Notes under the pieces: model-generated | Told to the model about the DNA's origin: nothing | What the model saw: the letters and a program-made list of their open reading frames with translations, nothing else | The model's database searches: none | In this document: positions 1 to 64,000 of the stretch, piece by piece | How positions within the stretch are numbered: the stretch's first letter is position 1 | How the letters are laid out: the number at the start of each line of letters is the position of its first letter | Program-made: the position numbers and the translations under genes | Source: Clostridium sp. | Lineage (GTDB): Bacteria; Bacillota; Clostridia; Clostridiales; Clostridiaceae | Assembly (NCBI RefSeq): GCF_050717545.1 | Contig: NZ_JBOITN010000045.1 | Coordinates: 3,561 to 67,560 of the forward strand | Direction: 5' to 3' | DNA: 64,000 bases

Positions 1-91
1 TATATAAACACTTACTAAATGTAGTATTCACCTCTGGTATTAAGGTTTTTGATAATAGAAAAATTAAAGTTTGTTATGTTCACCCTAAATA

Positions 92-119
92 ATTAAACCA
101 CTTCATTCCAAGTGGTTTA
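92..119 (-). terminator. Rho-independent terminator after the small basic protein gene
   Basis: 11-bp perfect stem (ttaaaccactt / aagtggtttaa) with a 6-nt loop, 3 nt past the stop at 123. T-rich tail on the minus strand. Confidence 0.6.
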
Positions 120-122
120 ATT

Positions 123-335
123 CTATTTAAATAATTTTTTTATTAAACTAGAAAGACTAAAACTGGTGCGATTATATACACGATTATAGGCTGCCTTTTT
201 AGGATTTGTAAACCAGCCATATCCACGAGGTACTTTTACCCCTAGATTATGTCTTATTATTCTCTTGACACTTGTCCTGCTACTTATCATTTTCTTTAAG
301 CTTGGTTTTCTTAATCCAATTTTCAATATAATCAT
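123..335 (-). CDS. Small, very basic conserved hypothetical protein (motif PRGYGWFTNPKKAAYNRVYNRTS)
   Basis: 70-aa ORF. AGGAG abuts the ATG at 335 with no spacer, so the TTG at 326 (9-nt spacer) is the more likely start. Lys/Arg-rich; I recognise no family name. Confidence 0.5.
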   Translation of the reverse strand: MIILKIGLRKPSLKKMISSRTSVKRIIRHNLGVKVPRGYGWFTNPKKAAYNRVYNRTSFSLSSLIKKLFK

Positions 336-389
336 CTCCTAATATTAAATGGTAAGTTTAGGTATGCATAACTAATCTTTATTTCATAT

Positions 390-803
390 CTAAATTTCCC
401 CATCTACTAGTTGTTTAAAGTTTATACTTTCTAGTTCTGCATTTAAATTCTTTTGTACTCTTACCATAGCTTTATGCACAATGCATACACCACTTATATT
501 CAAATTACAAAAGCTTGGATCAATTACACATCTATTAACACATATTGGACCATCTATTGCTTCTATAACATCTTTTAAGCTTATTTGCTGTGGCAATTTA
601 TTGATAGCATATCCTCCCTTGATTCCCCTGTAAGATTTTATGATATCAGCTTTAATAAGCTTTCTTAAAAGTTTCAGAAGAAATCTTTGTGGTATGCCCT
701 CTTTTTCTGAAATTATTTTTGATTCTACCTTTTCACCATAACCTAATTTACATAAGCAAATTACTACTCTAAGACCATAATCTGCTTCTTGCGTTATTTT
801 CAT
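390..803 (-). CDS. Rrf2-family (IscR/NsrR-like) transcriptional regulator
   Basis: N-terminal MKITQEADYGLRVV winged-helix signature, about 137 aa, and C-terminal Cys residues (CVNRC...C) typical of Fe-S-binding Rrf2 proteins. Confidence 0.85.
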   Translation of the reverse strand: MKITQEADYGLRVVICLCKLGYGEKVESKIISEKEGIPQRFLLKLLRKLIKADIIKSYRGIKGGYAINKLPQQISLKDVIEAIDGPICVNRCVIDPSFCNLNISGVCIVHKAMVRVQKNLNAELESINFKQLVDGEI

Positions 804-884
804 ATTATATATCTCCCTAAGGTATACTCATTTAGTATACTTTTACTTTAAGGCCTTTTCCCTATTTTGTCAACAAAAAAATTA

Positions 885-910
885 AAAGGTACTTAATACT
901 AAGTACCTTT
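885..910 (-). terminator. Rho-independent terminator ending the ABC/glycosidase operon
   Basis: 11-bp stem (aaaggtactta / taagtaccttt), 4-nt loop, followed on the minus strand by TAATTTTTTTG. Lies 12 nt past the stop at 922. Confidence 0.8.
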
Positions 911-921
911 ATTCCATTTCA

Positions 922-1740
922 CTAACCAACAGTTGATAAATCCCATTTTTCATAAATCTTAGGTACATCGCTAATTAGTCTCTTGGTGTAATCCTCTTTA
1001 GGATTTAATATAACATCATCTGCACTCCCATGCTCTACGAATTTACCATGTTCCATAATATATACGTTATCAGATACATAATATGCAAGTCCAATATCAT
1101 GAGTAATAAATATAATTGTCATATTGTTTTCATCCCTTAATTTCAGTAGCATATCCAGTATGGTTGCTCTTGAACATGCATCTACCATGGATGTAGGTTC
1201 ATCTGCAATTAAAATTTTTGGTTTCAAGAGAAATATCCTTGCAATCATAAGCCTCTGCATCTGTCCCCCTGATAACTCAAAGGGATACTTATTTGTAAGT
1301 TCTGCAAATTTCAAGTTTACGAATCTACAAGCCTCTGTTATAAGCTCTATCTTTCTTTCCTTTGACAGATTTTTACCGCCTCTCATACTTATACAATCTA
1401 AAAGTACAGAATCTACCTTATAAAACATATTAAAAGATGCGAATGGGTCCTGAAAAACGGCTTGTATTCCCCTCCAGTAGTCCTTTTTCTTTTTATGAGA
1501 GGATATATCTCGCCTCACACCTTCAAAACCTATTTCACCCTTGGTTACACTGCTAAGTCCTAATAGCATCTGAGCCAAGGTGGTCTTGCCGCTTCCACTT
1601 TCACCTACAATAGAGATAACTTCTCCCTTGTAAAAATCAAAATCTACATCATTAACAGCTACGGTTCTTGTTTTACTACCACCAAATATCTTAGTAACAC
1701 CTCTTCCACTTAGGCACGGAAGCATTTTTTCATTACTCAT
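922..1740 (-). CDS. ABC transporter ATP-binding protein, OppF/DppF-like
   Basis: Walker [10 protein letters not shown], signature LSGGQMQR, Walker B LIADEPTS. The ATG at 1740 overlaps the upstream stop (ATGAGTAA); the longer ORF to 1818 lies inside the upstream gene. Confidence 0.9.
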
Positions 1741-2740
1741 CTGCGTAAACCTCCTTAAGCTGCTCAATTGAGTATATACAGCGGTACATCCTATCATCGC
1801 CAAATATCTTTGTAGCAACGTTCTGCATGGTGCATTCAGGTTTTACATATTTACAACGTTCTGCAAATCTGCAACCATTGGGAGGATTCTTTAAATTTGG
1901 AGGAGTACCAGGTATAACTGATAGTTTTTTATCCCTATTACCCGCTTCTGGAACTATTATTGAGCCCATGAGGCCTTTTGAATAAGGATGCATAGAATCA
2001 AATATCATTTCCTTGGCATTTCCTTTTTCTACAATCTGTCCTGCATACATAACCATAATATCATTAGTTACATTATATAGGAGTGGAAGTTCATGGGTAA
2101 TGAAAACCATTGACTTTATTAATCCCTTTTCCATAAGGTTTCTTAGCATCTTGATAACCATCTTCTGAGAAGTAACATCAAGTGCTGATGAAGGTTCATC
2201 TGCGATGAGCACTTTTGGCGAAAGTATGGTTGAAATTGCAATAACTGTACGTTGTTTCATACCGCCCGAAAGTTCCACTGCATGCTTTTTAAGTACTTCA
2301 GGAGGCAATCCTAATAGTTCAAATCTTTCTTTTGCAAGGTCGTGAATATCCTTAGTCGCAGCCTTTGGGTTATGTGCATGAATAACATCCTCTATTAAAC
2401 TTATAATCTTCTGCGTAGGATTTAATGCATTCATAGCTGCTTGGGGTATATAAGAAATTTCATTACCTAAAATATTTTTACGTACATCATCCGACTTCAT
2501 TCCGGATATATTCTTGCCATCTATTATTATATCACCGCTTATATAATGAAGTGGTGATATATAATATCCCATCATACTAAGTGCCAGTGTGGACTTACCA
2601 CATCCAGATTCACCTGCTATGCCAAGGGATTTTCCTTCTTCTACTTTTAAGGAAACATCGTTAACTGCATAAATACCTTCTTTCGACCTAGTTACATATT
2701 TTGTATTTAAATTGTTTACCTCCAACATTATTTTCCCCAT
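1733..2740 (-). CDS. ABC transporter ATP-binding protein, OppD/DppD-like, with C-terminal oligopeptide-type extension
   Basis: Walker [10 protein letters not shown], signature LSGGMKQR, Walker [12 protein letters not shown], and a C-terminal GCRFAERC motif typical of OppD/F tails. AAGGAGG RBS. Confidence 0.9.
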
Positions 2741-2750
2741 AGATGCCTCC

Positions 2751-3992
2751 TTAATCTCTTAACTGTGGATTGAATACCTGATCAAGCCCTGTATTCATCA
2801 AGTTAAGTGAAAATGATATTAATGTAATTGCTAAGATAACTGGCAGAAAAGCCCACCATGATCCGGTAAGAGGTGCTTTATATGCCATTGCCCAGTTCAG
2901 CATTAGACCAAGTGTTGAAACTTTAGTCGTAGCCGGTCCTAGTCCTATCATTGACAACTGTGCCTCTGCAAGAATGCCAGAAGATATCTGAAGGATAAAT
3001 GCCATAACCACATAAGAAGCTACATATGGTAAAATATCTGTTAAAATAATCCTTGGCAGGCTATGACCTGATAATTTTGAGATATTAACATGATTACGAT
3101 TTCGAAGAGATATAACCTGGGAACGTACGGACCTTGTGGTCCATGGCCATGAGGTGAGACCTATAATCGTTGCCGTGAGCATAACCCCCCTTGCACTTTC
3201 ACCTACACTAAACGATATTAATACCAAAAGAATAAATGAAGGAATAACTGTAAAAATGTTCGTAATAAACATGATAAAATCGTCTAAAGTTCCTCCCACA
3301 TATCCTGACAAAAGTCCTAGTACTAATCCGAAAAGTGTAGCTATAGTTCCTGCAACCAGCCCAATCTTTAAAGATGTTCCCATAGCTGCTACAAGTTCTG
3401 TAAGCACATCACGCCCAAAGTTATCGGTTCCCAAAATAAAATTTCTTTTATTTACAATATCCTTCGTGTTTACAAATGCCTGTGAATCAAGTGGTTTAGT
3501 TGAACCTAATACTCCATCCTTATCCTTAGTAGATATATATATATCCTCACTGTTAATTAATTTGTTTATCTTATTATTTAACCTCACATAATTCATCTTC
3601 TCTGCAGCTAATAAACCTGTTTGCACAACTTTAGAGTCATAATTTTCCTCCCACAACTTAACAAGAGTCTCCACATCCTCTATATCTACTTCAGTTTTTT
3701 TTACATTGGCAAATCGAATAAGCCAGTCTGCCATACTTTGCTTATCTGCTATTGATATAGATTTAAGCCTCGCTGAATCCGTGTTTATCTTCAACGTATA
3801 TTCATTAGTCTGTACTACATCTTTTACAGCTACATAGGTACCTGGTTTATAGAACAGTCCACCTACCATATCTAGTGGATCTGCTTTTATAAACAGAGGG
3901 TAAAATATAATCATAAAAAATATAATAATAAAAATTACAAACCCAATAACAAATTTAGGCGAATGAAATACTTGTTTTATCAGATTCTTCAT
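2751..3992 (-). CDS. ABC transporter permease, OppC/DppC-like, with long extracytoplasmic insert after TM1
   Basis: BPD-transporter-type membrane protein. It has an N-terminal TM, a hydrophilic region of roughly 150 aa, then five TMs. GGAGG RBS. Confidence 0.85.
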
Positions 3993-4008
3993 AACAATAC
4001 CTCCTATA

Positions 4009-5013
4009 TTAGTCCTGTTGTGCCGCCTTGACTCTCGGGTCTATAAGCCCATAAAGTATCTCAACAGTCAAGTTTGCAATAAGTACCATAATTGTAATAA
4101 TCAATGTGCATCCAGAAATAAGAGGATAATCTCTTCCACTTATAGCTGCAAGCAATGTAGTACCAAGTCCCGGATAACTGAAAATAATCTCTGAAACTAA
4201 TGCGCCACCTACCATAGTTCCTAGTGATAATGCAAGTCCTGTAATTTGAGGCAGCATCGAATTTCTAAAAACATATTTAACAATCTTTGAGTCTTTGATA
4301 CCTAAAAAGCGACTGTACTTGACATAATCTTCATTAAGCTCATAGATTGACATGGAACGCATTCCAATTGCCTGCCCACCTATGGTTATAAGTACAATAG
4401 ACCAAAATGGAAGTTGATAATGATAAATAACTGAACCTATAAATTTGAGGCTGAGGTTTGGATTCATATCATATCCATATCCAAGTGCTGTGGGAAACCA
4501 TTTTAAATAGACTCCAAAGAAAAATTGTAATAAAATGGCCATTCCAAATGCTGGCATATTGCTTAAAAATAAGAAAGATGGAAGTATTCCTTTATCCCAT
4601 ACACCCCTTACATATGCAGCTATAGCTCCTAAAATATTTCCTAAAAACCAACCCACTATAATAGCTGGTAACTGAAGACATATTGTCCACCATACAGATT
4701 TTGCTAATATATCTGATACGGTTCTAGGATAATACATAAATGAAACACCTAAATTGCCTCTAAATAAATTCTTAACAAATTCAAAAAACTGTACATACAT
4801 AGGCTGATTTATTCCAAATGTCTTAGCATATTCTTCATAAACCTTTTGTATAGCTGTTTGATTCGTCATCCCTTTTGTTGCTCTTATTGCAATAGCTGAT
4901 ACTGGATTACCTGGCATAAGTCGAGGTAATATAAAATTTAAAAACACTGCGACTACAAAAGTCAATAAATACCATATAATCTTATTAGAATAATATTTTT
5001 TATAGCCTTTCAA
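4009..5013 (-). CDS. ABC transporter permease, OppB/DppB-like
   Basis: 334-aa polytopic protein with an OppB-type N-terminus ([26 protein letters not shown]). TTG start preceded by GAGGTGGTG. Confidence 0.85.
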
Positions 5014-5059
5014 TACATCACCACCTCATATGTAGTTAGTATAATTTAAAATTGAAAAC

Positions 5060-5098
5060 TAGCCATGCTTTCAGCTTACTACTTAAAAAGCATGGCTA
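5060..5098 (-). terminator. Intra-operon hairpin (partial terminator or processing site) after the binding-protein gene
   Basis: 12-bp perfect stem (tagccatgcttt / aaagcatggcta) followed on the minus strand by GTTTTCAATTTT. Sits between the SBP and permease genes. Confidence 0.6.
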
Positions 5099-5145
5099 AT
5101 TTTTTATACTATAGCAAGTAATTTAACATCTTACTTGCTTAGATA

Positions 5146-6996
5146 TTACTTAACTAATTCAATTGTATACAAACCAGCTATGCCATAACCATCTGTTAAA
5201 TCATATGGAGGAATTCCAATTTTTTCATTAAATTTTGAGCCCTCTTGTGGGTAATTTGTCCATATAGTTTCATTAACTGTATAAAATACTTCCGGTCTAT
5301 ACATCAATGAGAAAGATGGTACTTCTGTTAAATAAATTTTAGATAATTCTGTATAATGTGCTTTAAGTTTTGCCTTATCTGTCTCGTGAGGAATTAATTC
5401 TAATAATTTATCAGCTCTTGCATTTGCATATCCGCCAAAGTTACCAATCATCTGAGTTTTCATTTTATTGTAAGAACTTGATAATATACCATAAGCGCGC
5501 GTCCACGGATTTGAAATACCTGCTGCTGACGGACTGTACATAGCAATATCAAAGTTTTTATTTCCTAAATCATCATAAAATGTGTTGGCATCTGGAAAAT
5601 ATGTGGTGATCTCAATACCGATTTTTTTACCTGCTGCTGCAACGATTTCTAGAGAAGCATTCCAATCAGACCATCCTGCCGGACATTCAGCCTTAAATGC
5701 AAGGTTTTTCCCTTTATATTCTCTTATCCCATCACCATTTGTATCTTTAATTCCTGCAGTATCTAGAAGTTTCTTAGCGCTATCAATATCATTTCCAGTC
5801 CACTGAACACTCTTTAATTCAGTTTGATCTACTAATGCCTGCTCAGCTTTTGATGGGCTCATTAAAGAACGAGGAACATCTGTAAATGATGGAGAATATC
5901 CACTCATCGCAGTTTTAATAATTTGGTCATAGTCAACTGCTAACGCAATTGCTTTACGAACTGCAACTTGGTCTAGTCCTGGTTTCTTTATATTAAAGTA
6001 TGCGGTTGGCATTGTAGCTGCTAAATAATATGGAGATTCAGGTAAATATGTTGATATTTTTCCACCTGACATCATACTTGCAACATCACTAATGAACTGC
6101 TGTGAAACATCAACTTCACCAGCCTTGAATGCTGTATCACCAGCGGCATTATCTTTGAAGATATTATGAGCAATATATTTAGGAACTGGAAGTTTACCCC
6201 ACATAGAAGTTGCTTTTCCCCAGTAATTATCGTCTCTTTGTAATACAACCTTTTGGTCATTTGAGATAAAAGGTTTATATGGACCAGATCCAACAAAATC
6301 CTCCATCTTATCGATTTTAATCTTGGTAGCATCATTGTTATCTCTAGCTTCAACTTTCTGTAAGTATGCTTTTTGTAATACATACTGCTTTGGAAGGTAC
6401 TCTGTAACCTTTAATGGATTTAAGGCAACACCTTCACTATTTAATTTTGCTGTAAGTACAACTGTAGAATCATCTGTTGCTTTAACACTATCTATATATG
6501 TTGCGTAATCTGATCCGCCTGCACTTTCATATTTAACATTTGTATCAAATGTGTAAGCAACATCGTTTGCAGTAACTGCTGTTCCATCACTCCATTTTGC
6601 ATCCTTATTCATTTTAACTGTAAGTGTAGTATGAGCATCATTCCATACTGCATCTCCATCTGCAAGAAGCGGATACAGTTTACCATCCAGCATATTATAC
6701 ATGTATAGTGTTTCATACGATAATGTCCTAGCAGAATCCTTCTGTGCAATTGCCATAGCATTATTTGAGTTACTAGACAACGGATTCCAATCTGTGATTG
6801 CACCCCATTGCTGTCCATTAAAATAAACTGTTTCGTTTCTTGGCGTAGAACTCTTGTCAGTAGTTTTTGTGTCTGTGGTTTTTGTATCCGCCGCTTTCGA
6901 AACGGGTTCAGTAGTTTTTGAGCAGCCAATAGCCATGGTTGCAACCATTGTTGTAATTGTCAATAAAGAACAGATTTTTTTCCAGCGATTATTAAT
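5146..6996 (-). CDS. Family-5 (peptide/nickel-type) ABC substrate-binding lipoprotein, probably oligosaccharide-binding
   Basis: Large SBP_bac_5-like protein with lipobox AIGC and a Thr/Lys-rich linker. The reading frame is open upstream of the listed TTG (6963). An ATT at 6996 lies 8 nt after AAGGGGG and restores an RWKK n-region. The start is uncertain (6996 or 6963). Confidence 0.85.
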   Translation of the reverse strand: MNNRWKKICSLLTITTMVATMAIGCSKTTEPVSKAADTKTTDTKTTDKSSTPRNETVYFNGQQWGAITDWNPLSSNSNNAMAIAQKDSARTLSYETLYMYNMLDGKLYPLLADGDAVWNDAHTTLTVKMNKDAKWSDGTAVTANDVAYTFDTNVKYESAGGSDYATYIDSVKATDDSTVVLTAKLNSEGVALNPLKVTEYLPKQYVLQKAYLQKVEARDNNDATKIKIDKMEDFVGSGPYKPFISNDQKVVLQRDDNYWGKATSMWGKLPVPKYIAHNIFKDNAAGDTAFKAGEVDVSQQFISDVASMMSGGKISTYLPESPYYLAATMPTAYFNIKKPGLDQVAVRKAIALAVDYDQIIKTAMSGYSPSFTDVPRSLMSPSKAEQALVDQTELKSVQWTGNDIDSAKKLLDTAGIKDTNGDGIREYKGKNLAFKAECPAGWSDWNASLEIVAAAGKKIGIEITTYFPDANTFYDDLGNKNFDIAMYSPSAAGISNPWTRAYGILSSSYNKMKTQMIGNFGGYANARADKLLELIPHETDKAKLKAHYTELSKIYLTEVPSFSLMYRPEVFYTVNETIWTNYPQEGSKFNEKIGIPPYDLTDGYGIAGLYTIELVK

Positions 6997-7065
6997 TTTA
7001 AAAACCCCCTTTAAAATATAGTTTCATATTGAATATTTAATTGTACATGCTTATTATACTATATG

Positions 7066-7079
7066 TGTAAACGATTTAA
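7066..7079. promoter_or_regulatory. cre-like CcpA operator candidate
   Basis: TGTAAACGATTTAA matches TGWAANCGNTNWCA at 13 of 14 positions. It is intergenic, about 70 nt upstream of the SBP start. Confidence 0.3.
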
Positions 7080-7127
7080 AAGAAAATTTTATAATATATT
7101 ACATTTTTTATATTATCCTTTATTTTA

Positions 7128-8195
7128 TCAATTCCAAATTTCAGGTCCAAAACTCTTTAAAAATATACTGAGTTCAAAAGCCATCTGCTCAGCCTCTGGT
7201 ATTCTAATGCATAGCGGAGTTCCACGACCATTACATGAATATAAAAAGTGTTGAATTTTTACATCATTAATCTTAAGGCATATAATACCTATGGCACGAT
7301 CCCATGAAGAATGATGGTTCATAATTGTAGTAGTAAGTACAATAAAGGCATTTGGATAGCATCTTCGTATATTTAAAACAAATTCTCTGTAATGCTCACT
7401 CCATTTCTTTGCCTTTTCTCCCTTATCATCTTCCTTCATGTAGTCTCGCGGAACTGCATCATTTTGTCCAATATCAATTACCACTACCTGTGGGGTATAT
7501 CCTCTGAAGTCCCAATTAGTAATATCCCCAATATCTGGATTGAAATGGAGTTTATCATATATGCTTTCCATTCCAATACACTCTGTTTCATGGAAATATC
7601 CACTATCATCAAGAAGGGATATGCCTCCCTGTGCGATGATACTAACCTGTGCTTTCAAATTCCTTGCTGTCACCATAGCATAAGAATGCCAGGCATTTGA
7701 ATATTCTCCATTATAATTAAGATTCTGCTTGATTACATAATCCACATCCTCTATTAACTCCCCTGTAGCTGCTGAGTCTCCATAAAATTCAATACATTTT
7801 CTAGGTTTTTTAGAATGTTTTATTATCTTACTGTCTTTAGATACATTAAACCCATAGAAGGTGAATTCATGGCACGCATCTTGCCTTTTAAAAACAATTA
7901 CTTCATGGAATTTATCACCTCTCAAATCACTTACCAGTGTTATTTCTTGCAAGCTACTGTCATTTGAAAGAAGAACCTTTTTCTCCACTCCGTCTATGAT
8001 ATAACCTATATAGTTAATATAATAACTATGGTTATTTTTAACTAATATTTTAAGACTTACTCCTGTAAAACACATTGAAACTGAACTTGCCGGAAATATA
8101 AATATTGGTTCCAGAGAATTCGTAAAATCAATTCTTCCGCTGTAAGTCAGTTCTTCTAAGTTCGCAATAACAATTTTTTCACTTTCTCTTTCCAT
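7128..8195 (-). CDS. SGNH/GDSL hydrolase with N-terminal beta-sandwich, CE2-like acetyl esterase
   Basis: GDS block (FYGDSAATGE), later GQND block (IDIGQNDAV), about 355 aa, no signal peptide. The ATG at 8195 follows AGGTGA by 7 nt; the listed start at 8204 is a GTG inside that RBS. Confidence 0.7.
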   Translation of the reverse strand: MERESEKIVIANLEELTYSGRIDFTNSLEPIFIFPASSVSMCFTGVSLKILVKNNHSYYINYIGYIIDGVEKKVLLSNDSSLQEITLVSDLRGDKFHEVIVFKRQDACHEFTFYGFNVSKDSKIIKHSKKPRKCIEFYGDSAATGELIEDVDYVIKQNLNYNGEYSNAWHSYAMVTARNLKAQVSIIAQGGISLLDDSGYFHETECIGMESIYDKLHFNPDIGDITNWDFRGYTPQVVVIDIGQNDAVPRDYMKEDDKGEKAKKWSEHYREFVLNIRRCYPNAFIVLTTTIMNHHSSWDRAIGIICLKINDVKIQHFLYSCNGRGTPLCIRIPEAEQMAFELSIFLKSFGPEIWN

Positions 8196-8208
8196 TTTTC
8201 TCACCTTC

Positions 8209-10695
8209 TTACATTATATTATAAACGCTTCTAAGCTTTATACCCTTAGGTCTTCCGCTCAATATTTTAATTCTTCTTTCATCTCCATTTATATCAAAAT
8301 AATTATCCCCTAGGAGCATATCATCATTTTCATTTATTATCTCTACACTTTTTGCATAGCTTTTGGATGAAATTATAATTTCATCTCCATCTATTTTGTA
8401 GTTTAATTTTGGGTCAATAAATTTAAAGTGCTTTGAAACAGAGAATATGACAGTACCCATAGATATTATTTCTCCATCTTTTAACATTTCATAACTTACA
8501 TAGTCTTCATAAAGAGATGCTTCCTGCATATTGACAATACCAAGCCATGTGCTCGATAGTTTTTCTGTTACAACCTCTTGACATCCTTGCTTCTTTATTT
8601 CTGCTTTGTTATTACGAAGTGCCCACTTTACAGTAACCTTTTCATTATTCAAAGATTCATTTGCTACGCACAGCTGAATAGATTTTTTTACTTCATAAGG
8701 CTCAGCGTTAACATTTGTGTCCTGTGTTAGGATTCCTTCTTCTTTACATGAAATCATAAGAGGTGAAAAAAATCTTTTAGCATAATAATGCAGTGCCTTC
8801 CACCTGCCACAGTAATCTATGGATGACCAGGATGCAACCGGCCAGCAGTCATTTAGTTGCCAATAAATAGCCCCCATACATCTTCCTCTATTTCTACGGA
8901 AATGTTCCACACCATAGCGAATTGCATCTGCCTGTAGCAATTGTGACGCGTAAAGCAGCTTATCAAAATCATTAGGATATAAGTAAGTGTCACCCATATA
9001 ACTCATTATCTTGCTATTAGCTCCATTATTTCTCTGATGCTTTTCCATAACATAGGAGAATATATTCCTGTCCGATGGCTTCGTAAATGTTTCTACGGTT
9101 TTAAGTGCCGGGAATGACTGAAATCCAAATTCAGATATATATCGGAAGAAGAACTTCCTGTATTCAGTGAATGGTTTATTTCCATGCCATACGTCCCAGT
9201 AATGTACGTCGCCTCTGTTTTCATCATTTGGGTTATCAAATCCGCCTCCTGATGATGGGCTTGCAGGCCAGTAGAATGTCTGAGGGTCATTTTCTTTTAA
9301 TATCTTGGGAATAATATATTCATAAATCTTTATATAATCACTCTTAAGTTTTGGCGTAAGATCCCAGTTGCCAGTTGCTACAAACATTTCCATTTCATTA
9401 TTTCCGCACCAAAGAGCAAGTGAGGGATGACTTCGGATTCTCTTAATATTATCTTTAATTTCTGCTTTAATATTTTCTTCAAAATCTTCCGTCAGATTAT
9501 AATTTGCACATGCAAACATGAAATCCTGCCATACTATAAGTCCTAATTCATCACAGGCATCCCAAAATGAATCATATGGATAATTGCCTCCTCCCCATAC
9601 ACGTATTACATTAAAATGTGCGTCCTTGCACTGTTTCAAGAGATTATATGTTCTATCCCTTGTTACCCTGCTTAATATATTGTCTTCTGGTATATAATCT
9701 GCACCCATAGCAAATATTTTTATACCATTTACTTCATGTGCGAAACTCTCCCCAAACTCATCCTTTTCAATATTCATGGTCATAGTTCGAAGTCCAATTC
9801 GTCTCTCCCAGGTATCCAGTTTAACATAATCTTGCATTAGCACTACTTTTATATTATATAGTGGCTGATCCCCATATCCATTAGGCCACCAGATTTTCGG
9901 ATTATCAACTACAATTTTTTCAGGTGATTCGTTATAAACCTCTTCTTTTCCATCAGGATTTGTAATAATAACCTTATACGAATAACCACGTCTTATTGCC
10001 TTATTTCCAACATCATTAAATCTTATACCAGTTTTACCCTGTGTACGCGTCATATCCACCTGAAACCCAAGTGTTACCTTGCCCTCTTTGTGATCTTGGT
10101 AGATATAGGCACTGTCTATTCTTGCACTACTTATTCCCATAAGTGAAACATCTCTCCAAATGCCCATATCCGGAAGCCTTGGTCCCCAATCCCATCCGAA
10201 CATGCAGTGTGCTTTTCTAATCTGTGGAAAACCTCTCATAGCATCATCAGAACCTCCAATATGGAGTTTTTTATCTGCCTCTTTAATAAATTTAGTTGGC
10301 GAGTGAAAAAGTATTTTTAATTCATTTCCTTCTTCTTTAATGTATCTCTTTACTTCAAATTCCCAGGTTCTATGCATATTATTAACGTATGCAATATGTT
10401 GCCCGTTTAAATAAATATCTGCAAGTGAATCTATTCCGTCAAAATGCAACATAACTTCATCACAACTTAGCATGTCCTTTGATGTATTAAAGCTACTTTT
10501 ATACTCATAATCCTGCTCCATAAGCTTTAATGCCGTTAACTCATTATCACGGTAATATGGGTCCTCCATTTTATGATTTTTAAGTAGGTCACTATAAACT
10601 GATCCCGGTACAAATGCCTCCATAAATTTCTCATCGCTCATACCTTTCATCTTAAAGCCATCATTTAGTTTTTCAATAATCATATTCCCCTCCAT
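8209..10695 (-). CDS. GH2 beta-mannosidase
   Basis: 828 aa with a GH2 sugar-binding N-domain, [12 protein letters not shown], and acid/base region WCGNNEMEM typical of beta-mannosidases. No signal peptide. Alternative start at 10683 behind GGAGGGG. Confidence 0.8.
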
Positions 10696-10730
10696 TTGCC
10701 ACCTTGTTGAGAGGATGGCAGTCTTTTATG

Positions 10731-13013
10731 TTATTTTTCATACAGCTTCTTGTTTGCATCATCTATCATCTGTATAATTTCATCATATGTGATGCTACCA
10801 TCTCCAAAACTTAAAATTCCGCGTATAGGCATGTATTTTAGCATGGCATTACCCATATCATCACTTATTGCATCTGAACTTTCTTCATCTTTGACTTTTA
10901 TCATACCTTTCATGAACTTATTTGCAATATTTACCAGCAATTTAAGTTCCTGTGCAGCTTCCGGCACTTCAAGCAAATCACCAAAGGTTGTATTGACAGT
11001 CACTCTAAATGGAAGCTTTTTTATAGCCTCTACATGGACCGTATCATTTAATACAATATCTCTTGATGACTTTCCAATAAGTATTTGATAATCTCCAGTC
11101 TCTACATACCAATCGTGTATTTGTGTATTATAATATGAAAAAGCACGTTTATTTAAAATAAATGTTACAGTCTTCGTCTCTCCCTTATTTAAGCTAATCT
11201 TTTCAAAACCACGCAGTTCCTTTAAAGGTCTTATAATATTAGACTCTTTAGCGCCAACATATAATTGTACAATTTCCTTACCTGCTTTATCTCCAGTGTT
11301 TGTAACATCCACAGTGACAGTAAGAGTTCCAATGTCCTTTATTTCTTTTGAACTTAATTTCAAATTGGAGTAATGAAAAGTGGTATAGCTAAGTCCGTAA
11401 CCAAATGGGAATAATACATCCATATCTTTTTTATCATAATATCTATATCCTACGAATACACCTTCCCTGTATTCCGATTTGTCCCCTTCTCCACCATAAT
11501 ATAGGTAAGATGGATTGTCTTGAAGCTTTCTCGGAAATGTCTCAGGTAATTTACCACTTGGGTTTACATCTCCGAAAAGCACGTCTACGCAAGCTTGACC
11601 TACTGCCTGACCTCCAAGATAAGCCTCTAATATTCCCTTAACATCATCTGCCCAAGGCATTTCAATTGGGGAACCATTATGAAGCACAACAACTGTATTT
11701 GGCTGTACCCTTACAATTCTCTTAATAAGTTCATTTTGGCAATTGGGTATGGACATATGAACCCTGTCATATCCTTCAGATTCGAAGGAATCTGGAAGTC
11801 CCGCAAATATAACTGCGACCTGGGCATTATTTGCAACCTCGCAAGCTTGACTTATCATTTCTTCATTAATTATGTCTTCATTATCCTCATAACCCTGTGC
11901 ATATATTACATCTGCTACATCGCCCGCCGCCGTAAGTGCACTTACTATTTTAAATGAGTTAACATGCGAACTTCCGCCACCCTGATATCTCGGACTGCCC
12001 GCAAATTCTCCAATTAATGCAATCTTGCTACCTTTCTTAAGCGGTAAAATGCCTTCATTTTTAAGAAGCACCAGGCACTCCCCCTCAATCTTTCTGGCAA
12101 GATCGTGATGCACGTCCATATCCCACTTAGTATCTGGTTTTCGGTTTTTAATATATCTGTTTATTATATTTAAAATTCTCTCAACTGCCTGATCTACTAC
12201 TTTCTCTTCTAATCTCCCCTCTTTTACTGCCTGCACAACCCTGTCATCGTTTACACCATTTGACCCAGGCATCTCAAGATCAAGTCCTGCTTCTATGCCT
12301 TTTACCCTGTCATTAACCGCTCCCCAATCACTCATAACGTAGCCATCAAAACCCCATTCACCTCTTAATATATCTGTAAGATATTTCTTGTTTTCAGAGG
12401 CTAGTGTTCCATTTATTCCATTATAAGAGCACATTATAGTCCAAGGCTTTGCATTTTTTACAGCGCCTTCAAATGCTGCAAGATAAATTTCCCTAAGAGT
12501 CCTTTCATCGATTTCAGAACTCGCACTCATCCTTCTGTGCTCTTGATTATTAGCCAAAAAATGTTTCATGCTAGTCCCTACATTTTCGCTCTGGACACCT
12601 TTAATATGGTTTGTTGCCATTTCAGTTGTTAAATATGGATCCTCAGAGAAATATTCAAAATTTCTACCGCATAATGGGGATCGTTTTATATTAACGGCAG
12701 GTCCTAAAATTGTACTTACGTTCTCATGCTGACACTCCTCTCCCAAAGCTTTCCCCATATCAAAAATGAGTTTCCTGTCAAAAGACGCTGCCATGGAGCA
12801 AGCTGCGGGGAAACATACTGCCTTAATGCTATCATTGATACCTAAGTTGTCTTCGCTTTGGTCTTGTTTACGCAGGCCATGAGGACCGTCACTTAGCATA
12901 ACTTCAGGAACCCCCAGCCTCTCTATAGCCTTTGTGTGCCAGAAGTCACTACCTGAACATAAACCTGCTTTCTCCTCAAGAGTCATTTCTGAAATAATTT
13001 TTTTCACATCCAT
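10731..13013 (-). CDS. GH3 beta-glucosidase (BglX-like) with Fn3-like C-terminal domain
   Basis: MTLEEKAGLCSG, SDGPHGLRKQ and nucleophile region GYVMSDWGA. 760 aa, AAGGAGG RBS, no signal peptide. Confidence 0.9.
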   Translation of the reverse strand: MDVKKIISEMTLEEKAGLCSGSDFWHTKAIERLGVPEVMLSDGPHGLRKQDQSEDNLGINDSIKAVCFPAACSMAASFDRKLIFDMGKALGEECQHENVSTILGPAVNIKRSPLCGRNFEYFSEDPYLTTEMATNHIKGVQSENVGTSMKHFLANNQEHRRMSASSEIDERTLREIYLAAFEGAVKNAKPWTIMCSYNGINGTLASENKKYLTDILRGEWGFDGYVMSDWGAVNDRVKGIEAGLDLEMPGSNGVNDDRVVQAVKEGRLEEKVVDQAVERILNIINRYIKNRKPDTKWDMDVHHDLARKIEGECLVLLKNEGILPLKKGSKIALIGEFAGSPRYQGGGSSHVNSFKIVSALTAAGDVADVIYAQGYEDNEDIINEEMISQACEVANNAQVAVIFAGLPDSFESEGYDRVHMSIPNCQNELIKRIVRVQPNTVVVLHNGSPIEMPWADDVKGILEAYLGGQAVGQACVDVLFGDVNPSGKLPETFPRKLQDNPSYLYYGGEGDKSEYREGVFVGYRYYDKKDMDVLFPFGYGLSYTTFHYSNLKLSSKEIKDIGTLTVTVDVTNTGDKAGKEIVQLYVGAKESNIIRPLKELRGFEKISLNKGETKTVTFILNKRAFSYYNTQIHDWYVETGDYQILIGKSSRDIVLNDTVHVEAIKKLPFRVTVNTTFGDLLEVPEAAQELKLLVNIANKFMKGMIKVKDEESSDAISDDMGNAMLKYMPIRGILSFGDGSITYDEIIQMIDDANKKLYEK

Positions 13014-13240
13014 AATATCCTCCTTATATATTTTTGATTTACTTATGCATTTTAATGTAGTTGTATATCATAATTGAATATAAAATATACTTTGTATATA
13101 AAAGGATTTCTACATTACTAATAAAATTCCTTCTATAAATCATAAGTTAATAGAATATTTTATATAATTCATGTACGACAAGAAGGACCTGCTCAAGAAT
13201 TTTATCCATGAACAGGCCCTGCATTTATGTTTTTCTAGAA

Positions 13241-14440
13241 TTACTTCATCGACTCAATAATGCTATCCGCAAGTGAATCCATTAAATCAACATCATCTTC
13301 CTTCATAGTAGAGTTTATTGACATCTCATTGTCTAAAATAGTCATATCTTTCATCTCATCCAAAAGTTCACGCATCAACTTTCCAGATTGAGGAGCCCAT
13401 GAGCCATTTTCTATAAGAGCTATAGTTCGTTTTTGAAGATTTAATGCCTTCATATCTGTTAGATATGCATGCATTGGTGGATAAATCTTCAAGTTATATG
13501 TTACGCTGGCAAGAACCAAATGACTATATTTAAATGTCTCAGAAATCAAATAAGAAACATGAGTTTTTGAAACATCATACATAACAACGTTTTTCATTCC
13601 TTTTTCTACAAGCCTTGTTGCTAGATCGTTTGCTGCCGCCTCCGTATTTCCGTACATTGTTCCATAAACTATCATTACACCATTTTCCTCTGGTTCATAA
13701 CGACTCCATTTGTCGTACTTCTCAAGCAAGTACCCTAAATCATTACGCCATACTGGTCCATGTAGAGGGCAGATAATCTTGATGTCAATAGTTCCTGCTT
13801 TCCTCAAAAGATCTTGAACATGAGGACCATACTTGCCTACGATGTTTGTGTAATACCTTCTGGCATCATCAAGGAAGTCACGGTCAAAATTCATCTCATC
13901 ATTAAATAGTTTTCCGTCAAGCGACCCGAAAGTACCGAAAGCGTCAGCGGCAAATAATACACCATTGTAAGTATCAAATGTCACCATAGCTTCTGGCCAA
14001 TGTACCATGGGAGCCGCTACAAATGCAACAAGATGTTTTCCAAATGACATTGTATCGCCTTCACTAACTTCCTCTATTTTACCATCAATAGCGAAACCGA
14101 ACTGATGCATGAACAATGCGGCTTTTTGAGAACATACAATTTTCACCTTAGGATAACGAAGAATAATCTCTTCAATGCATGCTGCATGATCAGGTTCCAT
14201 ATGATTAATTACCATATAATCTAATGGTTTGCCTTTTAAAATTGATTGAATGTTTTCAAGGAACTGACGGCAAATTGACCAGTCTACTGTATCAAAGAGT
14301 ACTGTCTTCTCATCCATTAGCAAATACGAGTTATAAGAAACGCCTCTTGGAATTGGATGAATGTTTTCAAAAAGGGCAAGGCGACGATCGTTGCCACCAA
14401 CCCAATAAAGATCCTCAGTTACATTTCTAACACAATACAT
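13241..14440 (-). CDS. fprA: Class A flavodiiron protein (FprA-type O2/NO reductase)
   Basis: N-terminal metallo-beta-lactamase-like di-iron domain (NHMEPDHA) plus a C-terminal flavodoxin domain. 399 aa. AAAGGAGG RBS. Confidence 0.9.
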   Translation of the reverse strand: MYCVRNVTEDLYWVGGNDRRLALFENIHPIPRGVSYNSYLLMDEKTVLFDTVDWSICRQFLENIQSILKGKPLDYMVINHMEPDHAACIEEIILRYPKVKIVCSQKAALFMHQFGFAIDGKIEEVSEGDTMSFGKHLVAFVAAPMVHWPEAMVTFDTYNGVLFAADAFGTFGSLDGKLFNDEMNFDRDFLDDARRYYTNIVGKYGPHVQDLLRKAGTIDIKIICPLHGPVWRNDLGYLLEKYDKWSRYEPEENGVMIVYGTMYGNTEAAANDLATRLVEKGMKNVVMYDVSKTHVSYLISETFKYSHLVLASVTYNLKIYPPMHAYLTDMKALNLQKRTIALIENGSWAPQSGKLMRELLDEMKDMTILDNEMSINSTMKEDDVDLMDSLADSIIESMK

Positions 14441-14496
14441 ATATATAATCCTCCTTTATACTAAAAACAAATTATTATATTTAATAATTATAAAAA

Positions 14497-16404
14497 TTAA
14501 ACTTCTATAAACATATCTTTTTCTTCACCACAAGAAGGGCAAGTCCAGTCTTCAGGTATCTTTTCAAATACAGTTCCAGGATTTACTTCGCCTTCTGAAT
14601 CACCCTCACCAGGATCGTACTCAAAACCGCATCCGTTACATACATAATGTTTCCAAGTCGGAATAATTCTCGAAGGAGCAGTTGACTTCATCTTAACCAT
14701 TGGTGGAGCATCTTTCTTTTCCTCTCCATTATCTAAAGCAGCAGTAAGTAATGGTAATATTTCCATCAAATCGCCTACGATGCCGTAATCTGAGTTCTTA
14801 AATATTTTCGCTTTAGAATCGATATTTATAGCAACTATTGTAGCCGCATCCTTTATGCCCTTCAAATGTTGACCTGCACCTGAAATACCGCAAGCAATAT
14901 AAAGATTTCCTTTAAATTTTTGACCAGACATACCAACATAACGGTTTAGTGGTAAATATTTAAGTGTTTCAGCTACTGGACGTGAAGAACCTATTGCTGC
15001 ACCAGCTTGAACTGCCAAGTCTTCAATAAGTTGCATATTTTCCTTTTCGCCTATACCTTGTCCTACACTAACAACTCTTTCAGCCTTAGTTATAGGAGTG
15101 TCCAAAGGAATTCCAACTGTAAAGTCATATTTATCTGCCTTAAGAGCTTCCACAAGTGCATTTACATTTTCACTTGCAGTTCCTTCCTTGAAAATTACTT
15201 TCTTACGATAACCTGTTGCAGGTCCACGCTTAGTAGCTTTCCCTGTGTTCTCGTTTTTAGGCATCTTACCTATGATGTGGGCTGCAATAACAAGACGTTG
15301 AATCTCATTGGTTCCTTCATATATAGTACATATTTTAGCATCTCTATAAGCTCTTTCAACTTCCATACCTTTTAAATAACCATTTCCACCAAATATTTGA
15401 AGTGCATCGTTCACAATTTCAAGACAAACGTCAGATGCATATTGCTTCGCCATAGCAGCTTCCATACTGTAACTCTCATGATTTTGTTTAAGCTCTGCTG
15501 CACTGTAAATAAGTAATCTAGCTGCTCTAAGTTTTGTCGCCATATCTGCCAACTTAAATGAAATAATTTGCTGCTGACATATAGGTTTACCAAATTGAAC
15601 TCTTTCTTTTGAGTACTCCAAAGCATTTTCATAAGCACCTTGTGCTATTCCTAGAGCTTGAGATGCAATACCAATACGGCCACCGTCCAAAGTTGCCATA
15701 GCAATCTTGAATCCATCTCCCTCTTTGCCTAGTAAATCTTTCTTAGGAACTATCACATCATTAAATATTAGCTCTGCAGTTGCAGATGATCTAATACCCA
15801 TCTTATCGTAATGTTGTCCAAAGCTAAATCCTTCTGCGTCTTTTTCCACAATAAATGCACTTATACCACGAACACCAATATCTGGCGTAGTAATTGCAAA
15901 AACAACGTAAATATCAGCCTTACCAGCATTTGTGATGAATATTTTTTCACCATTCAAAATATAATTATCACCATCGAGTACTGCAGTTGTTTCTGTACCA
16001 CCAGCATCACTACCAGCATTTTCTTCTGTAAGACCGAATGCGCCAAGTTTCTCTCCATTTGCGAGTGGCACTAAGTATTTTTGCTTCTGCTCCTCTGTTC
16101 CATAGGCAGAAATTGGGTAAGCACCCAAAGATGTATGAGCAGAAAGAATAACGCCCGTTCCACCATCCACTCTTGATAATTCCTCAACAGCAATTGCATA
16201 ACTCATTACGTCAAGGCCGGCCCCACCATATTCTTTTGGATATGGAATACCCATCATTCCCATTTCACCTAACTTCTTAACTGCTTCCTCTGGAAATTTA
16301 TTTTCTTGATCTAACATAAATGCAATAGGCTTAACTTCCTCTTCTGCAAACGCTCTAATCCTAGTCCTCAAATCTTCATGTTGCTCATTAGTCTTAAAAA
16401 ACAT
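14497..16404 (-). CDS. Fusion protein: acyl-CoA dehydrogenase + ETF-alpha C-terminal FAD domain + rubredoxin
   Basis: Residues 1 to about 380 are ACAD-like (catalytic-base region [12 protein letters not shown]). Residues about 440-560 match the ETF-alpha FAD domain ([16 protein letters not shown]). The last 50 or so residues are a rubredoxin ([10 protein letters not shown]...WTCPSCG). Confidence 0.85.
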
Positions 16405-16717
16405 AAATATACCTCCCTTTAATTAGATACAGTTTCATGACTTGTCCAATTCTTTATCACCTTGAAATATCTATAATAAATATGTTTATTTTATAAACAA
16501 TATTTGTAAACGTATGCTAAATGTATACCTATTCTGTATAGTTTCATTATATATGTTATAAATACACATTGCAAGTCCAATACTAATCTTTTTCTCGACA
16601 TAATTCGCTATAAACTTGGGTGACTTTATAATTCTATTTACCCCCATTCACTGATTTCAACTCTTTTATAGTTGCGTCCATTAAATGGGGCTCTAATATT
16701 ATTTATATGAAAACTTT

Positions 16718-18121
16718 CTACATAGACTTTTCTGCTAGTTTTGACAATGGACTTCTTTCAACATGTTCAAGTGTTACGTGCCCTGTTATATTAAATGGTT
16801 TCATTTTTTCAATAGTATAAACTAACCCATTGGATTTTTCATCAACTAATGTATTATCTATTTGATTATCAGATGGATCACCAATGAACACAAATTTAGA
16901 TCCAAACCCAGCTCTTGTTAGCATAAGTTTTGCTAAATGAGGTGTTGTCTGCTGTGATTCATCAACTATAACTAACGCATCGGATAAAGTTCTACCTCTC
17001 ATGTAAACAAATGTTTTAGTTTCAATCCGTCCACTTTGGCGAAATTTTTCAATGAAGTTATCCACAGTTACCTGCGTTCTTTTAACCTCATGCTCATCAA
17101 CTTTCACACCTTTTTTCTCTTTAATCTTATCCTTTTTTGCCTTATCTTTTGCATCCATTAAATTTTCTACGGCGTCATAAAAACTTCCCATCCATGGTTT
17201 TAATTTTTCTTCCTCAGTTCCAGGCAAAAATCCTATATCATCCCCTGCTGGAATTACTGGTTTCACAAAAATAATTCTTCTAAATAATCCTTGTTCTATT
17301 ACCCTCTTAAGTGCAACTGCAGTTGAAAGAATTGTTTTTCCAGATCCTGCTCCACCAGAAATTGTTACAAATTCTATTTTGGGGTCCATTAATAACTCAA
17401 AAGCCATCTTTTGCTGTTTATTTATTGGCACTAATCCAAAAGCAGATTCATTAACATATTTTAGAGGTACTATTGCCTTTCCGTTAAACTTTCCAATTAA
17501 CTCATATTTTTCATCATCCGAGCTTGTAATATCTAAAAATTCATTTGGATATAAGGTAAAGTCAAAACCACTAGGCATTGCAATTCCTCCTCCATTTTGT
17601 ATTTCATCCATAAGTTTTGATGAAAGAGTAATATTTCTATATCCTTTATATAATTCACTAGCATTAACCTTATCATTTTTATAATCCTGGGTAACTATTC
17701 CTAAAGCATCACCTTTTATAGCCATATACAAATCTTTTGTAACTAGTATTGTAGATATCTCTTTATTACTATCCGCAATGTTTTTTGTTATTGCTAATAT
17801 TTTAGTATCATTTTTGCTAAAATCAAAACCATTTGGCAAACAGCTCAGATCGTTATTGTTTAGCTCTATTTTTATTGTTCCGCCATTTGCAAATGTGATA
17901 CCTTCATGCAGATTTCCAATTTTTCTAAGATTATTTATTTCTCTAGCCGCGCTCCTTGCATGATAACCCACTATACCTTCTCTTTTTTTAAGGTTATCTA
18001 ACTCTTCTATACATATTATTGGAATGATAATATTATTATCTTCAAAACTATAAATAAAATTAGGATCATGAACCATTACATTTGTATCAATAATATAGTT
18101 TTTAACCATAGCTCTCTTCAT
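16718..18121 (-). CDS. PIN-domain / PhoH-like ATPase (YlaK family)
   Basis: N-terminal PIN (YIIDTNVMVHDP) and C-terminal PhoH NTPase (Walker A GGAGSGKT, Walker B VIVDESQ). The start may be the ATG at 18109. Confidence 0.85.
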   Translation of the reverse strand: MKRAMVKNYIIDTNVMVHDPNFIYSFEDNNIIIPIICIEELDNLKKREGIVGYHARSAAREINNLRKIGNLHEGITFANGGTIKIELNNNDLSCLPNGFDFSKNDTKILAITKNIADSNKEISTILVTKDLYMAIKGDALGIVTQDYKNDKVNASELYKGYRNITLSSKLMDEIQNGGGIAMPSGFDFTLYPNEFLDITSSDDEKYELIGKFNGKAIVPLKYVNESAFGLVPINKQQKMAFELLMDPKIEFVTISGGAGSGKTILSTAVALKRVIEQGLFRRIIFVKPVIPAGDDIGFLPGTEEEKLKPWMGSFYDAVENLMDAKDKAKKDKIKEKKGVKVDEHEVKRTQVTVDNFIEKFRQSGRIETKTFVYMRGRTLSDALVIVDESQQTTPHLAKLMLTRAGFGSKFVFIGDPSDNQIDNTLVDEKSNGLVYTIEKMKPFNITGHVTLEHVERSPLSKLAEKSM

Positions 18122-18400
18122 TAAATAAAGTCTTAAAGGTGCCCTTATTCAATAAAGTTTCACCCCCTTATAATTATGTATATCTAGTTAAATTATATCC
18201 TTGTTAATTGTGAATTATGCATAATGATTCTTAAAATAGAAAAATATACTGGTAATTTAGTGACTTTAAATCTAAAAAAACAACTAGCACCTATTAAACT
18301 TATTATGATATACTTTCAATATAAATTATATAAACGAAAACAAAATGTTTGGTAATATATAACAATATAAATAGTGAAATATTTATAAGTAATTAATATA

Positions 18401-18502
18401 GACCAAGGCAAAATCTCTGTTATAATAAGGGATACAGGAATTGGTATACATATTAAGCTCAAAGATAAAATTTTCGAGCCATTTTACAGGGTAAAAATAT
18501 AA
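18401..18502 (+). pseudogene. Relic 3' end of a sensor histidine kinase (HATPase_c G1 box to C-terminus)
   Basis: Translates as DQGKISVIIRDTGIGIHIKLKDKIFEPFYRVKI* (DxGxG and IFEPFYR). Stops lie immediately upstream and there is no H-box or TM region. Confidence 0.65.
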
Positions 18503-18528
18503 CGAAATATGGAGGAATAATAAAACTT

Positions 18529-19887
18529 ATGAAGAAAAAGGTAACAGCAATTATACTAATTATATTATTAATAGTCGTTTTGGGTGTTGGTGCATTTTAT
18601 GGTTATATGTATAATAAGACCAAAAATTGGACGAGTCTTGTGTATCCAGGAGTTAACATAGGAGATGTGGATATCTCCGGAAAAACACTTACAGAGGCTA
18701 AAGATATGATAAATGCCAAAAATCAAACCGCTATATCAAAGAAAAATATAAATATTAAAACGCCTTCTAAAACATACACCTTGAATTTTGCAAAAATGAA
18801 TGCAGGATATAATATTGATGAAGTAGTAAATGAAGCTTTTAATTATGGTAAGGACTTATCACTAAGAGAAAGATATAAACTAATTAAGAACCCTGTGAGC
18901 AAATTACTTAACCTAAAATTTACCTATGACCCTAAACCTGTAACTCAGTTAATTTCTGAAATTAAAAAAGATGTTGATACTACTCCTGTAAATGGAAGCA
19001 TTTCAAGATCTAATGGCAAATTTAATATTACATCCGATAAAAAAGGTTATACGCTAATGGATAATAACCTAAAAAAAGAAGTATTAAGTAAAATAAATGG
19101 TGATATAACTACTCCCGATATTCTAGTTGAGGCAGAAATTAAAACAGTTTTAGCAAACGTAACAAAAGAAAAACTTCAAACTATTAATACCACGCTTTCA
19201 AGTTTTTCTTCAAGCTTTAAAACATCCTCTAGTGGACGGTCTACCAATATAACACTTGCAACCAAAAGTATAAATGGACTACTTTTAATGCCAGGCGAAA
19301 GCTTTAGTTTCAATGGAACAGTTGGAAAAAGGACAGCTGCCAGCGGTTATAAACCTGCACCAGTTGATATTGGCACCAAGGTAAGTACTGATTATGGTGG
19401 TGGAATATGTCAGGTATCTACAGCATTATATAATACTGTAATACGCTCAAACATTAAATCTACTGAGAGAAATCATCATTCTATACCTTCAACTTATATA
19501 CCACTTGGAATGGACGCTACTGTAGATTGGAATAATTTAGACTATAAATTTGCAAATACTTTAAATTATCCAATTTATATTGAAAGTATCGTGAGTAATA
19601 AAGTACTAACATTTAATATTTATTCTAACTCAAGTTTAAATAGCAGAGCCTATAAATTTGTTAATGATGTGTATGAAGCTGTGCAACCCGGCCCTACAAA
19701 ATATATAGATGATCCTTCGCTTTTAGTTGGCCAAATTGTACAAGATCAATTTCCTTTGGTTGGATATAAGGTACGGTCCTATTTAGATACTATTGAAAAT
19801 GGTAATGTTATAAAACATGAACTAATTTCAAATGATAAATATACATTAAAAGCTGAAGTAATTAGACTAGGAACAAAGAAAAATTAG
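18529..19887 (+). CDS. VanW-family protein with N-terminal membrane anchor
   Basis: N-terminal TM helix and a VanW core (YGGGICQVSTALYN). GGAGG RBS. Confidence 0.85.
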   Translation: MKKKVTAIILIILLIVVLGVGAFYGYMYNKTKNWTSLVYPGVNIGDVDISGKTLTEAKDMINAKNQTAISKKNINIKTPSKTYTLNFAKMNAGYNIDEVVNEAFNYGKDLSLRERYKLIKNPVSKLLNLKFTYDPKPVTQLISEIKKDVDTTPVNGSISRSNGKFNITSDKKGYTLMDNNLKKEVLSKINGDITTPDILVEAEIKTVLANVTKEKLQTINTTLSSFSSSFKTSSSGRSTNITLATKSINGLLLMPGESFSFNGTVGKRTAASGYKPAPVDIGTKVSTDYGGGICQVSTALYNTVIRSNIKSTERNHHSIPSTYIPLGMDATVDWNNLDYKFANTLNYPIYIESIVSNKVLTFNIYSNSSLNSRAYKFVNDVYEAVQPGPTKYIDDPSLLVGQIVQDQFPLVGYKVRSYLDTIENGNVIKHELISNDKYTLKAEVIRLGTKKN

Positions 19888-19902
19888 GTGCATGTTTATT
19901 TA

Positions 19903-19944
19903 AGGCCACATTTTCGTCCCATATCGGACGCATAAATATGGCCT
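19903..19944 (+). terminator. Hairpin downstream of the vanW-family gene
   Basis: Nested stems aggcca/tggcct and cgtcc/ggacg. The T-tail is weak. Confidence 0.45.
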
Positions 19945-20122
19945 ATTTAATATTAACTAATAATTTCAATCATATACTGTGCTCCTTTTAAAAAAATAAT
20001 CGACAATATCTATATATTATTTTACCACACATAATATATTTTATATGAACAATTGAATATTAAACTATCTATACTATAAACTGTTCATATTATATATATC
20101 ACACTTAAACATATCCAAATTA

Positions 20123-20156
20123 TAAAAACTGCGAAATAAATTCCACAGCTTTTATA
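20123..20156 (-). terminator. Rho-independent terminator of the PTS operon
   Basis: 10-bp stem whose two mismatches become G-U wobbles only in the minus-strand RNA, followed by a U-run. Lies 33 nt past the stop at 20189. Confidence 0.6.
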
Positions 20157-20188
20157 ATTAAATTTTCCTTAGATAATTAAACCTTTTT

Positions 20189-21271
20189 TTACTCTCTAAG
20201 TAAGAATTTTTGTAGTGGCTCTACATAGTCTATTAAGAATATTTCATCTTCATCTATTCTTCCTACTACATTAGTGCTACCGGTATTTTTCATATCTTTT
20301 AATGCTATTTGTAATTCCCCTGTGTAGTTTTTATAATTTACATTGTCTATTGTAATATCTCCTCTTTTAATGTCTATAGTGTTAAATGGTTTAAATAGAT
20401 TTCCTGCATTTTTCACTCTAGACTTGCAAGATCTTATCATGTATTCTGAAGCATCTCCCCTATTAAAATGAAGAGGTTTAAGAATTATATCTCTTTGCTC
20501 TGCTGATATTCCTTCTTCAATTTTTAATTTAAAAGTTAAAATATCAGGGTTTACTTCACTTAATGCTTTAAGTTCTGCGTCAGATGCAAATGCATTAGCA
20601 ATTATCACATCATCAATTGAATTTGAGGCAAATAGATGTTTTGCTTGAACCTGAATTGGAAGATATCTATGTTCTTCCAGTGTGCATAATCCTTCACTTA
20701 CTGGCCAAGGACCATATTTTGCAGTGCTTGAGGAAACAAAAGCTGCAGTTCTAAGATTATATTTTTTGTATTGCTCATTGCACCTAATAAAATGATCATA
20801 TCCTAGTCCAGAATATTTATGTGGATAAAAGTTATGACACCCTAGAAGATTCTCTGAATTTGGTTTATAGCTAAAAACGTTGTCTATATATTTAGTTCCA
20901 GAGCTCATATTAAACTCAATTTTTAATCCATACTTATTAAAACTCATCAAAGATTCTTCACTACCTGAAAATCCATTATCTAATCTTATTCCATAGAGTC
21001 CCATATCCTTAAAAATTCCTAAATCATCAAAATCCACCTCAAGATATTCAAATACTTCTGGATTAATATCTGCAATTACCTTCATCCCATAGCTGCTCGC
21101 ATGTGCTATAGTTTTTTTAAATTCATCTATTATCTTTTCCTTATCACCTTCTACAGATAGAAGACAAGTAAATATTCTTTTGTATCCATATTTATTAGCT
21201 TTATCAATATATTTCAAATTATCTTCTAATTTTACGTGACCTGGGTAAATTGAAAATCCTATGCTTCTCAT
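20189..21271 (-). CDS. DUF871 / MupG-family putative 6-phospho-glycosidase
   Basis: N-terminus IGFSIYPGH...YGYKRIFTCLLSVEG is the DUF871 signature. 360 aa. GAAGGGAG RBS. Confidence 0.75.
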   Translation of the reverse strand: MRSIGFSIYPGHVKLEDNLKYIDKANKYGYKRIFTCLLSVEGDKEKIIDEFKKTIAHASSYGMKVIADINPEVFEYLEVDFDDLGIFKDMGLYGIRLDNGFSGSEESLMSFNKYGLKIEFNMSSGTKYIDNVFSYKPNSENLLGCHNFYPHKYSGLGYDHFIRCNEQYKKYNLRTAAFVSSSTAKYGPWPVSEGLCTLEEHRYLPIQVQAKHLFASNSIDDVIIANAFASDAELKALSEVNPDILTFKLKIEEGISAEQRDIILKPLHFNRGDASEYMIRSCKSRVKNAGNLFKPFNTIDIKRGDITIDNVNYKNYTGELQIALKDMKNTGSTNVVGRIDEDEIFLIDYVEPLQKFLLRE

Positions 21272-21322
21272 AATAAATTTCTCCCTTCGTTATAAACTAC
21301 ATTTAACCTTTGTATATTATTT

Positions 21323-22657
21323 TTATTTGACTAAAGTTTTATTTTCATCTACTTCATAATTTTCTTCTTGATCGCAGTATGTTTTATCTACAGTCGATAT
21401 AAACGGAAGATAAATAAATACTGATATTACGATTTCTACAGTTTGTAGAATTGCACCTCTTAGACCTGAAATCAGATAACCACCTATTATCGGAGGTGTA
21501 GTCCATGGAATTATAACTCCATTAGGTCTTGGTACAATTCCCGTTTTTATAGATACATAAGTTATAACTGCCAAAATCAATGGTGTTAATATAAATGGTA
21601 TAAGCATAATAGGATTTAAAACTATAGGTAGTCCAAATATTATAGGTTCATTTATGCCAAATATTCCTGGAAGTATTGCAAGTTTACCAATCTTTTTACA
21701 TTGCTGTGATTTACATTTAAATAACAATAAAAGACATAATCCGAGTGTTGCACCTCCACCACCAATCCACAAATAAATCGTGTTAAATTGTTGAGTAATT
21801 ATATGAGGAAGTGCAAGTCCTGCTTGAAAAGCAGTAAGATTTTCTCCAGACAAAGCTATCCAAATTGGGCTCATAACAGATTGTACAACATCTCCACCTG
21901 ATATACCAAATGACCAAAACAAACCTATGAAGAAGTTAGCAACTAATGTAGCCCCCAGGCTATCTCCAAGTGATGTCAATGGAAGTTGAAGCACAGTGAA
22001 AATAAAATTATGAATAGTTTCGTAACTGGTGAATGTAAACATTAATCTTATAATGCTAAAAACAATTAATGCAATAGTAGCTGGTATTAATGATGAAAAT
22101 GACTTTGCAACTGTAGGTGGAACACCTTCGGGCATTTTGATTACCCAGCCTTTTTTAATAACAAACCTTACTATCTCTGTTGCAAGTATTGCTGAAATCA
22201 TACCAACGAATAACCCCTTAGAACTTAACCATTCCATTGGGATAACTCCTGTAACTTTGATAGCTACATCGGATCCTTCTGGTATAAAATTAGTAGAAAA
22301 CGGTGTTAATATAAGAAATCCTGTAAGAGAAATAACTGCTGTACTAATTCCTTCTATATTGTAATGTTTGGATAAACTATTTGATATTCCCATTACTACA
22401 AACACCGTCATTATAGCCATAGTTGCATGATATGGTACCATGAAAAAGTCTTGCCAACTAGCTCCAAATATTTTAGCCATAAAACCTTCATATCCAGTTA
22501 TCGGTAAATACGCAAGTAATAAAGTCATTGCGCCAATAATGAGTAGTGGCATAGCTAGCATAAAACCATCACGTATAGCAAGTAAATATTTATTAGTAGC
22601 TAATTTCTCTGCTACTGGCATTAACTTATCTTCAATAGAATCCATAATTTTACTCAT
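21323..22657 (-). CDS. PTS lactose/cellobiose-family EIIC
   Basis: 444-aa polytopic protein with a CelB-type N-terminus (MPVAEKLATNKYLLAIRDGF). Confidence 0.9.
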   Translation of the reverse strand: MSKIMDSIEDKLMPVAEKLATNKYLLAIRDGFMLAMPLLIIGAMTLLLAYLPITGYEGFMAKIFGASWQDFFMVPYHATMAIMTVFVVMGISNSLSKHYNIEGISTAVISLTGFLILTPFSTNFIPEGSDVAIKVTGVIPMEWLSSKGLFVGMISAILATEIVRFVIKKGWVIKMPEGVPPTVAKSFSSLIPATIALIVFSIIRLMFTFTSYETIHNFIFTVLQLPLTSLGDSLGATLVANFFIGLFWSFGISGGDVVQSVMSPIWIALSGENLTAFQAGLALPHIITQQFNTIYLWIGGGGATLGLCLLLLFKCKSQQCKKIGKLAILPGIFGINEPIIFGLPIVLNPIMLIPFILTPLILAVITYVSIKTGIVPRPNGVIIPWTTPPIIGGYLISGLRGAILQTVEIVISVFIYLPFISTVDKTYCDQEENYEVDENKTLVK

Positions 22658-22682
22658 AATAATCCCCCTTTATATAATTAAA

Positions 22683-22988
22683 TTACTCCATCATTTTTAG
22701 AGCTTGATTTAATACTTTCTCTCCATCCATCATTCCATAATCCATAGTATTTATTACACTTATTGGTACACCTTTTTCATCACATATTTTTTTAAGTTTT
22801 TTAAGTAAATATTTAATTTGTGGTCCTATAAGCACAGCATCAATACCCTCAACTTCTTTTTCCATAGTAGCTTCAGGAAAAGCTTCAATAGATACTTCTA
22901 TTCCTTTAGCAGTTGCTGCCTTTTGCATTTTTGTAACAAGAAGACTTGTTGACATTCCAGCGGAACAAAACAAAGCAATTTTTTTCAT
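22683..22988 (-). CDS. PTS lactose/cellobiose-family EIIB
   Basis: 101 aa with the active-site region KIALFCSAGMSTSLLV. Confidence 0.9.
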   Translation of the reverse strand: MKKIALFCSAGMSTSLLVTKMQKAATAKGIEVSIEAFPEATMEKEVEGIDAVLIGPQIKYLLKKLKKICDEKGVPISVINTMDYGMMDGEKVLNQALKMME

Positions 22989-23100
22989 TATTTTACCTCC
23001 ATGTTTTTTTAAATTATGATTTTATTATAAAATTTTTTCTATCTTTTATTTTCAATATAATATAATTCCATTTAAAGATAGTGAAATTAGCTTGACTTAA

Positions 23101-23631
23101 TTATTCCATAAGAAAATACCCTTCTTCTTTCGAAGTACCTATGGGCTCCCCTTTTGCTAGTTTAATGGCAAAAGCTGAAATTGTTCTTAAAGATTTATTT
23201 AGCCCGATGCCACCTTTATTAGGTGTTTCTATAATGCGAAGCTTCTTTCTAAAAGCCTCAGTACCTGTACTGTCTTTTGCCATAGCTGCAAAAGCTGGAA
23301 TATTGAGTTTTTCTTTGATGCTTAGAGCAAGCTCTCCACAACACTCTCCATATCTTTTGTAGTTTAATGCGGGTCCACAAATTACTACATCAGCATTAAA
23401 TTTCTTTATCATCTCGGTAATTTCTTCTATAGCTTTTTCCTTATTCTCTAGAAAATAATTATCTCCACATATTATGGTACCAACAATATCTCCACCATTT
23501 TTCATAGATATAGTTTTTAGTAACATTCCCATACCTACTGCTCCATTTTGAGATTGTGGCTGTATATCCATTCTTTCGTCACCACCAAGTCCTGCTTGTA
23601 CTTGATTGAGGAATTGCACCATTCGTATCAT
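23101..23631 (-). CDS. Stand-alone GrdB N-terminal-domain protein (glycine/sarcosine/betaine reductase component B-like, no selenocysteine half)
   Basis: VQFLNQVQAGLGGDE..., ICGDNYFLENKEKA..., ICGPALNYKRYG... and KLAKGEPIGTSKEEGY follow the N-terminal half of GrdB. Only 176 aa. Confidence 0.6.
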   Translation of the reverse strand: MIRMVQFLNQVQAGLGGDERMDIQPQSQNGAVGMGMLLKTISMKNGGDIVGTIICGDNYFLENKEKAIEEITEMIKKFNADVVICGPALNYKRYGECCGELALSIKEKLNIPAFAAMAKDSTGTEAFRKKLRIIETPNKGGIGLNKSLRTISAFAIKLAKGEPIGTSKEEGYFLME

Positions 23632-23645
23632 CTATTTTCAGCTCC

Positions 23646-24008
23646 TTACTTTTTATTTAGTTTTTCTTTTAATTCATTTATTTCCTTTTGCATATGTATC
23701 ATATTTTTAATTAAATCCTTTGTTAAGAGTGTACTCATTAAATGATCTTGCGCATGAACCATTAAAAGAGTAATCTCCGCACTAATCCCTTGAGCTTCCT
23801 TTTGAATAAGTCCTGTTTGTACACTATGAGCTTCAAGAATAGTTTTATCTGCTTGTTTTAAGCTTTCCTCAGCCTTTTCATATTCTCCATTCATAACTAA
23901 CTCAAAAGCTTCGTACAAGTTACTCCTGGCATCTCCTGAAAAACTTATCAATTTGAATATTATTTGTTCATTAACTTCTTGTGCATTTTCATCTGACATC
24001 ATAATCAT
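23646..24008 (-). CDS. PTS lactose/cellobiose-family EIIA
   Basis: Three-helix-bundle EIIA pattern (GDARS...HAQDHLM with the phosphorylatable His). The real start is probably the third or fourth ATG (24002 or 23999), given GGAAGGA placement. Confidence 0.85.
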   Translation of the reverse strand: MIMMSDENAQEVNEQIIFKLISFSGDARSNLYEAFELVMNGEYEKAEESLKQADKTILEAHSVQTGLIQKEAQGISAEITLLMVHAQDHLMSTLLTKDLIKNMIHMQKEINELKEKLNKK

Positions 24009-24074
24009 TCCTTCCCTGTCCTTATATTTTTTAAATTTTAAGAGAATACTTTTTATTACTTACATTTATAATAA

Positions 24075-24089
24075 GCAATAATCATGCCA
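24075..24089 (-). promoter_or_regulatory. Sigma-54 (-24/-12) promoter of the PTS operon
   Basis: The minus strand reads TGGCATGATTATTGC. GG and GC sit at the canonical spacing of TGGCACG-N4-TTGC, with one mismatch. It lies 67 nt upstream of the EIIA ORF. Confidence 0.8.
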
Positions 24090-24163
24090 CTATTTTTCAA
24101 GTAACCTAACCCCAGTAATCATGCTAGCCTCACTTTACAAAAATATTATTGTATATACAGTTC

Positions 24164-24183
24164 TTATACACATATTATACACA
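24164..24183. promoter_or_regulatory. Candidate upstream activator sequence: two TTATACACA direct repeats 11 bp apart
   Basis: TTATACACA at 24164-24172 and 24175-24183, followed by the palindrome ACACGTGT. It lies 75-95 bp upstream of the -24/-12 element. Confidence 0.4.
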
Positions 24184-24260
24184 CGTGTATGCTAATAATA
24201 TTTTTTATTTATATAGGAAACAGTTTGCTGGTAACTCTGTGGAATAAACTTTAGACGCCA

Positions 24261-24322
24261 AAAAAAGTAAATATTCCGTATAATGCATTCAAGCAAGATT
24301 TATACGGAATATTTACTTTTTT
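24261..24322. terminator. Strong bidirectional terminator separating the activator gene from the PTS promoter
   Basis: 22-bp perfect stem (aaaaaagtaaatattccgtata / tatacggaatatttactttttt) flanked by A- and T-runs. Confidence 0.85.
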
Positions 24323-24352
24323 TCTTTTTTATTGTTTTTTAAAGTAATATTT

Positions 24353-27115
24353 CTATAATTTTATTATATTTTGTAAAATAAAAGCAATTTCATCATCATT
24401 AAAAGTAACTCCATAAAATTTTTCAATATTAAAGAGACCTTCTGTTAAACAATTAAATTCATATTTAAATTTTTCTTTTAATATTTCTTTAGAACTACAT
24501 ACTGGGATTTTCTCTTTTGCTATCATTTTACTTATATTGCATATCATATGAACCATGAGACTAACTGATACATTATATTCTATATTTACATTCATACTAT
24601 TATTAATTATACAAATAAATTCTTTATATAATTCTTCAAATTTGGATAATTCCACATTATGAATATCATTTTGAAGTGATTCAATAAATGTACCATAGCT
24701 AGCCTCTTCAGGAATATTTTTAGAAGTTTTCATATTAGAATCCAAAATGTGTTTAACCTTACTACATTCCTTATCCATGAAAACTTCATATGTAGATATA
24801 TATGGCACTCCATATATTTTAGGATCAATGGTCCCTACAATTGCTAATATATTCTTTTGCTTTGCAAGTTCACCTAAAACATTGTACATATGTTGTTTAT
24901 TATTCCATGCAATAGGAAATACCTTAACCTTATATTCATTTGTATTTATCTTACTTTCTATAAAGTTTTTTAATTTTATAGCACTTCCTTCACCTGTAGT
25001 ACATAAGGTTATAATTATATTATTATCTTTTGGTATAAAACTATCGGAAACCGTTAACTGTGAGGATGAATACTTAGTAATGTCATGTTTTATTTTTTCA
25101 TAAATAACATCTATATCGGCTTCTATTACAGCTCTTCTTGAACATTCAATTGCCACAAGGGTAGACACCATATCTAAAGTTCTAATATCAATGCCTGTGT
25201 CTTTATTAATAAGTTCGCCAAACATGTTAAGCGACCCCATATCAACAAGAAGCATTATACCAGACCCCTGATTTTTCTTTATAATGATATCCTTTAATTT
25301 CTCATAAGCAATTTCAGGACTTATATCAAGGGCCATATCATAAGCATAAACATTATTTGCTTTCACCAATTTATTAACAACATCCGCCATAGAAGATGCA
25401 GTAGCTTTTCCATGCATAGCTATAACTATTATAGGTTTATCATCTAAAGTTTCACTTTCATTTTCCATTTCATCAACAGCAAGGAACATAGTAATAAATC
25501 CAACTTCATCTTCTGGAACTATTACATCATATTTTTCGTCTATAAGCCTCGCAATCTCTTTCGCTATTTCAAATTCTTTAGGATAGTCTCTTTTTATAAT
25601 TAAAAGATTATAATTAATAATCGTTTTATTTTCTTTAATTCTTAATATGCTGCTATTTAAATGCAAACATAACCCATAAAAAACCTTGAGTTTAAAAATT
25701 TTTCTAAGGGTTTTTTCAGCTTTTTTAAGGGAATTTTCTACTAAACTTATAATTTTCTTATCTACTATCTTAGAAAGTTCCTCTTTATTTATTTCTTGCT
25801 CAAAATTGTGAATATAGTTTTTAAAATAATTTTGTATTTCCATTTCCATAATAGTTTTAACTTCGCTATCTTCAGTGCCTCTTTTTCGTAGTTCTTCTAC
25901 TCTTTCTTCTATATTTTTGTAAAAACTATAACTTGCATAGTTATCATCATTACTAGAGAATTTTTCCTTTCCTTTTGATGTAAAAGAAATTATCTCTCCT
26001 TCTTTTATAAGTTTATCTATTTTTTTAGAATAATCTTTATATATAAACAAACCTTGATTTACGTTAGAGTTAAAGTCCGTACAATGAACTTCTACATTTT
26101 TAAGCCTGGTTGATACAGCATTAAGAAAAGCATTTGCGCATCCTAGCTGCACATCACTTTTTAATTGACCTACATTTCCAGGGCATTCATATAGAAGTAG
26201 CTGCCTTATGGTATTTGTAGAAACAGAAATTTCTTTTTTTATTCTAGTTGCTTCAATTTCAAAAAATTCACAAATAATATCAAATCTTTCCTGGAGCGTT
26301 CTCTCATCTAATGAAGGTATTCTTATATTCATTGGTATTCTTCTTGTAAATGTGTTTAAAAGTGTCTCATCAATATTTTCCGTAGTGGCACATATAATAA
26401 GCAATTCACTTTTCCTATTGATTTCTTCACCCAGAGGCGTATATAAATTTTTATCAATTAAATAAAAAAGCATTTCTTGACCATCAGGTGGTAACCTATG
26501 CACTTCATCAAGAAACAGAATTCCTCCGTCTGCTTTTGAAACTAGCCCTTCCCTATCTTTATCTGCTCCTGTAAATGCACCTTTTTTGCATCCGAAAAGA
26601 TGGGCTAGAAGTAGCTGCGAATTATTTGCATAATCTGCGCAATTAAATACCTCGAAAGGAGCACTTACATCAAATGTATTGCTTTCTATTGCAAACTTGT
26701 GCATTAGCTCTGCAAACATTGTTTTGCCAACTCCACTTGGACCAACTATAATAGTGTGAAGCCCATTAGGTGGATATAACACTGCTGCCTTTGCCTGTTG
26801 TACACATTTTTTTAAACTTCTATCACTTCCAAAAATAGTATCAAGGCTTGTTTTATGAATATTAGCCGTTGTATATTCTCTTTTAACTTCATTAAGTTTA
26901 TATAAAACCGGCTTATGCTTTATTTTAATCAATATGTCTTCTTTATATAAATCATTAAGAATTAAACTAACATTGCTTCTTTGCAATTTTAATTTTTGTG
27001 AGATTTCTTCTGTATAAACGCCTTTGCTACCTTTTTTATTTTCCTGTTTTATTAGTTCTAATATTTGTTCTCTATTATTCATATTGTTTGCTTTATACTC
27101 TTCTTTAGTAACCAT
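24353..27115 (-). CDS. Sigma-54-dependent LevR/CelR-type activator (HTH, AAA+, PRD, EIIB-Gat-like, PRD, EIIA-Man-like)
   Basis: Walker A GPSGVGKT, sigma-54 contact loop GAFTGA, LFLDEVHRL, then PRD/EII-like regions. About 920 aa. The ATG at 27115 follows AGGTGG by 5 nt; the listed start at 27124 is a GTG within the RBS. Confidence 0.85.
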   Translation of the reverse strand: MVTKEEYKANNMNNREQILELIKQENKKGSKGVYTEEISQKLKLQRSNVSLILNDLYKEDILIKIKHKPVLYKLNEVKREYTTANIHKTSLDTIFGSDRSLKKCVQQAKAAVLYPPNGLHTIIVGPSGVGKTMFAELMHKFAIESNTFDVSAPFEVFNCADYANNSQLLLAHLFGCKKGAFTGADKDREGLVSKADGGILFLDEVHRLPPDGQEMLFYLIDKNLYTPLGEEINRKSELLIICATTENIDETLLNTFTRRIPMNIRIPSLDERTLQERFDIICEFFEIEATRIKKEISVSTNTIRQLLLYECPGNVGQLKSDVQLGCANAFLNAVSTRLKNVEVHCTDFNSNVNQGLFIYKDYSKKIDKLIKEGEIISFTSKGKEKFSSNDDNYASYSFYKNIEERVEELRKRGTEDSEVKTIMEMEIQNYFKNYIHNFEQEINKEELSKIVDKKIISLVENSLKKAEKTLRKIFKLKVFYGLCLHLNSSILRIKENKTIINYNLLIIKRDYPKEFEIAKEIARLIDEKYDVIVPEDEVGFITMFLAVDEMENESETLDDKPIIVIAMHGKATASSMADVVNKLVKANNVYAYDMALDISPEIAYEKLKDIIIKKNQGSGIMLLVDMGSLNMFGELINKDTGIDIRTLDMVSTLVAIECSRRAVIEADIDVIYEKIKHDITKYSSSQLTVSDSFIPKDNNIIITLCTTGEGSAIKLKNFIESKINTNEYKVKVFPIAWNNKQHMYNVLGELAKQKNILAIVGTIDPKIYGVPYISTYEVFMDKECSKVKHILDSNMKTSKNIPEEASYGTFIESLQNDIHNVELSKFEELYKEFICIINNSMNVNIEYNVSVSLMVHMICNISKMIAKEKIPVCSSKEILKEKFKYEFNCLTEGLFNIEKFYGVTFNDDEIAFILQNIIKL

Positions 27116-27203
27116 ACTATCCACCTACTTATAGATACATTATATCATAATAAATTATTTTGACAATTCTGACATTTGAGATTAACTGTAGGATAAGTTG
27201 TGT

Positions 27204-27908
27204 TTATTTGATTTCTTCCTCATATTTCTTTATCACTTTCATTTCATTATTGACTAACTCTTTTACAGTTATATTCCAAACATTTTTTTCTAAGTTGCCA
27301 ATTCTTTGGATCTCTTTAATAAGAGTAATTTTGTTATTAATATATTTGTACTCATAGTCATAATATGTTGTCGCATCTTCTTTAACATTTGATTTTATTG
27401 ACTTACTCTTAGCATCAAATACAGGAGAAGTAATTTTTTCAAGTTCATTATTTTTTATAAATTTTGATATTTCTTTATCCCATAACCAGTAGTAATATGG
27501 TACATTTCCTGTAGCTGGTAGCAATTGCTGTATTCTAATGTCCTTGTACCCATCAAAATTCATATCTTCAATGACTATACCTAATTGCTCACCATCTGGA
27601 GTACTTGTTTCATTAAATACCAATTCTTGTAATTTATCTTCCTTATCATCTTTATTGTATATTGAAATCTTGCTTGCACTAAATAAACCATCCTTTTTCT
27701 GTCCATATACCTTAAATATGTACTCAGGTAATGATGGATGTATTTTATTCTTTAAAACAATAAAGGGCTCTGTATTTGATTCAAACGCCGCCAGCGTTGT
27801 TTTCTCCGTTGTTTGACTTTTTGAATCTACCCTATTACTGCAACCAACACATAATATTGTTATGAAAACAATTGACATACCAACAGAAATTTTCTTATTT
27901 ATTTTCAC
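27204..27908 (-). CDS. Hypothetical lipoprotein
   Basis: Signal peptide with lipobox LCVGC. GTG start after GGAGAGGAGAG. No recognisable domain. Confidence 0.6.
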   Translation of the reverse strand: MKINKKISVGMSIVFITILCVGCSNRVDSKSQTTEKTTLAAFESNTEPFIVLKNKIHPSLPEYIFKVYGQKKDGLFSASKISIYNKDDKEDKLQELVFNETSTPDGEQLGIVIEDMNFDGYKDIRIQQLLPATGNVPYYYWLWDKEISKFIKNNELEKITSPVFDAKSKSIKSNVKEDATTYYDYEYKYINNKITLIKEIQRIGNLEKNVWNITVKELVNNEMKVIKKYEEEIK

Positions 27909-28013
27909 TTTTAATCTCTCCTCTCCTCAATTTAAATTTAATAAAACACAGTCTTACATATATCACAATATATTACTTTGTCAGAATTAACGTAAGCAAT
28001 TTTTTACAACAAA

Positions 28014-28065
28014 CCCCCTTAACTTCGTTACACTATTTTTAGTTTAGTGTGTATATTAAGGGGGA
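28014..28065 (-). terminator. Terminator after the amino-acid permease gene
   Basis: Outer stem cccccttaa / ttaaggggg plus inner stem acacta / tagtgt. TTTGTTG tail on the minus strand. Confidence 0.6.
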
Positions 28066-28090
28066 CTAGTTTATTAAACTTACTAAGTTA

Positions 28091-29524
28091 TTAGTTATTA
28101 TTAATAATATCCTTTGAAAATATCCTTGTTAAATAAGATATAAATAATCCAAAAATTATAAAGCCTACTGGTCCACCATAAGTCTTTAATATTGGAATTA
28201 TAGCCTGCGAGAAATTCTCTGCTCCTGCAACCTCTCCCCATCCGGATCCGAAAAATGCGAGTATTCCTAATGTGAAAACAACAACAAAGGCAACAATAAC
28301 TGCTGCTTTAGATTTTAACATTACAAATGGAGGTATATTACCTTTTAGCCTAAACATTAAATATGCATATGAAAGGACAATATAAGGTATTGCAAGAGAT
28401 AAAGCTGATAATGTAGTTAATAAATTAAAAAATTTATCTATAGATTCAAGTCCAGCAAGTGGCACTATTATTAATACTAATAACACAATGCATTGAACCC
28501 AAAGAGCATTAACCAATGTTCCATCTTCACGTTTTTTAGTTAAAAATTTAGGAAAAGTCCCCTTTGGAACTTCTGAAAACATAGCTCTTATCGGCGATTC
28601 TAACCAAACTACGAATGCTGCTATAGATGCTATAGTTAAAATAAATGCATATATCTGAACAAATATTTTACCATTTAAACCCCAGTTTTCTGCTAATATC
28701 TTATAGACAACATAACCTGCATCCTTAACGCCAGCTTCATTTATTAATTCTGGTGATGCAATTAAGCATATTGCGAGAGATCCCAATATATAAGCTCCTG
28801 CAACAAATGTAGTTGCTATAATAACAGCTTTTGGGAAAACTTTTTTAGGGTTTTTCACATCCTTAATATAGGTCCCCGCCACTTCAGCACCTGCTACAGC
28901 AAGAATAAGCCATGAGAAAGTCGAAAAATAATCAGCATCAAATTTAGGTATAACTGTTGAAGCCGTGAATGTTGTAGCTGATGGTTGTTTTCCAATTAGT
29001 ACTCCCACAACTGCAAATAAAATAAATATAACTGTAACAGCTAAAGTTAGTTTCCCACCTAAATCACTAATTTTCGAAAATCTCTTAACTCCAGTTGTTG
29101 CTATATATGTTAATGCTACTGCTAGTCCGAGACCTATCCAAGGTAACAAATATGCATTTGCATCGTTAAATCTATTTTCACCAAAAATAGTCCAAGATAT
29201 CATTACTGGAATTCTTGAAAAAACCAATTGCAAATAAAATAAATTAGCAACAAAGTATGACCAAGTACCTATAAATGCCCACTTTGGTCCAATTGAACAT
29301 TCTATCCAATTATATAACCCACCCTCTTTGTCTTTATTAGCAGATGCTAGTTCTGCTATCATTATTGATAAAGGTAAAAAGAATAATAAAGCAACTATAA
29401 GCCATGAAGGAATAGCTGCTGGTCCAAGTGTCACTGCATTTGAAGCAATATTCCCAAATCCAAATGTTGGTACAAATATTAACATTACCAAGGTCCATAG
29501 ACCAAGTTTCTTCGTGTTGTTCAT
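28091..29524 (-). CDS. APC-superfamily amino-acid permease (YjeM/glutamate-GABA antiporter-like)
   Basis: 12-TM-type protein with N-terminus KKLGLWTLVMLIFVPTFGFGNIA. The ATG at 29524 lies behind AAGGAG; the listed extension to 29551 lacks an RBS. Confidence 0.8.
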   Translation of the reverse strand: MNNTKKLGLWTLVMLIFVPTFGFGNIASNAVTLGPAAIPSWLIVALLFFLPLSIMIAELASANKDKEGGLYNWIECSIGPKWAFIGTWSYFVANLFYLQLVFSRIPVMISWTIFGENRFNDANAYLLPWIGLGLAVALTYIATTGVKRFSKISDLGGKLTLAVTVIFILFAVVGVLIGKQPSATTFTASTVIPKFDADYFSTFSWLILAVAGAEVAGTYIKDVKNPKKVFPKAVIIATTFVAGAYILGSLAICLIASPELINEAGVKDAGYVVYKILAENWGLNGKIFVQIYAFILTIASIAAFVVWLESPIRAMFSEVPKGTFPKFLTKKREDGTLVNALWVQCIVLLVLIIVPLAGLESIDKFFNLLTTLSALSLAIPYIVLSYAYLMFRLKGNIPPFVMLKSKAAVIVAFVVVFTLGILAFFGSGWGEVAGAENFSQAIIPILKTYGGPVGFIIFGLFISYLTRIFSKDIINNN

Positions 29525-30039
29525 ATTTTCACTCCTTAGTTTTATGATCACCCTATAGTATTCTATTAAATAGACAAAATTCCTCTAATAAACCCATAAC
29601 TTTCATCTTTAAATTTTTACTGTTATTATAGCTTTATTCACTTTCTTTTATCTTGTGCACAAGTTAGATAATTTAAACATCATTAAATAAGGGCATCTAT
29701 AATAAATTTAGATATAATATATGTTGTATCAATAATAATATATAATAGAGTTAACATTTCTATTGCAGTTATAGTTTTTCTTTATAAAAATGTTTTTAAT
29801 AATTATATTTAAATAAGAGGAGAGATTTTATTGATTACTTATATTACTAGTAAATTACGTGAATTTAACGCCATTGAAAAAGCATTTTCTGTTTTTCAGA
29901 AAGAAAAATTGGTTTTAGTGTAAAAAAACAAAAACACTGCTATTTATATTTTCATTAATTCAATAGGATAATAAATTTCCTTAAAGGGTAAAATATAATC
30001 AGAATAAAATTATTGATTAATGGAAGTGTTTTTTAACAA

Positions 30040-30302
30040 ATGGAGGATGAATGTATAACAACATTTAACATTAAGAAAGAAGAACTCGAAACCCAAACCA
30101 TAAAGATGTTCCAACTAAGGTTATCCGAATACTTCTAGATGAAGAACATATTGAATTCAATAAACACATAGTAAATGTTGAAGATGTAACTATTTATAAA
30201 CAACAGATACAAGATATAAAACATATTGAAGCGACATTAAAGAGGGAGCAACCTATAGTAAAAATCTCAGGTTTCCTAGAACAAAAAAATAACTCAAAAT
30301 AA
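30040..30302 (+). pseudogene. Possible frameshifted DUF2382/YsnF-like stress-protein remnant
   Basis: Frame 1 gives MEDECITTFNIKKEELETQTIK...*. A second frame continues as VIRILLDEEHIEFNKHIVNVEDVTIYKQQIQDIKHIEATLKREQPIV. This resembles the repeated L.EE.L...K..V..G.V.I.K pattern. The frames switch near aaacccaaacc. Confidence 0.3.
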
Positions 30303-30313
30303 ACTACTAACAA

Positions 30314-30341
30314 AAAAGAGCATTATAAAAGATGCTCTTTT
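30314..30341. terminator. Bidirectional terminator
   Basis: 10-bp stem aaaagagcat / atgctctttt with an 8-nt loop and A/T runs on both sides. Confidence 0.65.
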
Positions 30342-30391
30342 TCGTTATGTATTCTCCTTATTTTATAAAGTTTAGTGTTATCTAAGCAATC

Positions 30392-31351
30392 TTAATTAAC
30401 AACATTAATTGGTTTGCCCTGAGTAAATGCTTCTATATTAAGTGCTATCAGTTTAATAAGTCTTTGCCTCGATTCAAAACGCTTCCACCCAATATGTGGA
30501 GTGATGATTACATTGTCCATTTCAAACAATGGGTTCGTCTGCTGAGCAGGCTCTGGGTCTTGAACATCAAGCGCTGCACCTGCTATCGTTCCATTTTGCA
30601 ATGCTTTAATTAAATCAGTTTCCTTTATTATCTGCCCCCTAGAAGTGTTTATTAGAAAAGCAGAAGGTTTCATTAATTCTATCTTATCCTTATCTATTAG
30701 ATGCAATGTATCAGATGTAAGTGGGCAGTGGATAGTAACAAAATCACTCTGTTTTAGTAATTCATCAAGTGAACCATAATGTACATTTAAGTTATCCAAA
30801 GGCTTCTGGGTCCTTGTATATATGATAATATTCATCCCTAGAGCCAAAGCAATTTTTATAACTGCCTGACCAATAGCGCCACCACCACCAATTACTCCAA
30901 GAGTTTTATTTTGTAGTTCAAAATGAGGAAGTTCTAAATGATTCGTAAAATTATCAAAATTTTTCTCCCTGACCATAATCTGCTGCTGGATAAGTGACGA
31001 GCTAAAATTCAAAATATAAGTGATTGCTAGTTGCGCAACCGCCTCAGTGCTGTAGCTAGGAATGTTACAAACCGTAATGTTTTTTTCTTTTGCCGCAGCA
31101 ATATCAATGTTATTATAGCCAGTGCCAGCCTCGCAAATAAGTTTAACCGAGTCTGGAAACTTGGAAATCAAATCCCTTCCCAAAGTCAATTCCTTCGTGA
31201 TTACAACAGTTTGATCTTTAACTCTCTCCAAAATATTTTTATCTACGCTTTCATCGTATTTTGTTAAAGTAGTAAACCTTTCCATTTGAGAAAAATCTAG
31301 TTTGTTATCAAAATTAAGTCTTGCCGAATTTAGAAATACTGTATTTTCCAT
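30392..31351 (-). CDS. D-isomer-specific 2-hydroxyacid dehydrogenase (glycerate/hydroxypyruvate reductase-like)
   Basis: NAD fold GVIGGGGAIGQAV, catalytic region LINTSRG...LDV...PHIGW. 319 aa. AGGAGG RBS. Confidence 0.85.
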   Translation of the reverse strand: MENTVFLNSARLNFDNKLDFSQMERFTTLTKYDESVDKNILERVKDQTVVITKELTLGRDLISKFPDSVKLICEAGTGYNNIDIAAAKEKNITVCNIPSYSTEAVAQLAITYILNFSSSLIQQQIMVREKNFDNFTNHLELPHFELQNKTLGVIGGGGAIGQAVIKIALALGMNIIIYTRTQKPLDNLNVHYGSLDELLKQSDFVTIHCPLTSDTLHLIDKDKIELMKPSAFLINTSRGQIIKETDLIKALQNGTIAGAALDVQDPEPAQQTNPLFEMDNVIITPHIGWKRFESRQRLIKLIALNIEAFTQGKPINVVN

Positions 31352-31538
31352 ATATACCTCCTAAAAATTTGTATACCCCATTCTGTTAAAATAATCAAAA
31401 AAGCTTTTATACTTATCATTCTACCACATATAATGTTATTTAAAACTATTGTCATAATAAATTCTAATTACTTAGACAACAGCTTTCTGATAAATACAAT
31501 GAATTATAATTATATTAATTGATAATTCAGCGTCTCTA

Positions 31539-32294
31539 GTGCATAATAAAAGGAGAATTTTAGTCAGGGAGGTGGACATCTTAAATATTTTAATAGCAGA
31601 GGATGACCAAGATTTAAGGCAACTACTGGAACTACACCTTATAAAAGAAGGTTTTACAGTATTTGATTCAGAAAATGGACTAAAAGCTTTGGAAATATTT
31701 AATAATAACGAAATCAATTTAGCTATTCTTGATGTAATGATGCCAGGTCTTGATGGTTTCAATTTACTTAGAAAAATTAGAGAAACAAGCGAAATTCCTG
31801 TAATGTTTTTAACTGCAAGAAGTGAAGATCCGGATAAAATATTAGGTCTAGGTCTAGGTGCAGACGATTATATGGTCAAACCATTTAATCCCATTGAATT
31901 AATAGCAAGAGTCCATGCACAGCTAAGAAGATCCTACAAGTATATAACAACGCTAAAAGCACCTGAGAATTCAATTATTAAAATAGGCGATTTAACTTTT
32001 GATAAAAACAGTTACAGTGTATATAAAGATGATAAACAACTAGAATGTAATGCAAAAGAGTTAAAACTTCTTCAAATCTTTATGGAAAATGTAGGCAGAG
32101 TATATACTAAAAAGCAACTTTATGAAGCGGTATGGGAAGAAGCCTATTATGGTGATGATAATACAATCATGGTACATATCAGCCATTTAAGAGACAAAAT
32201 TGAAGATAACCCAAAGTATCCTAAGTATTTAAAGACTATACGTGGAATCGGTTATAAACTAGAAAACAACTTAGGAATAAGGAATGAACTATGA
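31539..32294 (+). CDS. OmpR-family response regulator
   Basis: Receiver domain (ILIAEDD...LDVMMPGLDG) plus winged-helix domain (TIRGIGYKL). The start is ambiguous: the ATG at 31539 lacks an RBS and the GTG at 31572 sits within GGGAGGTG. Confidence 0.85.
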   Translation: MHNKRRILVREVDILNILIAEDDQDLRQLLELHLIKEGFTVFDSENGLKALEIFNNNEINLAILDVMMPGLDGFNLLRKIRETSEIPVMFLTARSEDPDKILGLGLGADDYMVKPFNPIELIARVHAQLRRSYKYITTLKAPENSIIKIGDLTFDKNSYSVYKDDKQLECNAKELKLLQIFMENVGRVYTKKQLYEAVWEEAYYGDDNTIMVHISHLRDKIEDNPKYPKYLKTIRGIGYKLENNLGIRNEL

Positions 32295-33697
32295 GAAAAA
32301 AGAAAGTAGCAAACATGCTTTTGACAAATTATATATTACTGTTTATATTTTCTACAATAATTTTCATTGTAGTCTCCATAATTATTTCAGTTAGTTTTAA
32401 AGGATTAATAAAATTCGAAGAAATATCAGAACTATCAGCTGCTCAGGTTATGAAAGATGATTATAAAAACATAGATTTTTCTAAGATTTTAAAGTATAAA
32501 GGCGGAATCCAGGTAATTGATAAAAATTATAAAGTTGTTTTTTCAAGAGGAATAAACCCTCAAAATGTAAACCAGTATACTAAGAGTGAATTCAGTGAAT
32601 TTCTAATTAATAGCGGCAAATCTCTAAGGCAATACCATTATAGTGTATCTTATAATAGTAATAACGATTTTTGGCTAGAAATTGTCATTCCCCGTAAACC
32701 ACAATTAGTTAATGGTATTTTTTTCGATAGAGAAGGAATTCCAATAGCTATAGATAATTTTATATTTATTTTATTTTTAGGTGCTCTAATTAATATTACC
32801 TCTTTTATTTTCGGTCTTTTTTTCTACTCAAGAATTACCTCTAACAATTTCGTAAAACCACTAAAAAAGTTATTAAGCGGAGTTACAAGAATTGAAAGTG
32901 GCGATTATTCTGCAAGGGTTGAGTTAAAATCTAAAAATGAATTTGGAGATCTTAAAGATGCCTTTAACCTAATGGCCAAAAAAATTGAAAGCGAAAAAAA
33001 TCTAAAAGAGAAATCTCAAGATAACAGGAGAAAACTAATATTAGATATTTCTCATGATTTAAAAACCCCACTGTCCAATATTATAGGTTACTCAGATTTG
33101 TTATTAAATAATAAGGCTATATCCGATAATGACCGAGAAAAATTTCTAGCTGTAATACTAAATAATGGCACAAGAGCTAATAGTTTAATAGGTGATTTAT
33201 TTGAATTATCTAAAATGGGAAGCCCAGATTTTAAGCTTAAACTTAAAAGCATAGATATTTGTGAATACTTGAGGGAACTTATAGCCTCAATAATTCCTCA
33301 AATAGAAAAAGCAGGTTTTGAGTCTTGTTTTGAGATACCAGTCGGCAAAAAAATTATTCTTATTGATGGGACGCAAATCGATCGTGCCCTTCTTAACATT
33401 CTTAATAACGCGTTAAAATATAACCCACCAGGTACCAAAATAAAAATAGTATTAAAGAATTATCTAAGCAAAGTAGTAATAGAAATCGAGGATAACGGTA
33501 TTGGAATTCCCCCTGAGATGTCTGATGAAATTTTTGAACCTTTTAAAGGAGTGGATAGCGCAAGGAATTCTCAAACTGGAGGTACTGGCCTCGGCCTTGC
33601 AATTACTAAAACTATTATCGAAAAACATAATGGACAAATAAGTCTTGAAACTGAAACTGGAAAAGGATGCAAGTTCATAATAGAACTAAGTAGCTAA
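32291..33697 (+). CDS. Sensor histidine kinase (2 TM, HAMP, HisKA, HATPase_c)
   Basis: H-box DISHDLKTPLS, N-box LNNALKYN, G-boxes EDNGIGI and GGTGLGLAI. A 4-nt ATGA overlap with the regulator gene. Confidence 0.9.
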   Translation: MRKKKVANMLLTNYILLFIFSTIIFIVVSIIISVSFKGLIKFEEISELSAAQVMKDDYKNIDFSKILKYKGGIQVIDKNYKVVFSRGINPQNVNQYTKSEFSEFLINSGKSLRQYHYSVSYNSNNDFWLEIVIPRKPQLVNGIFFDREGIPIAIDNFIFILFLGALINITSFIFGLFFYSRITSNNFVKPLKKLLSGVTRIESGDYSARVELKSKNEFGDLKDAFNLMAKKIESEKNLKEKSQDNRRKLILDISHDLKTPLSNIIGYSDLLLNNKAISDNDREKFLAVILNNGTRANSLIGDLFELSKMGSPDFKLKLKSIDICEYLRELIASIIPQIEKAGFESCFEIPVGKKIILIDGTQIDRALLNILNNALKYNPPGTKIKIVLKNYLSKVVIEIEDNGIGIPPEMSDEIFEPFKGVDSARNSQTGGTGLGLAITKTIIEKHNGQISLETETGKGCKFIIELSS

Positions 33698-33729
33698 TAG
33701 TTACCTCAAGATAGAATTAATGTTTTTAT

Positions 33730-33770
33730 ATTTAAGGTAGATTTAAGGTTAATACAGTGTCCATTTAAGA
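33730..33770 (+). promoter_or_regulatory. Three helically phased direct repeats (candidate response-regulator boxes) over the ABC promoter
   Basis: ATTTAAGGT at 33730 and 33741, ATTTAAGA at 33763 (offsets 11 and 22 bp). The last repeat overlaps a TTAAGA -35, with ATATAT 17 nt downstream. Confidence 0.5.
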
Positions 33771-33832
33771 TTCAGTTGCTATTATGAATATATAAACTTA
33801 GGAATACACTAATGGATCGGAAGGAGTTATTT

Positions 33833-35920
33833 ATGCTTTTATCACTAAACAATTTATCAAAGGAATATTTTCTAGAAAAAAAGAAAAGTTTTAACGCTCT
33901 TAGCTCTGTAAATCTTAATTTTGAAAAAGGAGAATTTGTTTCAATATTAGGACCATCGGGATGTGGAAAATCCACTCTTTTAAATATAATTGCGGGCCTT
34001 GATCAACCAACTTCGGGTGATCTTGTAATTGAAGGTAAATCAACTAAAAAATACAAAAAAAAGAATTGGGATTTATATCGTAAAAATAATATAGGTTTCG
34101 TTTTTCAGTCTTTTAACTTAATTGAACATTTATCTGCACTTGAAAATGTTGAAATTGTAATGAACTTAATTGGTCTACCAAAAAAGAAACGAATTGAACG
34201 TGCTAAAAGTTTGCTTATACAGGTAGGTCTTGAAAAACATATGGATCATAAACCTGGTGAATTATCTGGAGGCCAAAAACAACGTGTTGCAATTGCTCGT
34301 GCACTTGCAAATGATCCAGATATAATACTAGCAGATGAACCAACTGGTGCACTTGATAAAAAAACAGGTATTCAAATTATGGAGCTTATAAAAGAAGTTG
34401 CCAGTGATAAGTTAATTATTATGGTTACTCACAATCGTGAGCTAGCATACGAATATTCTACCCGAGTTGTAGCCATCTTAGATGGAAAAATACAAAATGA
34501 CGAAACAATTAATGAATCTGAAACCAATGATGTTAAATCAGAACTAACAAAGAAAGATGGCAGCATGTCTTTTGGAAATGCAATAAAAATATCCTTAAGA
34601 AATCTTAAAAAGAAAACGGGACGAATAATCGTAACTACTATTGCAGGTTCAATTGGAATAGCAGGTATTCTATTAGTTGTGGGTCTTAGTAATGGGGCAA
34701 CCGATTATATAGATGTACAAACAAATTCTTTTGCTAGCGCTAATATAATACAAACTACTATGAAATTTAAGGATGCGACTGTGCAAAAAACTAATTATCC
34801 AAAGAACATAAATGTCTATGATAGCATTAAAAAAAATCCTGACGTGTTAAAAATTAGAGAAAACTTAAATATTAAAGATATTACTTCATATGAGGTAAAC
34901 AATGAAATTTTAAAAGATATTACCTTTAATTCACTTGCTGGCGAAAATTATCTTTCAAACATAGACCATGCATTGACTGGTAGTGTTCCAAAAGATAATA
35001 AAAATGAATTATTAGTAAATAAAGATATGGCTAAGAAAATCATCGAAAAGTATGGCATGAACCCTGACACAGGTGATTATTCAAAAGCTATTGGTAAAAA
35101 GATAAATGTAGTAATTCAAGAAAAAACTACAAACCCACTTACTGGGGATGAAATTTTAGGTAAAAAATATACACATGATTTCACAGTTGTTGGAGTTGTG
35201 AACGAAATTGCTCTAAGCTCAGCTGCTGTATATTATTCTTATGATGCTGTTAATACATGGCTTAACGATGATGGCTACTTCGAATCGAAAGAAAACCGCG
35301 TTGTAAATGCAGAAGTTGTTATAAAAGATGTTCATAACAATGAAACAGTACTCAATTATATTAATGCAACTGAAAATGGCGGTATTGGTGGAAGTAAAAT
35401 GACTGAGGAAAAGGGATTCTCTGCAACCTCGCAAATTGTTATGGTTAAAACTGCTATTAAAACTTTAATTAATTTAGCAGAGGCAGTTATGATTGTATTT
35501 ATTTCACTTGCCTTAGTAGTTTCAACAATTTTAATAGGTATTGTAATCTTCTCAAGTGTCCTTGAACGTAAAAAAGAAATAGGAATTCTTAAGGCTGTGG
35601 GAGCAAGAAATAAAGATATTGCTCGTATTTTTAAAGCTGAGTCTGCATTGATTGGTCTTTTTGCAGGAGTCACTGGAGTAATCGTAGCTTTTATAATACA
35701 ACCACTTGCAAATAGAATAATCAATGATGTATTAAATATTGATGCAAATAATATAGTAAATATTCCATTAACAGGTATTCCATTTACAGATATTAAAGTT
35801 CCCTTTGTAACTATAATCGGTCTAATTGTTATCAGCATCTTAGTTGCAGTTTTAGCGGGACACTTTCCATCTAAAAGAGCAACAAAAATTCAAGTTATTG
35901 ACGCATTGCGTGATGAATAG
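33833..35920 (+). CDS. MacB-type fused ABC protein (N-terminal ATPase + FtsX-family 4-TM permease with large extracytoplasmic loop)
   Basis: [35 protein letters not shown], then TM1, a loop of roughly 280 aa and three TMs. The ATG at 33833 follows GGAAGGAG by 7 nt. Confidence 0.85.
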   Translation: MLLSLNNLSKEYFLEKKKSFNALSSVNLNFEKGEFVSILGPSGCGKSTLLNIIAGLDQPTSGDLVIEGKSTKKYKKKNWDLYRKNNIGFVFQSFNLIEHLSALENVEIVMNLIGLPKKKRIERAKSLLIQVGLEKHMDHKPGELSGGQKQRVAIARALANDPDIILADEPTGALDKKTGIQIMELIKEVASDKLIIMVTHNRELAYEYSTRVVAILDGKIQNDETINESETNDVKSELTKKDGSMSFGNAIKISLRNLKKKTGRIIVTTIAGSIGIAGILLVVGLSNGATDYIDVQTNSFASANIIQTTMKFKDATVQKTNYPKNINVYDSIKKNPDVLKIRENLNIKDITSYEVNNEILKDITFNSLAGENYLSNIDHALTGSVPKDNKNELLVNKDMAKKIIEKYGMNPDTGDYSKAIGKKINVVIQEKTTNPLTGDEILGKKYTHDFTVVGVVNEIALSSAAVYYSYDAVNTWLNDDGYFESKENRVVNAEVVIKDVHNNETVLNYINATENGGIGGSKMTEEKGFSATSQIVMVKTAIKTLINLAEAVMIVFISLALVVSTILIGIVIFSSVLERKKEIGILKAVGARNKDIARIFKAESALIGLFAGVTGVIVAFIIQPLANRIINDVLNIDANNIVNIPLTGIPFTDIKVPFVTIIGLIVISILVAVLAGHFPSKRATKIQVIDALRDE

Positions 35921-35932
35921 GAGGGGTAGTAA

Positions 35933-38002
35933 ATGTTACAGATTAAAAATTTAAGAAAAATATATACAATTGGTAAAAATAAAGTTATAGCACTCGATGA
36001 CATTTCTTTTGATTTACCTAATGGAAAACTCGTAGCAATTGTTGGACCTTCTGGTTGTGGGAAAACAACAATGATGAACTTAATAGGAGCTTTAGATGCA
36101 AATTTTGAGGGTGACGTTATTGTCAACGGTAAATCCTTAAAAGAGGCAGGGCAAAAAGACCTAGATACTTATAGAAAAAACACAGTAGGTTTTATTTTTC
36201 AACAATTTAATTTACTTAACTCATTAACATCAGCGCAAAATGTAGAACTTGCTTTAGATTTATCAGGATACTCAAAACAAGATAAAGTAAAAAAAGCGCG
36301 TATTCTACTTGAGCGAGTTGGACTCACAGATCAGATTAAAAAGAAAGTAAACCTTCTGTCAGGTGGTCAACGTCAAAGGGTTGCTATAGCTCGCGCACTT
36401 GCTAATGACCCAGAAATAATTTTAGCTGATGAACCAACTGGTGCCTTAGATGTTAAAACTGGTGAGCAGGTTATGGATTTATTAAAAGAAATTTCAAAGG
36501 AAAAACTAGTACTCATGGTTACCCATGCACCTGACCTTGCAAAGGCTTATGCAGATTTAATCGTAACAATGGAAGATGGTAAATTAGTTTCTATTGAAGA
36601 AAATTCAACCTCGATTTCAACTGAAAATACAACTGCAACCGACAAAATAGAAACAAAATCAAAGATGTCATTTTTGGCAGCACTAAAAATGTCTCTTCGT
36701 AACGCATGGTTAAAAAAAGGTAGGACCATTGCAACGGCCATAGGAACTTCTATAGGAATAAGTGGAATTGCTTTAGCTATAGCTATTACCTCTGGGACCA
36801 CTAGTGCAGTTAATACTCAGGTTAACGGTATATTTCCATCAAATGCAATAACTGTAGGACTCAAAGAAAATACCGATAAAGCTATAAGAGATTTAAAACC
36901 TATGAAATATAGTGATATAAACTCAGTTATGTCCTTGAATAAAGATATATATGCATATAACTTTCAAATTGGAGGCACTGGAGTTCCCGTTGCAAGTTTT
37001 TATTCTTTAGACCAAAATATAATTAAAGATGAAAAGTTAATGTCTAAACTTTCTGACCAAGCAACTCGCGAAAAATTAGTTATGATGATGGCACCAGGGG
37101 TTCTTCAAGATGTTAAAAATGATATTCAATATGGAACCCTTCCCAAGGCTAACTCTACAGATGAAATTGTTATTTCACTTTCAACCGCTAAGGATTTAGA
37201 AAAAAACGGTGGTGAATTAAAAGATTTAATTGGTAAAGATATTTATGTTCGTTATCTAAAACAAGGTTCCAATCCACATAGCGACCAAGGTGGAGTCACC
37301 CAAGTGCCTATAGTTAAAACTTGGAAAGTAGCTGGAATTGCCAATACTACAACCTTAATAGACACCTATTATGCAACAAGCGATTGGGCATTTAATTTTT
37401 ATGAGAAAGAATTTAAAATAGATAAATCGACTTTAGAAACTAACGCCTTTGTCTTATTTTCTAGTAATAATAAAGAATTAGACGCACAGCTAAAAACATT
37501 AAATGATTCACAAGATAAATACACATTTAATTTAACTGCTAAAACAATCTCCGCGCAAGTTGATGGAGCAATGAAACAAGTGCGTTATGCACTACTAGGC
37601 TTTGCTGGAATATCCATTCTTGTAGCAGCCTTAATGATATCAATTGTTGTTTATATTTCTGTACTAGAAAGAATAAATGAAATAGGTATACTTCGCGCAG
37701 TAGGTGCAAGAAAAAGAGATATATTAAATGTTTTCGTTGCTGAATCATTCATTATTGGTGTGTTATCAGCAGGCATTGGTTTACTGTTTACTCTAGGTAT
37801 ATCTAAAGTCATTAACTCAGCAATTTATGGTTTCCTTCAGAATATTTCTGAGAATGCTCCTTATATGGAAGTTGCTAAATTACCTCTTGGTGATGCTGGT
37901 TTAATTTTATTGTTCTGCGTAGTGTTAAGTATGATTTCAGGATTCTATCCATCTTTAAAGGCTTCAAAAATGGATCCTATAGATGCATTACGTAGTAGAT
38001 AA
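35933..38002 (+). CDS. Second MacB-type fused ABC ATPase-permease (paralogue of the preceding gene)
   Basis: GPSGCGKTT, LSGGQRQRVAIARAL, ILADEPTGALD and the same FtsX-type topology. AGGAGGGG RBS. Lies 12 nt after the preceding stop. Confidence 0.85.
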   Translation: MLQIKNLRKIYTIGKNKVIALDDISFDLPNGKLVAIVGPSGCGKTTMMNLIGALDANFEGDVIVNGKSLKEAGQKDLDTYRKNTVGFIFQQFNLLNSLTSAQNVELALDLSGYSKQDKVKKARILLERVGLTDQIKKKVNLLSGGQRQRVAIARALANDPEIILADEPTGALDVKTGEQVMDLLKEISKEKLVLMVTHAPDLAKAYADLIVTMEDGKLVSIEENSTSISTENTTATDKIETKSKMSFLAALKMSLRNAWLKKGRTIATAIGTSIGISGIALAIAITSGTTSAVNTQVNGIFPSNAITVGLKENTDKAIRDLKPMKYSDINSVMSLNKDIYAYNFQIGGTGVPVASFYSLDQNIIKDEKLMSKLSDQATREKLVMMMAPGVLQDVKNDIQYGTLPKANSTDEIVISLSTAKDLEKNGGELKDLIGKDIYVRYLKQGSNPHSDQGGVTQVPIVKTWKVAGIANTTTLIDTYYATSDWAFNFYEKEFKIDKSTLETNAFVLFSSNNKELDAQLKTLNDSQDKYTFNLTAKTISAQVDGAMKQVRYALLGFAGISILVAALMISIVVYISVLERINEIGILRAVGARKRDILNVFVAESFIIGVLSAGIGLLFTLGISKVINSAIYGFLQNISENAPYMEVAKLPLGDAGLILLFCVVLSMISGFYPSLKASKMDPIDALRSR

Positions 38003-38076
38003 GTAAAAAATAGTGTATACTATATTTAAATTTCATTATAATATATAACGTACAGTAAACTAGGTGGTGATAATAA

Positions 38077-38337
38077 ATGAAACCCGTATTAATGTTTATA
38101 ACAAGTTGGTGTCCATATTGTAAAAGAGCATATTCTATGATCAATGACTTAAAGAATACTCATCCAGAATTTGAAAATATTGAGGTTACTATAATAGATG
38201 AAGAGCGTCAACCAGAAATAGCTAATCAATATGATTACTATTATGTTCCCACTTTCTATGTTGATGGAGTTAAGTTATATGAAGGAGTACCTTCTAAAGC
38301 TATTATTCAAAAAGTATTTGAAGATGCAATTAAATAG
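38077..38337 (+). CDS. Thioredoxin-fold protein with glutaredoxin-type CPYC active site
   Basis: 86 aa with WCPYC near the N-terminus and a cis-Pro region YYVPTFY. Confidence 0.8.
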   Translation: MKPVLMFITSWCPYCKRAYSMINDLKNTHPEFENIEVTIIDEERQPEIANQYDYYYVPTFYVDGVKLYEGVPSKAIIQKVFEDAIK

Positions 38338-38362
38338 AGACTACCTTTGCACAAAATAAAAA

Positions 38363-38404
38363 GGGACTGTATCAAAATAGATATCTCTATTTTGATACAG
38401 TCCC
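38363..38404. terminator. Very strong bidirectional terminator
   Basis: 18-bp perfect stem gggactgtatcaaaatag / ctattttgatacagtccc, flanked by an A-run upstream and T-rich sequence downstream. Sits between convergent genes. Confidence 0.85.
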
Positions 38405-38467
38405 TTAATTGCAGCATATGCGTATCTTTGATGTAGTTAAATCATCTCCTACGGAGCTGAAATGTCA

Positions 38468-38740
38468 TTAAATAAAATTTTGTTCTTTGCTTTTATCTAC
38501 TCTATCAATAAATTCTACATCTTCAAGGGATGCTAAAGCATCTTCCGCTGTAATATCATCTTTAACTTTAGCATAAAGAATTATATCTCTATTTACGTCT
38601 CCATCCCACTCAAAATCAGTCATTACGCTACTAATCCCTAGATATTCACCCATGGTATTAGCACTAATGTTAGTACCTCTATAAGTATCAAGACCCTCCT
38701 GCGTTATTGTAATTTCATAAACTTTGTCATTATTGGGCAT
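38468..38740 (-). CDS. Small acidic protein, paralogue A (VMTDFEWD motif), unknown function
   Basis: 90 aa, AGGAGG RBS. 39 of 84 positions are identical to the ORF at 41147-41401 in a gapless alignment. Confidence 0.75.
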   Translation of the reverse strand: MPNNDKVYEITITQEGLDTYRGTNISANTMGEYLGISSVMTDFEWDGDVNRDIILYAKVKDDITAEDALASLEDVEFIDRVDKSKEQNFI

Positions 38741-38988
38741 ATATTATTCCTCCTACTAATTTTTTTAACTTCATGATTTTAATGTTCTACAAAATCATAA
38801 ATATATACTTATATTCTTTACTTTTTTTAAAAATTCTAACACTAGAAGACATAATACTATTTTTATATGACATTATACAATGGCTTTTGCATTTTATTGA
38901 TCGTATAATTGTATGTATGGTTAAACCTTAAATCTAATTAAATTAAATAACAATTTTATTAATACACATAATAAGGGGATGTAAAATA

Positions 38989-40122
38989 ATGAAGTATAGA
39001 ACTTATGGTAATACAAATGAAAAAGTTTCCGTTTTAGGATTTGGTTGCATGAGGTTACCCGAAGTTGAAATAAAGGGCAATTGGTATATAGATGAAGATA
39101 AAGCTTTACCTATGCTTAACAAAGCTTATGTAAACGGTATTAATTATTTCGACTCAGCTCCATATTACTGTCATAGTAATAGTGAAGAGGCTATGGGAAA
39201 GGCTTTAAAAAATGTACGAGGCAATGTAAAGTTAACTACAAAGCTCCCTGTTGATGAAGTTAAAAGCCCATCTGATTTAAGGAGATTTCTTGAAAATAGC
39301 CTTAAAAAAATGGATACATCCTGTATTGATTTTTATCATTTTTGGGGTATGAATTTAACTAAACTTGGGATTGCTAAAACCAATGATCTTTTTAATGAAG
39401 CACGAAAGGCAAAAGAAGAAGGATTAATAAAACATTTAAGTTTTTCTTTTCATGATGCACCTGAAAACATGATAAAAATTATTGATGCCGGCGCTGGACT
39501 TTTTGATTCTGTTTTATGCCAGTACAATCTTCTTGACAGGGCTAATGAAAAGTCTATTGCTTATGCCAGATCAAAAGGGCTGGGAGTAGCAGCAATGGGA
39601 CCTGTAGCAGGTGGAAGACTTGCAGCACCCACGGAGCTTTATAAGAAACTTACTGGTAAAGAATCTATAGCTACCTACGAGCTAGCTTTAAGGTTTGTTT
39701 TAGGAAATGAAGATATAAGTATTGCTCTATCAGGCATGGAGAATATGAACATGTTAGAGAAAAATTTGGCTATTGCAAATCTTGATACTTATATGACCAA
39801 ATCTGAATGGGACAAAATTGGGCTTGCTATGGAAGAGACTAAGAAGTTTTCAGAGTTATATTGCACAGGCTGCAATTACTGTCAGCCCTGTCCAAAAAAC
39901 ATAGTTATTCCTAAAATATTTAATATGTATACTTACCACAATGTTTATGGCTTAACAGGAGTAGCAAAAAAAGAATTTGAAGAGTATAAGAAGAATCCAG
40001 AAAAGGGTGCTTTACCTGAGGCCTGCGTAGATTGTGGCATGTGTGAGGAAAAATGTCCACAACATCTTAAAATAAGAAACGAATTAAAAAGAGTAGTTAA
40101 TGTTTTAGAAGGAATAATATAA
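38989..40122 (+). CDS. Aldo/keto reductase with C-terminal 4Fe-4S cluster-binding extension
   Basis: AKR N-terminus (LGFGCMRLP, FDSAPYY) plus CTGCNYCQPCP and CVDCGMCEEKCP. Confidence 0.85.
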   Translation: MKYRTYGNTNEKVSVLGFGCMRLPEVEIKGNWYIDEDKALPMLNKAYVNGINYFDSAPYYCHSNSEEAMGKALKNVRGNVKLTTKLPVDEVKSPSDLRRFLENSLKKMDTSCIDFYHFWGMNLTKLGIAKTNDLFNEARKAKEEGLIKHLSFSFHDAPENMIKIIDAGAGLFDSVLCQYNLLDRANEKSIAYARSKGLGVAAMGPVAGGRLAAPTELYKKLTGKESIATYELALRFVLGNEDISIALSGMENMNMLEKNLAIANLDTYMTKSEWDKIGLAMEETKKFSELYCTGCNYCQPCPKNIVIPKIFNMYTYHNVYGLTGVAKKEFEEYKKNPEKGALPEACVDCGMCEEKCPQHLKIRNELKRVVNVLEGII

Positions 40123-40161
40123 AACATATAATACACTAGATATAAAAAGGAGTTTTTAATT

Positions 40162-41079
40162 ATGAAGAAAATTAATATTGGTAATGGAGCTGTAAGCACT
40201 TCTGAAATTGCCTTAGGATGTATGAGAATAAATGATCTTTCAAAAACCGAGGCATCCTTACTTATAAATACTGCAATAGAATCAGGAATTAATTTCTTTG
40301 ACCATGCAGATATTTATGGTGGTGGTAAATCTGAAGAAGTTTTTGCAGATGCATTTGATATGAAACCAAGTAACCGTGAAAAATTTATATTGCAATCAAA
40401 ATGTGGTATAAGACAAGGATATTTCGACTTTTCAAAAGAGCATATTTTAAACTCTGTAGACGGCAGCCTAAAACGCCTAAAAACAGATTACATAGATATA
40501 TTACTTTTGCATCGTCCAGATACACTTATGCAGCCAGAAGAAGTGGCAGAAGCCTTCTCTATTCTTCAAAAGAGTGGTAAGGTTAAACATTTTGGAGTAA
40601 GCAACCAGAATCCAATGCAAATTGAGCTTCTAAATAAATATCTGAAAAACAAAATAATTATTAATCAATTGCAATTTAGCATAACAAATACAGGTATAAT
40701 TGATTCTGGACTAAATGTTAATATGAAAATTGACCCATCTATTGATCGTGATGGTAGTATACTAGAATATTGCCGCCTAAAGGATATAAATATTCAAGCG
40801 TGGTCACCATTCCAGTATGGCTTCTTCGAAGGTGTATTTTTAGATAATGATAAATTCCCAGAACTTAATAAAAAGATCAATGAAATTGCAGCTGTCAAAG
40901 GCGTAACAAATTCTGCAATTGCAATTGCTTGGATTTTAAGGCATGCAGCTAAAATTCAGCCAATAGTTGGCACAACAAACCCTAAGCGTCTAAAAGATAT
41001 TTGCGCTGCATCAGGCGTAGAACTTACAAGGCAGGAGTGGTATGAAATATATCTGGCAGCCGGTAACAAACTTCCATAA
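40162..41079 (+). CDS. Aldo/keto reductase (YdhF-like)
   Basis: LGCMRI, FFDHADIYGGG and LLLHRPD motifs. 305 aa. AAAGGAG RBS. Confidence 0.85.
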   Translation: MKKINIGNGAVSTSEIALGCMRINDLSKTEASLLINTAIESGINFFDHADIYGGGKSEEVFADAFDMKPSNREKFILQSKCGIRQGYFDFSKEHILNSVDGSLKRLKTDYIDILLLHRPDTLMQPEEVAEAFSILQKSGKVKHFGVSNQNPMQIELLNKYLKNKIIINQLQFSITNTGIIDSGLNVNMKIDPSIDRDGSILEYCRLKDINIQAWSPFQYGFFEGVFLDNDKFPELNKKINEIAAVKGVTNSAIAIAWILRHAAKIQPIVGTTNPKRLKDICAASGVELTRQEWYEIYLAAGNKLP

Positions 41080-41095
41080 TTATAAAAGTTATAAA

Positions 41096-41129
41096 GGACC
41101 TGTGAGATGACTTATCTACTCACAGGCCC
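41096..41129. terminator. Bidirectional terminator between the AKR pair and acidic paralogue B
   Basis: Stem ggacctgtgag / ctcacaggccc (one mismatch) with T-rich flanks on both strands. Confidence 0.7.
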
Positions 41130-41146
41130 TTATGATTTTTAATATT

Positions 41147-41401
41147 TTAACTTTCTTCTACATTCTCAATATATTCGGCATTTTCCAGCTCTTCAAAAGC
41201 ATCTTCTACTGAAACCTCATCTATAATTCTTCCAGTAAGGATTAGTCCTTTTTTCATATCCTCGTCCCACTCAAAATCAGTCATCACACTATCAATACAT
41301 AAATTTTCAGCCATAGCATTTGCACTAATCTTAGAACTTTTATAATTTTCATGGCCATCTTGTGAAATTGTAACTTCATAAATTTTATTTTTCTTTGTCA
41401 T
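41147..41401 (-). CDS. Small acidic protein, paralogue B (VMTDFEWD motif), unknown function
   Basis: 84 aa, GAGGAGG RBS. Paralogous to 38468-38740, and the upstream region is also conserved. Confidence 0.75.
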   Translation of the reverse strand: MTKKNKIYEVTISQDGHENYKSSKISANAMAENLCIDSVMTDFEWDEDMKKGLILTGRIIDEVSVEDAFEELENAEYIENVEES

Positions 41402-41490
41402 TCATTATTCCTCCTCATGTTTTTACATGTTAAGTATAATGTTCTACATAAATCATAAAATATCCATGTATTTTTTTATATGTACTATTT

Positions 41491-42663
41491 TTATATTATT
41501 GCAACTCCAGTTTCTCTTGCCACTCTAGCTACCTCTGCTGCTACAGTTTTTGCTACTCTTTTGTCAAAAGCTCCCGGAATAATATATTCATCATTTAATT
41601 CTTCATCAGTAATTAAGCTTGCTATTGCTGTAGCTGCTGCAAGTTTCATTCCCTCGGTAATATCTGTTGCACGTACATCTAGTGCGCCTCTAAATATTCC
41701 TGGGAATATCAATACATTGTTGATCTGATTTGGATAATCTGATCTTCCTGTTGCAATTACTCTCGCGCCACCCTTTTTAGCTTCTTCTGGCATTATTTCA
41801 GGTGTTGGGTTTGCCATTGCAAATATAATCGAATCTTTATTCATAGTTTTAACCATATCTTCATTTAACATATTAGGTCCTGAAACTCCAATAAATACAT
41901 CTTTCCCTTTTACAATTTGGGCAAGCGTTCCATGCTCCATACCCCTATTTGTAACCTTTGCCATTTCTACTTGAGGTGGATTCATCCAATCAAGTCCCTC
42001 AGCAAGTGCTCCTTGTTTATCACACATTACTATGTTTTTAATGCCGTAAGATAAAAGAAGTTTACAAATAGATATTCCTGCTGACCCCGCACCATTTATA
42101 ACCACTTTTGCAACATTAATATCTTTCTTAACTACCTTTAGAGCATTGATAACTCCTGCTAAAACTACAATTGCAGTTCCATGTTGATCATCATGAAAAA
42201 CTGGTATATCTAACTCTTCTTTTAATCTTCTTTCTATTTCAAAGCACCTTGGTGCAGATATATCCTCAAGATTTATTCCTCCAAAAGTTGGAGCAAGGTA
42301 TTTTACTGTTTTTATAATCTCTTCAACATCTTTTGTATCAAGACATATTGGAAAAGCGTCAATATCTGCAAATTCTTTAAATAATATTGCTTTTCCTTCC
42401 ATAACTGGCATTGCAGCTAATGGGCCTATATCTCCAAGTCCAAGTACTGCTGTTCCATCAGTAACTACAGCTACAAGATTTCCTTTAGCCGTATATTTGT
42501 AGACATCATCACTATTTGCATGAATTCTTCTACAAGGTTCTGCAACCCCAGGAGTGTATGCAATACTTAACTGATCTCTATTTTTTACTTCGACCTTAGA
42601 TACTATTTTAATCTTACCCTTATTCTCTTCATGCATTTTTAAACTAAGTTCATCATAATTCAT
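41491..42663 (-). CDS. NAD(P)-dependent malic enzyme (short, about 390-aa type)
   Basis: AYTPGVA, LGLGDIGP..AMPVMEGK and NGAGSAG dinucleotide fold. AGGAGG RBS. Confidence 0.9.
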   Translation of the reverse strand: MNYDELSLKMHEENKGKIKIVSKVEVKNRDQLSIAYTPGVAEPCRRIHANSDDVYKYTAKGNLVAVVTDGTAVLGLGDIGPLAAMPVMEGKAILFKEFADIDAFPICLDTKDVEEIIKTVKYLAPTFGGINLEDISAPRCFEIERRLKEELDIPVFHDDQHGTAIVVLAGVINALKVVKKDINVAKVVINGAGSAGISICKLLLSYGIKNIVMCDKQGALAEGLDWMNPPQVEMAKVTNRGMEHGTLAQIVKGKDVFIGVSGPNMLNEDMVKTMNKDSIIFAMANPTPEIMPEEAKKGGARVIATGRSDYPNQINNVLIFPGIFRGALDVRATDITEGMKLAAATAIASLITDEELNDEYIIPGAFDKRVAKTVAAEVARVARETGVAII

Positions 42664-42816
42664 TTTAAAAAACCTCCTAAAAAATTTATTACATTATCGC
42701 CATCTCTTCTTCTATTATAATATAAATTACGTTATAAGTGAAATTGAATAATTCCCATGCTATTTTCACATAATATAGCTACAGTGAACGTTAAGAGATG
42801 AATGGAGGTTATACTA

Positions 42817-43545
42817 ATGAAAAAAATCAAAGTTTTATTTTATTACTTATTTACTATGATTTTGTTAAGTGGATGTGGAAATATAGGTATAGCTTCTAAT
42901 ACTACTATCTCTGAAAGAGGATCTGGAGTTTTTAGCTTTAAGGTTGCATATGATTATATTATATTTGATAGTTTAGACGGAAGTATATTAAAAAATAACA
43001 AGGATGCTCCAAAAGATGAGCGCATTAGAAAATACATTCATAATGAGGACTATCTTGAAGAATATAGACTTAACTTTGATAGCTTAGAGGATTTAAATAA
43101 AAAATTAGCTTTCAATCAAAATGGATTTAAGGTTAGTGTTGTAAAAAAAATAGGTTTATTTAAGGATACATATACATATGAAATGAGTTTTCTTAAAGCC
43201 TTTGATAACTCAGCAATAAAAACAAGCTTTTTAGAAAATAACGAGATAAATCAATCTATAACAAAATATAGCGATAGTAATATTGATAAATTTATAAGTA
43301 ACGTAAAATTCACAAGCGAAGTAGTTTTGCCTGGAAAAATAATATCAACTAATGCAGTAGGTGATACAGGTGGCAACCTAGTATGGACCTACAACTTAAG
43401 TCAGATTAATTCCCAGACAACAATGACTGCTACATACGTGATAGATAAAACTAAAACTACTGCTTTGTTTGGCCTTATTGGAACAGTTGTAATTATTTTA
43501 ATTATTTATTTGATTGTTAGGGCTAAGAAATTAAAAGTATCATAA
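42817..43545 (+). CDS. Lipoprotein with C-terminal transmembrane anchor, unknown function
   Basis: Lipobox LLSGC and a C-terminal hydrophobic helix followed by RAKKLK. The ATG at 42817 follows GGAGG by 8 nt. Confidence 0.6.
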   Translation: MKKIKVLFYYLFTMILLSGCGNIGIASNTTISERGSGVFSFKVAYDYIIFDSLDGSILKNNKDAPKDERIRKYIHNEDYLEEYRLNFDSLEDLNKKLAFNQNGFKVSVVKKIGLFKDTYTYEMSFLKAFDNSAIKTSFLENNEINQSITKYSDSNIDKFISNVKFTSEVVLPGKIISTNAVGDTGGNLVWTYNLSQINSQTTMTATYVIDKTKTTALFGLIGTVVIILIIYLIVRAKKLKVS

Positions 43546-43555
43546 TAATATGATC

Positions 43556-45154
43556 TCAGTGTTTAACATTTCTCTGTATTAATTCCATAAAGATTCCCGG
43601 GGTAACTATGCTTGCTTTAGGATTTTGCTTTATTTTATCCACAGCCCTCTTAATATTATCAATAGTTTTGCTCCAAGCATGCACATAAACAAATGTGTAA
43701 CTATTAGCATTGTTAATGCCTACTTGCCCAGAGCTAATTCTTTCATTGATTTTAGCAACCAGCTGATCTTCACTTTCAATGTTGTCCCAAAGCAAATCTC
43801 TACAAGACACTACAGGTTTATTATTAGACCAAATAATTTCTCCGTGATAATTATCATGCCTATGATAATCAAGATAAAACAATCCGTAAATATTGGGTTT
43901 AGCATTGAATTTATACCAAAGCTTGCAATCATAAAAAGAAAAGTCGTCAATAATTGCTATATATTTTTGATCTACTTTTTTCATATAATCATTTAATCTA
44001 TTAATATATATGCCCAGAGTACTTTTATCAAATTTACTTGGGTACATATATCCATTTCCAGATGGAGGCACTATAAAGTAATCATTTGTACATCCACGCG
44101 CTGCACTTTCATAATATAAATTAAATACAGTAGGTGCAAGATAATATAAAGATGGACTTAGTGACCACCCCAAATTAAATTTACCTTTATCAGGAGAACC
44201 ATACCACTTATGTGACCCATAATTAGTTCCAAGATTCCACTGTTGGTTGTCTCCATCGGACATGATAAATGTTACATAATGTTTCTTTTCCCCGTTAGGA
44301 ATATTTTTTACCTTTACTTGAGTTTTTGGAATTGATGGAAATGAACTTAATACAGTTAAATTATAAGACCAATCCGCAGCAACCATACTAATGCCATACT
44401 TAGAAGTTGTACTTACATTAATAAATTCATCTGGCCCCCACCCATAACATACAGAGTCCTTTTCCATAGATGAAAATATTTTATCCCGAAGTGTTGTATC
44501 ATTTATTTTGTCCTCATAAAATATTAATGATTTGGTCATTACTGCATAATCTCTTAAGGCTGAGCTTTTATCAGGTGATAACTCAATTACTATAGAATGA
44601 TTAAGGCCTAAATTCCATAAATTATCATAGGCCCATTTTTCATCAGTACCCCTCAAGTCCGCTTTAATAGTTGTAATGCCTTGTGCGCGCACCTTCTCCT
44701 CAATAACCTCATCAATAACAATGCAATTATTTAATGATGCAAAAGAACAAGCATTATTTATTGAAGGATCTTTTAAAGATTTATTATTATAAAGCACATA
44801 TCCCTCTACATAACTTTTAAACATATCTAATAATATCCATGGATCTGAAATAATATCATACTTAACTCCATACCGTTTTTTTAAATCATCTAACCATATT
44901 TGATAGTCTGGTTGTGATGAATTGAGTGTGTATATCTGCCTTGTGGAATGACTATTAACAAGGCCTTGAAGTGTAGCTATCATTGCGGACTCACTTTTAG
45001 TCATCGTGTTTTGAGAAATAACATATAAATGGGTTGGCATTATAGGGTTTTTTATATAATTGGATGAAGTTTCGATTCTATCAGTAACTGGAAAAGGAAT
45101 ATTATTACCGTTAATAATACTCCTTTTCCAATCACTCCATTTAATTAAACTCAT
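43556..45154 (-). CDS. GxGYxYP-family protein (putative glycoside hydrolase), no signal peptide
   Basis: Contains PPSGNGYMYPS, the family-defining GxGYxYP motif. The start is uncertain (ATG at 45154, 45208 or 45250); 45154 overlaps the upstream stop by 14 nt. Confidence 0.65.
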   Translation of the reverse strand: MSLIKWSDWKRSIINGNNIPFPVTDRIETSSNYIKNPIMPTHLYVISQNTMTKSESAMIATLQGLVNSHSTRQIYTLNSSQPDYQIWLDDLKKRYGVKYDIISDPWILLDMFKSYVEGYVLYNNKSLKDPSINNACSFASLNNCIVIDEVIEEKVRAQGITTIKADLRGTDEKWAYDNLWNLGLNHSIVIELSPDKSSALRDYAVMTKSLIFYEDKINDTTLRDKIFSSMEKDSVCYGWGPDEFINVSTTSKYGISMVAADWSYNLTVLSSFPSIPKTQVKVKNIPNGEKKHYVTFIMSDGDNQQWNLGTNYGSHKWYGSPDKGKFNLGWSLSPSLYYLAPTVFNLYYESAARGCTNDYFIVPPSGNGYMYPSKFDKSTLGIYINRLNDYMKKVDQKYIAIIDDFSFYDCKLWYKFNAKPNIYGLFYLDYHRHDNYHGEIIWSNNKPVVSCRDLLWDNIESEDQLVAKINERISSGQVGINNANSYTFVYVHAWSKTIDNIKRAVDKIKQNPKASIVTPGIFMELIQRNVKH

Positions 45155-46025
45155 TACTGTTTTCCAAGCAGTATTTATAAAAATTTTGTAAGAAGTTAAT
45201 TCGCTCATTATTATAAAAAGATTTAATATGACTCTCATCAAAACTTGCAAGTAATAGCTGCCTCTTTATAATATCATCTGCAGATACTCTATTTGCGTTT
45301 CTAATCATATCGTACATAATCATAAACGTAGTAGTTCTTCCAATCCCCTGTTTACAGTGAAAATGAATCCAGGTATTTTTCGGCAAAACGCAAACTAGTT
45401 GTATAAAATAATCAACCATATCATCTAAAGGTATCTTACCATCAGTAACAGTGATGCGAGCATATGACAATCCTTTAGAACTAACCAGGTATTTTTCATT
45501 TTCAACTTCTCTTGGAATCACAGTTATATTTTTATGATTATAATAAGTCATAGGCACACCTAATTTAATGCTATTAAGTTTATAATATTCGTCTGTTAAA
45601 ACTTGCTGCCTTGTTAATCCTATGTTGGCATTATTTAATGTTGTAGCCCAGCTAACAGGAGCTCCATTAATAAACCCATGTGATTCTTGCCTTAAATCAA
45701 TTACCAGTATAGGTAACGTCTGTCCGATACTTTTTATTACAAGTGGAAGATTATATTTTGAGAATTGTTGACTACCAGAGATATTTAATTTATCTAATCC
45801 GATAAGATTTAATTTATCCTTGTTTTGCGTAGTAAGCGAGGTAGTAGACTTTCTAAAGTTTTTAGGAATGTCAGTGTAATTTTGGTTATCTAAAATAAGA
45901 TTAACAACAGTTTTATCATCTAATGATGCACTAGGAAGCTGCGATACTTCATTTTTTATTTCTCTTGAATATAAGTTTTCATTATAAGACCTCATCATAT
46001 TATAAAAACATGGACTATAGTACAT
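45141..46025 (-). CDS. Protein-tyrosine-phosphatase-like phytase / inositol polyphosphate phosphatase
   Basis: P-loop HFHCKQGIGRTT (HCx2GxGRT) with an upstream general-acid region ITVTDG. The ATG at 46025 follows GGAGG by 6 nt. No signal peptide. Confidence 0.75.
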   Translation of the reverse strand: MYYSPCFYNMMRSYNENLYSREIKNEVSQLPSASLDDKTVVNLILDNQNYTDIPKNFRKSTTSLTTQNKDKLNLIGLDKLNISGSQQFSKYNLPLVIKSIGQTLPILVIDLRQESHGFINGAPVSWATTLNNANIGLTRQQVLTDEYYKLNSIKLGVPMTYYNHKNITVIPREVENEKYLVSSKGLSYARITVTDGKIPLDDMVDYFIQLVCVLPKNTWIHFHCKQGIGRTTTFMIMYDMIRNANRVSADDIIKRQLLLASFDESHIKSFYNNERINFLQNFYKYCLENSNEFN

Positions 46026-46370
46026 ATATATCCTCCATAAAATAAATTTCACTATATATTATGTTATGGAGAATCGTTTTGCTCCAAATCCTATTGTTAT
46101 ATATTAAATTATCTCCTGCAGAGCTGAGATATAGTTAAATACTTCTAAATAAGCTCATTCAGATTGAATCACCTCTATGTATTTTTTTACATGTATACTT
46201 TTACGAATTATTCACAATAATGATAATTGTCATATAAACTTTTATTAGTATAATTAAAATTTATATGACCATAATCTGTTATAAGAGTATAATGTATATA
46301 TACAGCATAGTTTTGATAACCATAAGAAGAATTTGCTGGAAACACTAAATCATTTAGGAGGTACATACAT

Positions 46371-46811
46371 ATGTTAAAACAAACACTAAAAGCTGATATT
46401 ATTAAATATATGAAAAGCAGGGATAAGATAAGGCTTACTACTTTAAGGACATTAATGGCTGACGTTAAATATAAGGAATTAGATTTAAAAAGAGAGCTAG
46501 AAGACAATGAGTTAGTTGGTATTATAGAGAAAACAATCAAACAATTAAATGAAACTCTAGTTTATGCAAAACAATCTGAGAAAGCAGAAATTATTGCCGA
46601 AACAGAAACATCTATTGAAATGCTTTCTGTATATATGCCAAAGCAATTTACTGATGATGAAGCGAAAGCAATCATAGCTGAGGTTATTGCTAAAAACAGC
46701 TTTAAGGGAAAGGGTGATATGGGAAAAGTTATGAAGGCAATTATGCCTAAACTTAAAGGAAAATATGATGGAAGGAAAGTAAATCCTCTTGTAAATGAAT
46801 TACTAGCATAG
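46371..46811 (+). CDS. yqeY: GatB/YqeY-domain protein
   Basis: MLKQTLKADIIKYMKSRDKIRLTTLR... is a typical YqeY. 146 aa. AGGAGG RBS. Confidence 0.85.
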   Translation: MLKQTLKADIIKYMKSRDKIRLTTLRTLMADVKYKELDLKRELEDNELVGIIEKTIKQLNETLVYAKQSEKAEIIAETETSIEMLSVYMPKQFTDDEAKAIIAEVIAKNSFKGKGDMGKVMKAIMPKLKGKYDGRKVNPLVNELLA

Positions 46812-46820
46812 GTTCTCACT

Positions 46821-46854
46821 GGGTAGTGATATTTATATCACTACCCCTTTTTTT
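46821..46854 (+). terminator. Rho-independent terminator of yqeY
   Basis: 11-bp perfect stem gggtagtgata / tatcactaccc, 4-nt loop, then CTTTTTTTT. Confidence 0.85.
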
Positions 46855-47001
46855 ATAAATATATTAAATGTTTAATTATGTTTCTAATGTTTCTAATGTA
46901 CATATTTTGCATTGCAAATACAATTTTTTTTTGATATACTTGGTATAATATTAAAGAATCTATAATAAATAAATATAAAAATATGGAAGTTGGTGTTAAA
47001 A

Positions 47002-47148
47002 ATGGGTCTTTTACGTTGGATAGGCGGAATAGTAGTATTTTTTTGGGTTTTAGGTCTTATATTTAAAGTTGGTGGCGGTATGATACATACGTTACTAGTA
47101 ATAGCTGCGATAGTATTTATCGTTGATATGATTTCAGGTAAAAAATAA
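47002..47148 (+). CDS. 48-aa two-helix membrane protein (lmo0937-like small membrane protein family)
   Basis: MGLLRWIGGIVVFFWVLGLIFKVGGGMIHTLLVIAAIVFIVDMISGKK: two hydrophobic helices joined by GGG and a basic C-terminus. Followed by a terminator. Absent from the ORF track because it is under 60 aa. Confidence 0.65.
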   Translation: MGLLRWIGGIVVFFWVLGLIFKVGGGMIHTLLVIAAIVFIVDMISGKK

Positions 47149-47164
47149 ATTCTAACTAACATTT

Positions 47165-47193
47165 GCCCTTATATGATTTTTTTACATAAGGGC
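47165..47193 (+). terminator. Terminator after the small membrane protein gene
   Basis: Stem gcccttat / ataagggc followed by CTTTTATTTT. Confidence 0.65.
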
Positions 47194-47214
47194 CTTTTAT
47201 TTTACTTTTTATTT

Positions 47215-48132
47215 CTAGTTATCATATACTTTATCAGATGGACTTTTTGAATATTTAAGAAACCCCTTATCCATATTTAAAACTATAGCTCCTATTTCAT
47301 TTAAATATTCAACATATGAATTTAACATTTTTTTTATTAGGGCATGTTTATATTTATTTTTTACAGGAATATTAAAATTGTTAATAACAGCCTTGAAAAT
47401 ATCTTCCATTGTCATTCCATCATCTATAAGTGTACATATTCTTGCAGCTCTGCGCTTATAGAAACTTATATTATCACTTATAAGTTTTGTAACATCCTCA
47501 TACATACCTTTGTGTGCGACAACATATTTGCTACATTTTAAATCATAAAGTTTTAATTTGCTTAATAAATCCTCACTAAGTATATACGCATAAGGCATTT
47601 TAGCTCCCCCCATGACTTCATAACTAATAAGTGAATCCCCTAAATAGCAAACATCATCTGGGGTAGTAATACATATATGAGCAGGGCTATGTCCAGGTGT
47701 ATGAAGAATTTTAAATTGAACATCGCACATAGTTATTCTATCTTGATTATCAAAAATCATAATATCTGTTTCACAAACCATATGTCCAAAATGCTTGGAG
47801 ACATCCGTTAATGTTTGACCACTATAATAAAGTTTGAGATTAATTATGGAACTGCAAATAAGTGCTTCATATGCCGGCATTGCAGTAATGCAACCATATT
47901 TTTTCTTTAAATATTCATTATTACCTATATGATCTACATGAGCATGACTGCATATTATCCCAACTACATTAAAATTATTTTTTTCAAGAAGTTCATCTAT
48001 TCCTTTTCTTTCTCCCTGCGCCCATCCTGAATCCAACATAATAATATCTTCATTGTTAATTTTATAGAAAGGTACATACGACATTCCAGTATTAATGCAG
48101 AATGTATTTCCTTTCACTCTTTTTATATCCAT
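47215..48132 (-). CDS. MBL-fold metallo-hydrolase
   Basis: HAHVDHIGN zinc-binding motif plus later His/Asp ligands (HTPGHSP). 305 aa. Confidence 0.8.
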   Translation of the reverse strand: MDIKRVKGNTFCINTGMSYVPFYKINNEDIIMLDSGWAQGERKGIDELLEKNNFNVVGIICSHAHVDHIGNNEYLKKKYGCITAMPAYEALICSSIINLKLYYSGQTLTDVSKHFGHMVCETDIMIFDNQDRITMCDVQFKILHTPGHSPAHICITTPDDVCYLGDSLISYEVMGGAKMPYAYILSEDLLSKLKLYDLKCSKYVVAHKGMYEDVTKLISDNISFYKRRAARICTLIDDGMTMEDIFKAVINNFNIPVKNKYKHALIKKMLNSYVEYLNEIGAIVLNMDKGFLKYSKSPSDKVYDN

Positions 48133-48220
48133 ATATCGTCTTCAGCAGAGTGTATGCTGCAAACACACAAAACCACCAAATGCTCACTTCCTTTCTATAT
48201 CTAGTATATTTTAGTTCAAC

Positions 48221-48844
48221 CTATATATTTTTAAGTTTTTCCTGCGTATCTTTTCTTAATCTAAATATTTTTTCAAGTTTTTCTCCAGCAACTTTTACTT
48301 GATCTACAGCGATTTGATTTTGTAACACGTCACCCTTTTTAAACAATTTTAGAACTTTAACAGTAGATGTTACTCTATACCCTAATCCTTCAAGTGGTTT
48401 TTTCATAGCCTCAGCAGTAAATCCCATATCTTCCTCATTATTTTGCTCACAAATAGCTATAACTACAGCATATTTTCCGCCTTTTGCTTCGTTAATGCTT
48501 GACCAAACAGAGCGATCATCTTCTGCAAAGACTTGAAAACAATAAAGTCTTTCAATAAAAGCTTTCATATCTGAAGTTATATTATAAAAATACGTTGGAG
48601 ATCCTAAAACAATAGCATCAGAATTTAAAATAAGTGGATATATTTTCTGCATATCATCCTTTATTACGCACTTATATGTGTCTTTGCATCCTTCACATCC
48701 CGTGCACCCGCTTATATTATAATCTCCTAGAAAAATCATCTCAGTATCAACACCTTTTGACTCCATTACTTTTAATGTTTGCTCTACTAAATATGATGTA
48801 TTACCATTTTTTCTCGTGCTTCCTACTATACCTAATACTTTCAT
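48221..48844 (-). CDS. Iron-sulfur flavoprotein (Isf-like NADPH-dependent FMN reductase family)
   Basis: FMN site GSTRKNGNT and compact Cys cluster CTGCEGCKDTYKC. The ATG at 48844 follows GGAGG by 7 nt. Confidence 0.75.
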   Translation of the reverse strand: MKVLGIVGSTRKNGNTSYLVEQTLKVMESKGVDTEMIFLGDYNISGCTGCEGCKDTYKCVIKDDMQKIYPLILNSDAIVLGSPTYFYNITSDMKAFIERLYCFQVFAEDDRSVWSSINEAKGGKYAVVIAICEQNNEEDMGFTAEAMKKPLEGLGYRVTSTVKVLKLFKKGDVLQNQIAVDQVKVAGEKLEKIFRLRKDTQEKLKNI

Positions 48845-48966
48845 TCTAAATCCTCCAAACACAATATATTTTATGTTACTTAAGAAAGCTATTCTTTAAA
48901 TAAATCTCCTTTTATTTTATCCCAAAATGTACATCATTACTACCTTTGAATTCATAAAACAAAAAA

Positions 48967-49005
48967 ATGATTAGAGATGTGAGTTTTACACACTTCTCCA
49001 ATCAT
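48967..49005 (-). terminator. Rho-independent terminator of the rubrerythrin gene
   Basis: 15-bp stem (one mismatch and one G-U in the minus-strand RNA) followed by TTTTTTTGTTTT. Confidence 0.75.
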
Positions 49006-49036
49006 TTTCTGAAAATTATTTTTTATAATATATCTA

Positions 49037-49627
49037 TTAATAGTTTTCTGCTAATATTTCAAAATAAGCTTTTGGATGAGCACAGGCTGGGCAAATTTCT
49101 GGTGCTTCTTTACCTTCAGAAATATATCCACAATTAGTGCACTTCCATAAAGTTTTTTCAGCTTTTTTAAATACAGTTCCATCTTCTATATTTTTAGCTA
49201 GTTTTATATATCTTTCTTCATGTTTTTTCTCAACCTCAGAAATTTTTGTATATACAAATGCAATGTCAGAAAAACCTTCTTCTTTTGCATCTTTTGCAAA
49301 TTGAGGATATAGCGTTGTCCATTCTTCATTCTCACCAGCCGCTGCTGCTAATAAATTTCCTTTTGTATCACCAAGGAAAACAGGATATCCTGCATCATTA
49401 ATAACAACTGCATCACCATTTAAATCACTGTTTGCTAAAAATTTAAAAAACCTTTCTGCATGTTCTTTCTCATTACCTGCTGTTTCTGTAAATATGTTCT
49501 GAATTTGCACGTAACCTTCTTTTTTAGCTATAGATGCATAAAAAGTATATCTATTTCTCGCTTGAGATTCTCCTGCAAAAGATTTTAAAAGATTTTCGGC
49601 TGTTTTTGTTCCTTTTAATTTTATCAT
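49037..49627 (-). CDS. rbr: Rubrerythrin
   Basis: Ferritin-like di-iron domain (ENLLKSFAGESQARNRY, EKEHAE, EKKHEE) and C-terminal rubredoxin-like CTNCG...CPAC. The ATG at 49627 follows GAGGAGG. Confidence 0.9.
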   Translation of the reverse strand: MIKLKGTKTAENLLKSFAGESQARNRYTFYASIAKKEGYVQIQNIFTETAGNEKEHAERFFKFLANSDLNGDAVVINDAGYPVFLGDTKGNLLAAAAGENEEWTTLYPQFAKDAKEEGFSDIAFVYTKISEVEKKHEERYIKLAKNIEDGTVFKKAEKTLWKCTNCGYISEGKEAPEICPACAHPKAYFEILAENY

Positions 49628-49706
49628 TTTGTCCTCCTCTATTTGCATATGTGTTTCTTTAAATATATTCCAAAATTAATAATTCTAGAATATATAATCC
49701 CACAAT

Positions 49707-50141
49707 TTAAAGTTTCTTCCCCATTCCGGAAACAATAATAAATTCTGAATCTATTTTATCTTCTGATTCCTTAATTACAGTACTATCACTTTCATCTTCG
49801 CGATCATCATTTTCTGCAGTGAATATTTTTTTAGTACCTATACCATCTTCTGATTCCTTATCTACCGCACTTTGATTTCCCCAATATTCTTCTGCTTCAT
49901 CTTCCATTATTTCAAGTCTAGTATAGTAATCAGGAAATTCAGTTAAATGTGCAAGTGCAATTTTACCTGTAAGTATTGGATCATTATTTGTAACATCTGT
50001 ATCTGGATCTGTTATACCGTGCTCAAGTTCAACCATCATTCCCATTCTAAATTGCTCTATATTAAATTTCGCCCAATTTATTCCAAGTTCCTCACCTATC
50101 TCTTTAGCTTGCTGACTAGTAAATATTTTTTCTTTTGACAT
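49707..50141 (-). CDS. Conserved hypothetical protein (VELEHG ... AHL.EFPDYY domain) with acidic C-terminal tail
   Basis: A domain pattern I recognise from many bacterial and phage hypothetical proteins, possibly DUF5661 (not certain). The ATG at 50141 follows GGAGGG. Confidence 0.5.
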   Translation of the reverse strand: MSKEKIFTSQQAKEIGEELGINWAKFNIEQFRMGMMVELEHGITDPDTDVTNNDPILTGKIALAHLTEFPDYYTRLEIMEDEAEEYWGNQSAVDKESEDGIGTKKIFTAENDDREDESDSTVIKESEDKIDSEFIIVSGMGKKL

Positions 50142-50333
50142 AATATCACCCTCCATTAAAATAATTGTATAATCTAAAATTATACTTTACATACTTAAGG
50201 AAAATTTAGAATATTCTATTTATATTATATCATGTTTATCATCATATTTCAACATTCATCGTCAGTTAATCGTATCTTTTTTCAATATTTTACATTTTTA
50301 TATGTCCTACAAATTAATTATAGGACATAATTT

Positions 50334-51746
50334 TTATATACTTTTCTGATATTTAGCTACGTACTCATAAGATAAAAAATATTCTTTCATCTCTTGACCT
50401 ACAATACTACAAATACTATTTAATAGCTTATTGTCATCCAATGTTAATTCACTCCTATAATGAAATATAAATGGATTAATATATCCACACTCATCAAATA
50501 TCTTGCATATATCTGGTAAAGTAAAAAACTTATTATTACTTCTATTTAGAATAGAATTTTCACTATACATAAAACTTCCGCTTAATAACTCTTTTATAAC
50601 TGAGTGGTGCATTATGTTAGGAATAGTCGCAATTATATATCCTCCTGGCTTTAAAAATCTTTTTAGTTCATTTAATAATGTCCATGGATCTTTACTTAAT
50701 TGAAGTCTATTCCCAAGAATTATATAATCAAAAAAATTCACCTTGCTTTCTTTAAAATTCATGTTATAATCTTCTTCAAAATCATAACTTATCAACTCTA
50801 ATATATTTCCGCCTAGCCTTGCTAAACATTCATTTGTTTCGCAACCATATATTTTAGCATTTGGGTACATATATTTTAATTTAAGTAATGTAGCTCCGAG
50901 TCCACAATCAAACTCAAAAATATTTAGTTCTTTTTCTTTCGGCTCATTTATACGTTCTATTATGTCAAATTTCAGTGTGCTCGCGAAGCTTGAATTAAAG
51001 CCCCACTTGTCCTCAAATTTTTTACTATTTATCTTTAAGAGGTTATTAAATTTAGTATAATTTTTATTAAAAGATGAACTTCCAAAATGGTGTATAAAGC
51101 TGTCATTACAAAGCATTAATCTATATTCCTCATCTATAATTCTCATACTCAAATCATCATCTTCAAAATTTCCTGGTGTAAATCTTTCATCCAAAATACC
51201 AATTTTATTAAGAACTTCTCTCTTTATTATCATACAAAATGCCACAAGCCTAACCTTTTCCTCCCACTTATGGGCGTTTGTTCTATTATTAGCATCCGCG
51301 AATGGAATCATATCTTTAACATCACTATAAGGCACACTTACCGACTGATAATTAGAGCACTTATTAGTTATAGATGCAGCCGCTCCAATTTTATCATCAC
51401 TGTAAAGACATGTTTTAAGATTATCAAGCCACCTTGGAGTAACTATAGTGTCATTATTTAATAACAAAATATCATTTTCTTTCCCCGATACATCTATCCC
51501 TATATTACATCCCTTTGGAAATCCTACATTCTCATCATTCAAAATAACTACTATATCTTTTTGCTGTTTAAGCCACTCTCGTGTTCCATCAGTAGAATTA
51601 TTATCCACTACAATAATTTCGTAGGTATTCTCTTTAGTATATTTTCTTATGCTATCAATGCAAATTTTATTATACATAAGATTATTGTAAGTTAAGATTA
51701 TAATCGAAGTTTTTCTATTTTCTAACTTCATTTCATTTTCAATCAT
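50334..51746 (-). CDS. Fusion of GT2 glycosyltransferase and class I SAM-dependent methyltransferase
   Basis: N-terminal GT2 (IIILTYNN...VVDNNSTDGT...LLNNDT). C-terminal methyltransferase motifs (IFEFDCGLGA, IYGCE, LKPGGYIIATIPN). Confidence 0.75.
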   Translation of the reverse strand: MIENEMKLENRKTSIIILTYNNLMYNKICIDSIRKYTKENTYEIIVVDNNSTDGTREWLKQQKDIVVILNDENVGFPKGCNIGIDVSGKENDILLLNNDTIVTPRWLDNLKTCLYSDDKIGAAASITNKCSNYQSVSVPYSDVKDMIPFADANNRTNAHKWEEKVRLVAFCMIIKREVLNKIGILDERFTPGNFEDDDLSMRIIDEEYRLMLCNDSFIHHFGSSSFNKNYTKFNNLLKINSKKFEDKWGFNSSFASTLKFDIIERINEPKEKELNIFEFDCGLGATLLKLKYMYPNAKIYGCETNECLARLGGNILELISYDFEEDYNMNFKESKVNFFDYIILGNRLQLSKDPWTLLNELKRFLKPGGYIIATIPNIMHHSVIKELLSGSFMYSENSILNRSNNKFFTLPDICKIFDECGYINPFIFHYRSELTLDDNKLLNSICSIVGQEMKEYFLSYEYVAKYQKSI

Positions 51747-51954
51747 TATTTAATCCCTTCCTCTAACACTTAGTTATCACAAATTAGACTCTAATTTCAT
51801 ATTATGCATAACATTAAAAATATGTACCTTCCTCTTATAAATTCCTACTTTCTAACTTACAAATATTAAAATACATTTACCATTTTTTATAAACATGTTT
51901 CCTATTCCAATCCCTAGCATATTATAGACTGTAAGTTTATTTTAGGAGGATTAT

Positions 51955-53028
51955 ATGGTAACTATTAGTTTATGTATGATTGTAAAAAACGAAGAAGATG
52001 TTTTAGGTAGATGCCTCGATAGCGTGCAAGGCATTGTTGATGAAATAATAATAGTCGATACAGGTTCTACAGATAACACAAAGAATATCGCTTTAAAGTA
52101 TACAGATAATATATTTAATTTTGAGTGGATTAATGATTTTTCCGCAGCTAGAAATAATGCTTTTTCTAAAGCAACTAAAGATTATATTCTTTGGCTAGAT
52201 GCTGATGATGTTATTCTCGCGGATGATATTATAAAATTTAAGAATCTTAAAGAAACATTATCTCTAGATGTAGATAATGTAATGATGATGTATAACGTAG
52301 GATTTGATGAAAATGGTTCTGTTTCGCTTTCATATTTTAGAGAACGTTTATCCAAACGAACAAACCATGCTTTATGGATGGAACCTGTCCATGAATGTTT
52401 AATAATAGGCGGAAATACTATAAATACCGATATATGTATAACTCACAAAAAAGAACATGCAGCAGTTCCAGGTAGAAATATTACAATTTATAAAAACTTA
52501 CTTTCCGAGGGCATAGAATTAAGCCCAAGAGGGCTTTTCTATTATTCTAGGGAATTATTTCAGAATGGATTTACCAAAGATGCAATCCAATATTTCAATG
52601 AATTTTTAGATACAGAAAAGGGCTGGGTAGAAGATAATATAAGTTCCTGTTTTGATCTTTCTAAGTGTTATGACATTATAGGTGATAAAAAAAGCATGCT
52701 TAAAATACTCCTTAGAAGCTTTGAATATGATACTCCAAGAGCTGAAATATGTTGTAATTTAGGGACTTACTACTTTGAAACTTTAGATTATACTAAGGCC
52801 ATCTTCTGGTATAAGCTTGCAGACAGTCTTGACAAACCAGTTAATAGCTGGGGGTTTATATCTCATGATTTCTGGGGTTATATACCCAATATTCAACTTT
52901 CTGTTTGTTATGACAGATTAGGCAACAGAGAATTGTCAGTTAAGTTTAACGATAAGGCAGCGAAGTATAAACCTAATTCTACAGCAGTACGTTTAAATAG
53001 AGAATATTACGAAAGAACTTCTGTATAA
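51955..53028 (+). CDS. GT2 glycosyltransferase with C-terminal TPR-like region
   Basis: SLCMIVKNEE...IIIVDTGSTDNT...WLDADD, then a helical-repeat C-terminus. AGGAGG RBS. Confidence 0.75.
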   Translation: MVTISLCMIVKNEEDVLGRCLDSVQGIVDEIIIVDTGSTDNTKNIALKYTDNIFNFEWINDFSAARNNAFSKATKDYILWLDADDVILADDIIKFKNLKETLSLDVDNVMMMYNVGFDENGSVSLSYFRERLSKRTNHALWMEPVHECLIIGGNTINTDICITHKKEHAAVPGRNITIYKNLLSEGIELSPRGLFYYSRELFQNGFTKDAIQYFNEFLDTEKGWVEDNISSCFDLSKCYDIIGDKKSMLKILLRSFEYDTPRAEICCNLGTYYFETLDYTKAIFWYKLADSLDKPVNSWGFISHDFWGYIPNIQLSVCYDRLGNRELSVKFNDKAAKYKPNSTAVRLNREYYERTSV

Positions 53029-53153
53029 ACACAAGCAGATAATTAGAGACATAATTTAAAGTGCATGCTGCAACTAAAAAAAACGCCAACACAAAATATG
53101 GACGTTAAATTTCCCCTAAACATATGATATCATGCCTAGGGGAATTCTTATTA

Positions 53154-54083
53154 TTATACTTTTAAATCTAGTATAACCTTTAGTTCTTCTAATTTAGTTT
53201 TAAAGTATGGTTCCCCCAAGTAATATCTTGTAAATATATTTATTCCTCCATCGATGCTTAGTGGCAACTTAGTTTCCAGGATCCAACGAACTAATGGAAA
53301 TGTAATATTTAGTGATGCAAGTTTATGATACTCTATCTCAGCATCCGTTAATCCATTGCCTCTAAAGCTATACAATATATCTAAATAATTTTTTATAGCT
53401 ACTTCCATAATATTATAACCAGACGCACCTGCTGACCCTGTATCTGGTCTATTAATTTCTCCACTCAAGATGCAGTAATTAGGATTAGATCGTAAAAGTT
53501 CAAGTTGGATATATATATGGTTAAGACTTGAGTATAAGAACTTCTCTTTTAGAGGTATTTTCTTATAGGCATCATTTTTCAAAACCATACCGGTAATCCA
53601 TCCTCCCGTCCCTGAATCTATCTGATAATCGCTCATACCACTACCACGATTTATAATTAGCGGGTGCCACTTCATAGATAAATACATTAGATCACAATCT
53701 CTATTAGCGTTAATCATATTAATTATCGCACTATAAACCCCTTCATTAAAAAAATCATCATCACCATGTAAATTAATATATTCTCCATTTGATATATCTA
53801 ACACCTTTTGTATATTTTTTGATACTCCTATATTCTCTTGATTTTTACAATATACTAAAGTATCATATTTCTCTTTGTATTCATCAATAATTATTGAAGT
53901 ATTATCTGTAGAAGCATTGTCACATACTACTACTTCAAATCTATAATTATTACCAACCTGAGAGTATATGTTCTCAAGTAGCTTTCTTAAAAACTCAGCC
54001 CGATTATATGTTGGAATACCTATAGTAAGCACAGGCCTTTTATTTAACTCTTTTACGTTTCCCTTGGTAGTGTCATTGCTCAT
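53154..54083 (-). CDS. GT2 glycosyltransferase (the intact copy of a tandem triplet)
   Basis: LTIGIPTYNR...VVVCDNASTDNT...LHGDDDF. AAGGAG RBS. Confidence 0.8.
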   Translation of the reverse strand: MSNDTTKGNVKELNKRPVLTIGIPTYNRAEFLRKLLENIYSQVGNNYRFEVVVCDNASTDNTSIIIDEYKEKYDTLVYCKNQENIGVSKNIQKVLDISNGEYINLHGDDDFFNEGVYSAIINMINANRDCDLMYLSMKWHPLIINRGSGMSDYQIDSGTGGWITGMVLKNDAYKKIPLKEKFLYSSLNHIYIQLELLRSNPNYCILSGEINRPDTGSAGASGYNIMEVAIKNYLDILYSFRGNGLTDAEIEYHKLASLNITFPLVRWILETKLPLSIDGGINIFTRYYLGEPYFKTKLEELKVILDLKV

Positions 54084-54096
54084 AAATTACTTCTCC

Positions 54097-54344
54097 TTAA
54101 ATAGTACATAACAATACTAATTTTAATAAACTTTTGATTTCATTTAGCTTTTGGTGGTAATATATTTCGCCTGAATAATATTTAGTATACGCTTTTTCAA
54201 GACCATCCATTTTAAAATAATACCTCTGCTTAATACTGCATCAATACTTGGAAAGATTATTGAACTAAGAACCTTATGTTTCTAAAAATGTAGCTCTATT
54301 AAAGGTTGGAATTCCTATAGTTAAAATCGGGATGTTATTATTCA
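54097..54344 (-). pseudogene. Decayed GT2 paralogue A (N-terminal 17 codons fused to a C-terminal remnant)
   Basis: MNNNIPILTIGIPTFNR then a stop after 23 codons. A downstream frame keeps KYYSGEIYYHQKLNEIKSLL, matching the intact C-terminus RYYLGEPYFKTKLEELKVIL. The catalytic core is deleted. Confidence 0.7.
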
Positions 54345-54376
54345 TGCCCTAATACTCCTTTTGAATCATCTATTTA

Positions 54377-55046
54377 TTATCTCTTTAATGCTAATATACT
54401 TCTTAGCACTGCTAACTTTTCCTCAAAATATTCTTCCCCAGAGTAATATAGCTTAAATAATTCTACTGAATTGTCTAAACTTAATGACATATTCGCATTA
54501 ATTACCCATCTTAAAAACGGGAAAAGCAAAGATAATAAAAAGTATTTCCGGAATTTTATCTCGGCACTTGTTAATCCATCGCCCTCAAAATTAGAAAGTA
54601 TATCTATATAATTTTCATAATAACTTGCATAACATTATATCCAGAAAACCCTGCCGAGGCACAATCATATCTTGGGATAGGTCCCCTTAGAACGCAATAG
54701 TTAACATTTTTAGTTGAATATACATATGATTCAAATCAGAATATAGAAACTTTTCTTTATCGTCAACTTTTTTATAACATCATTACATATAACCATCCCA
54801 GTAATACCACTAATGTTTTTAGCATCAACTATATAATTACTAAGCCCCGCTCCACGTTTAACGCTAAAAACATCATTAGCACCTGGCAGAAACATTACAT
54901 CACAATCACAATTTCCCTCAATCATATCTAGAATCATTACCTATTTGACTATAAACATTTTCAAGGCATTTACAAAGATACATCTCCCTATTAAAGGTTG
55001 GAATAGCTATAGTCAAAATTGGCCTTATTTTATTATTTTCATTCAT
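54377..55046 (-). pseudogene. Decayed GT2 paralogue B (internal deletion plus frameshifts)
   Basis: MNENNKIRPILTIAIPTFNREMYLCKCLENVYSQIGNDSRYD* lacks the DNASTD/DDD core. The next frame (listed ORF 54731-54937) matches residues about 118-185 of the intact copy. The C-terminal LYYSGEEYFEEKL is retained. Confidence 0.75.
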
Positions 55047-55082
55047 GGAACCATCCTCCATTTATAACATAGCAATCTTGTT

Positions 55083-56435
55083 TTATTTTTTACTTATATT
55101 TTTTAATATATATTCTTCGATATTGGATACCATATAATTTATCATATTTTCATTTATTCCTGGATAAACGCCTAACCAAAATGAATTAGTAGTAATTAAA
55201 TCTGTATTTTTAAGTTCTCCTACAATTCTATATGAATCTTTATTTTTTTTATATTCTTCAAATAATGGTTGCCTTGTAATGTTTCCTGCAAATAGCAACC
55301 TAGTTTGAATTCCTTTAGCCTCTAAATACTCAAGTAAATCCCTTCTATTTATAGATGAATCTTTAATTGTCATCAAAAAACCAAACCAACTAGGTTTAGC
55401 ATTTTTCTCAGCCTCAGGTAAAATTAAATATTTATCTAAATGCTTTAATTTGTTTTTTAGTAGTTCCCAATTCTCTATTCTTCTTTCTATAAATTCAGGT
55501 AACTTCTTTAACTGCGCGCACCCTATTGATGCTTGCATTTCTGTAACTTTCAAATTATATCCTAAATGTGAATAAATATATTTATGATCATAACCAAGAG
55601 GCATATCTCCGTATTTTATAGCAAACCTTTTTTTGCAAGTATTATCACACCCTGATTTACAATAACAATCCCTTCCCCAATCTCTAAAAGATTCTATTAT
55701 TCTACTTAACATAACACTATTTGTGTATACAGCACCCCCTTCGCCCATAGTAATATGATGCGGTGGATAAAAGCTTGAAGTCCCTATGTCTCCAATTGTT
55801 CCTGTATACTTTAATTCTCCTTTATATTCATATTGCGAACCCAGAGCATCGCAATTATCTTCTATTAACCATAAATTATTTTTATCACAAAATTCTTTAA
55901 CCCTTTTTAAATTAAAAGGATTACCTAGTGTATGAGCTATGAGAATGGCTTTAGTTTTACTTGATAATGCCTCTTCTAATAAATTAACATCAATATTGTA
56001 AGTTGGAAGTGTTATATCTACAAATACTGGCACTGCTCCATATTGAAGTATTGGAGCTACAGTAGTTGGAAAACCCGCTGCAACTGTTATAACTTCATCT
56101 CCTTTTTCTATTCTCCGTTCTTTTAATTTAGGGGAAGTAAGCGCCATAAATGCAAGAAGATTTGCTGATGACCCAGAATTAGTTAATGAACAATATTTCA
56201 CACCTAAAAACTGTGCAAACTCTTTTTCAAATTTGTCGCAGAATCTACCCGTTGTAAGCCAAAAATCAAGTGTAGCCTCAGTAAGGTTTATCATTTCGTC
56301 CTCATCAAAATATCTTCCTCCGTAGTTTATTTTGTTGCCTTCTTTCCACTCTTCTTTATTTTTAAAAACCTCATCATAATATTCCTTAACGTTTTCTAAT
56401 ATCTTTAGCCTTAATAAACTTTCTTTATTTGACAA
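55083..56435 (-). CDS. rfbH: CDP-6-deoxy-L-threo-D-glycero-4-hexulose 3-dehydrase (E1, RfbH/DdhC/AscC type)
   Basis: DegT-fold protein with FYPPHHITMGEGG (His replaces the Schiff-base Lys, the E1 hallmark) and Fe-S Cys cluster RDCYCKSGCDNTCKKRF. TTG start after AAGGAGG. Confidence 0.8.
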   Translation of the reverse strand: MSNKESLLRLKILENVKEYYDEVFKNKEEWKEGNKINYGGRYFDEDEMINLTEATLDFWLTTGRFCDKFEKEFAQFLGVKYCSLTNSGSSANLLAFMALTSPKLKERRIEKGDEVITVAAGFPTTVAPILQYGAVPVFVDITLPTYNIDVNLLEEALSSKTKAILIAHTLGNPFNLKRVKEFCDKNNLWLIEDNCDALGSQYEYKGELKYTGTIGDIGTSSFYPPHHITMGEGGAVYTNSVMLSRIIESFRDWGRDCYCKSGCDNTCKKRFAIKYGDMPLGYDHKYIYSHLGYNLKVTEMQASIGCAQLKKLPEFIERRIENWELLKNKLKHLDKYLILPEAEKNAKPSWFGFLMTIKDSSINRRDLLEYLEAKGIQTRLLFAGNITRQPLFEEYKKNKDSYRIVGELKNTDLITTNSFWLGVYPGINENMINYMVSNIEEYILKNISKK

Positions 56436-56474
56436 TAATCTGCCTCCTTAATCAATTTTTCTTAGTTAATTTTT

Positions 56475-57287
56475 TTATTCACTTGCTTCTGGAATATGTG
56501 TTTCATTTCCTATCCAAAATTCTGTCTCGCCAGAAGCATTTTCTTTTAGATAAACTGGTTGTTTTATTTTAATCTTTATATTCTCTGTTCTTTGATGATG
56601 TATTAAAAAAATATTAAATAATCGTTCACCTAAATATGCAAAATCCTTAACATTGGGATCAGGGTTTAGTCTCTTCTTAATTTCTCCAAAAATATCCATT
56701 ATCCAAGTCATATACTTATCAAATAAATCTCCTCGCATTATAAATAAATTAATATAATAAACTTCCGTGCTAAGCAAAGCTGTAAAACAATCTCCTTCAT
56801 AACTAGGATACTTTTCCTTAATAATTTCTAAAGCCGTATTTAAATATAAACCTTTATGCCACATATTGTGTTGAGTCCACATATTACCAAGTCCAAACAT
56901 TCTGAAATTTAACGATGTAGGTACTAATACATCACAATCTTCTAAAATATTCTTGAGACCTTCCTTATCCCAACCATATTTATCTATAACTTCACTAAGA
57001 TTATCAGTACCAGTTACATTATCTTTAAAGGATATATATCTTCTATATTGAAAAAATCCTACATACTTTTGTATTTTCATGTTTTTCCACACCCAATAGT
57101 AAGTTGAAAACTCAGCATATAGTGAATTTTCGCTAGCCATATTATCCCCTTCGTCAGAACATAATATGGTATAATCACCAGGTACAATTTCTCTTTTAGT
57201 ATATATAGGTGTAAATATTTCAGACTTTACCATTTTATAAGGTTTATGACTAATAACATATATATCTACTAATTCATTTAAATCCAT
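56475..57287 (-). CDS. DUF4422-family putative glycosyltransferase
   Basis: IYVISHKP..., YAEFSTYYWVWKN and FFQYRRY are DUF4422 signatures. 270 aa. Confidence 0.65.
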   Translation of the reverse strand: MDLNELVDIYVISHKPYKMVKSEIFTPIYTKREIVPGDYTILCSDEGDNMASENSLYAEFSTYYWVWKNMKIQKYVGFFQYRRYISFKDNVTGTDNLSEVIDKYGWDKEGLKNILEDCDVLVPTSLNFRMFGLGNMWTQHNMWHKGLYLNTALEIIKEKYPSYEGDCFTALLSTEVYYINLFIMRGDLFDKYMTWIMDIFGEIKKRLNPDPNVKDFAYLGERLFNIFLIHHQRTENIKIKIKQPVYLKENASGETEFWIGNETHIPEASE

Positions 57288-57349
57288 AGTTTCACCGCCC
57301 TTATTTTTTACCCTTCATTGAAAATCAATTTAATTATACGAACCAACCT

Positions 57350-58000
57350 TTAATTATAGTTTTTTATAAATATTAATCTATTTTCATCAAATCCATTTAT
57401 CGTATTTACAATTCCGCAATCGTGAACGCACCAAGGCGTAATTTGCTTAGGTACCACCACTTTATAATCCAGTTTTCTAAACTCCGCGCATTGCGACATA
57501 TCATAAAAATGCCAACTCTTAAATATATCTTCCCTCCAAGGAATATCATATTGCGTTATTATTATGAACCCATCAACCGCCGCTACCTCATCAAATGCAA
57601 ATTCGATTTCATTAAATTTAAGTAGTCCCATAATACCTGTATGACTCTCATATACCTCTCCAACAGTTTCAGAACTCTCCCACCATATTCCACTTTCCGG
57701 TATAGATTTAGCTCCACACATTCCAATAACACCTATATCGCCATCTTCAAACACTTTCAACATATCAAGTATAAAATTTCTATTTATAATAAATACGTCT
57801 TGATGGAGATATACTTTATATTTAGAATCAGAGCTAAACATGCACTTGTTATAAGCTTTAGTTAAATATTCTGCGTTTCTTACAGGAATTATCTCTATAT
57901 GAAATTCATTAGGTATTATCAAGTTATTTATATACAATTCACATTTTTTAAATACTACTTCATCATTTACTGCTATTATAAAACTTACCTTATTATTCAC
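57350..58000 (-). CDS. Glycosyltransferase-like protein (Glyco_tranf_2_5-like)
   Basis: SFIIAVNDE..., YLHQDVFI and a short 216-aa GT-A-like fold pattern. GTG start after GGGAGG. Confidence 0.55.
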   Translation of the reverse strand: MNNKVSFIIAVNDEVVFKKCELYINNLIIPNEFHIEIIPVRNAEYLTKAYNKCMFSSDSKYKVYLHQDVFIINRNFILDMLKVFEDGDIGVIGMCGAKSIPESGIWWESSETVGEVYESHTGIMGLLKFNEIEFAFDEVAAVDGFIIITQYDIPWREDIFKSWHFYDMSQCAEFRKLDYKVVVPKQITPWCVHDCGIVNTINGFDENRLIFIKNYN

Positions 58001-58084
58001 AACAAAGTCCTCCCATATTTCACTTTAATTTTATTTGAGGAGAAAATATTAACCTTAAACTATCTTTGCAATTATCGCCACCTA

Positions 58085-59845
58085 TTATGACTTATACAAA
58101 TCAATTATCATATTTTCTTTAAACTCATTTCTATTTATTAGGGGTTCTTGATCTTCTATTGGTTTGCCTATACCAAGCTTTGGAATTACATAAGTTATAT
58201 TTTTAAGTTCCACCTCTATGACATAGCTTTCATCATCATTCAATCTTCCTTTTAATTCATTTATCTGATTTTCATTACTTATTTTAAATGACTTTATTCC
58301 ATAAGCTTCACTGATTTTCATAAAGTTTGGAACAGAATATCCATCTATAGTTCCACTATAATTTGATTCAAAATACATTTCTTGAAAATGTCTAATCATA
58401 CCTAAAGCATTATTGTTCATGATGATTATCTTTATAGGTATCTTTTCCCGGGCAATAGTTTGTAGCTCTTGGATATTCATTTGAATTCCACCATCACCAG
58501 TAATCACAACTACTTTATAATTAGGTTTAGCATGCCATGCTCCTATAGCTGCTGGCAGACCAAATCCCATAGGTCCCATTCCACCCGCGTTTAATAATCT
58601 TTGATTCTTAAGAAGCCTCAAAGATTGAGATGCCCAAATTTGGTTTTGACCTATATCTAAACATATTATAGAATTTGGATTTAGAATTCCACTTATTCTA
58701 TTCATAAATTCATTAGGGTCTATTTCATTTATATCTGTATTAGCTTTAAATGATGGATACATTTTTTTATAACTACTTATTTTATTTATCCAAGAACTGA
58801 AATTAAACTTATAATCAAGTTCTTCTATACCTTTATTTAATTTTTTTAGAAATAGAAATAAATCACACTCTATAGTTAAATCTTCTTTCACTTTAATATT
58901 AAGTTCATTTTTATCTATATCTACATGGACTATTTTAGCCTGCCTTGCAAAACTGTCAGTTATAGAACTTGTCTGTCTGGTCGTTAATCTAGAACCTAAA
59001 ACTATTAATAAATCACAATTAGCCACTGCTAAATTTGAATACCTATTTCCATAAGCTCCCATGTACCCTACGTAACACTTATGCCCATGATTTACACTGT
59101 CTATCCCCATTAAAGTGCTAACTACAGGGATACCCGTTATGTCTATAAATTTCTCCAAACTTCCAACTGCCTTTGCGAGCCTAATTCCTCCACCCGCTAG
59201 TATCACAGGTCTTTCACTTTCCTTTATTAAGTCTATTACTCTACTGACATCTTCTATATTTACTTCTTTCTTTATTGCACTTTTATATTCTTCTGATTCA
59301 TAAAAACCTATTAGCTCGCGTGGGTTAATTTCAGCCCTTTGAATGTTCATAGGTATATCTAATAAAACAGGTCCCGGCCTACCATCTTTTGCTATATAAA
59401 ATGCCTTTTCTAAGCAATATTTTATTTTTTCAGGAGAACTAATCATAACTGCATACTTTGTTATAGGTTTTATTATGCTTACTATATCAGTCTCTTGAAA
59501 TCCTTCTTGTCTTATTTCAATTGATCTCTTATATTCATAGGTATTAACTTGACCTGTTATATACAAACATGGAATAGAATCAAAATAAGCACTTCCTATA
59601 CCTGTAATAAGGTTTGTCGCTCCTGGTCCACTAGTAGCTGTGCATACTCCTATATTACCGCTAACCCTTGCATAACCCTCAGCGGCAAATGCTGAAGCCT
59701 GTTCATGATAATTTGATATGAATTTAATTCCATCTGCTTTATATATTGAATCAACAAAATGAGTTATAGCTCCACCTTGATATCCAAAAATCGTCGTTAC
59801 ACCGTTATCTTTTAGAAACTCTACAACATAATCTGATAACTTCAT
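58085..59845 (-). CDS. ThDP-dependent acetolactate-synthase-like enzyme, YerE-like candidate sugar-branching carboligase
   Basis: N-terminal Pyr domain (FGYQGGAITHF...HEQASAFAAEGYAR...TSGPGATNL) and ThDP motif GDGGIQMNIQEL...IMNNN. The ATG at 59845 follows AGGTGG by 8 nt. It sits among CDP-deoxyhexose genes. Confidence 0.6.
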   Translation of the reverse strand: MKLSDYVVEFLKDNGVTTIFGYQGGAITHFVDSIYKADGIKFISNYHEQASAFAAEGYARVSGNIGVCTATSGPGATNLITGIGSAYFDSIPCLYITGQVNTYEYKRSIEIRQEGFQETDIVSIIKPITKYAVMISSPEKIKYCLEKAFYIAKDGRPGPVLLDIPMNIQRAEINPRELIGFYESEEYKSAIKKEVNIEDVSRVIDLIKESERPVILAGGGIRLAKAVGSLEKFIDITGIPVVSTLMGIDSVNHGHKCYVGYMGAYGNRYSNLAVANCDLLIVLGSRLTTRQTSSITDSFARQAKIVHVDIDKNELNIKVKEDLTIECDLFLFLKKLNKGIEELDYKFNFSSWINKISSYKKMYPSFKANTDINEIDPNEFMNRISGILNPNSIICLDIGQNQIWASQSLRLLKNQRLLNAGGMGPMGFGLPAAIGAWHAKPNYKVVVITGDGGIQMNIQELQTIAREKIPIKIIIMNNNALGMIRHFQEMYFESNYSGTIDGYSVPNFMKISEAYGIKSFKISNENQINELKGRLNDDESYVIEVELKNITYVIPKLGIGKPIEDQEPLINRNEFKENMIIDLYKS

Positions 59846-59857
59846 AGTATTTACCAC

Positions 59858-60796
59858 CTACCTATAAAATTGTAAATTATCTCTAAACCAATTTATTGTA
59901 TTATTAAGTCCATCATTTATTTCAACATTAGGTTTCCAGTTTAGTTTTTCATAAACCTTTTTATTATCACTAACCCACATTCGAGGTTCATATTGCCTAT
60001 TCGGATCATCCTGCCAGTTAATTTTTACTTCCTTACCAATTAGGTTAACTATATTACATGTAATTTCTTCAGTTGTATATTGCAATCCACTTCCTATATT
60101 AAATGTTTCTCCATAACTATTAAATAACTTGCTTGTAGCTAAGTAAGCTTCAATTACATCATCAATAAATATAAAGTCTCTAACAGAGTCCATGCGAGAT
60201 AATTTAAGCTCTTTTCCAAAAAGACATGAGGTAATAACTGTTGGTATTAATCTGGTTTTAGCATCATAATAACCGTAGGGTGAAAATAATCTAAGAGTTA
60301 CTAGAGGCAATTTGTTTATTTTTGCATATGTGCTGCATAAAGTAGTACCAGCTACCTTACTTGCACCATACATATTATTTGGTGTTAGGTTCATATCCTC
60401 GCACATTGGCTTTAACTTTTCCCCATATTCTGAGGAACTGCTAGTATTCACAAACATTTCTAATCCCTTTTTAGAAAATTCACGAAACAAATTAAACGTT
60501 CCAATAACATTTGTATTTATAACTTCATCTACTTTGCTTTGATAATGATATCCTCCATAAGTAGCTAAATGGTAAACACTATCTATACATATAATCCTAG
60601 CCAATTTAGATATTTCATCACTATTGAGTAAATCTACATTATGAATTTCTATATCCTTTAATACATCTTGTAGTCTCCATAAATTAGTTTTATCCCTTGT
60701 TATTATATGAATCTTATTACCATCTTTTAGTAACTTTCTAGCTAAACAAGATCCTACAAATCCACTAGCACCTGTAATTAAAACGTCCTTTCCCAT
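59858..60796 (-). CDS. NAD(P)-dependent extended-SDR sugar epimerase/reductase
   Basis: VLITGASGFVGS Rossmann motif and YGASK catalytic motif. 312 aa. One nucleotide separates it from the upstream stop. Confidence 0.8.
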   Translation of the reverse strand: MGKDVLITGASGFVGSCLARKLLKDGNKIHIITRDKTNLWRLQDVLKDIEIHNVDLLNSDEISKLARIICIDSVYHLATYGGYHYQSKVDEVINTNVIGTFNLFREFSKKGLEMFVNTSSSSEYGEKLKPMCEDMNLTPNNMYGASKVAGTTLCSTYAKINKLPLVTLRLFSPYGYYDAKTRLIPTVITSCLFGKELKLSRMDSVRDFIFIDDVIEAYLATSKLFNSYGETFNIGSGLQYTTEEITCNIVNLIGKEVKINWQDDPNRQYEPRMWVSDNKKVYEKLNWKPNVEINDGLNNTINWFRDNLQFYR

Positions 60797-60797
60797 A

Positions 60798-61880
60798 TCA
60801 AACTCCCACGTGATCTGTTTTACTTACGTAATTTTCTATTTGATTAACACATGTTTCAAACATATCTTTATTATTTGATTGTTTATACCAATCTACAGTA
60901 AGTTTAATTGCTTCTTCTACAGTGAGTTTCGGTGACCATTTTAAATAGGTCTTTGCCTTAGTACAATCTAATTTTAATAAATTCGCTTCATGAGGTGCAT
61001 TTTCTTGCGATGTATCTAAACACTTGCCACTTCCCCATTCCATAATTATTCCATCTACAATGCGACCTACCGATACTATAGAATCTCCATCTGGTCCAAA
61101 ATTCCAACCGCTACAATAACTCTCACCATCTTCATACATTTTGGAGGCAAGTTGTAGATATCCACTTAATGGCTCAAGTACATGCTGCCAAGGTCTAATT
61201 GCCTTTGGATTTCTAAGTTGAATATCTTTATTCTCTTTTAAGGCCCTTATGCAATCAGGGATTATTCTATCTCTTGACCAGTCCCCACCCCCAATAACGT
61301 TTCCTGCACGAGCAGAAGCTATGGCTTTACCGTGGAATTTATAATTCTTAGGATTAATAAACGAATTTCTATATGAATCTATCAGTATTTCACAACACCC
61401 TTTACTAGAACTGTAAGGATCATACCCGCCCATTGGATCATCTTCTCTATATCCCCATATCTGTTCTATATTTTTATAACACTTATCTGTAGTTATCATA
61501 ACGGTGACCTTAACACTCCCTGAGTTTTTAATACATTCTAGAACATTTAGGGTCCCCATTACATTTGTTTCATAGGTGTCCTTTGGATTTACGTAAGACT
61601 CTTTTACTAATGCTTGAGCTGCTAGGTGAAAAACAATCTCTGGCTTATATATATTAAAAACTTCTATAAGATTTTTATACTCTCTAATATCTCCTCTAAT
61701 ATCTGTAACTCTATCCTTTAATTTACTAACTACAAAATTATCATCTTTTGTATATGGGTCAAGCCCATATCCTATAACTGTAGCTCCTAATTTCTTAAGC
61801 CAAATAGAGAGCCACGAGCCTTTAAACCCTGTATGACCAGTAATTAAAACTCTTTTGCCCTTATAGAAGTTGTTAAACAT
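60798..61880 (-). CDS. rfbG: CDP-glucose 4,6-dehydratase
   Basis: FYKGKRVLITGHTGFKGSWLS and YSSSK. The ATG at 61880 lies 2 nt after the rfbF stop; the listed extension to 61922 overlaps rfbF. Confidence 0.85.
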   Translation of the reverse strand: MFNNFYKGKRVLITGHTGFKGSWLSIWLKKLGATVIGYGLDPYTKDDNFVVSKLKDRVTDIRGDIREYKNLIEVFNIYKPEIVFHLAAQALVKESYVNPKDTYETNVMGTLNVLECIKNSGSVKVTVMITTDKCYKNIEQIWGYREDDPMGGYDPYSSSKGCCEILIDSYRNSFINPKNYKFHGKAIASARAGNVIGGGDWSRDRIIPDCIRALKENKDIQLRNPKAIRPWQHVLEPLSGYLQLASKMYEDGESYCSGWNFGPDGDSIVSVGRIVDGIIMEWGSGKCLDTSQENAPHEANLLKLDCTKAKTYLKWSPKLTVEEAIKLTVDWYKQSNNKDMFETCVNQIENYVSKTDHVGV

Positions 61881-61882
61881 AT

Positions 61883-62653
61883 CTACTTCTTTACACTCCA
61901 TAAATGCTCTCCTTTGTCCCATAACTTATTTACGGCTTGAACATCTTTTATAGTATCTATAGCAACCCAAAAGCCATTATGCTCATAAACCGCAAGTTCA
62001 TTATCCTTTGCGAGATTTTTAATGGGTTCTTGTTCAAAAAAACAATCTTCACTAGGTAAATAGTCAAAAACATCTTTATTTAATACCATAAATCCCCCGT
62101 TGACCAAGTCCTTTAAAATAGGTTTTTCTTTAAACGACTTAATAATTCCGTCTTCAACCTCCATAACCCCAAAAGGAGAAATAGGATTTACTCCTGTAAG
62201 CGTTCCAATCCTACCTTTTTTCCTATGAAATTCTAAGAGTGCTAAGATATTTACGTTGCTTAATCCATCACCATAAGTAAACATAAATTCCTTACCATCT
62301 ATATACTTCTCTACCTGTTTTAACCTTCCACCAGTAAGCGTTTCAGTACCAGTGTCAACAATGGTTATATTCCATTTTTCTTCTTCCTTTGTATGATATT
62401 CTAATTTTCTATCACCGCTTAAATGCATTGTAAAGTCATTATTTCTCCAGTACATATCCATAAAATATTGCTTTATCATTTCTCCTTTGTACCCAACACA
62501 TAAAATAAAATCATTAAATCCGTAACTTGAATATATTTTCATTATATGCCACAAAATAGGTTTACCGCCAATCTCAACTAGAGGTTTAGGACGATACTCT
62601 GTTTCTTCGCGCATACGTGTTCCTTTACCACCACAAAGTATTACTACTTTCAT
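61883..62653 (-). CDS. rfbF: Glucose-1-phosphate cytidylyltransferase
   Basis: MKVVILCGGKGTRMREETEYRPKPLVEIGGKPILWHIM is the RfbF signature. 256 aa. Confidence 0.9.
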   Translation of the reverse strand: MKVVILCGGKGTRMREETEYRPKPLVEIGGKPILWHIMKIYSSYGFNDFILCVGYKGEMIKQYFMDMYWRNNDFTMHLSGDRKLEYHTKEEEKWNITIVDTGTETLTGGRLKQVEKYIDGKEFMFTYGDGLSNVNILALLEFHRKKGRIGTLTGVNPISPFGVMEVEDGIIKSFKEKPILKDLVNGGFMVLNKDVFDYLPSEDCFFEQEPIKNLAKDNELAVYEHNGFWVAIDTIKDVQAVNKLWDKGEHLWSVKK

Positions 62654-62703
62654 TAATTTTCACCACCATAATTAATTAAGAAAATTCAGTTTATATTTAC
62701 TCT

Positions 62704-62731
62704 ATACTTTATGTGGAATGCAAATAGGAAG
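62704..62731 (-). promoter_or_regulatory. Candidate sigma-K-type (late mother-cell) promoter of the sugar operon
   Basis: The minus strand reads AC-N17-CATAAAGTA (consensus AC-N16/17-CATANNNTA). It lies about 50 nt upstream of rfbF. Confidence 0.3.
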
Positions 62732-62901
62732 TGCCTATTTATGAAGATGTTTTATAATTATTTATATACTTACATGAATTTAAATAATTTACCACCAAAT
62801 TAATTTTTAGTATATTGTTTTATTTGTAGTATTCCTATCAATCAATGTTGTATCTCTTAACCACTATATACTTTTTATTAAAAATATTATCCTTATGTAA
62901 A

Positions 62902-62944
62902 TAAGCCACATTCCTAGTAAATATAGCATAGGAATATGGCTTAT
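62902..62944 (-). terminator. Hairpin after the collagen-like protein gene
   Basis: 15-bp stem taagccacattccta / taggaatatggctta (one mismatch). The T-tail is weak. Confidence 0.5.
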
Positions 62945-62968
62945 AAATATTTCACATCTTGTAGCAAA

Positions 62969-64000
62969 CTAATCCAAACGAATAATAGTTACTTGAGCTC
63001 CTATTGAAGGCGCTAAGTCAGTTGTTAATGGAATAGCTGAATTGTTTTGTAAGGTAATTACGTCTCCAGCTACAAGTGATATAATAGCGTCTCCAGAAAC
63101 TTCTCCAGTAGAAACTAAAACTGAAACTGTAGTAGATGCATCCACTGTTCCATTTATTGCAATTGAGATTGCAGAACCTACTCCACTAGTAATGTTTACA
63201 CTATAATAAATTTGGTAATTCCCAGTGGTTGTAACTGTTATTGTAGTTGTTCCCGCTGTATGAGTAATATTTGATAAAGGTCCATTATTACTGAAAGGCA
63301 CATCAACACCACCGATTACTGTTGCATCAGCTATTATAGCAAGTTGATAAACATAGCCGAACGCAGCCAGTCCCGCTCCAGTTGCTCCTGTAGTTCCTGT
63401 AGAACCGGTTACCCCCGTAACTCCTGTTACTCCAGTAGTTCCTGTTACTCCAGTTGCTCCGGTAAAACCTGTAGGTCCAATTAAACTAGAACCTGTATCT
63501 AGCCAACAAGAATCAAGTAGAAGCACCGGTGCTGGTAATATTGTTGTTCTATAACCTACAATGAAACTAGCTGGACTTGTTGCGCTTGCCCATCCAACTG
63601 CAAATGACAAGTTAGCAATTGTATTTCCAGAACTAGATATATAGGTGGTGCCTGTAGAACTTGTATCAATACCGATTAGGCCTTTCCCAGCAGTGTTTTG
63701 GACATTATTTCCTACAACCTGTATAAACTTGAAAATACTAAGATTAGGACTATTTAGTAGGACTGGTACGTTACCTTCATTTATTGTGGTATTGTTATTA
63801 ATATACAATTGGAAATTAAAACCAATAAATTCCTCGATGACTACCAAGTGTCTGAGAGTAAATGGAGAAGCTACTTGGCTGTTATTGTCTATTAATAACT
63901 GACCTTGAAGAGTCCCTCCAGCAACTGAAATATTTGTAATATCAATAAATCTACAATTCGTAGGTCCTGAGTCAGATACAAATGTGTTATTGGCAATAAT
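62969..64000 (-). CDS. Collagen-like (GXT-repeat) protein with BclA-type C-terminal domain; 5' end lies beyond the window
   Basis: 12 G-X-Y triplets, then a beta-rich C-terminal domain of about 130 aa like BclA-C. The frame stays open from 63847 to 64000 (51 further codons, no stop), so the listed TTG start is an artefact. Confidence 0.8.
   Translation of the reverse strand: MIANNTFVSDSGPTNCRFIDITNISVAGGTLQGQLLIDNNSQVASPFTLRHLVVIEEFIGFNFQLYINNNTTINEGNVPVLLNSPNLSIFKFIQVVGNNVQNTAGKGLIGIDTSSTGTTYISSSGNTIANLSFAVGWASATSPASFIVGYRTTILPAPVLLLDSCWLDTGSSLIGPTGFTGATGVTGTTGVTGVTGVTGSTGTTGATGAGLAAFGYVYQLAIIADATVIGGVDVPFSNNGPLSNITHTAGTTTITVTTTGNYQIYYSVNITSGVGSAISIAINGTVDASTTVSVLVSTGEVSGDAIISLVAGDVITLQNNSAIPLTTDLAPSIGAQVTIIRLD
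63374..63478 (-). repeat. Collagen-like triplet repeat (coding)
   Basis: GPT GFT GAT GVT GTT GVT GVT GVT GST GTT GAT GAG. The DNA has 9-bp periodicity (ggtaacnccagt-like units). Confidence 0.9.

Follow-up and report, generated by a model that had tools for sequence, protein, structure and literature searches.

Two adjacent genes at positions 13241 to 16404 of the window, by which we mean the whole 64-kb stretch of DNA analysed here, very probably form a two-gene operon (bcr-fdp) that encodes the butyryl-CoA:oxygen oxidoreductase BOOR of a psychrophilic Clostridium from the bowmanii/estertheticum group. The system is already known: judged by sequence, the pair is a close relative of the BOOR of Fusobacterium nucleatum, which consists of BCR (FN1424) and FDP (FN1423) (Bystrom and Wolthers, Biochemistry 2024, 63:2352, as relayed by PMC12288474). 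[quoted passage not shown] With BOOR, strict anaerobes can clear O2 at the expense of butyryl-CoA, a weak reductant (about -10 mV), and spare their NAD(P)H; the enzyme may account for the oxygen tolerance of butyrate producers. The window leaves this established picture unchanged, and adds to it a clostridial example, a prediction of operator and regulator, and a hint of very strong expression in cold natural habitats.

The open reading frame list places bcr, coding for the 635-aa alpha subunit of BOOR, at 14497..16404 and fdp, coding for the 399-aa beta subunit, at 13241..14440, both on the minus strand. The gap between them is 56 nt long (14441..14496, minus strand), exactly as stated by the sequence-only reading, which had also named the downstream product as a class A flavodiiron protein (FDP), in agreement with the Pfam domains described below. 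This spacer holds the AGGAGG ribosome-binding site of fdp (14450-14455), 9 nt 5' of the ATG; it contains no G+C-rich hairpin, and no promoter-like or terminator-like site scored within it. On the 3' side of fdp lies a terminator-like hairpin (13184..13220, minus strand) with an RNA folding energy of -22.3 kcal/mol (z = -3.9), a stability reached by none of 200 shuffled sequences. A generic terminator scan had missed this element because its loop is longer than the limit of the scan, and folding recovered it. A search of positions 12900-16800 against Rfam (E <= 0.1) returned no match, and therefore no known riboswitch or leader RNA. Neither the Pfam-scanned open reading frames nor a tblastn search with the two proteins across the full window revealed a second FDP, another copy of BCR, or bcd/etf genes.

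The larger protein had been described from its sequence as a complete acyl-CoA dehydrogenase followed by only the C-terminal FAD-binding domain of ETF-alpha and a rubredoxin, and Pfam returned the same order. The families Acyl-CoA_dh_N (residues 6-118), Acyl-CoA_dh_M (122-217), Acyl-CoA_dh_1 (229-377), ETF_alpha (PF00766, 438-518) and Rubredoxin (587-632) all matched well over their cut-offs, and no match to the ETF N-terminal family PF01012 was found in this protein. The short-chain acyl-CoA dehydrogenase domain (residues 1-379; 15268..16404, minus strand) carries the predicted catalytic base Glu363 within an IYEGT motif, and its top match in the PDB is the butyryl-CoA dehydrogenase of C. difficile (Bcd, 5ol2_C, E = 7e-143). 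The following module, which resembles domain II of ETF-alpha (residues ~413-560; 14725..15168, minus strand), corresponds to just the C-terminal third of EtfA, both by NCBIfam, where the EtfA models match through their C-terminal portion alone (positions 192-311 of 313 in one case), and by PDB alignments, where the module pairs with the C-terminal residues 188-306 of ETF-alpha in 1efp and 194-312 in 1efv. This predicted second FAD site keeps the FAD-contact motifs SSR(475), GMSGQ, SGAGQH(513) and DYG(539-541). The rubredoxin domain (residues 586-635; 14500..14649, minus strand; Pfam 65.6 bits) contains the Fe ligands C589, C592, C622 and C625.

All cofactor-binding and catalytic residues of BCR that were checked are intact (E363; R475, S493, Q512, H513 and D539; C589, C592, C622 and C625), and E363, R475, Q512/H513 and the four rubredoxin cysteines are invariant across 30 homologues. 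An AlphaFold2 model calculated from a 30-sequence alignment was unusable (mean pLDDT 48.9, pTM 0.33), since a set of such similar homologues (75-93% identity) provides no signal. Among the experimental structures matched, none spans the fusion as a whole.

The 399-aa protein consists of an ODP/Lactamase_B domain (residues 34-228) and Flavodoxin_1 (257-335), and Pfam found no further module in it. This combination of a metallo-beta-lactamase-type and a flavodoxin domain alone identifies the protein as a class A FDP. Its alignments with 1e5d and 1ycf run over the entire length, and the di-iron ligands H80, E82, D84, H85, H147, D166 and H227 are all present, in register with H79, E81, D83, H84, H147, D166 and H227 of E. 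coli FlRd.

The association of the two genes is not a matter of chance. In each of 80 genome loci that carry a bcr homologue, the fdp homologue is the next gene downstream in the same orientation, 18-193 nt away. These loci span Clostridium, Fusobacteriaceae, Synergistaceae, Lachnospiraceae and Oscillospirales, with identities to the window proteins of 75-93% for BCR and 63-95% for FDP. The count of FDP neighbours that the sequence-only reading had called for shows a strict linkage. BCR is 80% identical to the Fusobacterium protein P0224 over its full length with one gap, and FDP is 76% identical to the partner of P0224, which is encoded after a gap of 50 nt; the reference in both comparisons is another Fusobacterium genome and not F. 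nucleatum FN1424/FN1423. A homologue search seeded with a Fusobacteriaceae protein returned entries from F. varium and F. ulcerans and multispecies entries, none of them labelled F. nucleatum. The family is a tight one: after clustering at 50% identity, a single full-length representative with all three domains (P0239) remained among the best 150 matches listed. BOOR has been reported to be conserved in Firmicutes (Bystrom and Wolthers 2024, as related in citing papers), and a preprint recognises the bcr-fdp pair beside an Rrf2 gene in gut Firmicutes (PMC13404960).

[quoted passage not shown] Single electrons would then move to the second FAD in the ETF-alpha domain II-like module, from there to the C-terminal Fe(Cys)4 rubredoxin and on to the FMN of the class A FDP, the di-iron centre of which would reduce O2 to 2 H2O at the expense of two butyryl-CoA per O2. 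Removal of O2 by this route would cost no NAD(P)H, and crotonyl-CoA would be returned to the bifurcating Bcd-EtfAB/Rnf route. For this scheme, the domain order, the residues, the operon structure and the gene linkage are read from the sequence; the cofactor content, the alpha4beta4 assembly, butyryl-CoA as substrate, O2 as sole acceptor and H2O as product are taken from the published work on the F. nucleatum enzyme. The sequence-only reading had proposed the same wire from acyl-CoA through two flavins and the rubredoxin Fe to the di-iron site, with O2 or NO as acceptor, and had stated that no biochemical characterisation of the fusion was known. This last statement is outdated, since the enzyme was characterised in 2024. 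Our analysis supports the proposed electron path as far as O2, because just this path is described for the F. nucleatum complex and the window pair is 80% and 76% identical to a Fusobacterium pair; the mechanism thus appears to be right but is not new. The branch to NO did not hold up.

That the pair might mainly act as an acyl-CoA-dependent NO reductase (NO to N2O), in defence against nitrosative rather than oxidative stress, is nonetheless suggested by the top models and structures matched by FDP, which are NO reductases (NorV/flavorubredoxin and Moorella FprA), and by D53, which is equivalent to Asp52 of FlRd and so matches the state of this NO-selective E. coli enzyme. On the other hand, FlRd Ser262 is replaced by Y263. 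A Tyr at this position is reportedly associated with O2-reducing FDPs (a point attributed to Goncalves et al., JBC 2014), and with Asp53 and Tyr263 the two-residue signature for NO or O2 is therefore mixed. The BOOR-linked Rrf2 protein of Lachnospiraceae is said to resemble the NO sensor NsrR (preprint PMC13404960), but the characterised F. nucleatum complex is described in PMC12288474 as lacking NO reductase activity, and we consider a principal role in NO reduction very unlikely. The substrate could also be another acyl-CoA (propionyl-, valeryl- or isobutyryl-CoA), which would give the pair a different, or a broader, specificity as an acyl-CoA:O2 oxidoreductase. The best NCBIfam model for BCR is indeed acryloyl-CoA reductase AcrC, with 480 bits under a cut-off of 640, and no butyrate-pathway genes occur in the scanned parts of the window. 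Against this stand the 80% identity to the Fusobacterium orthologue across the whole dehydrogenase domain, the structural match to a butyryl-CoA dehydrogenase, and the production of butyrate by the bowmanii/estertheticum group of clostridia. A change of substrate is accordingly improbable, if less so than a change of acceptor.

The published name "butyryl-CoA reductase" and the reversibility of Bcd-type enzymes could be taken to mean that the system runs in reverse, with the rubredoxin domain accepting electrons from another donor, crotonyl-CoA being reduced, and FDP being a mere neighbour. Rubredoxins have potentials around 0 mV, and would be poor donors for a couple at -10 mV. The strict linkage to fdp, which lies a short gap away in all 80 loci, and the parallel divergence of BCR and FDP across these loci, also argue against this reading. 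Together with the stable alpha4beta4 complex and the catalytic direction published for F. nucleatum (PMC12288474 and PMC12528894), these observations make reverse operation extremely unlikely. We retain the assignment as a probable butyryl-CoA-dependent BOOR.

Upstream of bcr we located a sigma-70-type promoter, TTGCAA-17 nt-TATAAT (16546..16574, minus strand; 10/12 consensus match), the -35 and -10 elements of which are retained when 12 Clostridium loci are aligned. Immediately on the 3' side of the -10 element lies an operator-like CTATAC-N7-GTATAC sequence (16523..16541, minus strand). In relatives this site belongs to an array in which as many as four GTATAC boxes recur every 13 bp; in the window two of the four boxes are degenerate. 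The motif GTATAC-N7-GTATAC occurs upstream of bcr in 31 of the 80 loci, nearly all of them labelled Clostridium or Clostridiaceae, and elsewhere gave only 7 matches in 961 kb. In the window it is confined to the promoters of the operon and of the regulator gene described next. Its sole match with zero mismatches in the window is found at 822..840 (minus strand), 19-37 nt upstream of the ATG of an rrf2 gene (390..803, minus strand), a position that is occupied in 12 loci and points to autoregulation. A different palindrome in the leader of bcr, the 7-3-7 sequence TGTTTAT-AAA-ATAAACA (16483-16499), was a candidate for a Rex site or a PerR-like one but was dropped, because it is not palindromic in aligned relatives and fits neither consensus.

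The 137-aa product of rrf2 (Pfam Rrf2, E = 1.6e-32) is the predicted repressor of BOOR. Its gene lies about 12.4 kb from fdp in the window, and the orthologue directly follows fdp in the closest relatives. The residues D8, C92, C100, C108 and H111, candidate ligands for an Fe-S cluster of the NsrR/IscR/RsrR kind, are conserved. The cysteines are spaced C-x7-C-x7-C instead of C-x5-C-x5-C; among the models matched, that of the superfamily alone exceeds its cut-off, and the NsrR model gives 51 bits, far under its cut-off of 182. We infer that the single promoter of the operon would be repressed by this dedicated Fe-S Rrf2 regulator, bound to 19-bp GTATACC-N5-GGTATAC palindromes over the -10/start region, and that damage to the cluster by O2, ROS or NO would lift the repression.

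Two ice metatranscriptomes provide a view of related operons. Depth reaches 430-1450 over 13341-16675 and 0-12 for the flanking genes, so that the operon relatives are about 100-fold deeper than their neighbours. These values come from assembled contigs of relatives 85-99% alike rather than from the strain itself, and the depth of contigs reflects expression only poorly. A DNA run over the same region was flat (25-88). The metatranscriptome depth drops to about 0 just past the 13184..13220 hairpin, and one RNA contig of a relative spans the bcr-fdp junction (14289-14658). The regulation by Rrf2 and GTATAC operators and the high depth in ice metatranscriptomes may be new; no description of a GTATAC operator or of in situ expression of BOOR was found in the literature searched. 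We give roughly even chances to the proposal that one Clostridium lineage has placed BOOR under a dedicated Fe-S Rrf2 repressor without a named equivalog, which would bind tandem palindromes of the above type (two across the bcr promoter, one at its own promoter), and that, in cold and oxygen-rich ice, the derepressed operon ranks among the most abundant transcripts that psychrophilic clostridia produce. If true, BOOR would be a main route for coping with oxygen in environmental clostridia, and not in gut and oral anaerobes alone.

By sequence, the window pair shares with the F. nucleatum BOOR the three-domain BCR, the class A FDP, the gene order and the short intercistronic gap, and its cofactor ligands are all conserved. 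The hosts differ, Fusobacteriota in one case and a psychrophilic Clostridium (Bacillota), where the enzyme is predicted, in the other. The window pair is also accompanied by an Rrf2 regulator and GTATAC operators; a scan of one Fusobacteriaceae locus (L052) revealed neither, and no gene with an Rrf2 Pfam match is listed beside the pair in the Fusobacterium loci examined. The regulator finds its counterpart in the BOOR-Rrf2 of Lachnospiraceae and Faecalibacterium (preprint PMC13404960): linkage to bcr-fdp (here in Clostridium relatives), Asp8 and three cysteines are common to both, as is the proposed logic of an Fe-S repressor released by an oxidant. However, identity between the window protein and the Lachnospiraceae type amounts to only 32%, and its gene is 12.4 kb away, whereas rrf2 precedes bcr in Lachnospiraceae and Faecalibacterium and follows fdp in close Clostridium relatives.

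In the Desulfovibrio gigas rubredoxin:oxygen oxidoreductase chain (NADH to NRO to Rd to ROO) and in Moorella Hrb-FprA, rubredoxin likewise feeds a class A FDP, which there reduces O2 or NO. These chains start from NAD(P)H and employ a distinct flavoprotein together with a rubredoxin that is either free or of the high-molecular-weight type, whereas the system in the window would use an acyl-CoA donor and has its rubredoxin fused to the dehydrogenase. The nearest structural relative of this dehydrogenase domain is the bifurcating Bcd-EtfAB (C. difficile 5ol2, C. kluyveri), in which electrons are exchanged between the FAD of the dehydrogenase and the alpha-FAD in domain II of ETF, as proposed here. 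BCR is devoid of EtfB, the N-terminal domain of EtfA, the beta-FAD and the NADH site, and so would not bifurcate; unlike in Bcd-EtfAB, its electrons would run outward from acyl-CoA to O2.

The 635-aa fusion protein (BCR) and the 399-aa flavodiiron protein (FDP) are encoded on the minus strand at 14497..16404 and 13241..14440. The 56 nt spacer between the two genes carries an AGGAGG ribosome-binding site but lacks any G+C-rich hairpin. Pfam places three acyl-CoA dehydrogenase domains at BCR residues 6–377, ETF_alpha (PF00766) at residues 438–518, and rubredoxin at residues 587–632, in that order, and finds no match to the ETF N-terminal family PF01012. Residues ~413–560 align with only the C-terminal third of NCBIfam EtfA models and of ETF-alpha chains in the PDB, and no structure among the PDB matches spans the whole fusion. 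FDP consists of an ODP/metallo-beta-lactamase and a flavodoxin domain, with no others, and over its full length it matches class A flavodiiron proteins, among them D. gigas ROO and Moorella FprA. The sequence-only reading had described precisely this triple fusion, devoid of the ETF N-domain and followed 56 nt downstream by a class A FDP, and the analysis agrees with it in all details.

This pair is very probably butyryl-CoA:oxygen oxidoreductase (BOOR), an already known system. BCR is 80% identical (507/636, one gap) to a protein encoded on a Fusobacterium chromosome, where the gene for a 76% identical FDP lies 50 nt away. According to a review (PMC12288474, J Bacteriol 2025, "Butyryl-CoA oxygen oxidoreductase"), the F. 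nucleatum FDP, FN1423, is encoded in a bicistronic arrangement with a multidomain enzyme. As related there, both assemble into an alpha4beta4 complex named BOOR (Bystrom and Wolthers, Biochemistry 2024, 63:2352) that couples butyryl-CoA oxidation to the reduction of O2 to H2O and lacks NO reductase activity; the same review states that many obligate anaerobes of Firmicutes encode BOOR. PMC12528894 assigns one FAD to the dehydrogenase, a second FAD to the Etf-alpha module, and an FeS center to the rubredoxin-like domain, and PMC12630350 gives the place of BOOR within F. nucleatum metabolism. The enzyme was characterized in 2024, which makes the earlier statement that no biochemical characterization was known out of date, and its occurrence across Firmicutes has been published as well. 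The electron path deduced at that earlier stage from sequence alone coincides with the published BOOR mechanism.

By analogy, this published path is the best-supported reading for the window pair. Butyryl-CoA would be dehydrogenated on the first FAD, which would pass single electrons to the FAD of the domain-II-like module; from there they would travel by way of the rubredoxin iron and the FMN of FDP to the di-iron site, where O2 would be reduced to water. For this mechanism, the analysis itself shows the order of the domains, the residues, the gene linkage, and the layout of the operon; cofactors, complex, substrate, and product come from the literature on a close relative. The best NCBIfam model for BCR is an acryloyl-CoA reductase subunit, scoring below its cut-off, and the structure that it matches best is that of C. 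difficile butyryl-CoA dehydrogenase. Among 30 aligned BCR homologues, E363 of the IYEGT motif, which serves as catalytic base in short-chain acyl-CoA dehydrogenases, is invariant, as are the FAD-contact motifs of ETF-alpha (S474-R475, GMSGQ with S493, SGAGQ512-H513, and D539-Y-G) and all four rubredoxin cysteines (C589, C592, C622, and C625). The di-iron ligands of E. coli flavorubredoxin (FlRd) each have an aligned counterpart in FDP, namely H80, E82, D84, H85, H147, D166, and H227. Two second-sphere positions of FlRd are represented by mutants in solved structures (the D52K and S262Y variants are among the PDB matches), and their equivalents in FDP are Asp (D53) and Tyr (Y263). By the work of Goncalves et al. 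in JBC in 2014, Asp and Tyr at these positions reportedly make a mixed signature. The D53/Y263 pair does not settle the preference of the window FDP for O2 versus NO.

A word-indexed search for BCR homologues returned at least 8000 matches, the best 120 of which are all at least 85% identical over the local alignment and come from many Clostridium species; 118 of these 120 cover at least 99% of the query. Judged by these alignments, the fusion is widely distributed and its conservation is unusually high. The nearest matches among the best 120 are from C. bowmanii, Clostridium sp. CF012, and C. estertheticum, which places the window in this psychrophilic group. When genomes were scanned, one for each species, 80 loci emerged with BCR at least 75% identical, from Clostridium, Fusobacteriaceae, Synergistaceae, Blautia, Eisenbergiella, Caproiciproducens, Pygmaiobacter, Anaerosphaera, Aminipila, and others. 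An FDP homologue (63–95% identical) follows bcr on the same strand after a gap of 18–193 nt in all 80, which supplies the neighborhood count that the sequence-only reading had proposed. Otherwise, the flanking genes in the 80 loci are not conserved, and bcr-fdp behaves as a self-contained two-gene module. BCR and FDP are 75–80% identical between Bacillota, Fusobacteriota, and Synergistota, far above the expectation for vertical descent, which suggests that the module has spread horizontally, that it is under very strong constraint, or both.

When the C-terminal 256 BCR residues were searched against 1.84 billion representatives of clusters formed at 50% identity, just one of the 150 best listed matches (P0239) was full-length with all three domains; by this count, the family appears to occupy very few such clusters. 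Variant architectures also occur (representatives P0245, P0286, and P0297), comprising a 257-aa protein with the ETF-alpha FAD domain and rubredoxin alone, and proteins of ~530–555 aa with acyl-CoA dehydrogenase and ETF-alpha domain without rubredoxin. One locus binned as Methanobacterium sp. (L078, contig WASR01000185.1) carries a pair 86% and 85% identical to that of the window, for which misbinning is a more probable explanation than a BOOR in an archaeon. In C. homopropionicum (L036, 5517-5678), a 54-residue FDP fragment upstream of bcr, 74% identical to residues 131–184, is probably a gene remnant.

Of remaining interest are the apparently very high in situ expression of BOOR in cold habitats and its predicted regulation. 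A promoter (TTGCAA-17 nt-TATAAT, 16574-16546) is kept in aligned relatives, and a strong hairpin (13184-13220; −22.3 kcal/mol, z = −3.9) lies 3' of fdp. RNA evidence came from two metatranscriptomes labeled "ice metagenome", which include contigs 85–99% alike that derive from relatives of this organism; contig depth serves as a rough measure of expression only. The bins of bcr-fdp (13341-16675) have an RNA-run depth of 430–1450 (63–88 in DNA run X1), those with the Rrf2-family regulator gene rrf2 (1-1334) 30–72 (33–67), and the flanking glycoside hydrolase, ABC transporter, PhoH, and VanW genes 0–12 (~25–81). A single RNA contig crosses the intercistronic gap (14289-14658). These data fit one strongly expressed bcr-fdp transcript in the relatives. 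The PIN-PhoH fusion ATPase gene upstream of bcr on the same strand (16718-18121) lies outside the operon, given its almost zero metatranscriptome depth. The leader between operator and bcr ranges from ~27 to 321 nt among relatives (L001-L013, compared with 16405-16520 in the window) because of insertions and deletions, and that of the window matches no Rfam family. Elsewhere in the window, a 176-aa ORF (23101-23631) matches only the N-terminal half of the selenoprotein GrdB and ends at TGA, past which the frame does not resume; a sigma-54 activator with PRD and EIIA domains lies nearby (24353-27124).

In aligned bcr upstream regions, as many as four GTATAC boxes recur every 13 bp from the −35/−10 spacer to ~+30, forming two 19-bp GTATACC-N5-GGTATAC palindromes; the upstream two of these boxes are degenerate in the window. 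If no more than one mismatch is allowed, GTATAC-N7-GTATAC is present at only two sites in the 64 kb, at the bcr promoter (16523-16541) and just upstream of the rrf2 ATG (822-840). Of the 80 loci, 31 have it upstream of bcr and 12 beside rrf2, and it is present at only 7 other places in 961 kb. These predicted sites form the pattern expected of a repressor of both BOOR and itself, and the palindromes are likely the Rrf2 operator. Two genomes, C. psychrophilum (L010 and L011) and the MAG gSpreadC_ID_19 (L009 and L017), hold two separate bcr-fdp copies each; L010 and L009 bear the motif and an adjacent rrf2, L011 has neither, and the sequence of L017 reaches only 86 nt upstream of bcr.

When the neighbors of bcr-fdp in the 80 loci were clustered, a single family recurred, at most three genes from the pair in 27 loci: a ~137-aa protein, Rrf2 by Pfam, encoded directly 3' of fdp in the closest relatives of the window. 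The window orthologue (390..803, same strand as fdp) is 82–90% identical to theirs, and ~12.4 kb of glycan-utilization genes, namely GH3 (10731-13013) and GH2 (8209-10695) glycoside hydrolases and a CE2 esterase (7128-8204), together with an Opp-type ABC transporter (922-6963), separate it from fdp. RNA and DNA contigs from public runs connect 803 or 873 straight to 13242 or 13223, so that fdp and rrf2 are adjacent in these relatives, without the intervening cluster. The relatives L003, L004, and L009 vary in gene order.

The searchable literature yielded no description of GTATAC/Rrf2 control of BOOR, and this regulation is possibly new. In Lachnospiraceae, according to a 2026 preprint (PMC13404960), the same gene pair has an Rrf2 regulator as its neighbor. 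The window Rrf2, which passes the superfamily model only, retains Asp8, C92, C100, C108, and His111; it is 32% identical to the Lachnospiraceae-type protein and has the Asp8, the three cysteines, and His111 in common with it.

Follow-up and report, generated by a model that had tools for sequence, protein, structure and literature searches.

A predicted yersiniose-type CDP-sugar operon in a psychrophilic Clostridium, probably for spore glycans

Introduction

Yersiniose A is synthesized in Yersinia pseudotuberculosis O:6/O:12 by the ddhDABC-yerE-yerF pathway (PMC5399914, PMC9306805). After branching at C4, the sole reducible ketone remaining in the yersiniose scheme is the branch carbonyl (PMC9306805). 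The Clostridium locus described here shares with this pathway CDP activation, DdhA/RfbF, DdhB/RfbG and DdhC/E1, as well as a YerE-clade ThDP carboligase that consists of a single protein and is encoded beside a reductase gene. However, it has no DdhD/E3, wzx, wzy or O-antigen context; its host is a Gram-positive spore-former, its glycosyltransferases (GTs) are soluble, the operon follows a sigma-K-type promoter consensus, and its SDR is likened to YerF by position only. Other YerE-like carboligases include PpYerE (5ahk), ErwE, MyGE and JanthE. Donor preference varies widely among these enzymes, and ErwE refuses pyruvate (PMC9306805).

A catalytic His and four Cys are the defining features of E1 (PMC8987622). 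SpnQ, the spinosyn TDP-sugar 3-dehydrase, is an E1-type enzyme that uses PMP and [2Fe-2S] without a dedicated E3, general ferredoxin or flavodoxin reductase pairs serving instead (PMC8987622). The substrate of SpnQ is a TDP-2,6-dideoxy sugar of secondary metabolism, whereas the Clostridium protein is a close E1 orthologue.

Dedicated rare-sugar operons for O-glycans on the collagen-like exosporium protein BclA are represented by the B. anthracis anthrose and B. cereus cereose/cillose operons (PMC12357932). Their sugars carry a C-methyl derived from SAM or are acylated amino sugars; in the Clostridium locus, by contrast, a ThDP enzyme would attach the branch, a two-carbon unit, at C4 of a 3,6-dideoxy sugar. 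Cereose is reportedly also CDP-activated and C-branched. In C. difficile, the collagen-like exosporium glycoprotein BclA3 has a glycosyltransferase gene, encoding SgtA, nearby (PMC7157674), and bclA expression is sigma-K-dependent (PMC3789822). In the accessible parts of these two articles, that locus is described without a rare-sugar pathway.

Operon organization and CDP-sugar enzymes

The 64,000-nucleotide stretch that was analysed is called the window. A sequence-only reading had placed seven genes (RfbF, RfbG, an SDR, a ThDP enzyme, two GT-like proteins and RfbH/E1) on the minus strand between 55083 and 62653; all seven were found at those coordinates, and the family profiles agreed, with RfbF, RfbG and RfbH scoring above curated equivalog cut-offs (Table 1). 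The likely start of rfbG was the ATG at 61880; the frame reaching 61922 overlaps the end of rfbF. The SDR gene followed rfbG after 1 nt. For the ThDP gene, an ATG start gave 586 aa and a 12-nt gap, and a GTG start gave 590 aa and no gap. The co-directional unit probably runs on beyond rfbH, via decayed GT2 remnants, to an intact GT2 gene, whose product was 78% identical to its counterpart in locus L001.

Table 1. Features of the Clostridium glycosylation island and its flank (positions in the window)
Feature	Position	Strand	Support
GT2-SAM methyltransferase fusion, 470 aa	50334-51746	-	PF00535 + Methyltransf_31/23/11
Second island promoter motif copy, TTCCTATT-N11-CATATTATA	51899-51926	+	29 nt upstream of GT2-TPR gene
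GT2-TPR glycosyltransferase, 357 aa	51955-53028	+	PF00535 + TPR repeats
GT2 glycosyltransferase, 309 aa, soluble	53154-54083	-	PF00535 E = 3e-21
GT2 paralogue(s), decayed remnants, pseudogene	54097-55061	-	Three-frame fragments matching intact 300-aa GT2 of L001
RfbH/DdhC/E1, PMP- and [2Fe-2S]-dependent CDP-4-keto-6-deoxyglucose 3-dehydrase	55083-56435	-	NF011936 719 bits, cut-off 423
DUF4422 GT-like protein, 270 aa	56475-57287	-	E = 1.7e-47; without membrane segment
PF13712 GT-like protein, 216 aa	57350-58000	-	E = 2.6e-79; without membrane segment
YerE-like ThDP-dependent carboligase, 586 aa	58085-59845	-	All three TPP_enzyme domains; best PDB match 5ahk
Extended SDR, 312 aa	59858-60796	-	PF01370 E = 2e-49
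RfbG/DdhB, CDP-glucose 4,6-dehydratase	60798-61880/61922	-	TIGR02622 equivalog 502.6 bits, cut-off 278.45
RfbF/DdhA, glucose-1-phosphate cytidylyltransferase	61883-62653	-	TIGR02623 equivalog 326.5 bits, cut-off 300.25
Sigma-K-type promoter consensus AC-N17-CATAAAGTA, containing TTCCTATT box	62705-62732	-	52 nt upstream of rfbF
Collagen-like gene with BclA_C head	62972-64000	-	3' complete, 5' end past window; PF18573 76.9 bits, cut-off 38

E1/RfbH matched the Y. pseudotuberculosis E1 crystal structure 3bcx with 542 bits and retained SFYPPHH with the catalytic His227 and the [2Fe-2S] cysteines Cys195/257/259/267, the residues that define E1. An E3/DdhD reductase was found neither in the window nor in any related locus, indicating that the E1 step would need electrons from another reductase. 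The SDR carried GxxGxxG and Y143xxxK motifs. It had no close structure, the closest solved relatives being UDP-GlcA epimerase and UXS at about 105 bits. In the Firmicutes loci L001, L085-L087 and L089-L094, its gene immediately preceded that of the ThDP enzyme, and this adjacency in loci carrying both argues for coupled steps; the SDR is a candidate for the side-chain ketoreductase, its likeness to YerF being one of position only. The window contained no aldolase or dehydrogenase genes that would supply longer 2-keto acid donors, unlike the erw cluster.

Clade placement of the ThDP enzyme

Among PDB entries, the ThDP enzyme matched PpYerE with 434.8 bits and any AHAS with at most 363.7 bits; it was 43% identical to PpYerE over the full length and 33-35% identical to E. 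coli IlvI and IlvB. A neighbour-joining tree was built from 99 sequences comprising the query, its Firmicutes hits, PpYerE, L002-L008, 73 AHAS loci and E. coli IlvI, IlvB and Gcl. The group containing the query, the Firmicutes hits, PpYerE and L002-L008 was separated from AHAS, IlvI, IlvB and Gcl in 100/100 bootstraps, showing that the ThDP protein, as judged by sequence, is a member of the YerE-like clade and not an anabolic acetolactate synthase, clade membership being anchored on PpYerE. This comparison with YerE-type and IlvB-type sequences favoured the earlier claim of a YerE-like enzyme. PpYerE is the best solved relative and falls in the same clade; however, the query lay in a separate Firmicutes-rich subclade, and its donor and acceptor are predictions.

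An IlvH/IlvN neighbour was present at 44 of the 73 AHAS loci and at no YerE-side locus, and no small regulatory subunit gene (IlvN) was seen near the query gene. RfbH, by contrast, was absent from the surroundings of all 73 AHAS loci but encoded near five of seven YerE-side genome loci (L004-L008, the L008 match being weak at 27% over 275 aa). Six columns that discriminate the clades were all YerE-type in the query (K106, D249, Y265, L287, F487 and K556), with F487 standing where AHAS has its specificity Trp. The AHAS-invariant Gly and His were replaced, and the Trp, His and Phe signature residues of AHAS were absent; the query and PpYerE share the F-for-W, Y-for-H and K-for-G changes relative to AHAS. 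TIGR00118 scored 530.8 bits, just below its cut-off of 538.35. All 112 plasmid matches had at most 38.7% identity, and the annotated entries among the matches listed were named ilvB or acetolactate synthase.

Genomic context and promoter motifs

The RfbF-RfbG-SDR-ThDP-RfbH core was found in C. lacusfryxellense, C. psychrophilum, C. bowmanii, C. estertheticum and C. gasigenes, in two Paenibacillus species and in Psychrobacillus, and was partly visible in Romboutsia, where a Spore_exo_CotA gene adjoins the cluster. In Psychrobacillus (L093), the five genes were flanked by a NeuB-type nonulosonate pathway on one side and an MptE/Maf-like gene on the other, a context that suggests flagellin glycosylation. 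Cellulosilyticum (L095) carried aminotransferases and an acetyltransferase in place of the SDR, indicating that branch chemistry differs among relatives. The genes for the GT2-TPR protein, a candidate protein-directed GT, and for the GT2-methyltransferase fusion were kept in L001, L085, L086 and L090. None of the 11 island proteins scored, including the visible part of the collagen-like protein, had a clear membrane-spanning segment. Domain searches of the window revealed no flippase, polymerase, initiating phosphoglycosyltransferase or lipid-carrier export genes in the island, and the window held no flagellin gene.

The operon starts 315 nt downstream of the collagen/BclA_C gene, whose stop is at 62969. 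Its frame stayed open as far as position 64000 with no in-frame stop; a 292-aa 'TTG' ORF considered as the gene was an artefact, the frame continuing open to the window end. The neighbour had been read as a BclA-type GXT collagen protein. The GXT triplets and the BclA_C domain bore this out, but the stalk consisted of only 12 triplets (63371-63478), and the visible N-terminal ~170 aa (173 aa) had no Pfam match and were not BclA-like. Homologues aligned to the C-terminal half only. The protein differs from C. difficile BclA3 in combining a BclA_C head and a short stalk with an unrelated N-terminal region. GXT collagen genes were present within 10 kb at 5/8 assessable Firmicutes loci, compared with 0/73 control loci (1.27 Mb), and recurred in the Clostridium and Paenibacillus clusters. 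No collagen gene was found within the 7-10 kb flanks in C. lacusfryxellense and C. gasigenes, and BclA_C domains occur in non-spore-forming bacteria too.

The promoter motif ahead of rfbF was kept in L001, L086, L090 and L091 within an otherwise divergent intergenic region. The TTCCTATT-N11-CATATTATA form occurred just twice in the window, against an expectation of none from shuffled sequence, and the copy ahead of the GT2-TPR gene was matched at the same position in L001 and L086. AC-N16-17-CATANNNTA lay 41-145 nt upstream of the first operon gene at 8/12 Firmicutes loci from four lineages (expectation 0.0115 per 200-nt window); the Psychrobacillus locus had no such motif. Only 11 of the 212 ORFs in those loci had a sigma-K-type motif upstream, and each of these was the first gene of the operon, a glycosyltransferase gene of the island or a collagen-like gene. 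In C. difficile, sigma-K has a matching consensus, and bclA1-3 belong to its regulon (PMC3789822). Window-wide, the bare motif was no more frequent than by chance.

Discussion

The most likely product of the core operon is a yersiniose-type sugar, a 3,6-dideoxy-4-C-branched hexose activated with CDP. RfbF would supply CDP-glucose, from which RfbG would form CDP-4-keto-6-deoxyglucose; E1/RfbH would then remove the 3-OH via PMP and [2Fe-2S], supplied with two electrons, as SpnQ is, by a general ferredoxin or flavodoxin system. The YerE-like enzyme would decarboxylate a 2-keto acid and transfer the acyl unit to C4 of CDP-4-keto-3,6-dideoxyglucose, and the donor is taken to be pyruvate, since the window has no aldolase genes that would provide longer ones. 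The adjacent SDR may, given its position, reduce the branch carbonyl to a 1-hydroxyethyl group. The soluble PF13712, DUF4422, GT2, GT2-TPR and GT2-methyltransferase proteins would transfer and elaborate the sugar. The acceptor would most likely be a mother-cell protein made late in sporulation under sigma-K, and the GXT collagen-like predicted spore-surface proteins encoded beside the island are the leading candidates. On balance, we favour the reading of the locus as a glycosylation island of a psychrophilic Clostridium of the C. estertheticum / C. lacusfryxellense group that places a yersiniose-type sugar on a spore-surface protein.

It is highly improbable that the sugar operon just happens to house an ordinary large subunit of biosynthetic acetolactate synthase as its ThDP protein. 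The near-threshold TIGR00118 score fits such an enzyme, and the orthologues P0014, P0045 and P0049 bear the NCBI name 'biosynthetic-type acetolactate synthase large subunit'. However, the bootstrap-supported split from AHAS, the missing small-subunit gene, the substituted Gly, His and specificity Trp and the closer identity to PpYerE all argue otherwise, and in several genera the gene is inherited together with those for RfbF, RfbG and RfbH. A different CDP-sugar is a doubtful alternative: the SDR could be a 4-reductase/epimerase giving a plain 3,6-dideoxyhexose, or the ThDP enzyme could take a longer or functionalised 2-keto acid or another keto-sugar acceptor. The epimerases and decarboxylases nearest to the SDR, its purely positional kinship with YerF, the variable donors of YerE-like enzymes, including the rejection of pyruvate by ErwE, and the Cellulosilyticum arrangement would be compatible with this. 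Against it stand the SDR-ThDP adjacency, the branch carbonyl as the only ketone left after C4 branching (PMC9306805) and the lack of the longer-donor aldolase/dehydrogenase genes of the erw cluster.

Alternatively, the pathway could be as predicted but serve a polymer of vegetative cells (secondary cell-wall polysaccharide, S-layer glycan, capsule or flagellin), with the collagen neighbour coincidental. We consider this unlikely, although the flagellin-glycosylation signature around the Psychrobacillus core, the collagen-free flanks in C. lacusfryxellense and C. gasigenes and the BclA_C domains of bacteria without spores point that way. The sigma-K-type consensus preceded the operon in four Firmicutes lineages, and its only other occurrences in those loci were before island GT genes and a collagen gene; collagen genes recurred at the Firmicutes loci and at none of the controls, and the CotA exosporium gene adjoins the Romboutsia cluster. 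Further, the window lacked flippase, polymerase, initiating transferase and flagellin genes, and all GTs were soluble. The spore-surface link proposed by the sequence-only reading is thus stronger than from collagen adjacency alone, with recurring collagen neighbours and the promoter consensus in its favour and the two collagen-free Clostridium flanks against it. The statement that a branched dideoxyhexose on a clostridial surface would be new needs qualifying, as 2024 work is cited in PMC12247030.

With this operon, the yersiniose-type pathway would have a Firmicutes member whose product probably goes to spore glycans. Two-carbon-branched dideoxy sugars of this kind are rare and have so far been known from Gram-negative cell walls.

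Composition of the operon

The sequence-only reading had described a tightly packed seven-gene unit on the minus strand, running from 62653 to 55083, and the ORF map and curated models bore out both the packing and the gene identities (see table). The unit probably does not end at rfbH as supposed, since an intact GT2 gene lies further along in the same direction. Between the two were frame-shifted, decayed remnants of one or two GT2 paralogues, and an intact 300-aa gene occupied the corresponding place in C. lacusfryxellense. Close homologues identified this species, C. frigoris, C. bowmanii, C. estertheticum and C. psychrophilum as the nearest named relatives of the window, which comes from a Clostridium MAG.

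No clear hydrophobic span was found in the 11 island proteins scored, the highest score belonging to the visible part of the collagen-like protein. Genes for a flippase, a polymerase, an initiating phosphoglycosyltransferase or a flagellin were not found in the window. Soluble GTs together with the missing export machinery fit direct cytoplasmic glycosylation of a protein.

Two genes elsewhere in the window were also recorded. One encoded a 635-aa fusion of an acyl-CoA dehydrogenase, an ETF-alpha FAD-binding domain and a C-terminal rubredoxin. The other, a 176-aa ORF within a cellobiose-type PTS operon, matched GRDB, the model for glycine reductase selenoprotein B, over its first half alone (positions 2-171 of 347); the homologue may be truncated, or the gene may contain an in-frame UGA codon for selenocysteine.

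Positions of features in the window and in related loci
Feature	Position	Strand	Evidence or remark
RfbF	61883-62653	minus	TIGR02623, 326.5 bits (cut-off 300.25)
RfbG	60798-61880/61922	minus	TIGR02622, 502.6 bits (cut-off 278.45)
Extended SDR, 312 aa	59858-60796	minus	PF01370, E = 2.1e-49
ThDP enzyme, 586 aa	58085-59845	minus	three TPP_enzyme domains
PF13712 GT-like	57350-58000	minus	E = 2.6e-79
DUF4422	56475-57287	minus	E = 1.7e-47
RfbH/E1	55083-56435	minus	NF011936, 719 bits (cut-off 423)
GT2 remnants	54097-55061	minus	
Intact GT2 gene	53154-54083	minus	
Collagen/BclA_C gene	62972-64000, gene end 62969	minus	12 GXT triplets; PF18573, 76.9 bits (cut-off 38)
Sigma-K-type consensus AC-N17-CATAAAGTA	62705-62732	minus	52 nt upstream of rfbF
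TTCCTATT box	62705-62730	minus	before rfbF
TTCCTATT box	51899-51926	plus	before GT2-TPR gene
TTCCTATT box in relatives	L001 7116-7141, 19358-19385; L086 14971-14998; L091 2306-2331		
DUF5661, rubrerythrin and FMN_red genes	48221-50156	minus	FMN_red at 48221-48862
FMN_red gene, C. gasigenes	L087 20922-21671		end of cluster
Psychrobacillus sp. cluster	L093 1-21767		
Cellulosilyticum sp. I15G10I2 cluster	L095 8098-17372		
Spore_exo_CotA gene, Romboutsia sp.	L094 9498-10382		PF28051
635-aa fusion gene	14497-16404	minus	
176-aa GRDB-like ORF	23101-23631	minus	

Assignment of the ThDP enzyme

All three domains of the ThDP enzyme fold (TPP_enzyme_N, M and C) were found at E <= 1e-38, and the cofactor motif GDGG-X24-NN started at residue 450. 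An anabolic acetolactate synthase was considered for this protein, since the IlvB equivalog model scored 530.8 bits, only 7.5 below its cut-off of 538.35, and the database orthologues P0014, P0045 and P0049 (C. estertheticum, C. gasigenes) carry the NCBI name 'biosynthetic-type acetolactate synthase large subunit'. The best solved-structure match was 5ahk at 434.8 bits, any AHAS (acetohydroxyacid synthase) reaching at most 363.7. We take 5ahk to be PpYerE, the YerE homologue from Pseudomonas protegens that accepts ketones. This identity is supported by native residue 479 of the 5ahk sequence, recovered from the alignment as Val, because it agrees with the described PpYerE variants V479G/A (PMC12247030).

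An NJ tree was built from the query, 14 database homologues, 80 genome loci, E. coli IlvI, IlvB and Gcl, and PpYerE, the one characterised YerE homologue anchoring the YerE-like clade. The genome loci came from a profile scan of genome contigs with a conserved peptide, ATSGPGA[TL]N, that is common to all AHAS; the matches listed were mostly true ilvB, included none from Clostridium relatives, Yersinia or Pectobacterium, and provided 73 AHAS-side loci as a control set. The tree split the query, all Firmicutes homologues, PpYerE and seven genome loci (L002-L008) from the 73 control loci and the three E. coli proteins, and this split was recovered in 100 of 100 bootstraps. An IlvH/IlvN homologue adjoined 44 of the 73 AHAS-side loci and none on the YerE side. 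Conversely, five of the seven genome loci on the YerE side had RfbH nearby (the match in L008 being weak, 27% over 275 aa), and none of the 73 did.

Six alignment columns separated the clades, and the query had the YerE-type residue at all six (K106, D249, Y265, L287, F487 and K556, against G, G, H, F, W and M in AHAS). The AHAS Trp at the column of F487 is presumably the acceptor-specificity residue. Identity was 43% to PpYerE, 33% to IlvI and 35% to IlvB. In a plasmid tblastn with the ThDP enzyme, all 112 matches were at most 38.7% identical, and the annotated ones among those listed were ilvB/acetolactate synthase.

The clade split, the neighbouring genes, the signature columns and the identities ruled out an anabolic acetolactate synthase and, as the sequence-only reading had proposed, place the enzyme by sequence in the YerE-like clade. 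Public-record annotation of this family is inconsistent, some orthologues being named ilvB. The predicted activity is acyl transfer from a 2-keto acid onto a CDP-keto-sugar; RfbF, RfbG and RfbH, the genes for CDP-4-keto-3,6-dideoxyglucose, are in the same operon.

E1 and its electron supply

The window E1 (RfbH/DdhC 3-dehydrase) matched the crystallised Y. pseudotuberculosis enzyme 3bcx at 542 bits. Its His227 (SFYPPH-H227-ITMGEGG), which replaces the aminotransferase catalytic Lys, aligned with E1 His220, and the H220K mutant entry 3bb8 had Lys at this position. The [2Fe-2S] cysteines were kept (Cys195, Cys257, Cys259 and Cys267, in the aligned motifs DNCDALG and RDCYCKSGCDNTC). His for Lys and the four-Cys [2Fe-2S] motif are the defining features of E1 (PMC8987622).

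The window had been read as encoding the yersiniose enzyme set. RfbF, RfbG, E1 and the YerE-like enzyme held up, but E3 (DdhD/AscD reductase) was found neither in the window nor in relatives. E3/DdhD combines a ferredoxin and an FNR domain. No Fer2 or FNR-type protein occurred among the 49 window ORFs scanned, and an E3-type reductase was likewise absent from the gene tables of L001 of C. lacusfryxellense and L085-L095, with precomputed Pfam for eleven Firmicutes loci, and from the 10 neighbouring ORFs scanned in the YerE-side loci L002-L004, L006 and L007, so that the E3-less layout seems to be the rule outside Enterobacterales. A precedent for an E1 without E3 is SpnQ, which is served by general ferredoxin or flavodoxin reductase pairs (PMC8987622).

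The island was followed by genes for DUF5661, for rubrerythrin and for an FMN_red/flavodoxin-fold protein bearing a Cys-rich motif, and the C. gasigenes cluster also ended in an FMN_red gene. The FMN_red protein of the window could be an electron donor for the E3-less E1 or part of an unrelated oxidative-stress module; because the rubrerythrin gene adjoins it, its role as an E3 substitute is left as an idea only.

SDR and predicted product

In L001, L085-L087 and L089-L094, all Firmicutes loci, the gene for the 312-aa SDR immediately preceded that for the ThDP enzyme, and a Ryanbacteria locus had a 39%-identical copy two genes from its ThDP gene. The nearest solved relatives of the SDR scored only about 105 bits, and the homologue search gave generic names. 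After C4 branching, the side-chain carbonyl is the sole ketone left to reduce (PMC9306805). From the gene position and this chemistry, we infer that the SDR is a candidate YerF-type reductase of the C4 acetyl branch. The erw cluster carries aldolase/dehydrogenase genes for longer donors (PMC9306805); none were present here, which points to pyruvate as the default donor. In our view, a CDP-activated, ThDP-branched 3,6-dideoxy sugar is the probable product of the operon. The predicted yersiniose-type product is 3,6-dideoxy-4-C-(1-hydroxyethyl)-D-xylo-hexose.

Sigma-K-type promoter consensus upstream of the operon

The sigma-K consensus was taken from C. difficile (-35 AC, -10 CATA---TA, spacing 16-17 nt; PMC3789822), in which sigma-E and sigma-K have the same -10 element and differ at -35 (ATA vs AC), and in which bclA1-3 are sigma-K dependent (PMC3789822). 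An exact match lay upstream of rfbF, in a block conserved among three species while the rest of the intergenic region was divergent. In eight of 12 Firmicutes loci the first gene of the operon was preceded by such a consensus at a distance of 41-145 nt, whereas 0.0115 matches would be expected in a window of 200 nt. Conserved or independently present, the consensus was seen in four lineages (the C. estertheticum complex, C. gasigenes, Paenibacillus and Cellulosilyticum). Only 11 of 212 ORFs of at least 150 aa had the motif upstream: the eight operon first genes, two island GTs and one collagen-like gene, the 654-aa one of P. oryzisoli. Window-wide, the bare pattern was not enriched over shuffled sequence. 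The match is thus still only a consensus match, and its weight comes from position, conservation and recurrence alone.

The window held two copies, and no more, of a second element, the box TTCCTATT-N9-11-CATANNNTA; shuffled sequence was expected to give none. Among 93 loci it recurred only in L001, L086 and L091, each time at the homologous place. Standing 9-11 nt before the CATA---TA element, TTCCTATT may extend the promoter or be the site of a further regulator. As a GerE binding site it was dropped, being only a near match to the GerE consensus.

Collagen-like genes and variant clusters

The frame of the collagen-like gene upstream of the operon had no stop up to base 64000, showing that the gene is cut by the window and that its N-terminus lies outside; a 292-aa ORF starting at TTG was rejected as an artefact. 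The gene had been called BclA-type. The BclA_C head and the GXT triplets agreed with this, but the stalk was short and the visible 170 aa upstream of it were unlike BclA, having no Pfam match and not being common to BclA homologues. Homologues of the protein included some named B. cereus exosporium leader peptide-containing or cell surface glycoproteins; BclA_C domains were also found in bacteria that do not form spores.

GXT collagen genes lay within 10 kb in five of the eight loci with enough flank to judge, two further loci being cut by contig ends. These five were this window, C. psychrophilum (1507 aa, 320 triplets), C. estertheticum (at least 54 triplets), and Paenibacillus sp. LMG 31461 and P. 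oryzisoli (two genes each); C. lacusfryxellense, C. gasigenes and Psychrobacillus had none. Runs of eight or more GXT triplets were absent from the 73 AHAS control loci (1.27 Mb).

In Psychrobacillus sp., the RfbH-RfbF-RfbG-SDR-ThDP core lay between a NeuB-type nonulosonic acid pathway and a 929-aa MptE/Maf-like gene, and neither a sigma-K motif nor a collagen gene was found at this locus. The core probably serves flagellin there, and this NeuB/Maf context without the motif suggests that the target is lineage-dependent.

The Cellulosilyticum cluster encoded RfbF, RfbG, a YerE-like enzyme, an acetyltransferase, two aminotransferases, RfbH and a GT2. A sigma-K-type motif was present 61 nt upstream, and no SDR adjoined. 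Its replacement by the aminotransferases and acetyltransferase suggests that the branch is aminated and N-acetylated, and that branch chemistry varies as well. In Romboutsia sp., a Spore_exo_CotA gene adjoined the GT2 genes of the cluster, with an IS66 transposase fragment at the other end.

Discussion

To our knowledge, published YerE-type chemistry is confined to Gram-negative LPS and mycobacterial glycolipids. In actinomycete antibiotics, a two-component enzyme takes the place of the YerE type (PMC4753412). The window pathway would work like that for yersiniose A (ddhDABC-yerE-yerF; PMC5399914, PMC9306805), but it has no E3 and a different setting. What is new is the Firmicutes host and a likely spore-surface, sigma-K-controlled use; by sequence, the enzymes themselves appear to be clear orthologues.

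Collagen regions of BclA in B. anthracis and B. cereus carry the rare-sugar O-glycans anthrose and cereose (PMC12357932), and C. difficile BclA3 is glycosylated by SgtA (PMC7157674). Taken together, a branched-sugar operon for spore glycans is the best explanation and one we regard as somewhat favoured; whether the operon serves spore-surface glycoproteins in this particular organism we judge to be evenly balanced. A tentative wider model, which we hold to be slightly less likely than not, covers Firmicutes that form spores (the C. estertheticum complex, Paenibacillus and possibly others). In this model, a mother-cell sigma-K promoter would drive the YerE-type pathway, E1 would have no dedicated E3 and would be supplied with electrons by the general ferredoxin or flavodoxin pool of the anaerobe, and Thr-rich collagen-like proteins of the spore surface would come to carry a two-carbon-branched 3,6-dideoxy octose.

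The six alignment columns tell YerE-like enzymes from ilvB, a name that some of their orthologues bear in public records, and the spore-surface hypothesis can be put to a direct test through the recurrent sigma-K-type promoter. If it is true, ThDP-dependent C-acyl sugar branching would spread from Gram-negative O-antigens to Gram-positive spore protein glycans. The sugar would be the third rare spore-specific one, after anthrose and cereose, and spores of the C. estertheticum meat-spoilage group would gain a candidate antigen or marker.
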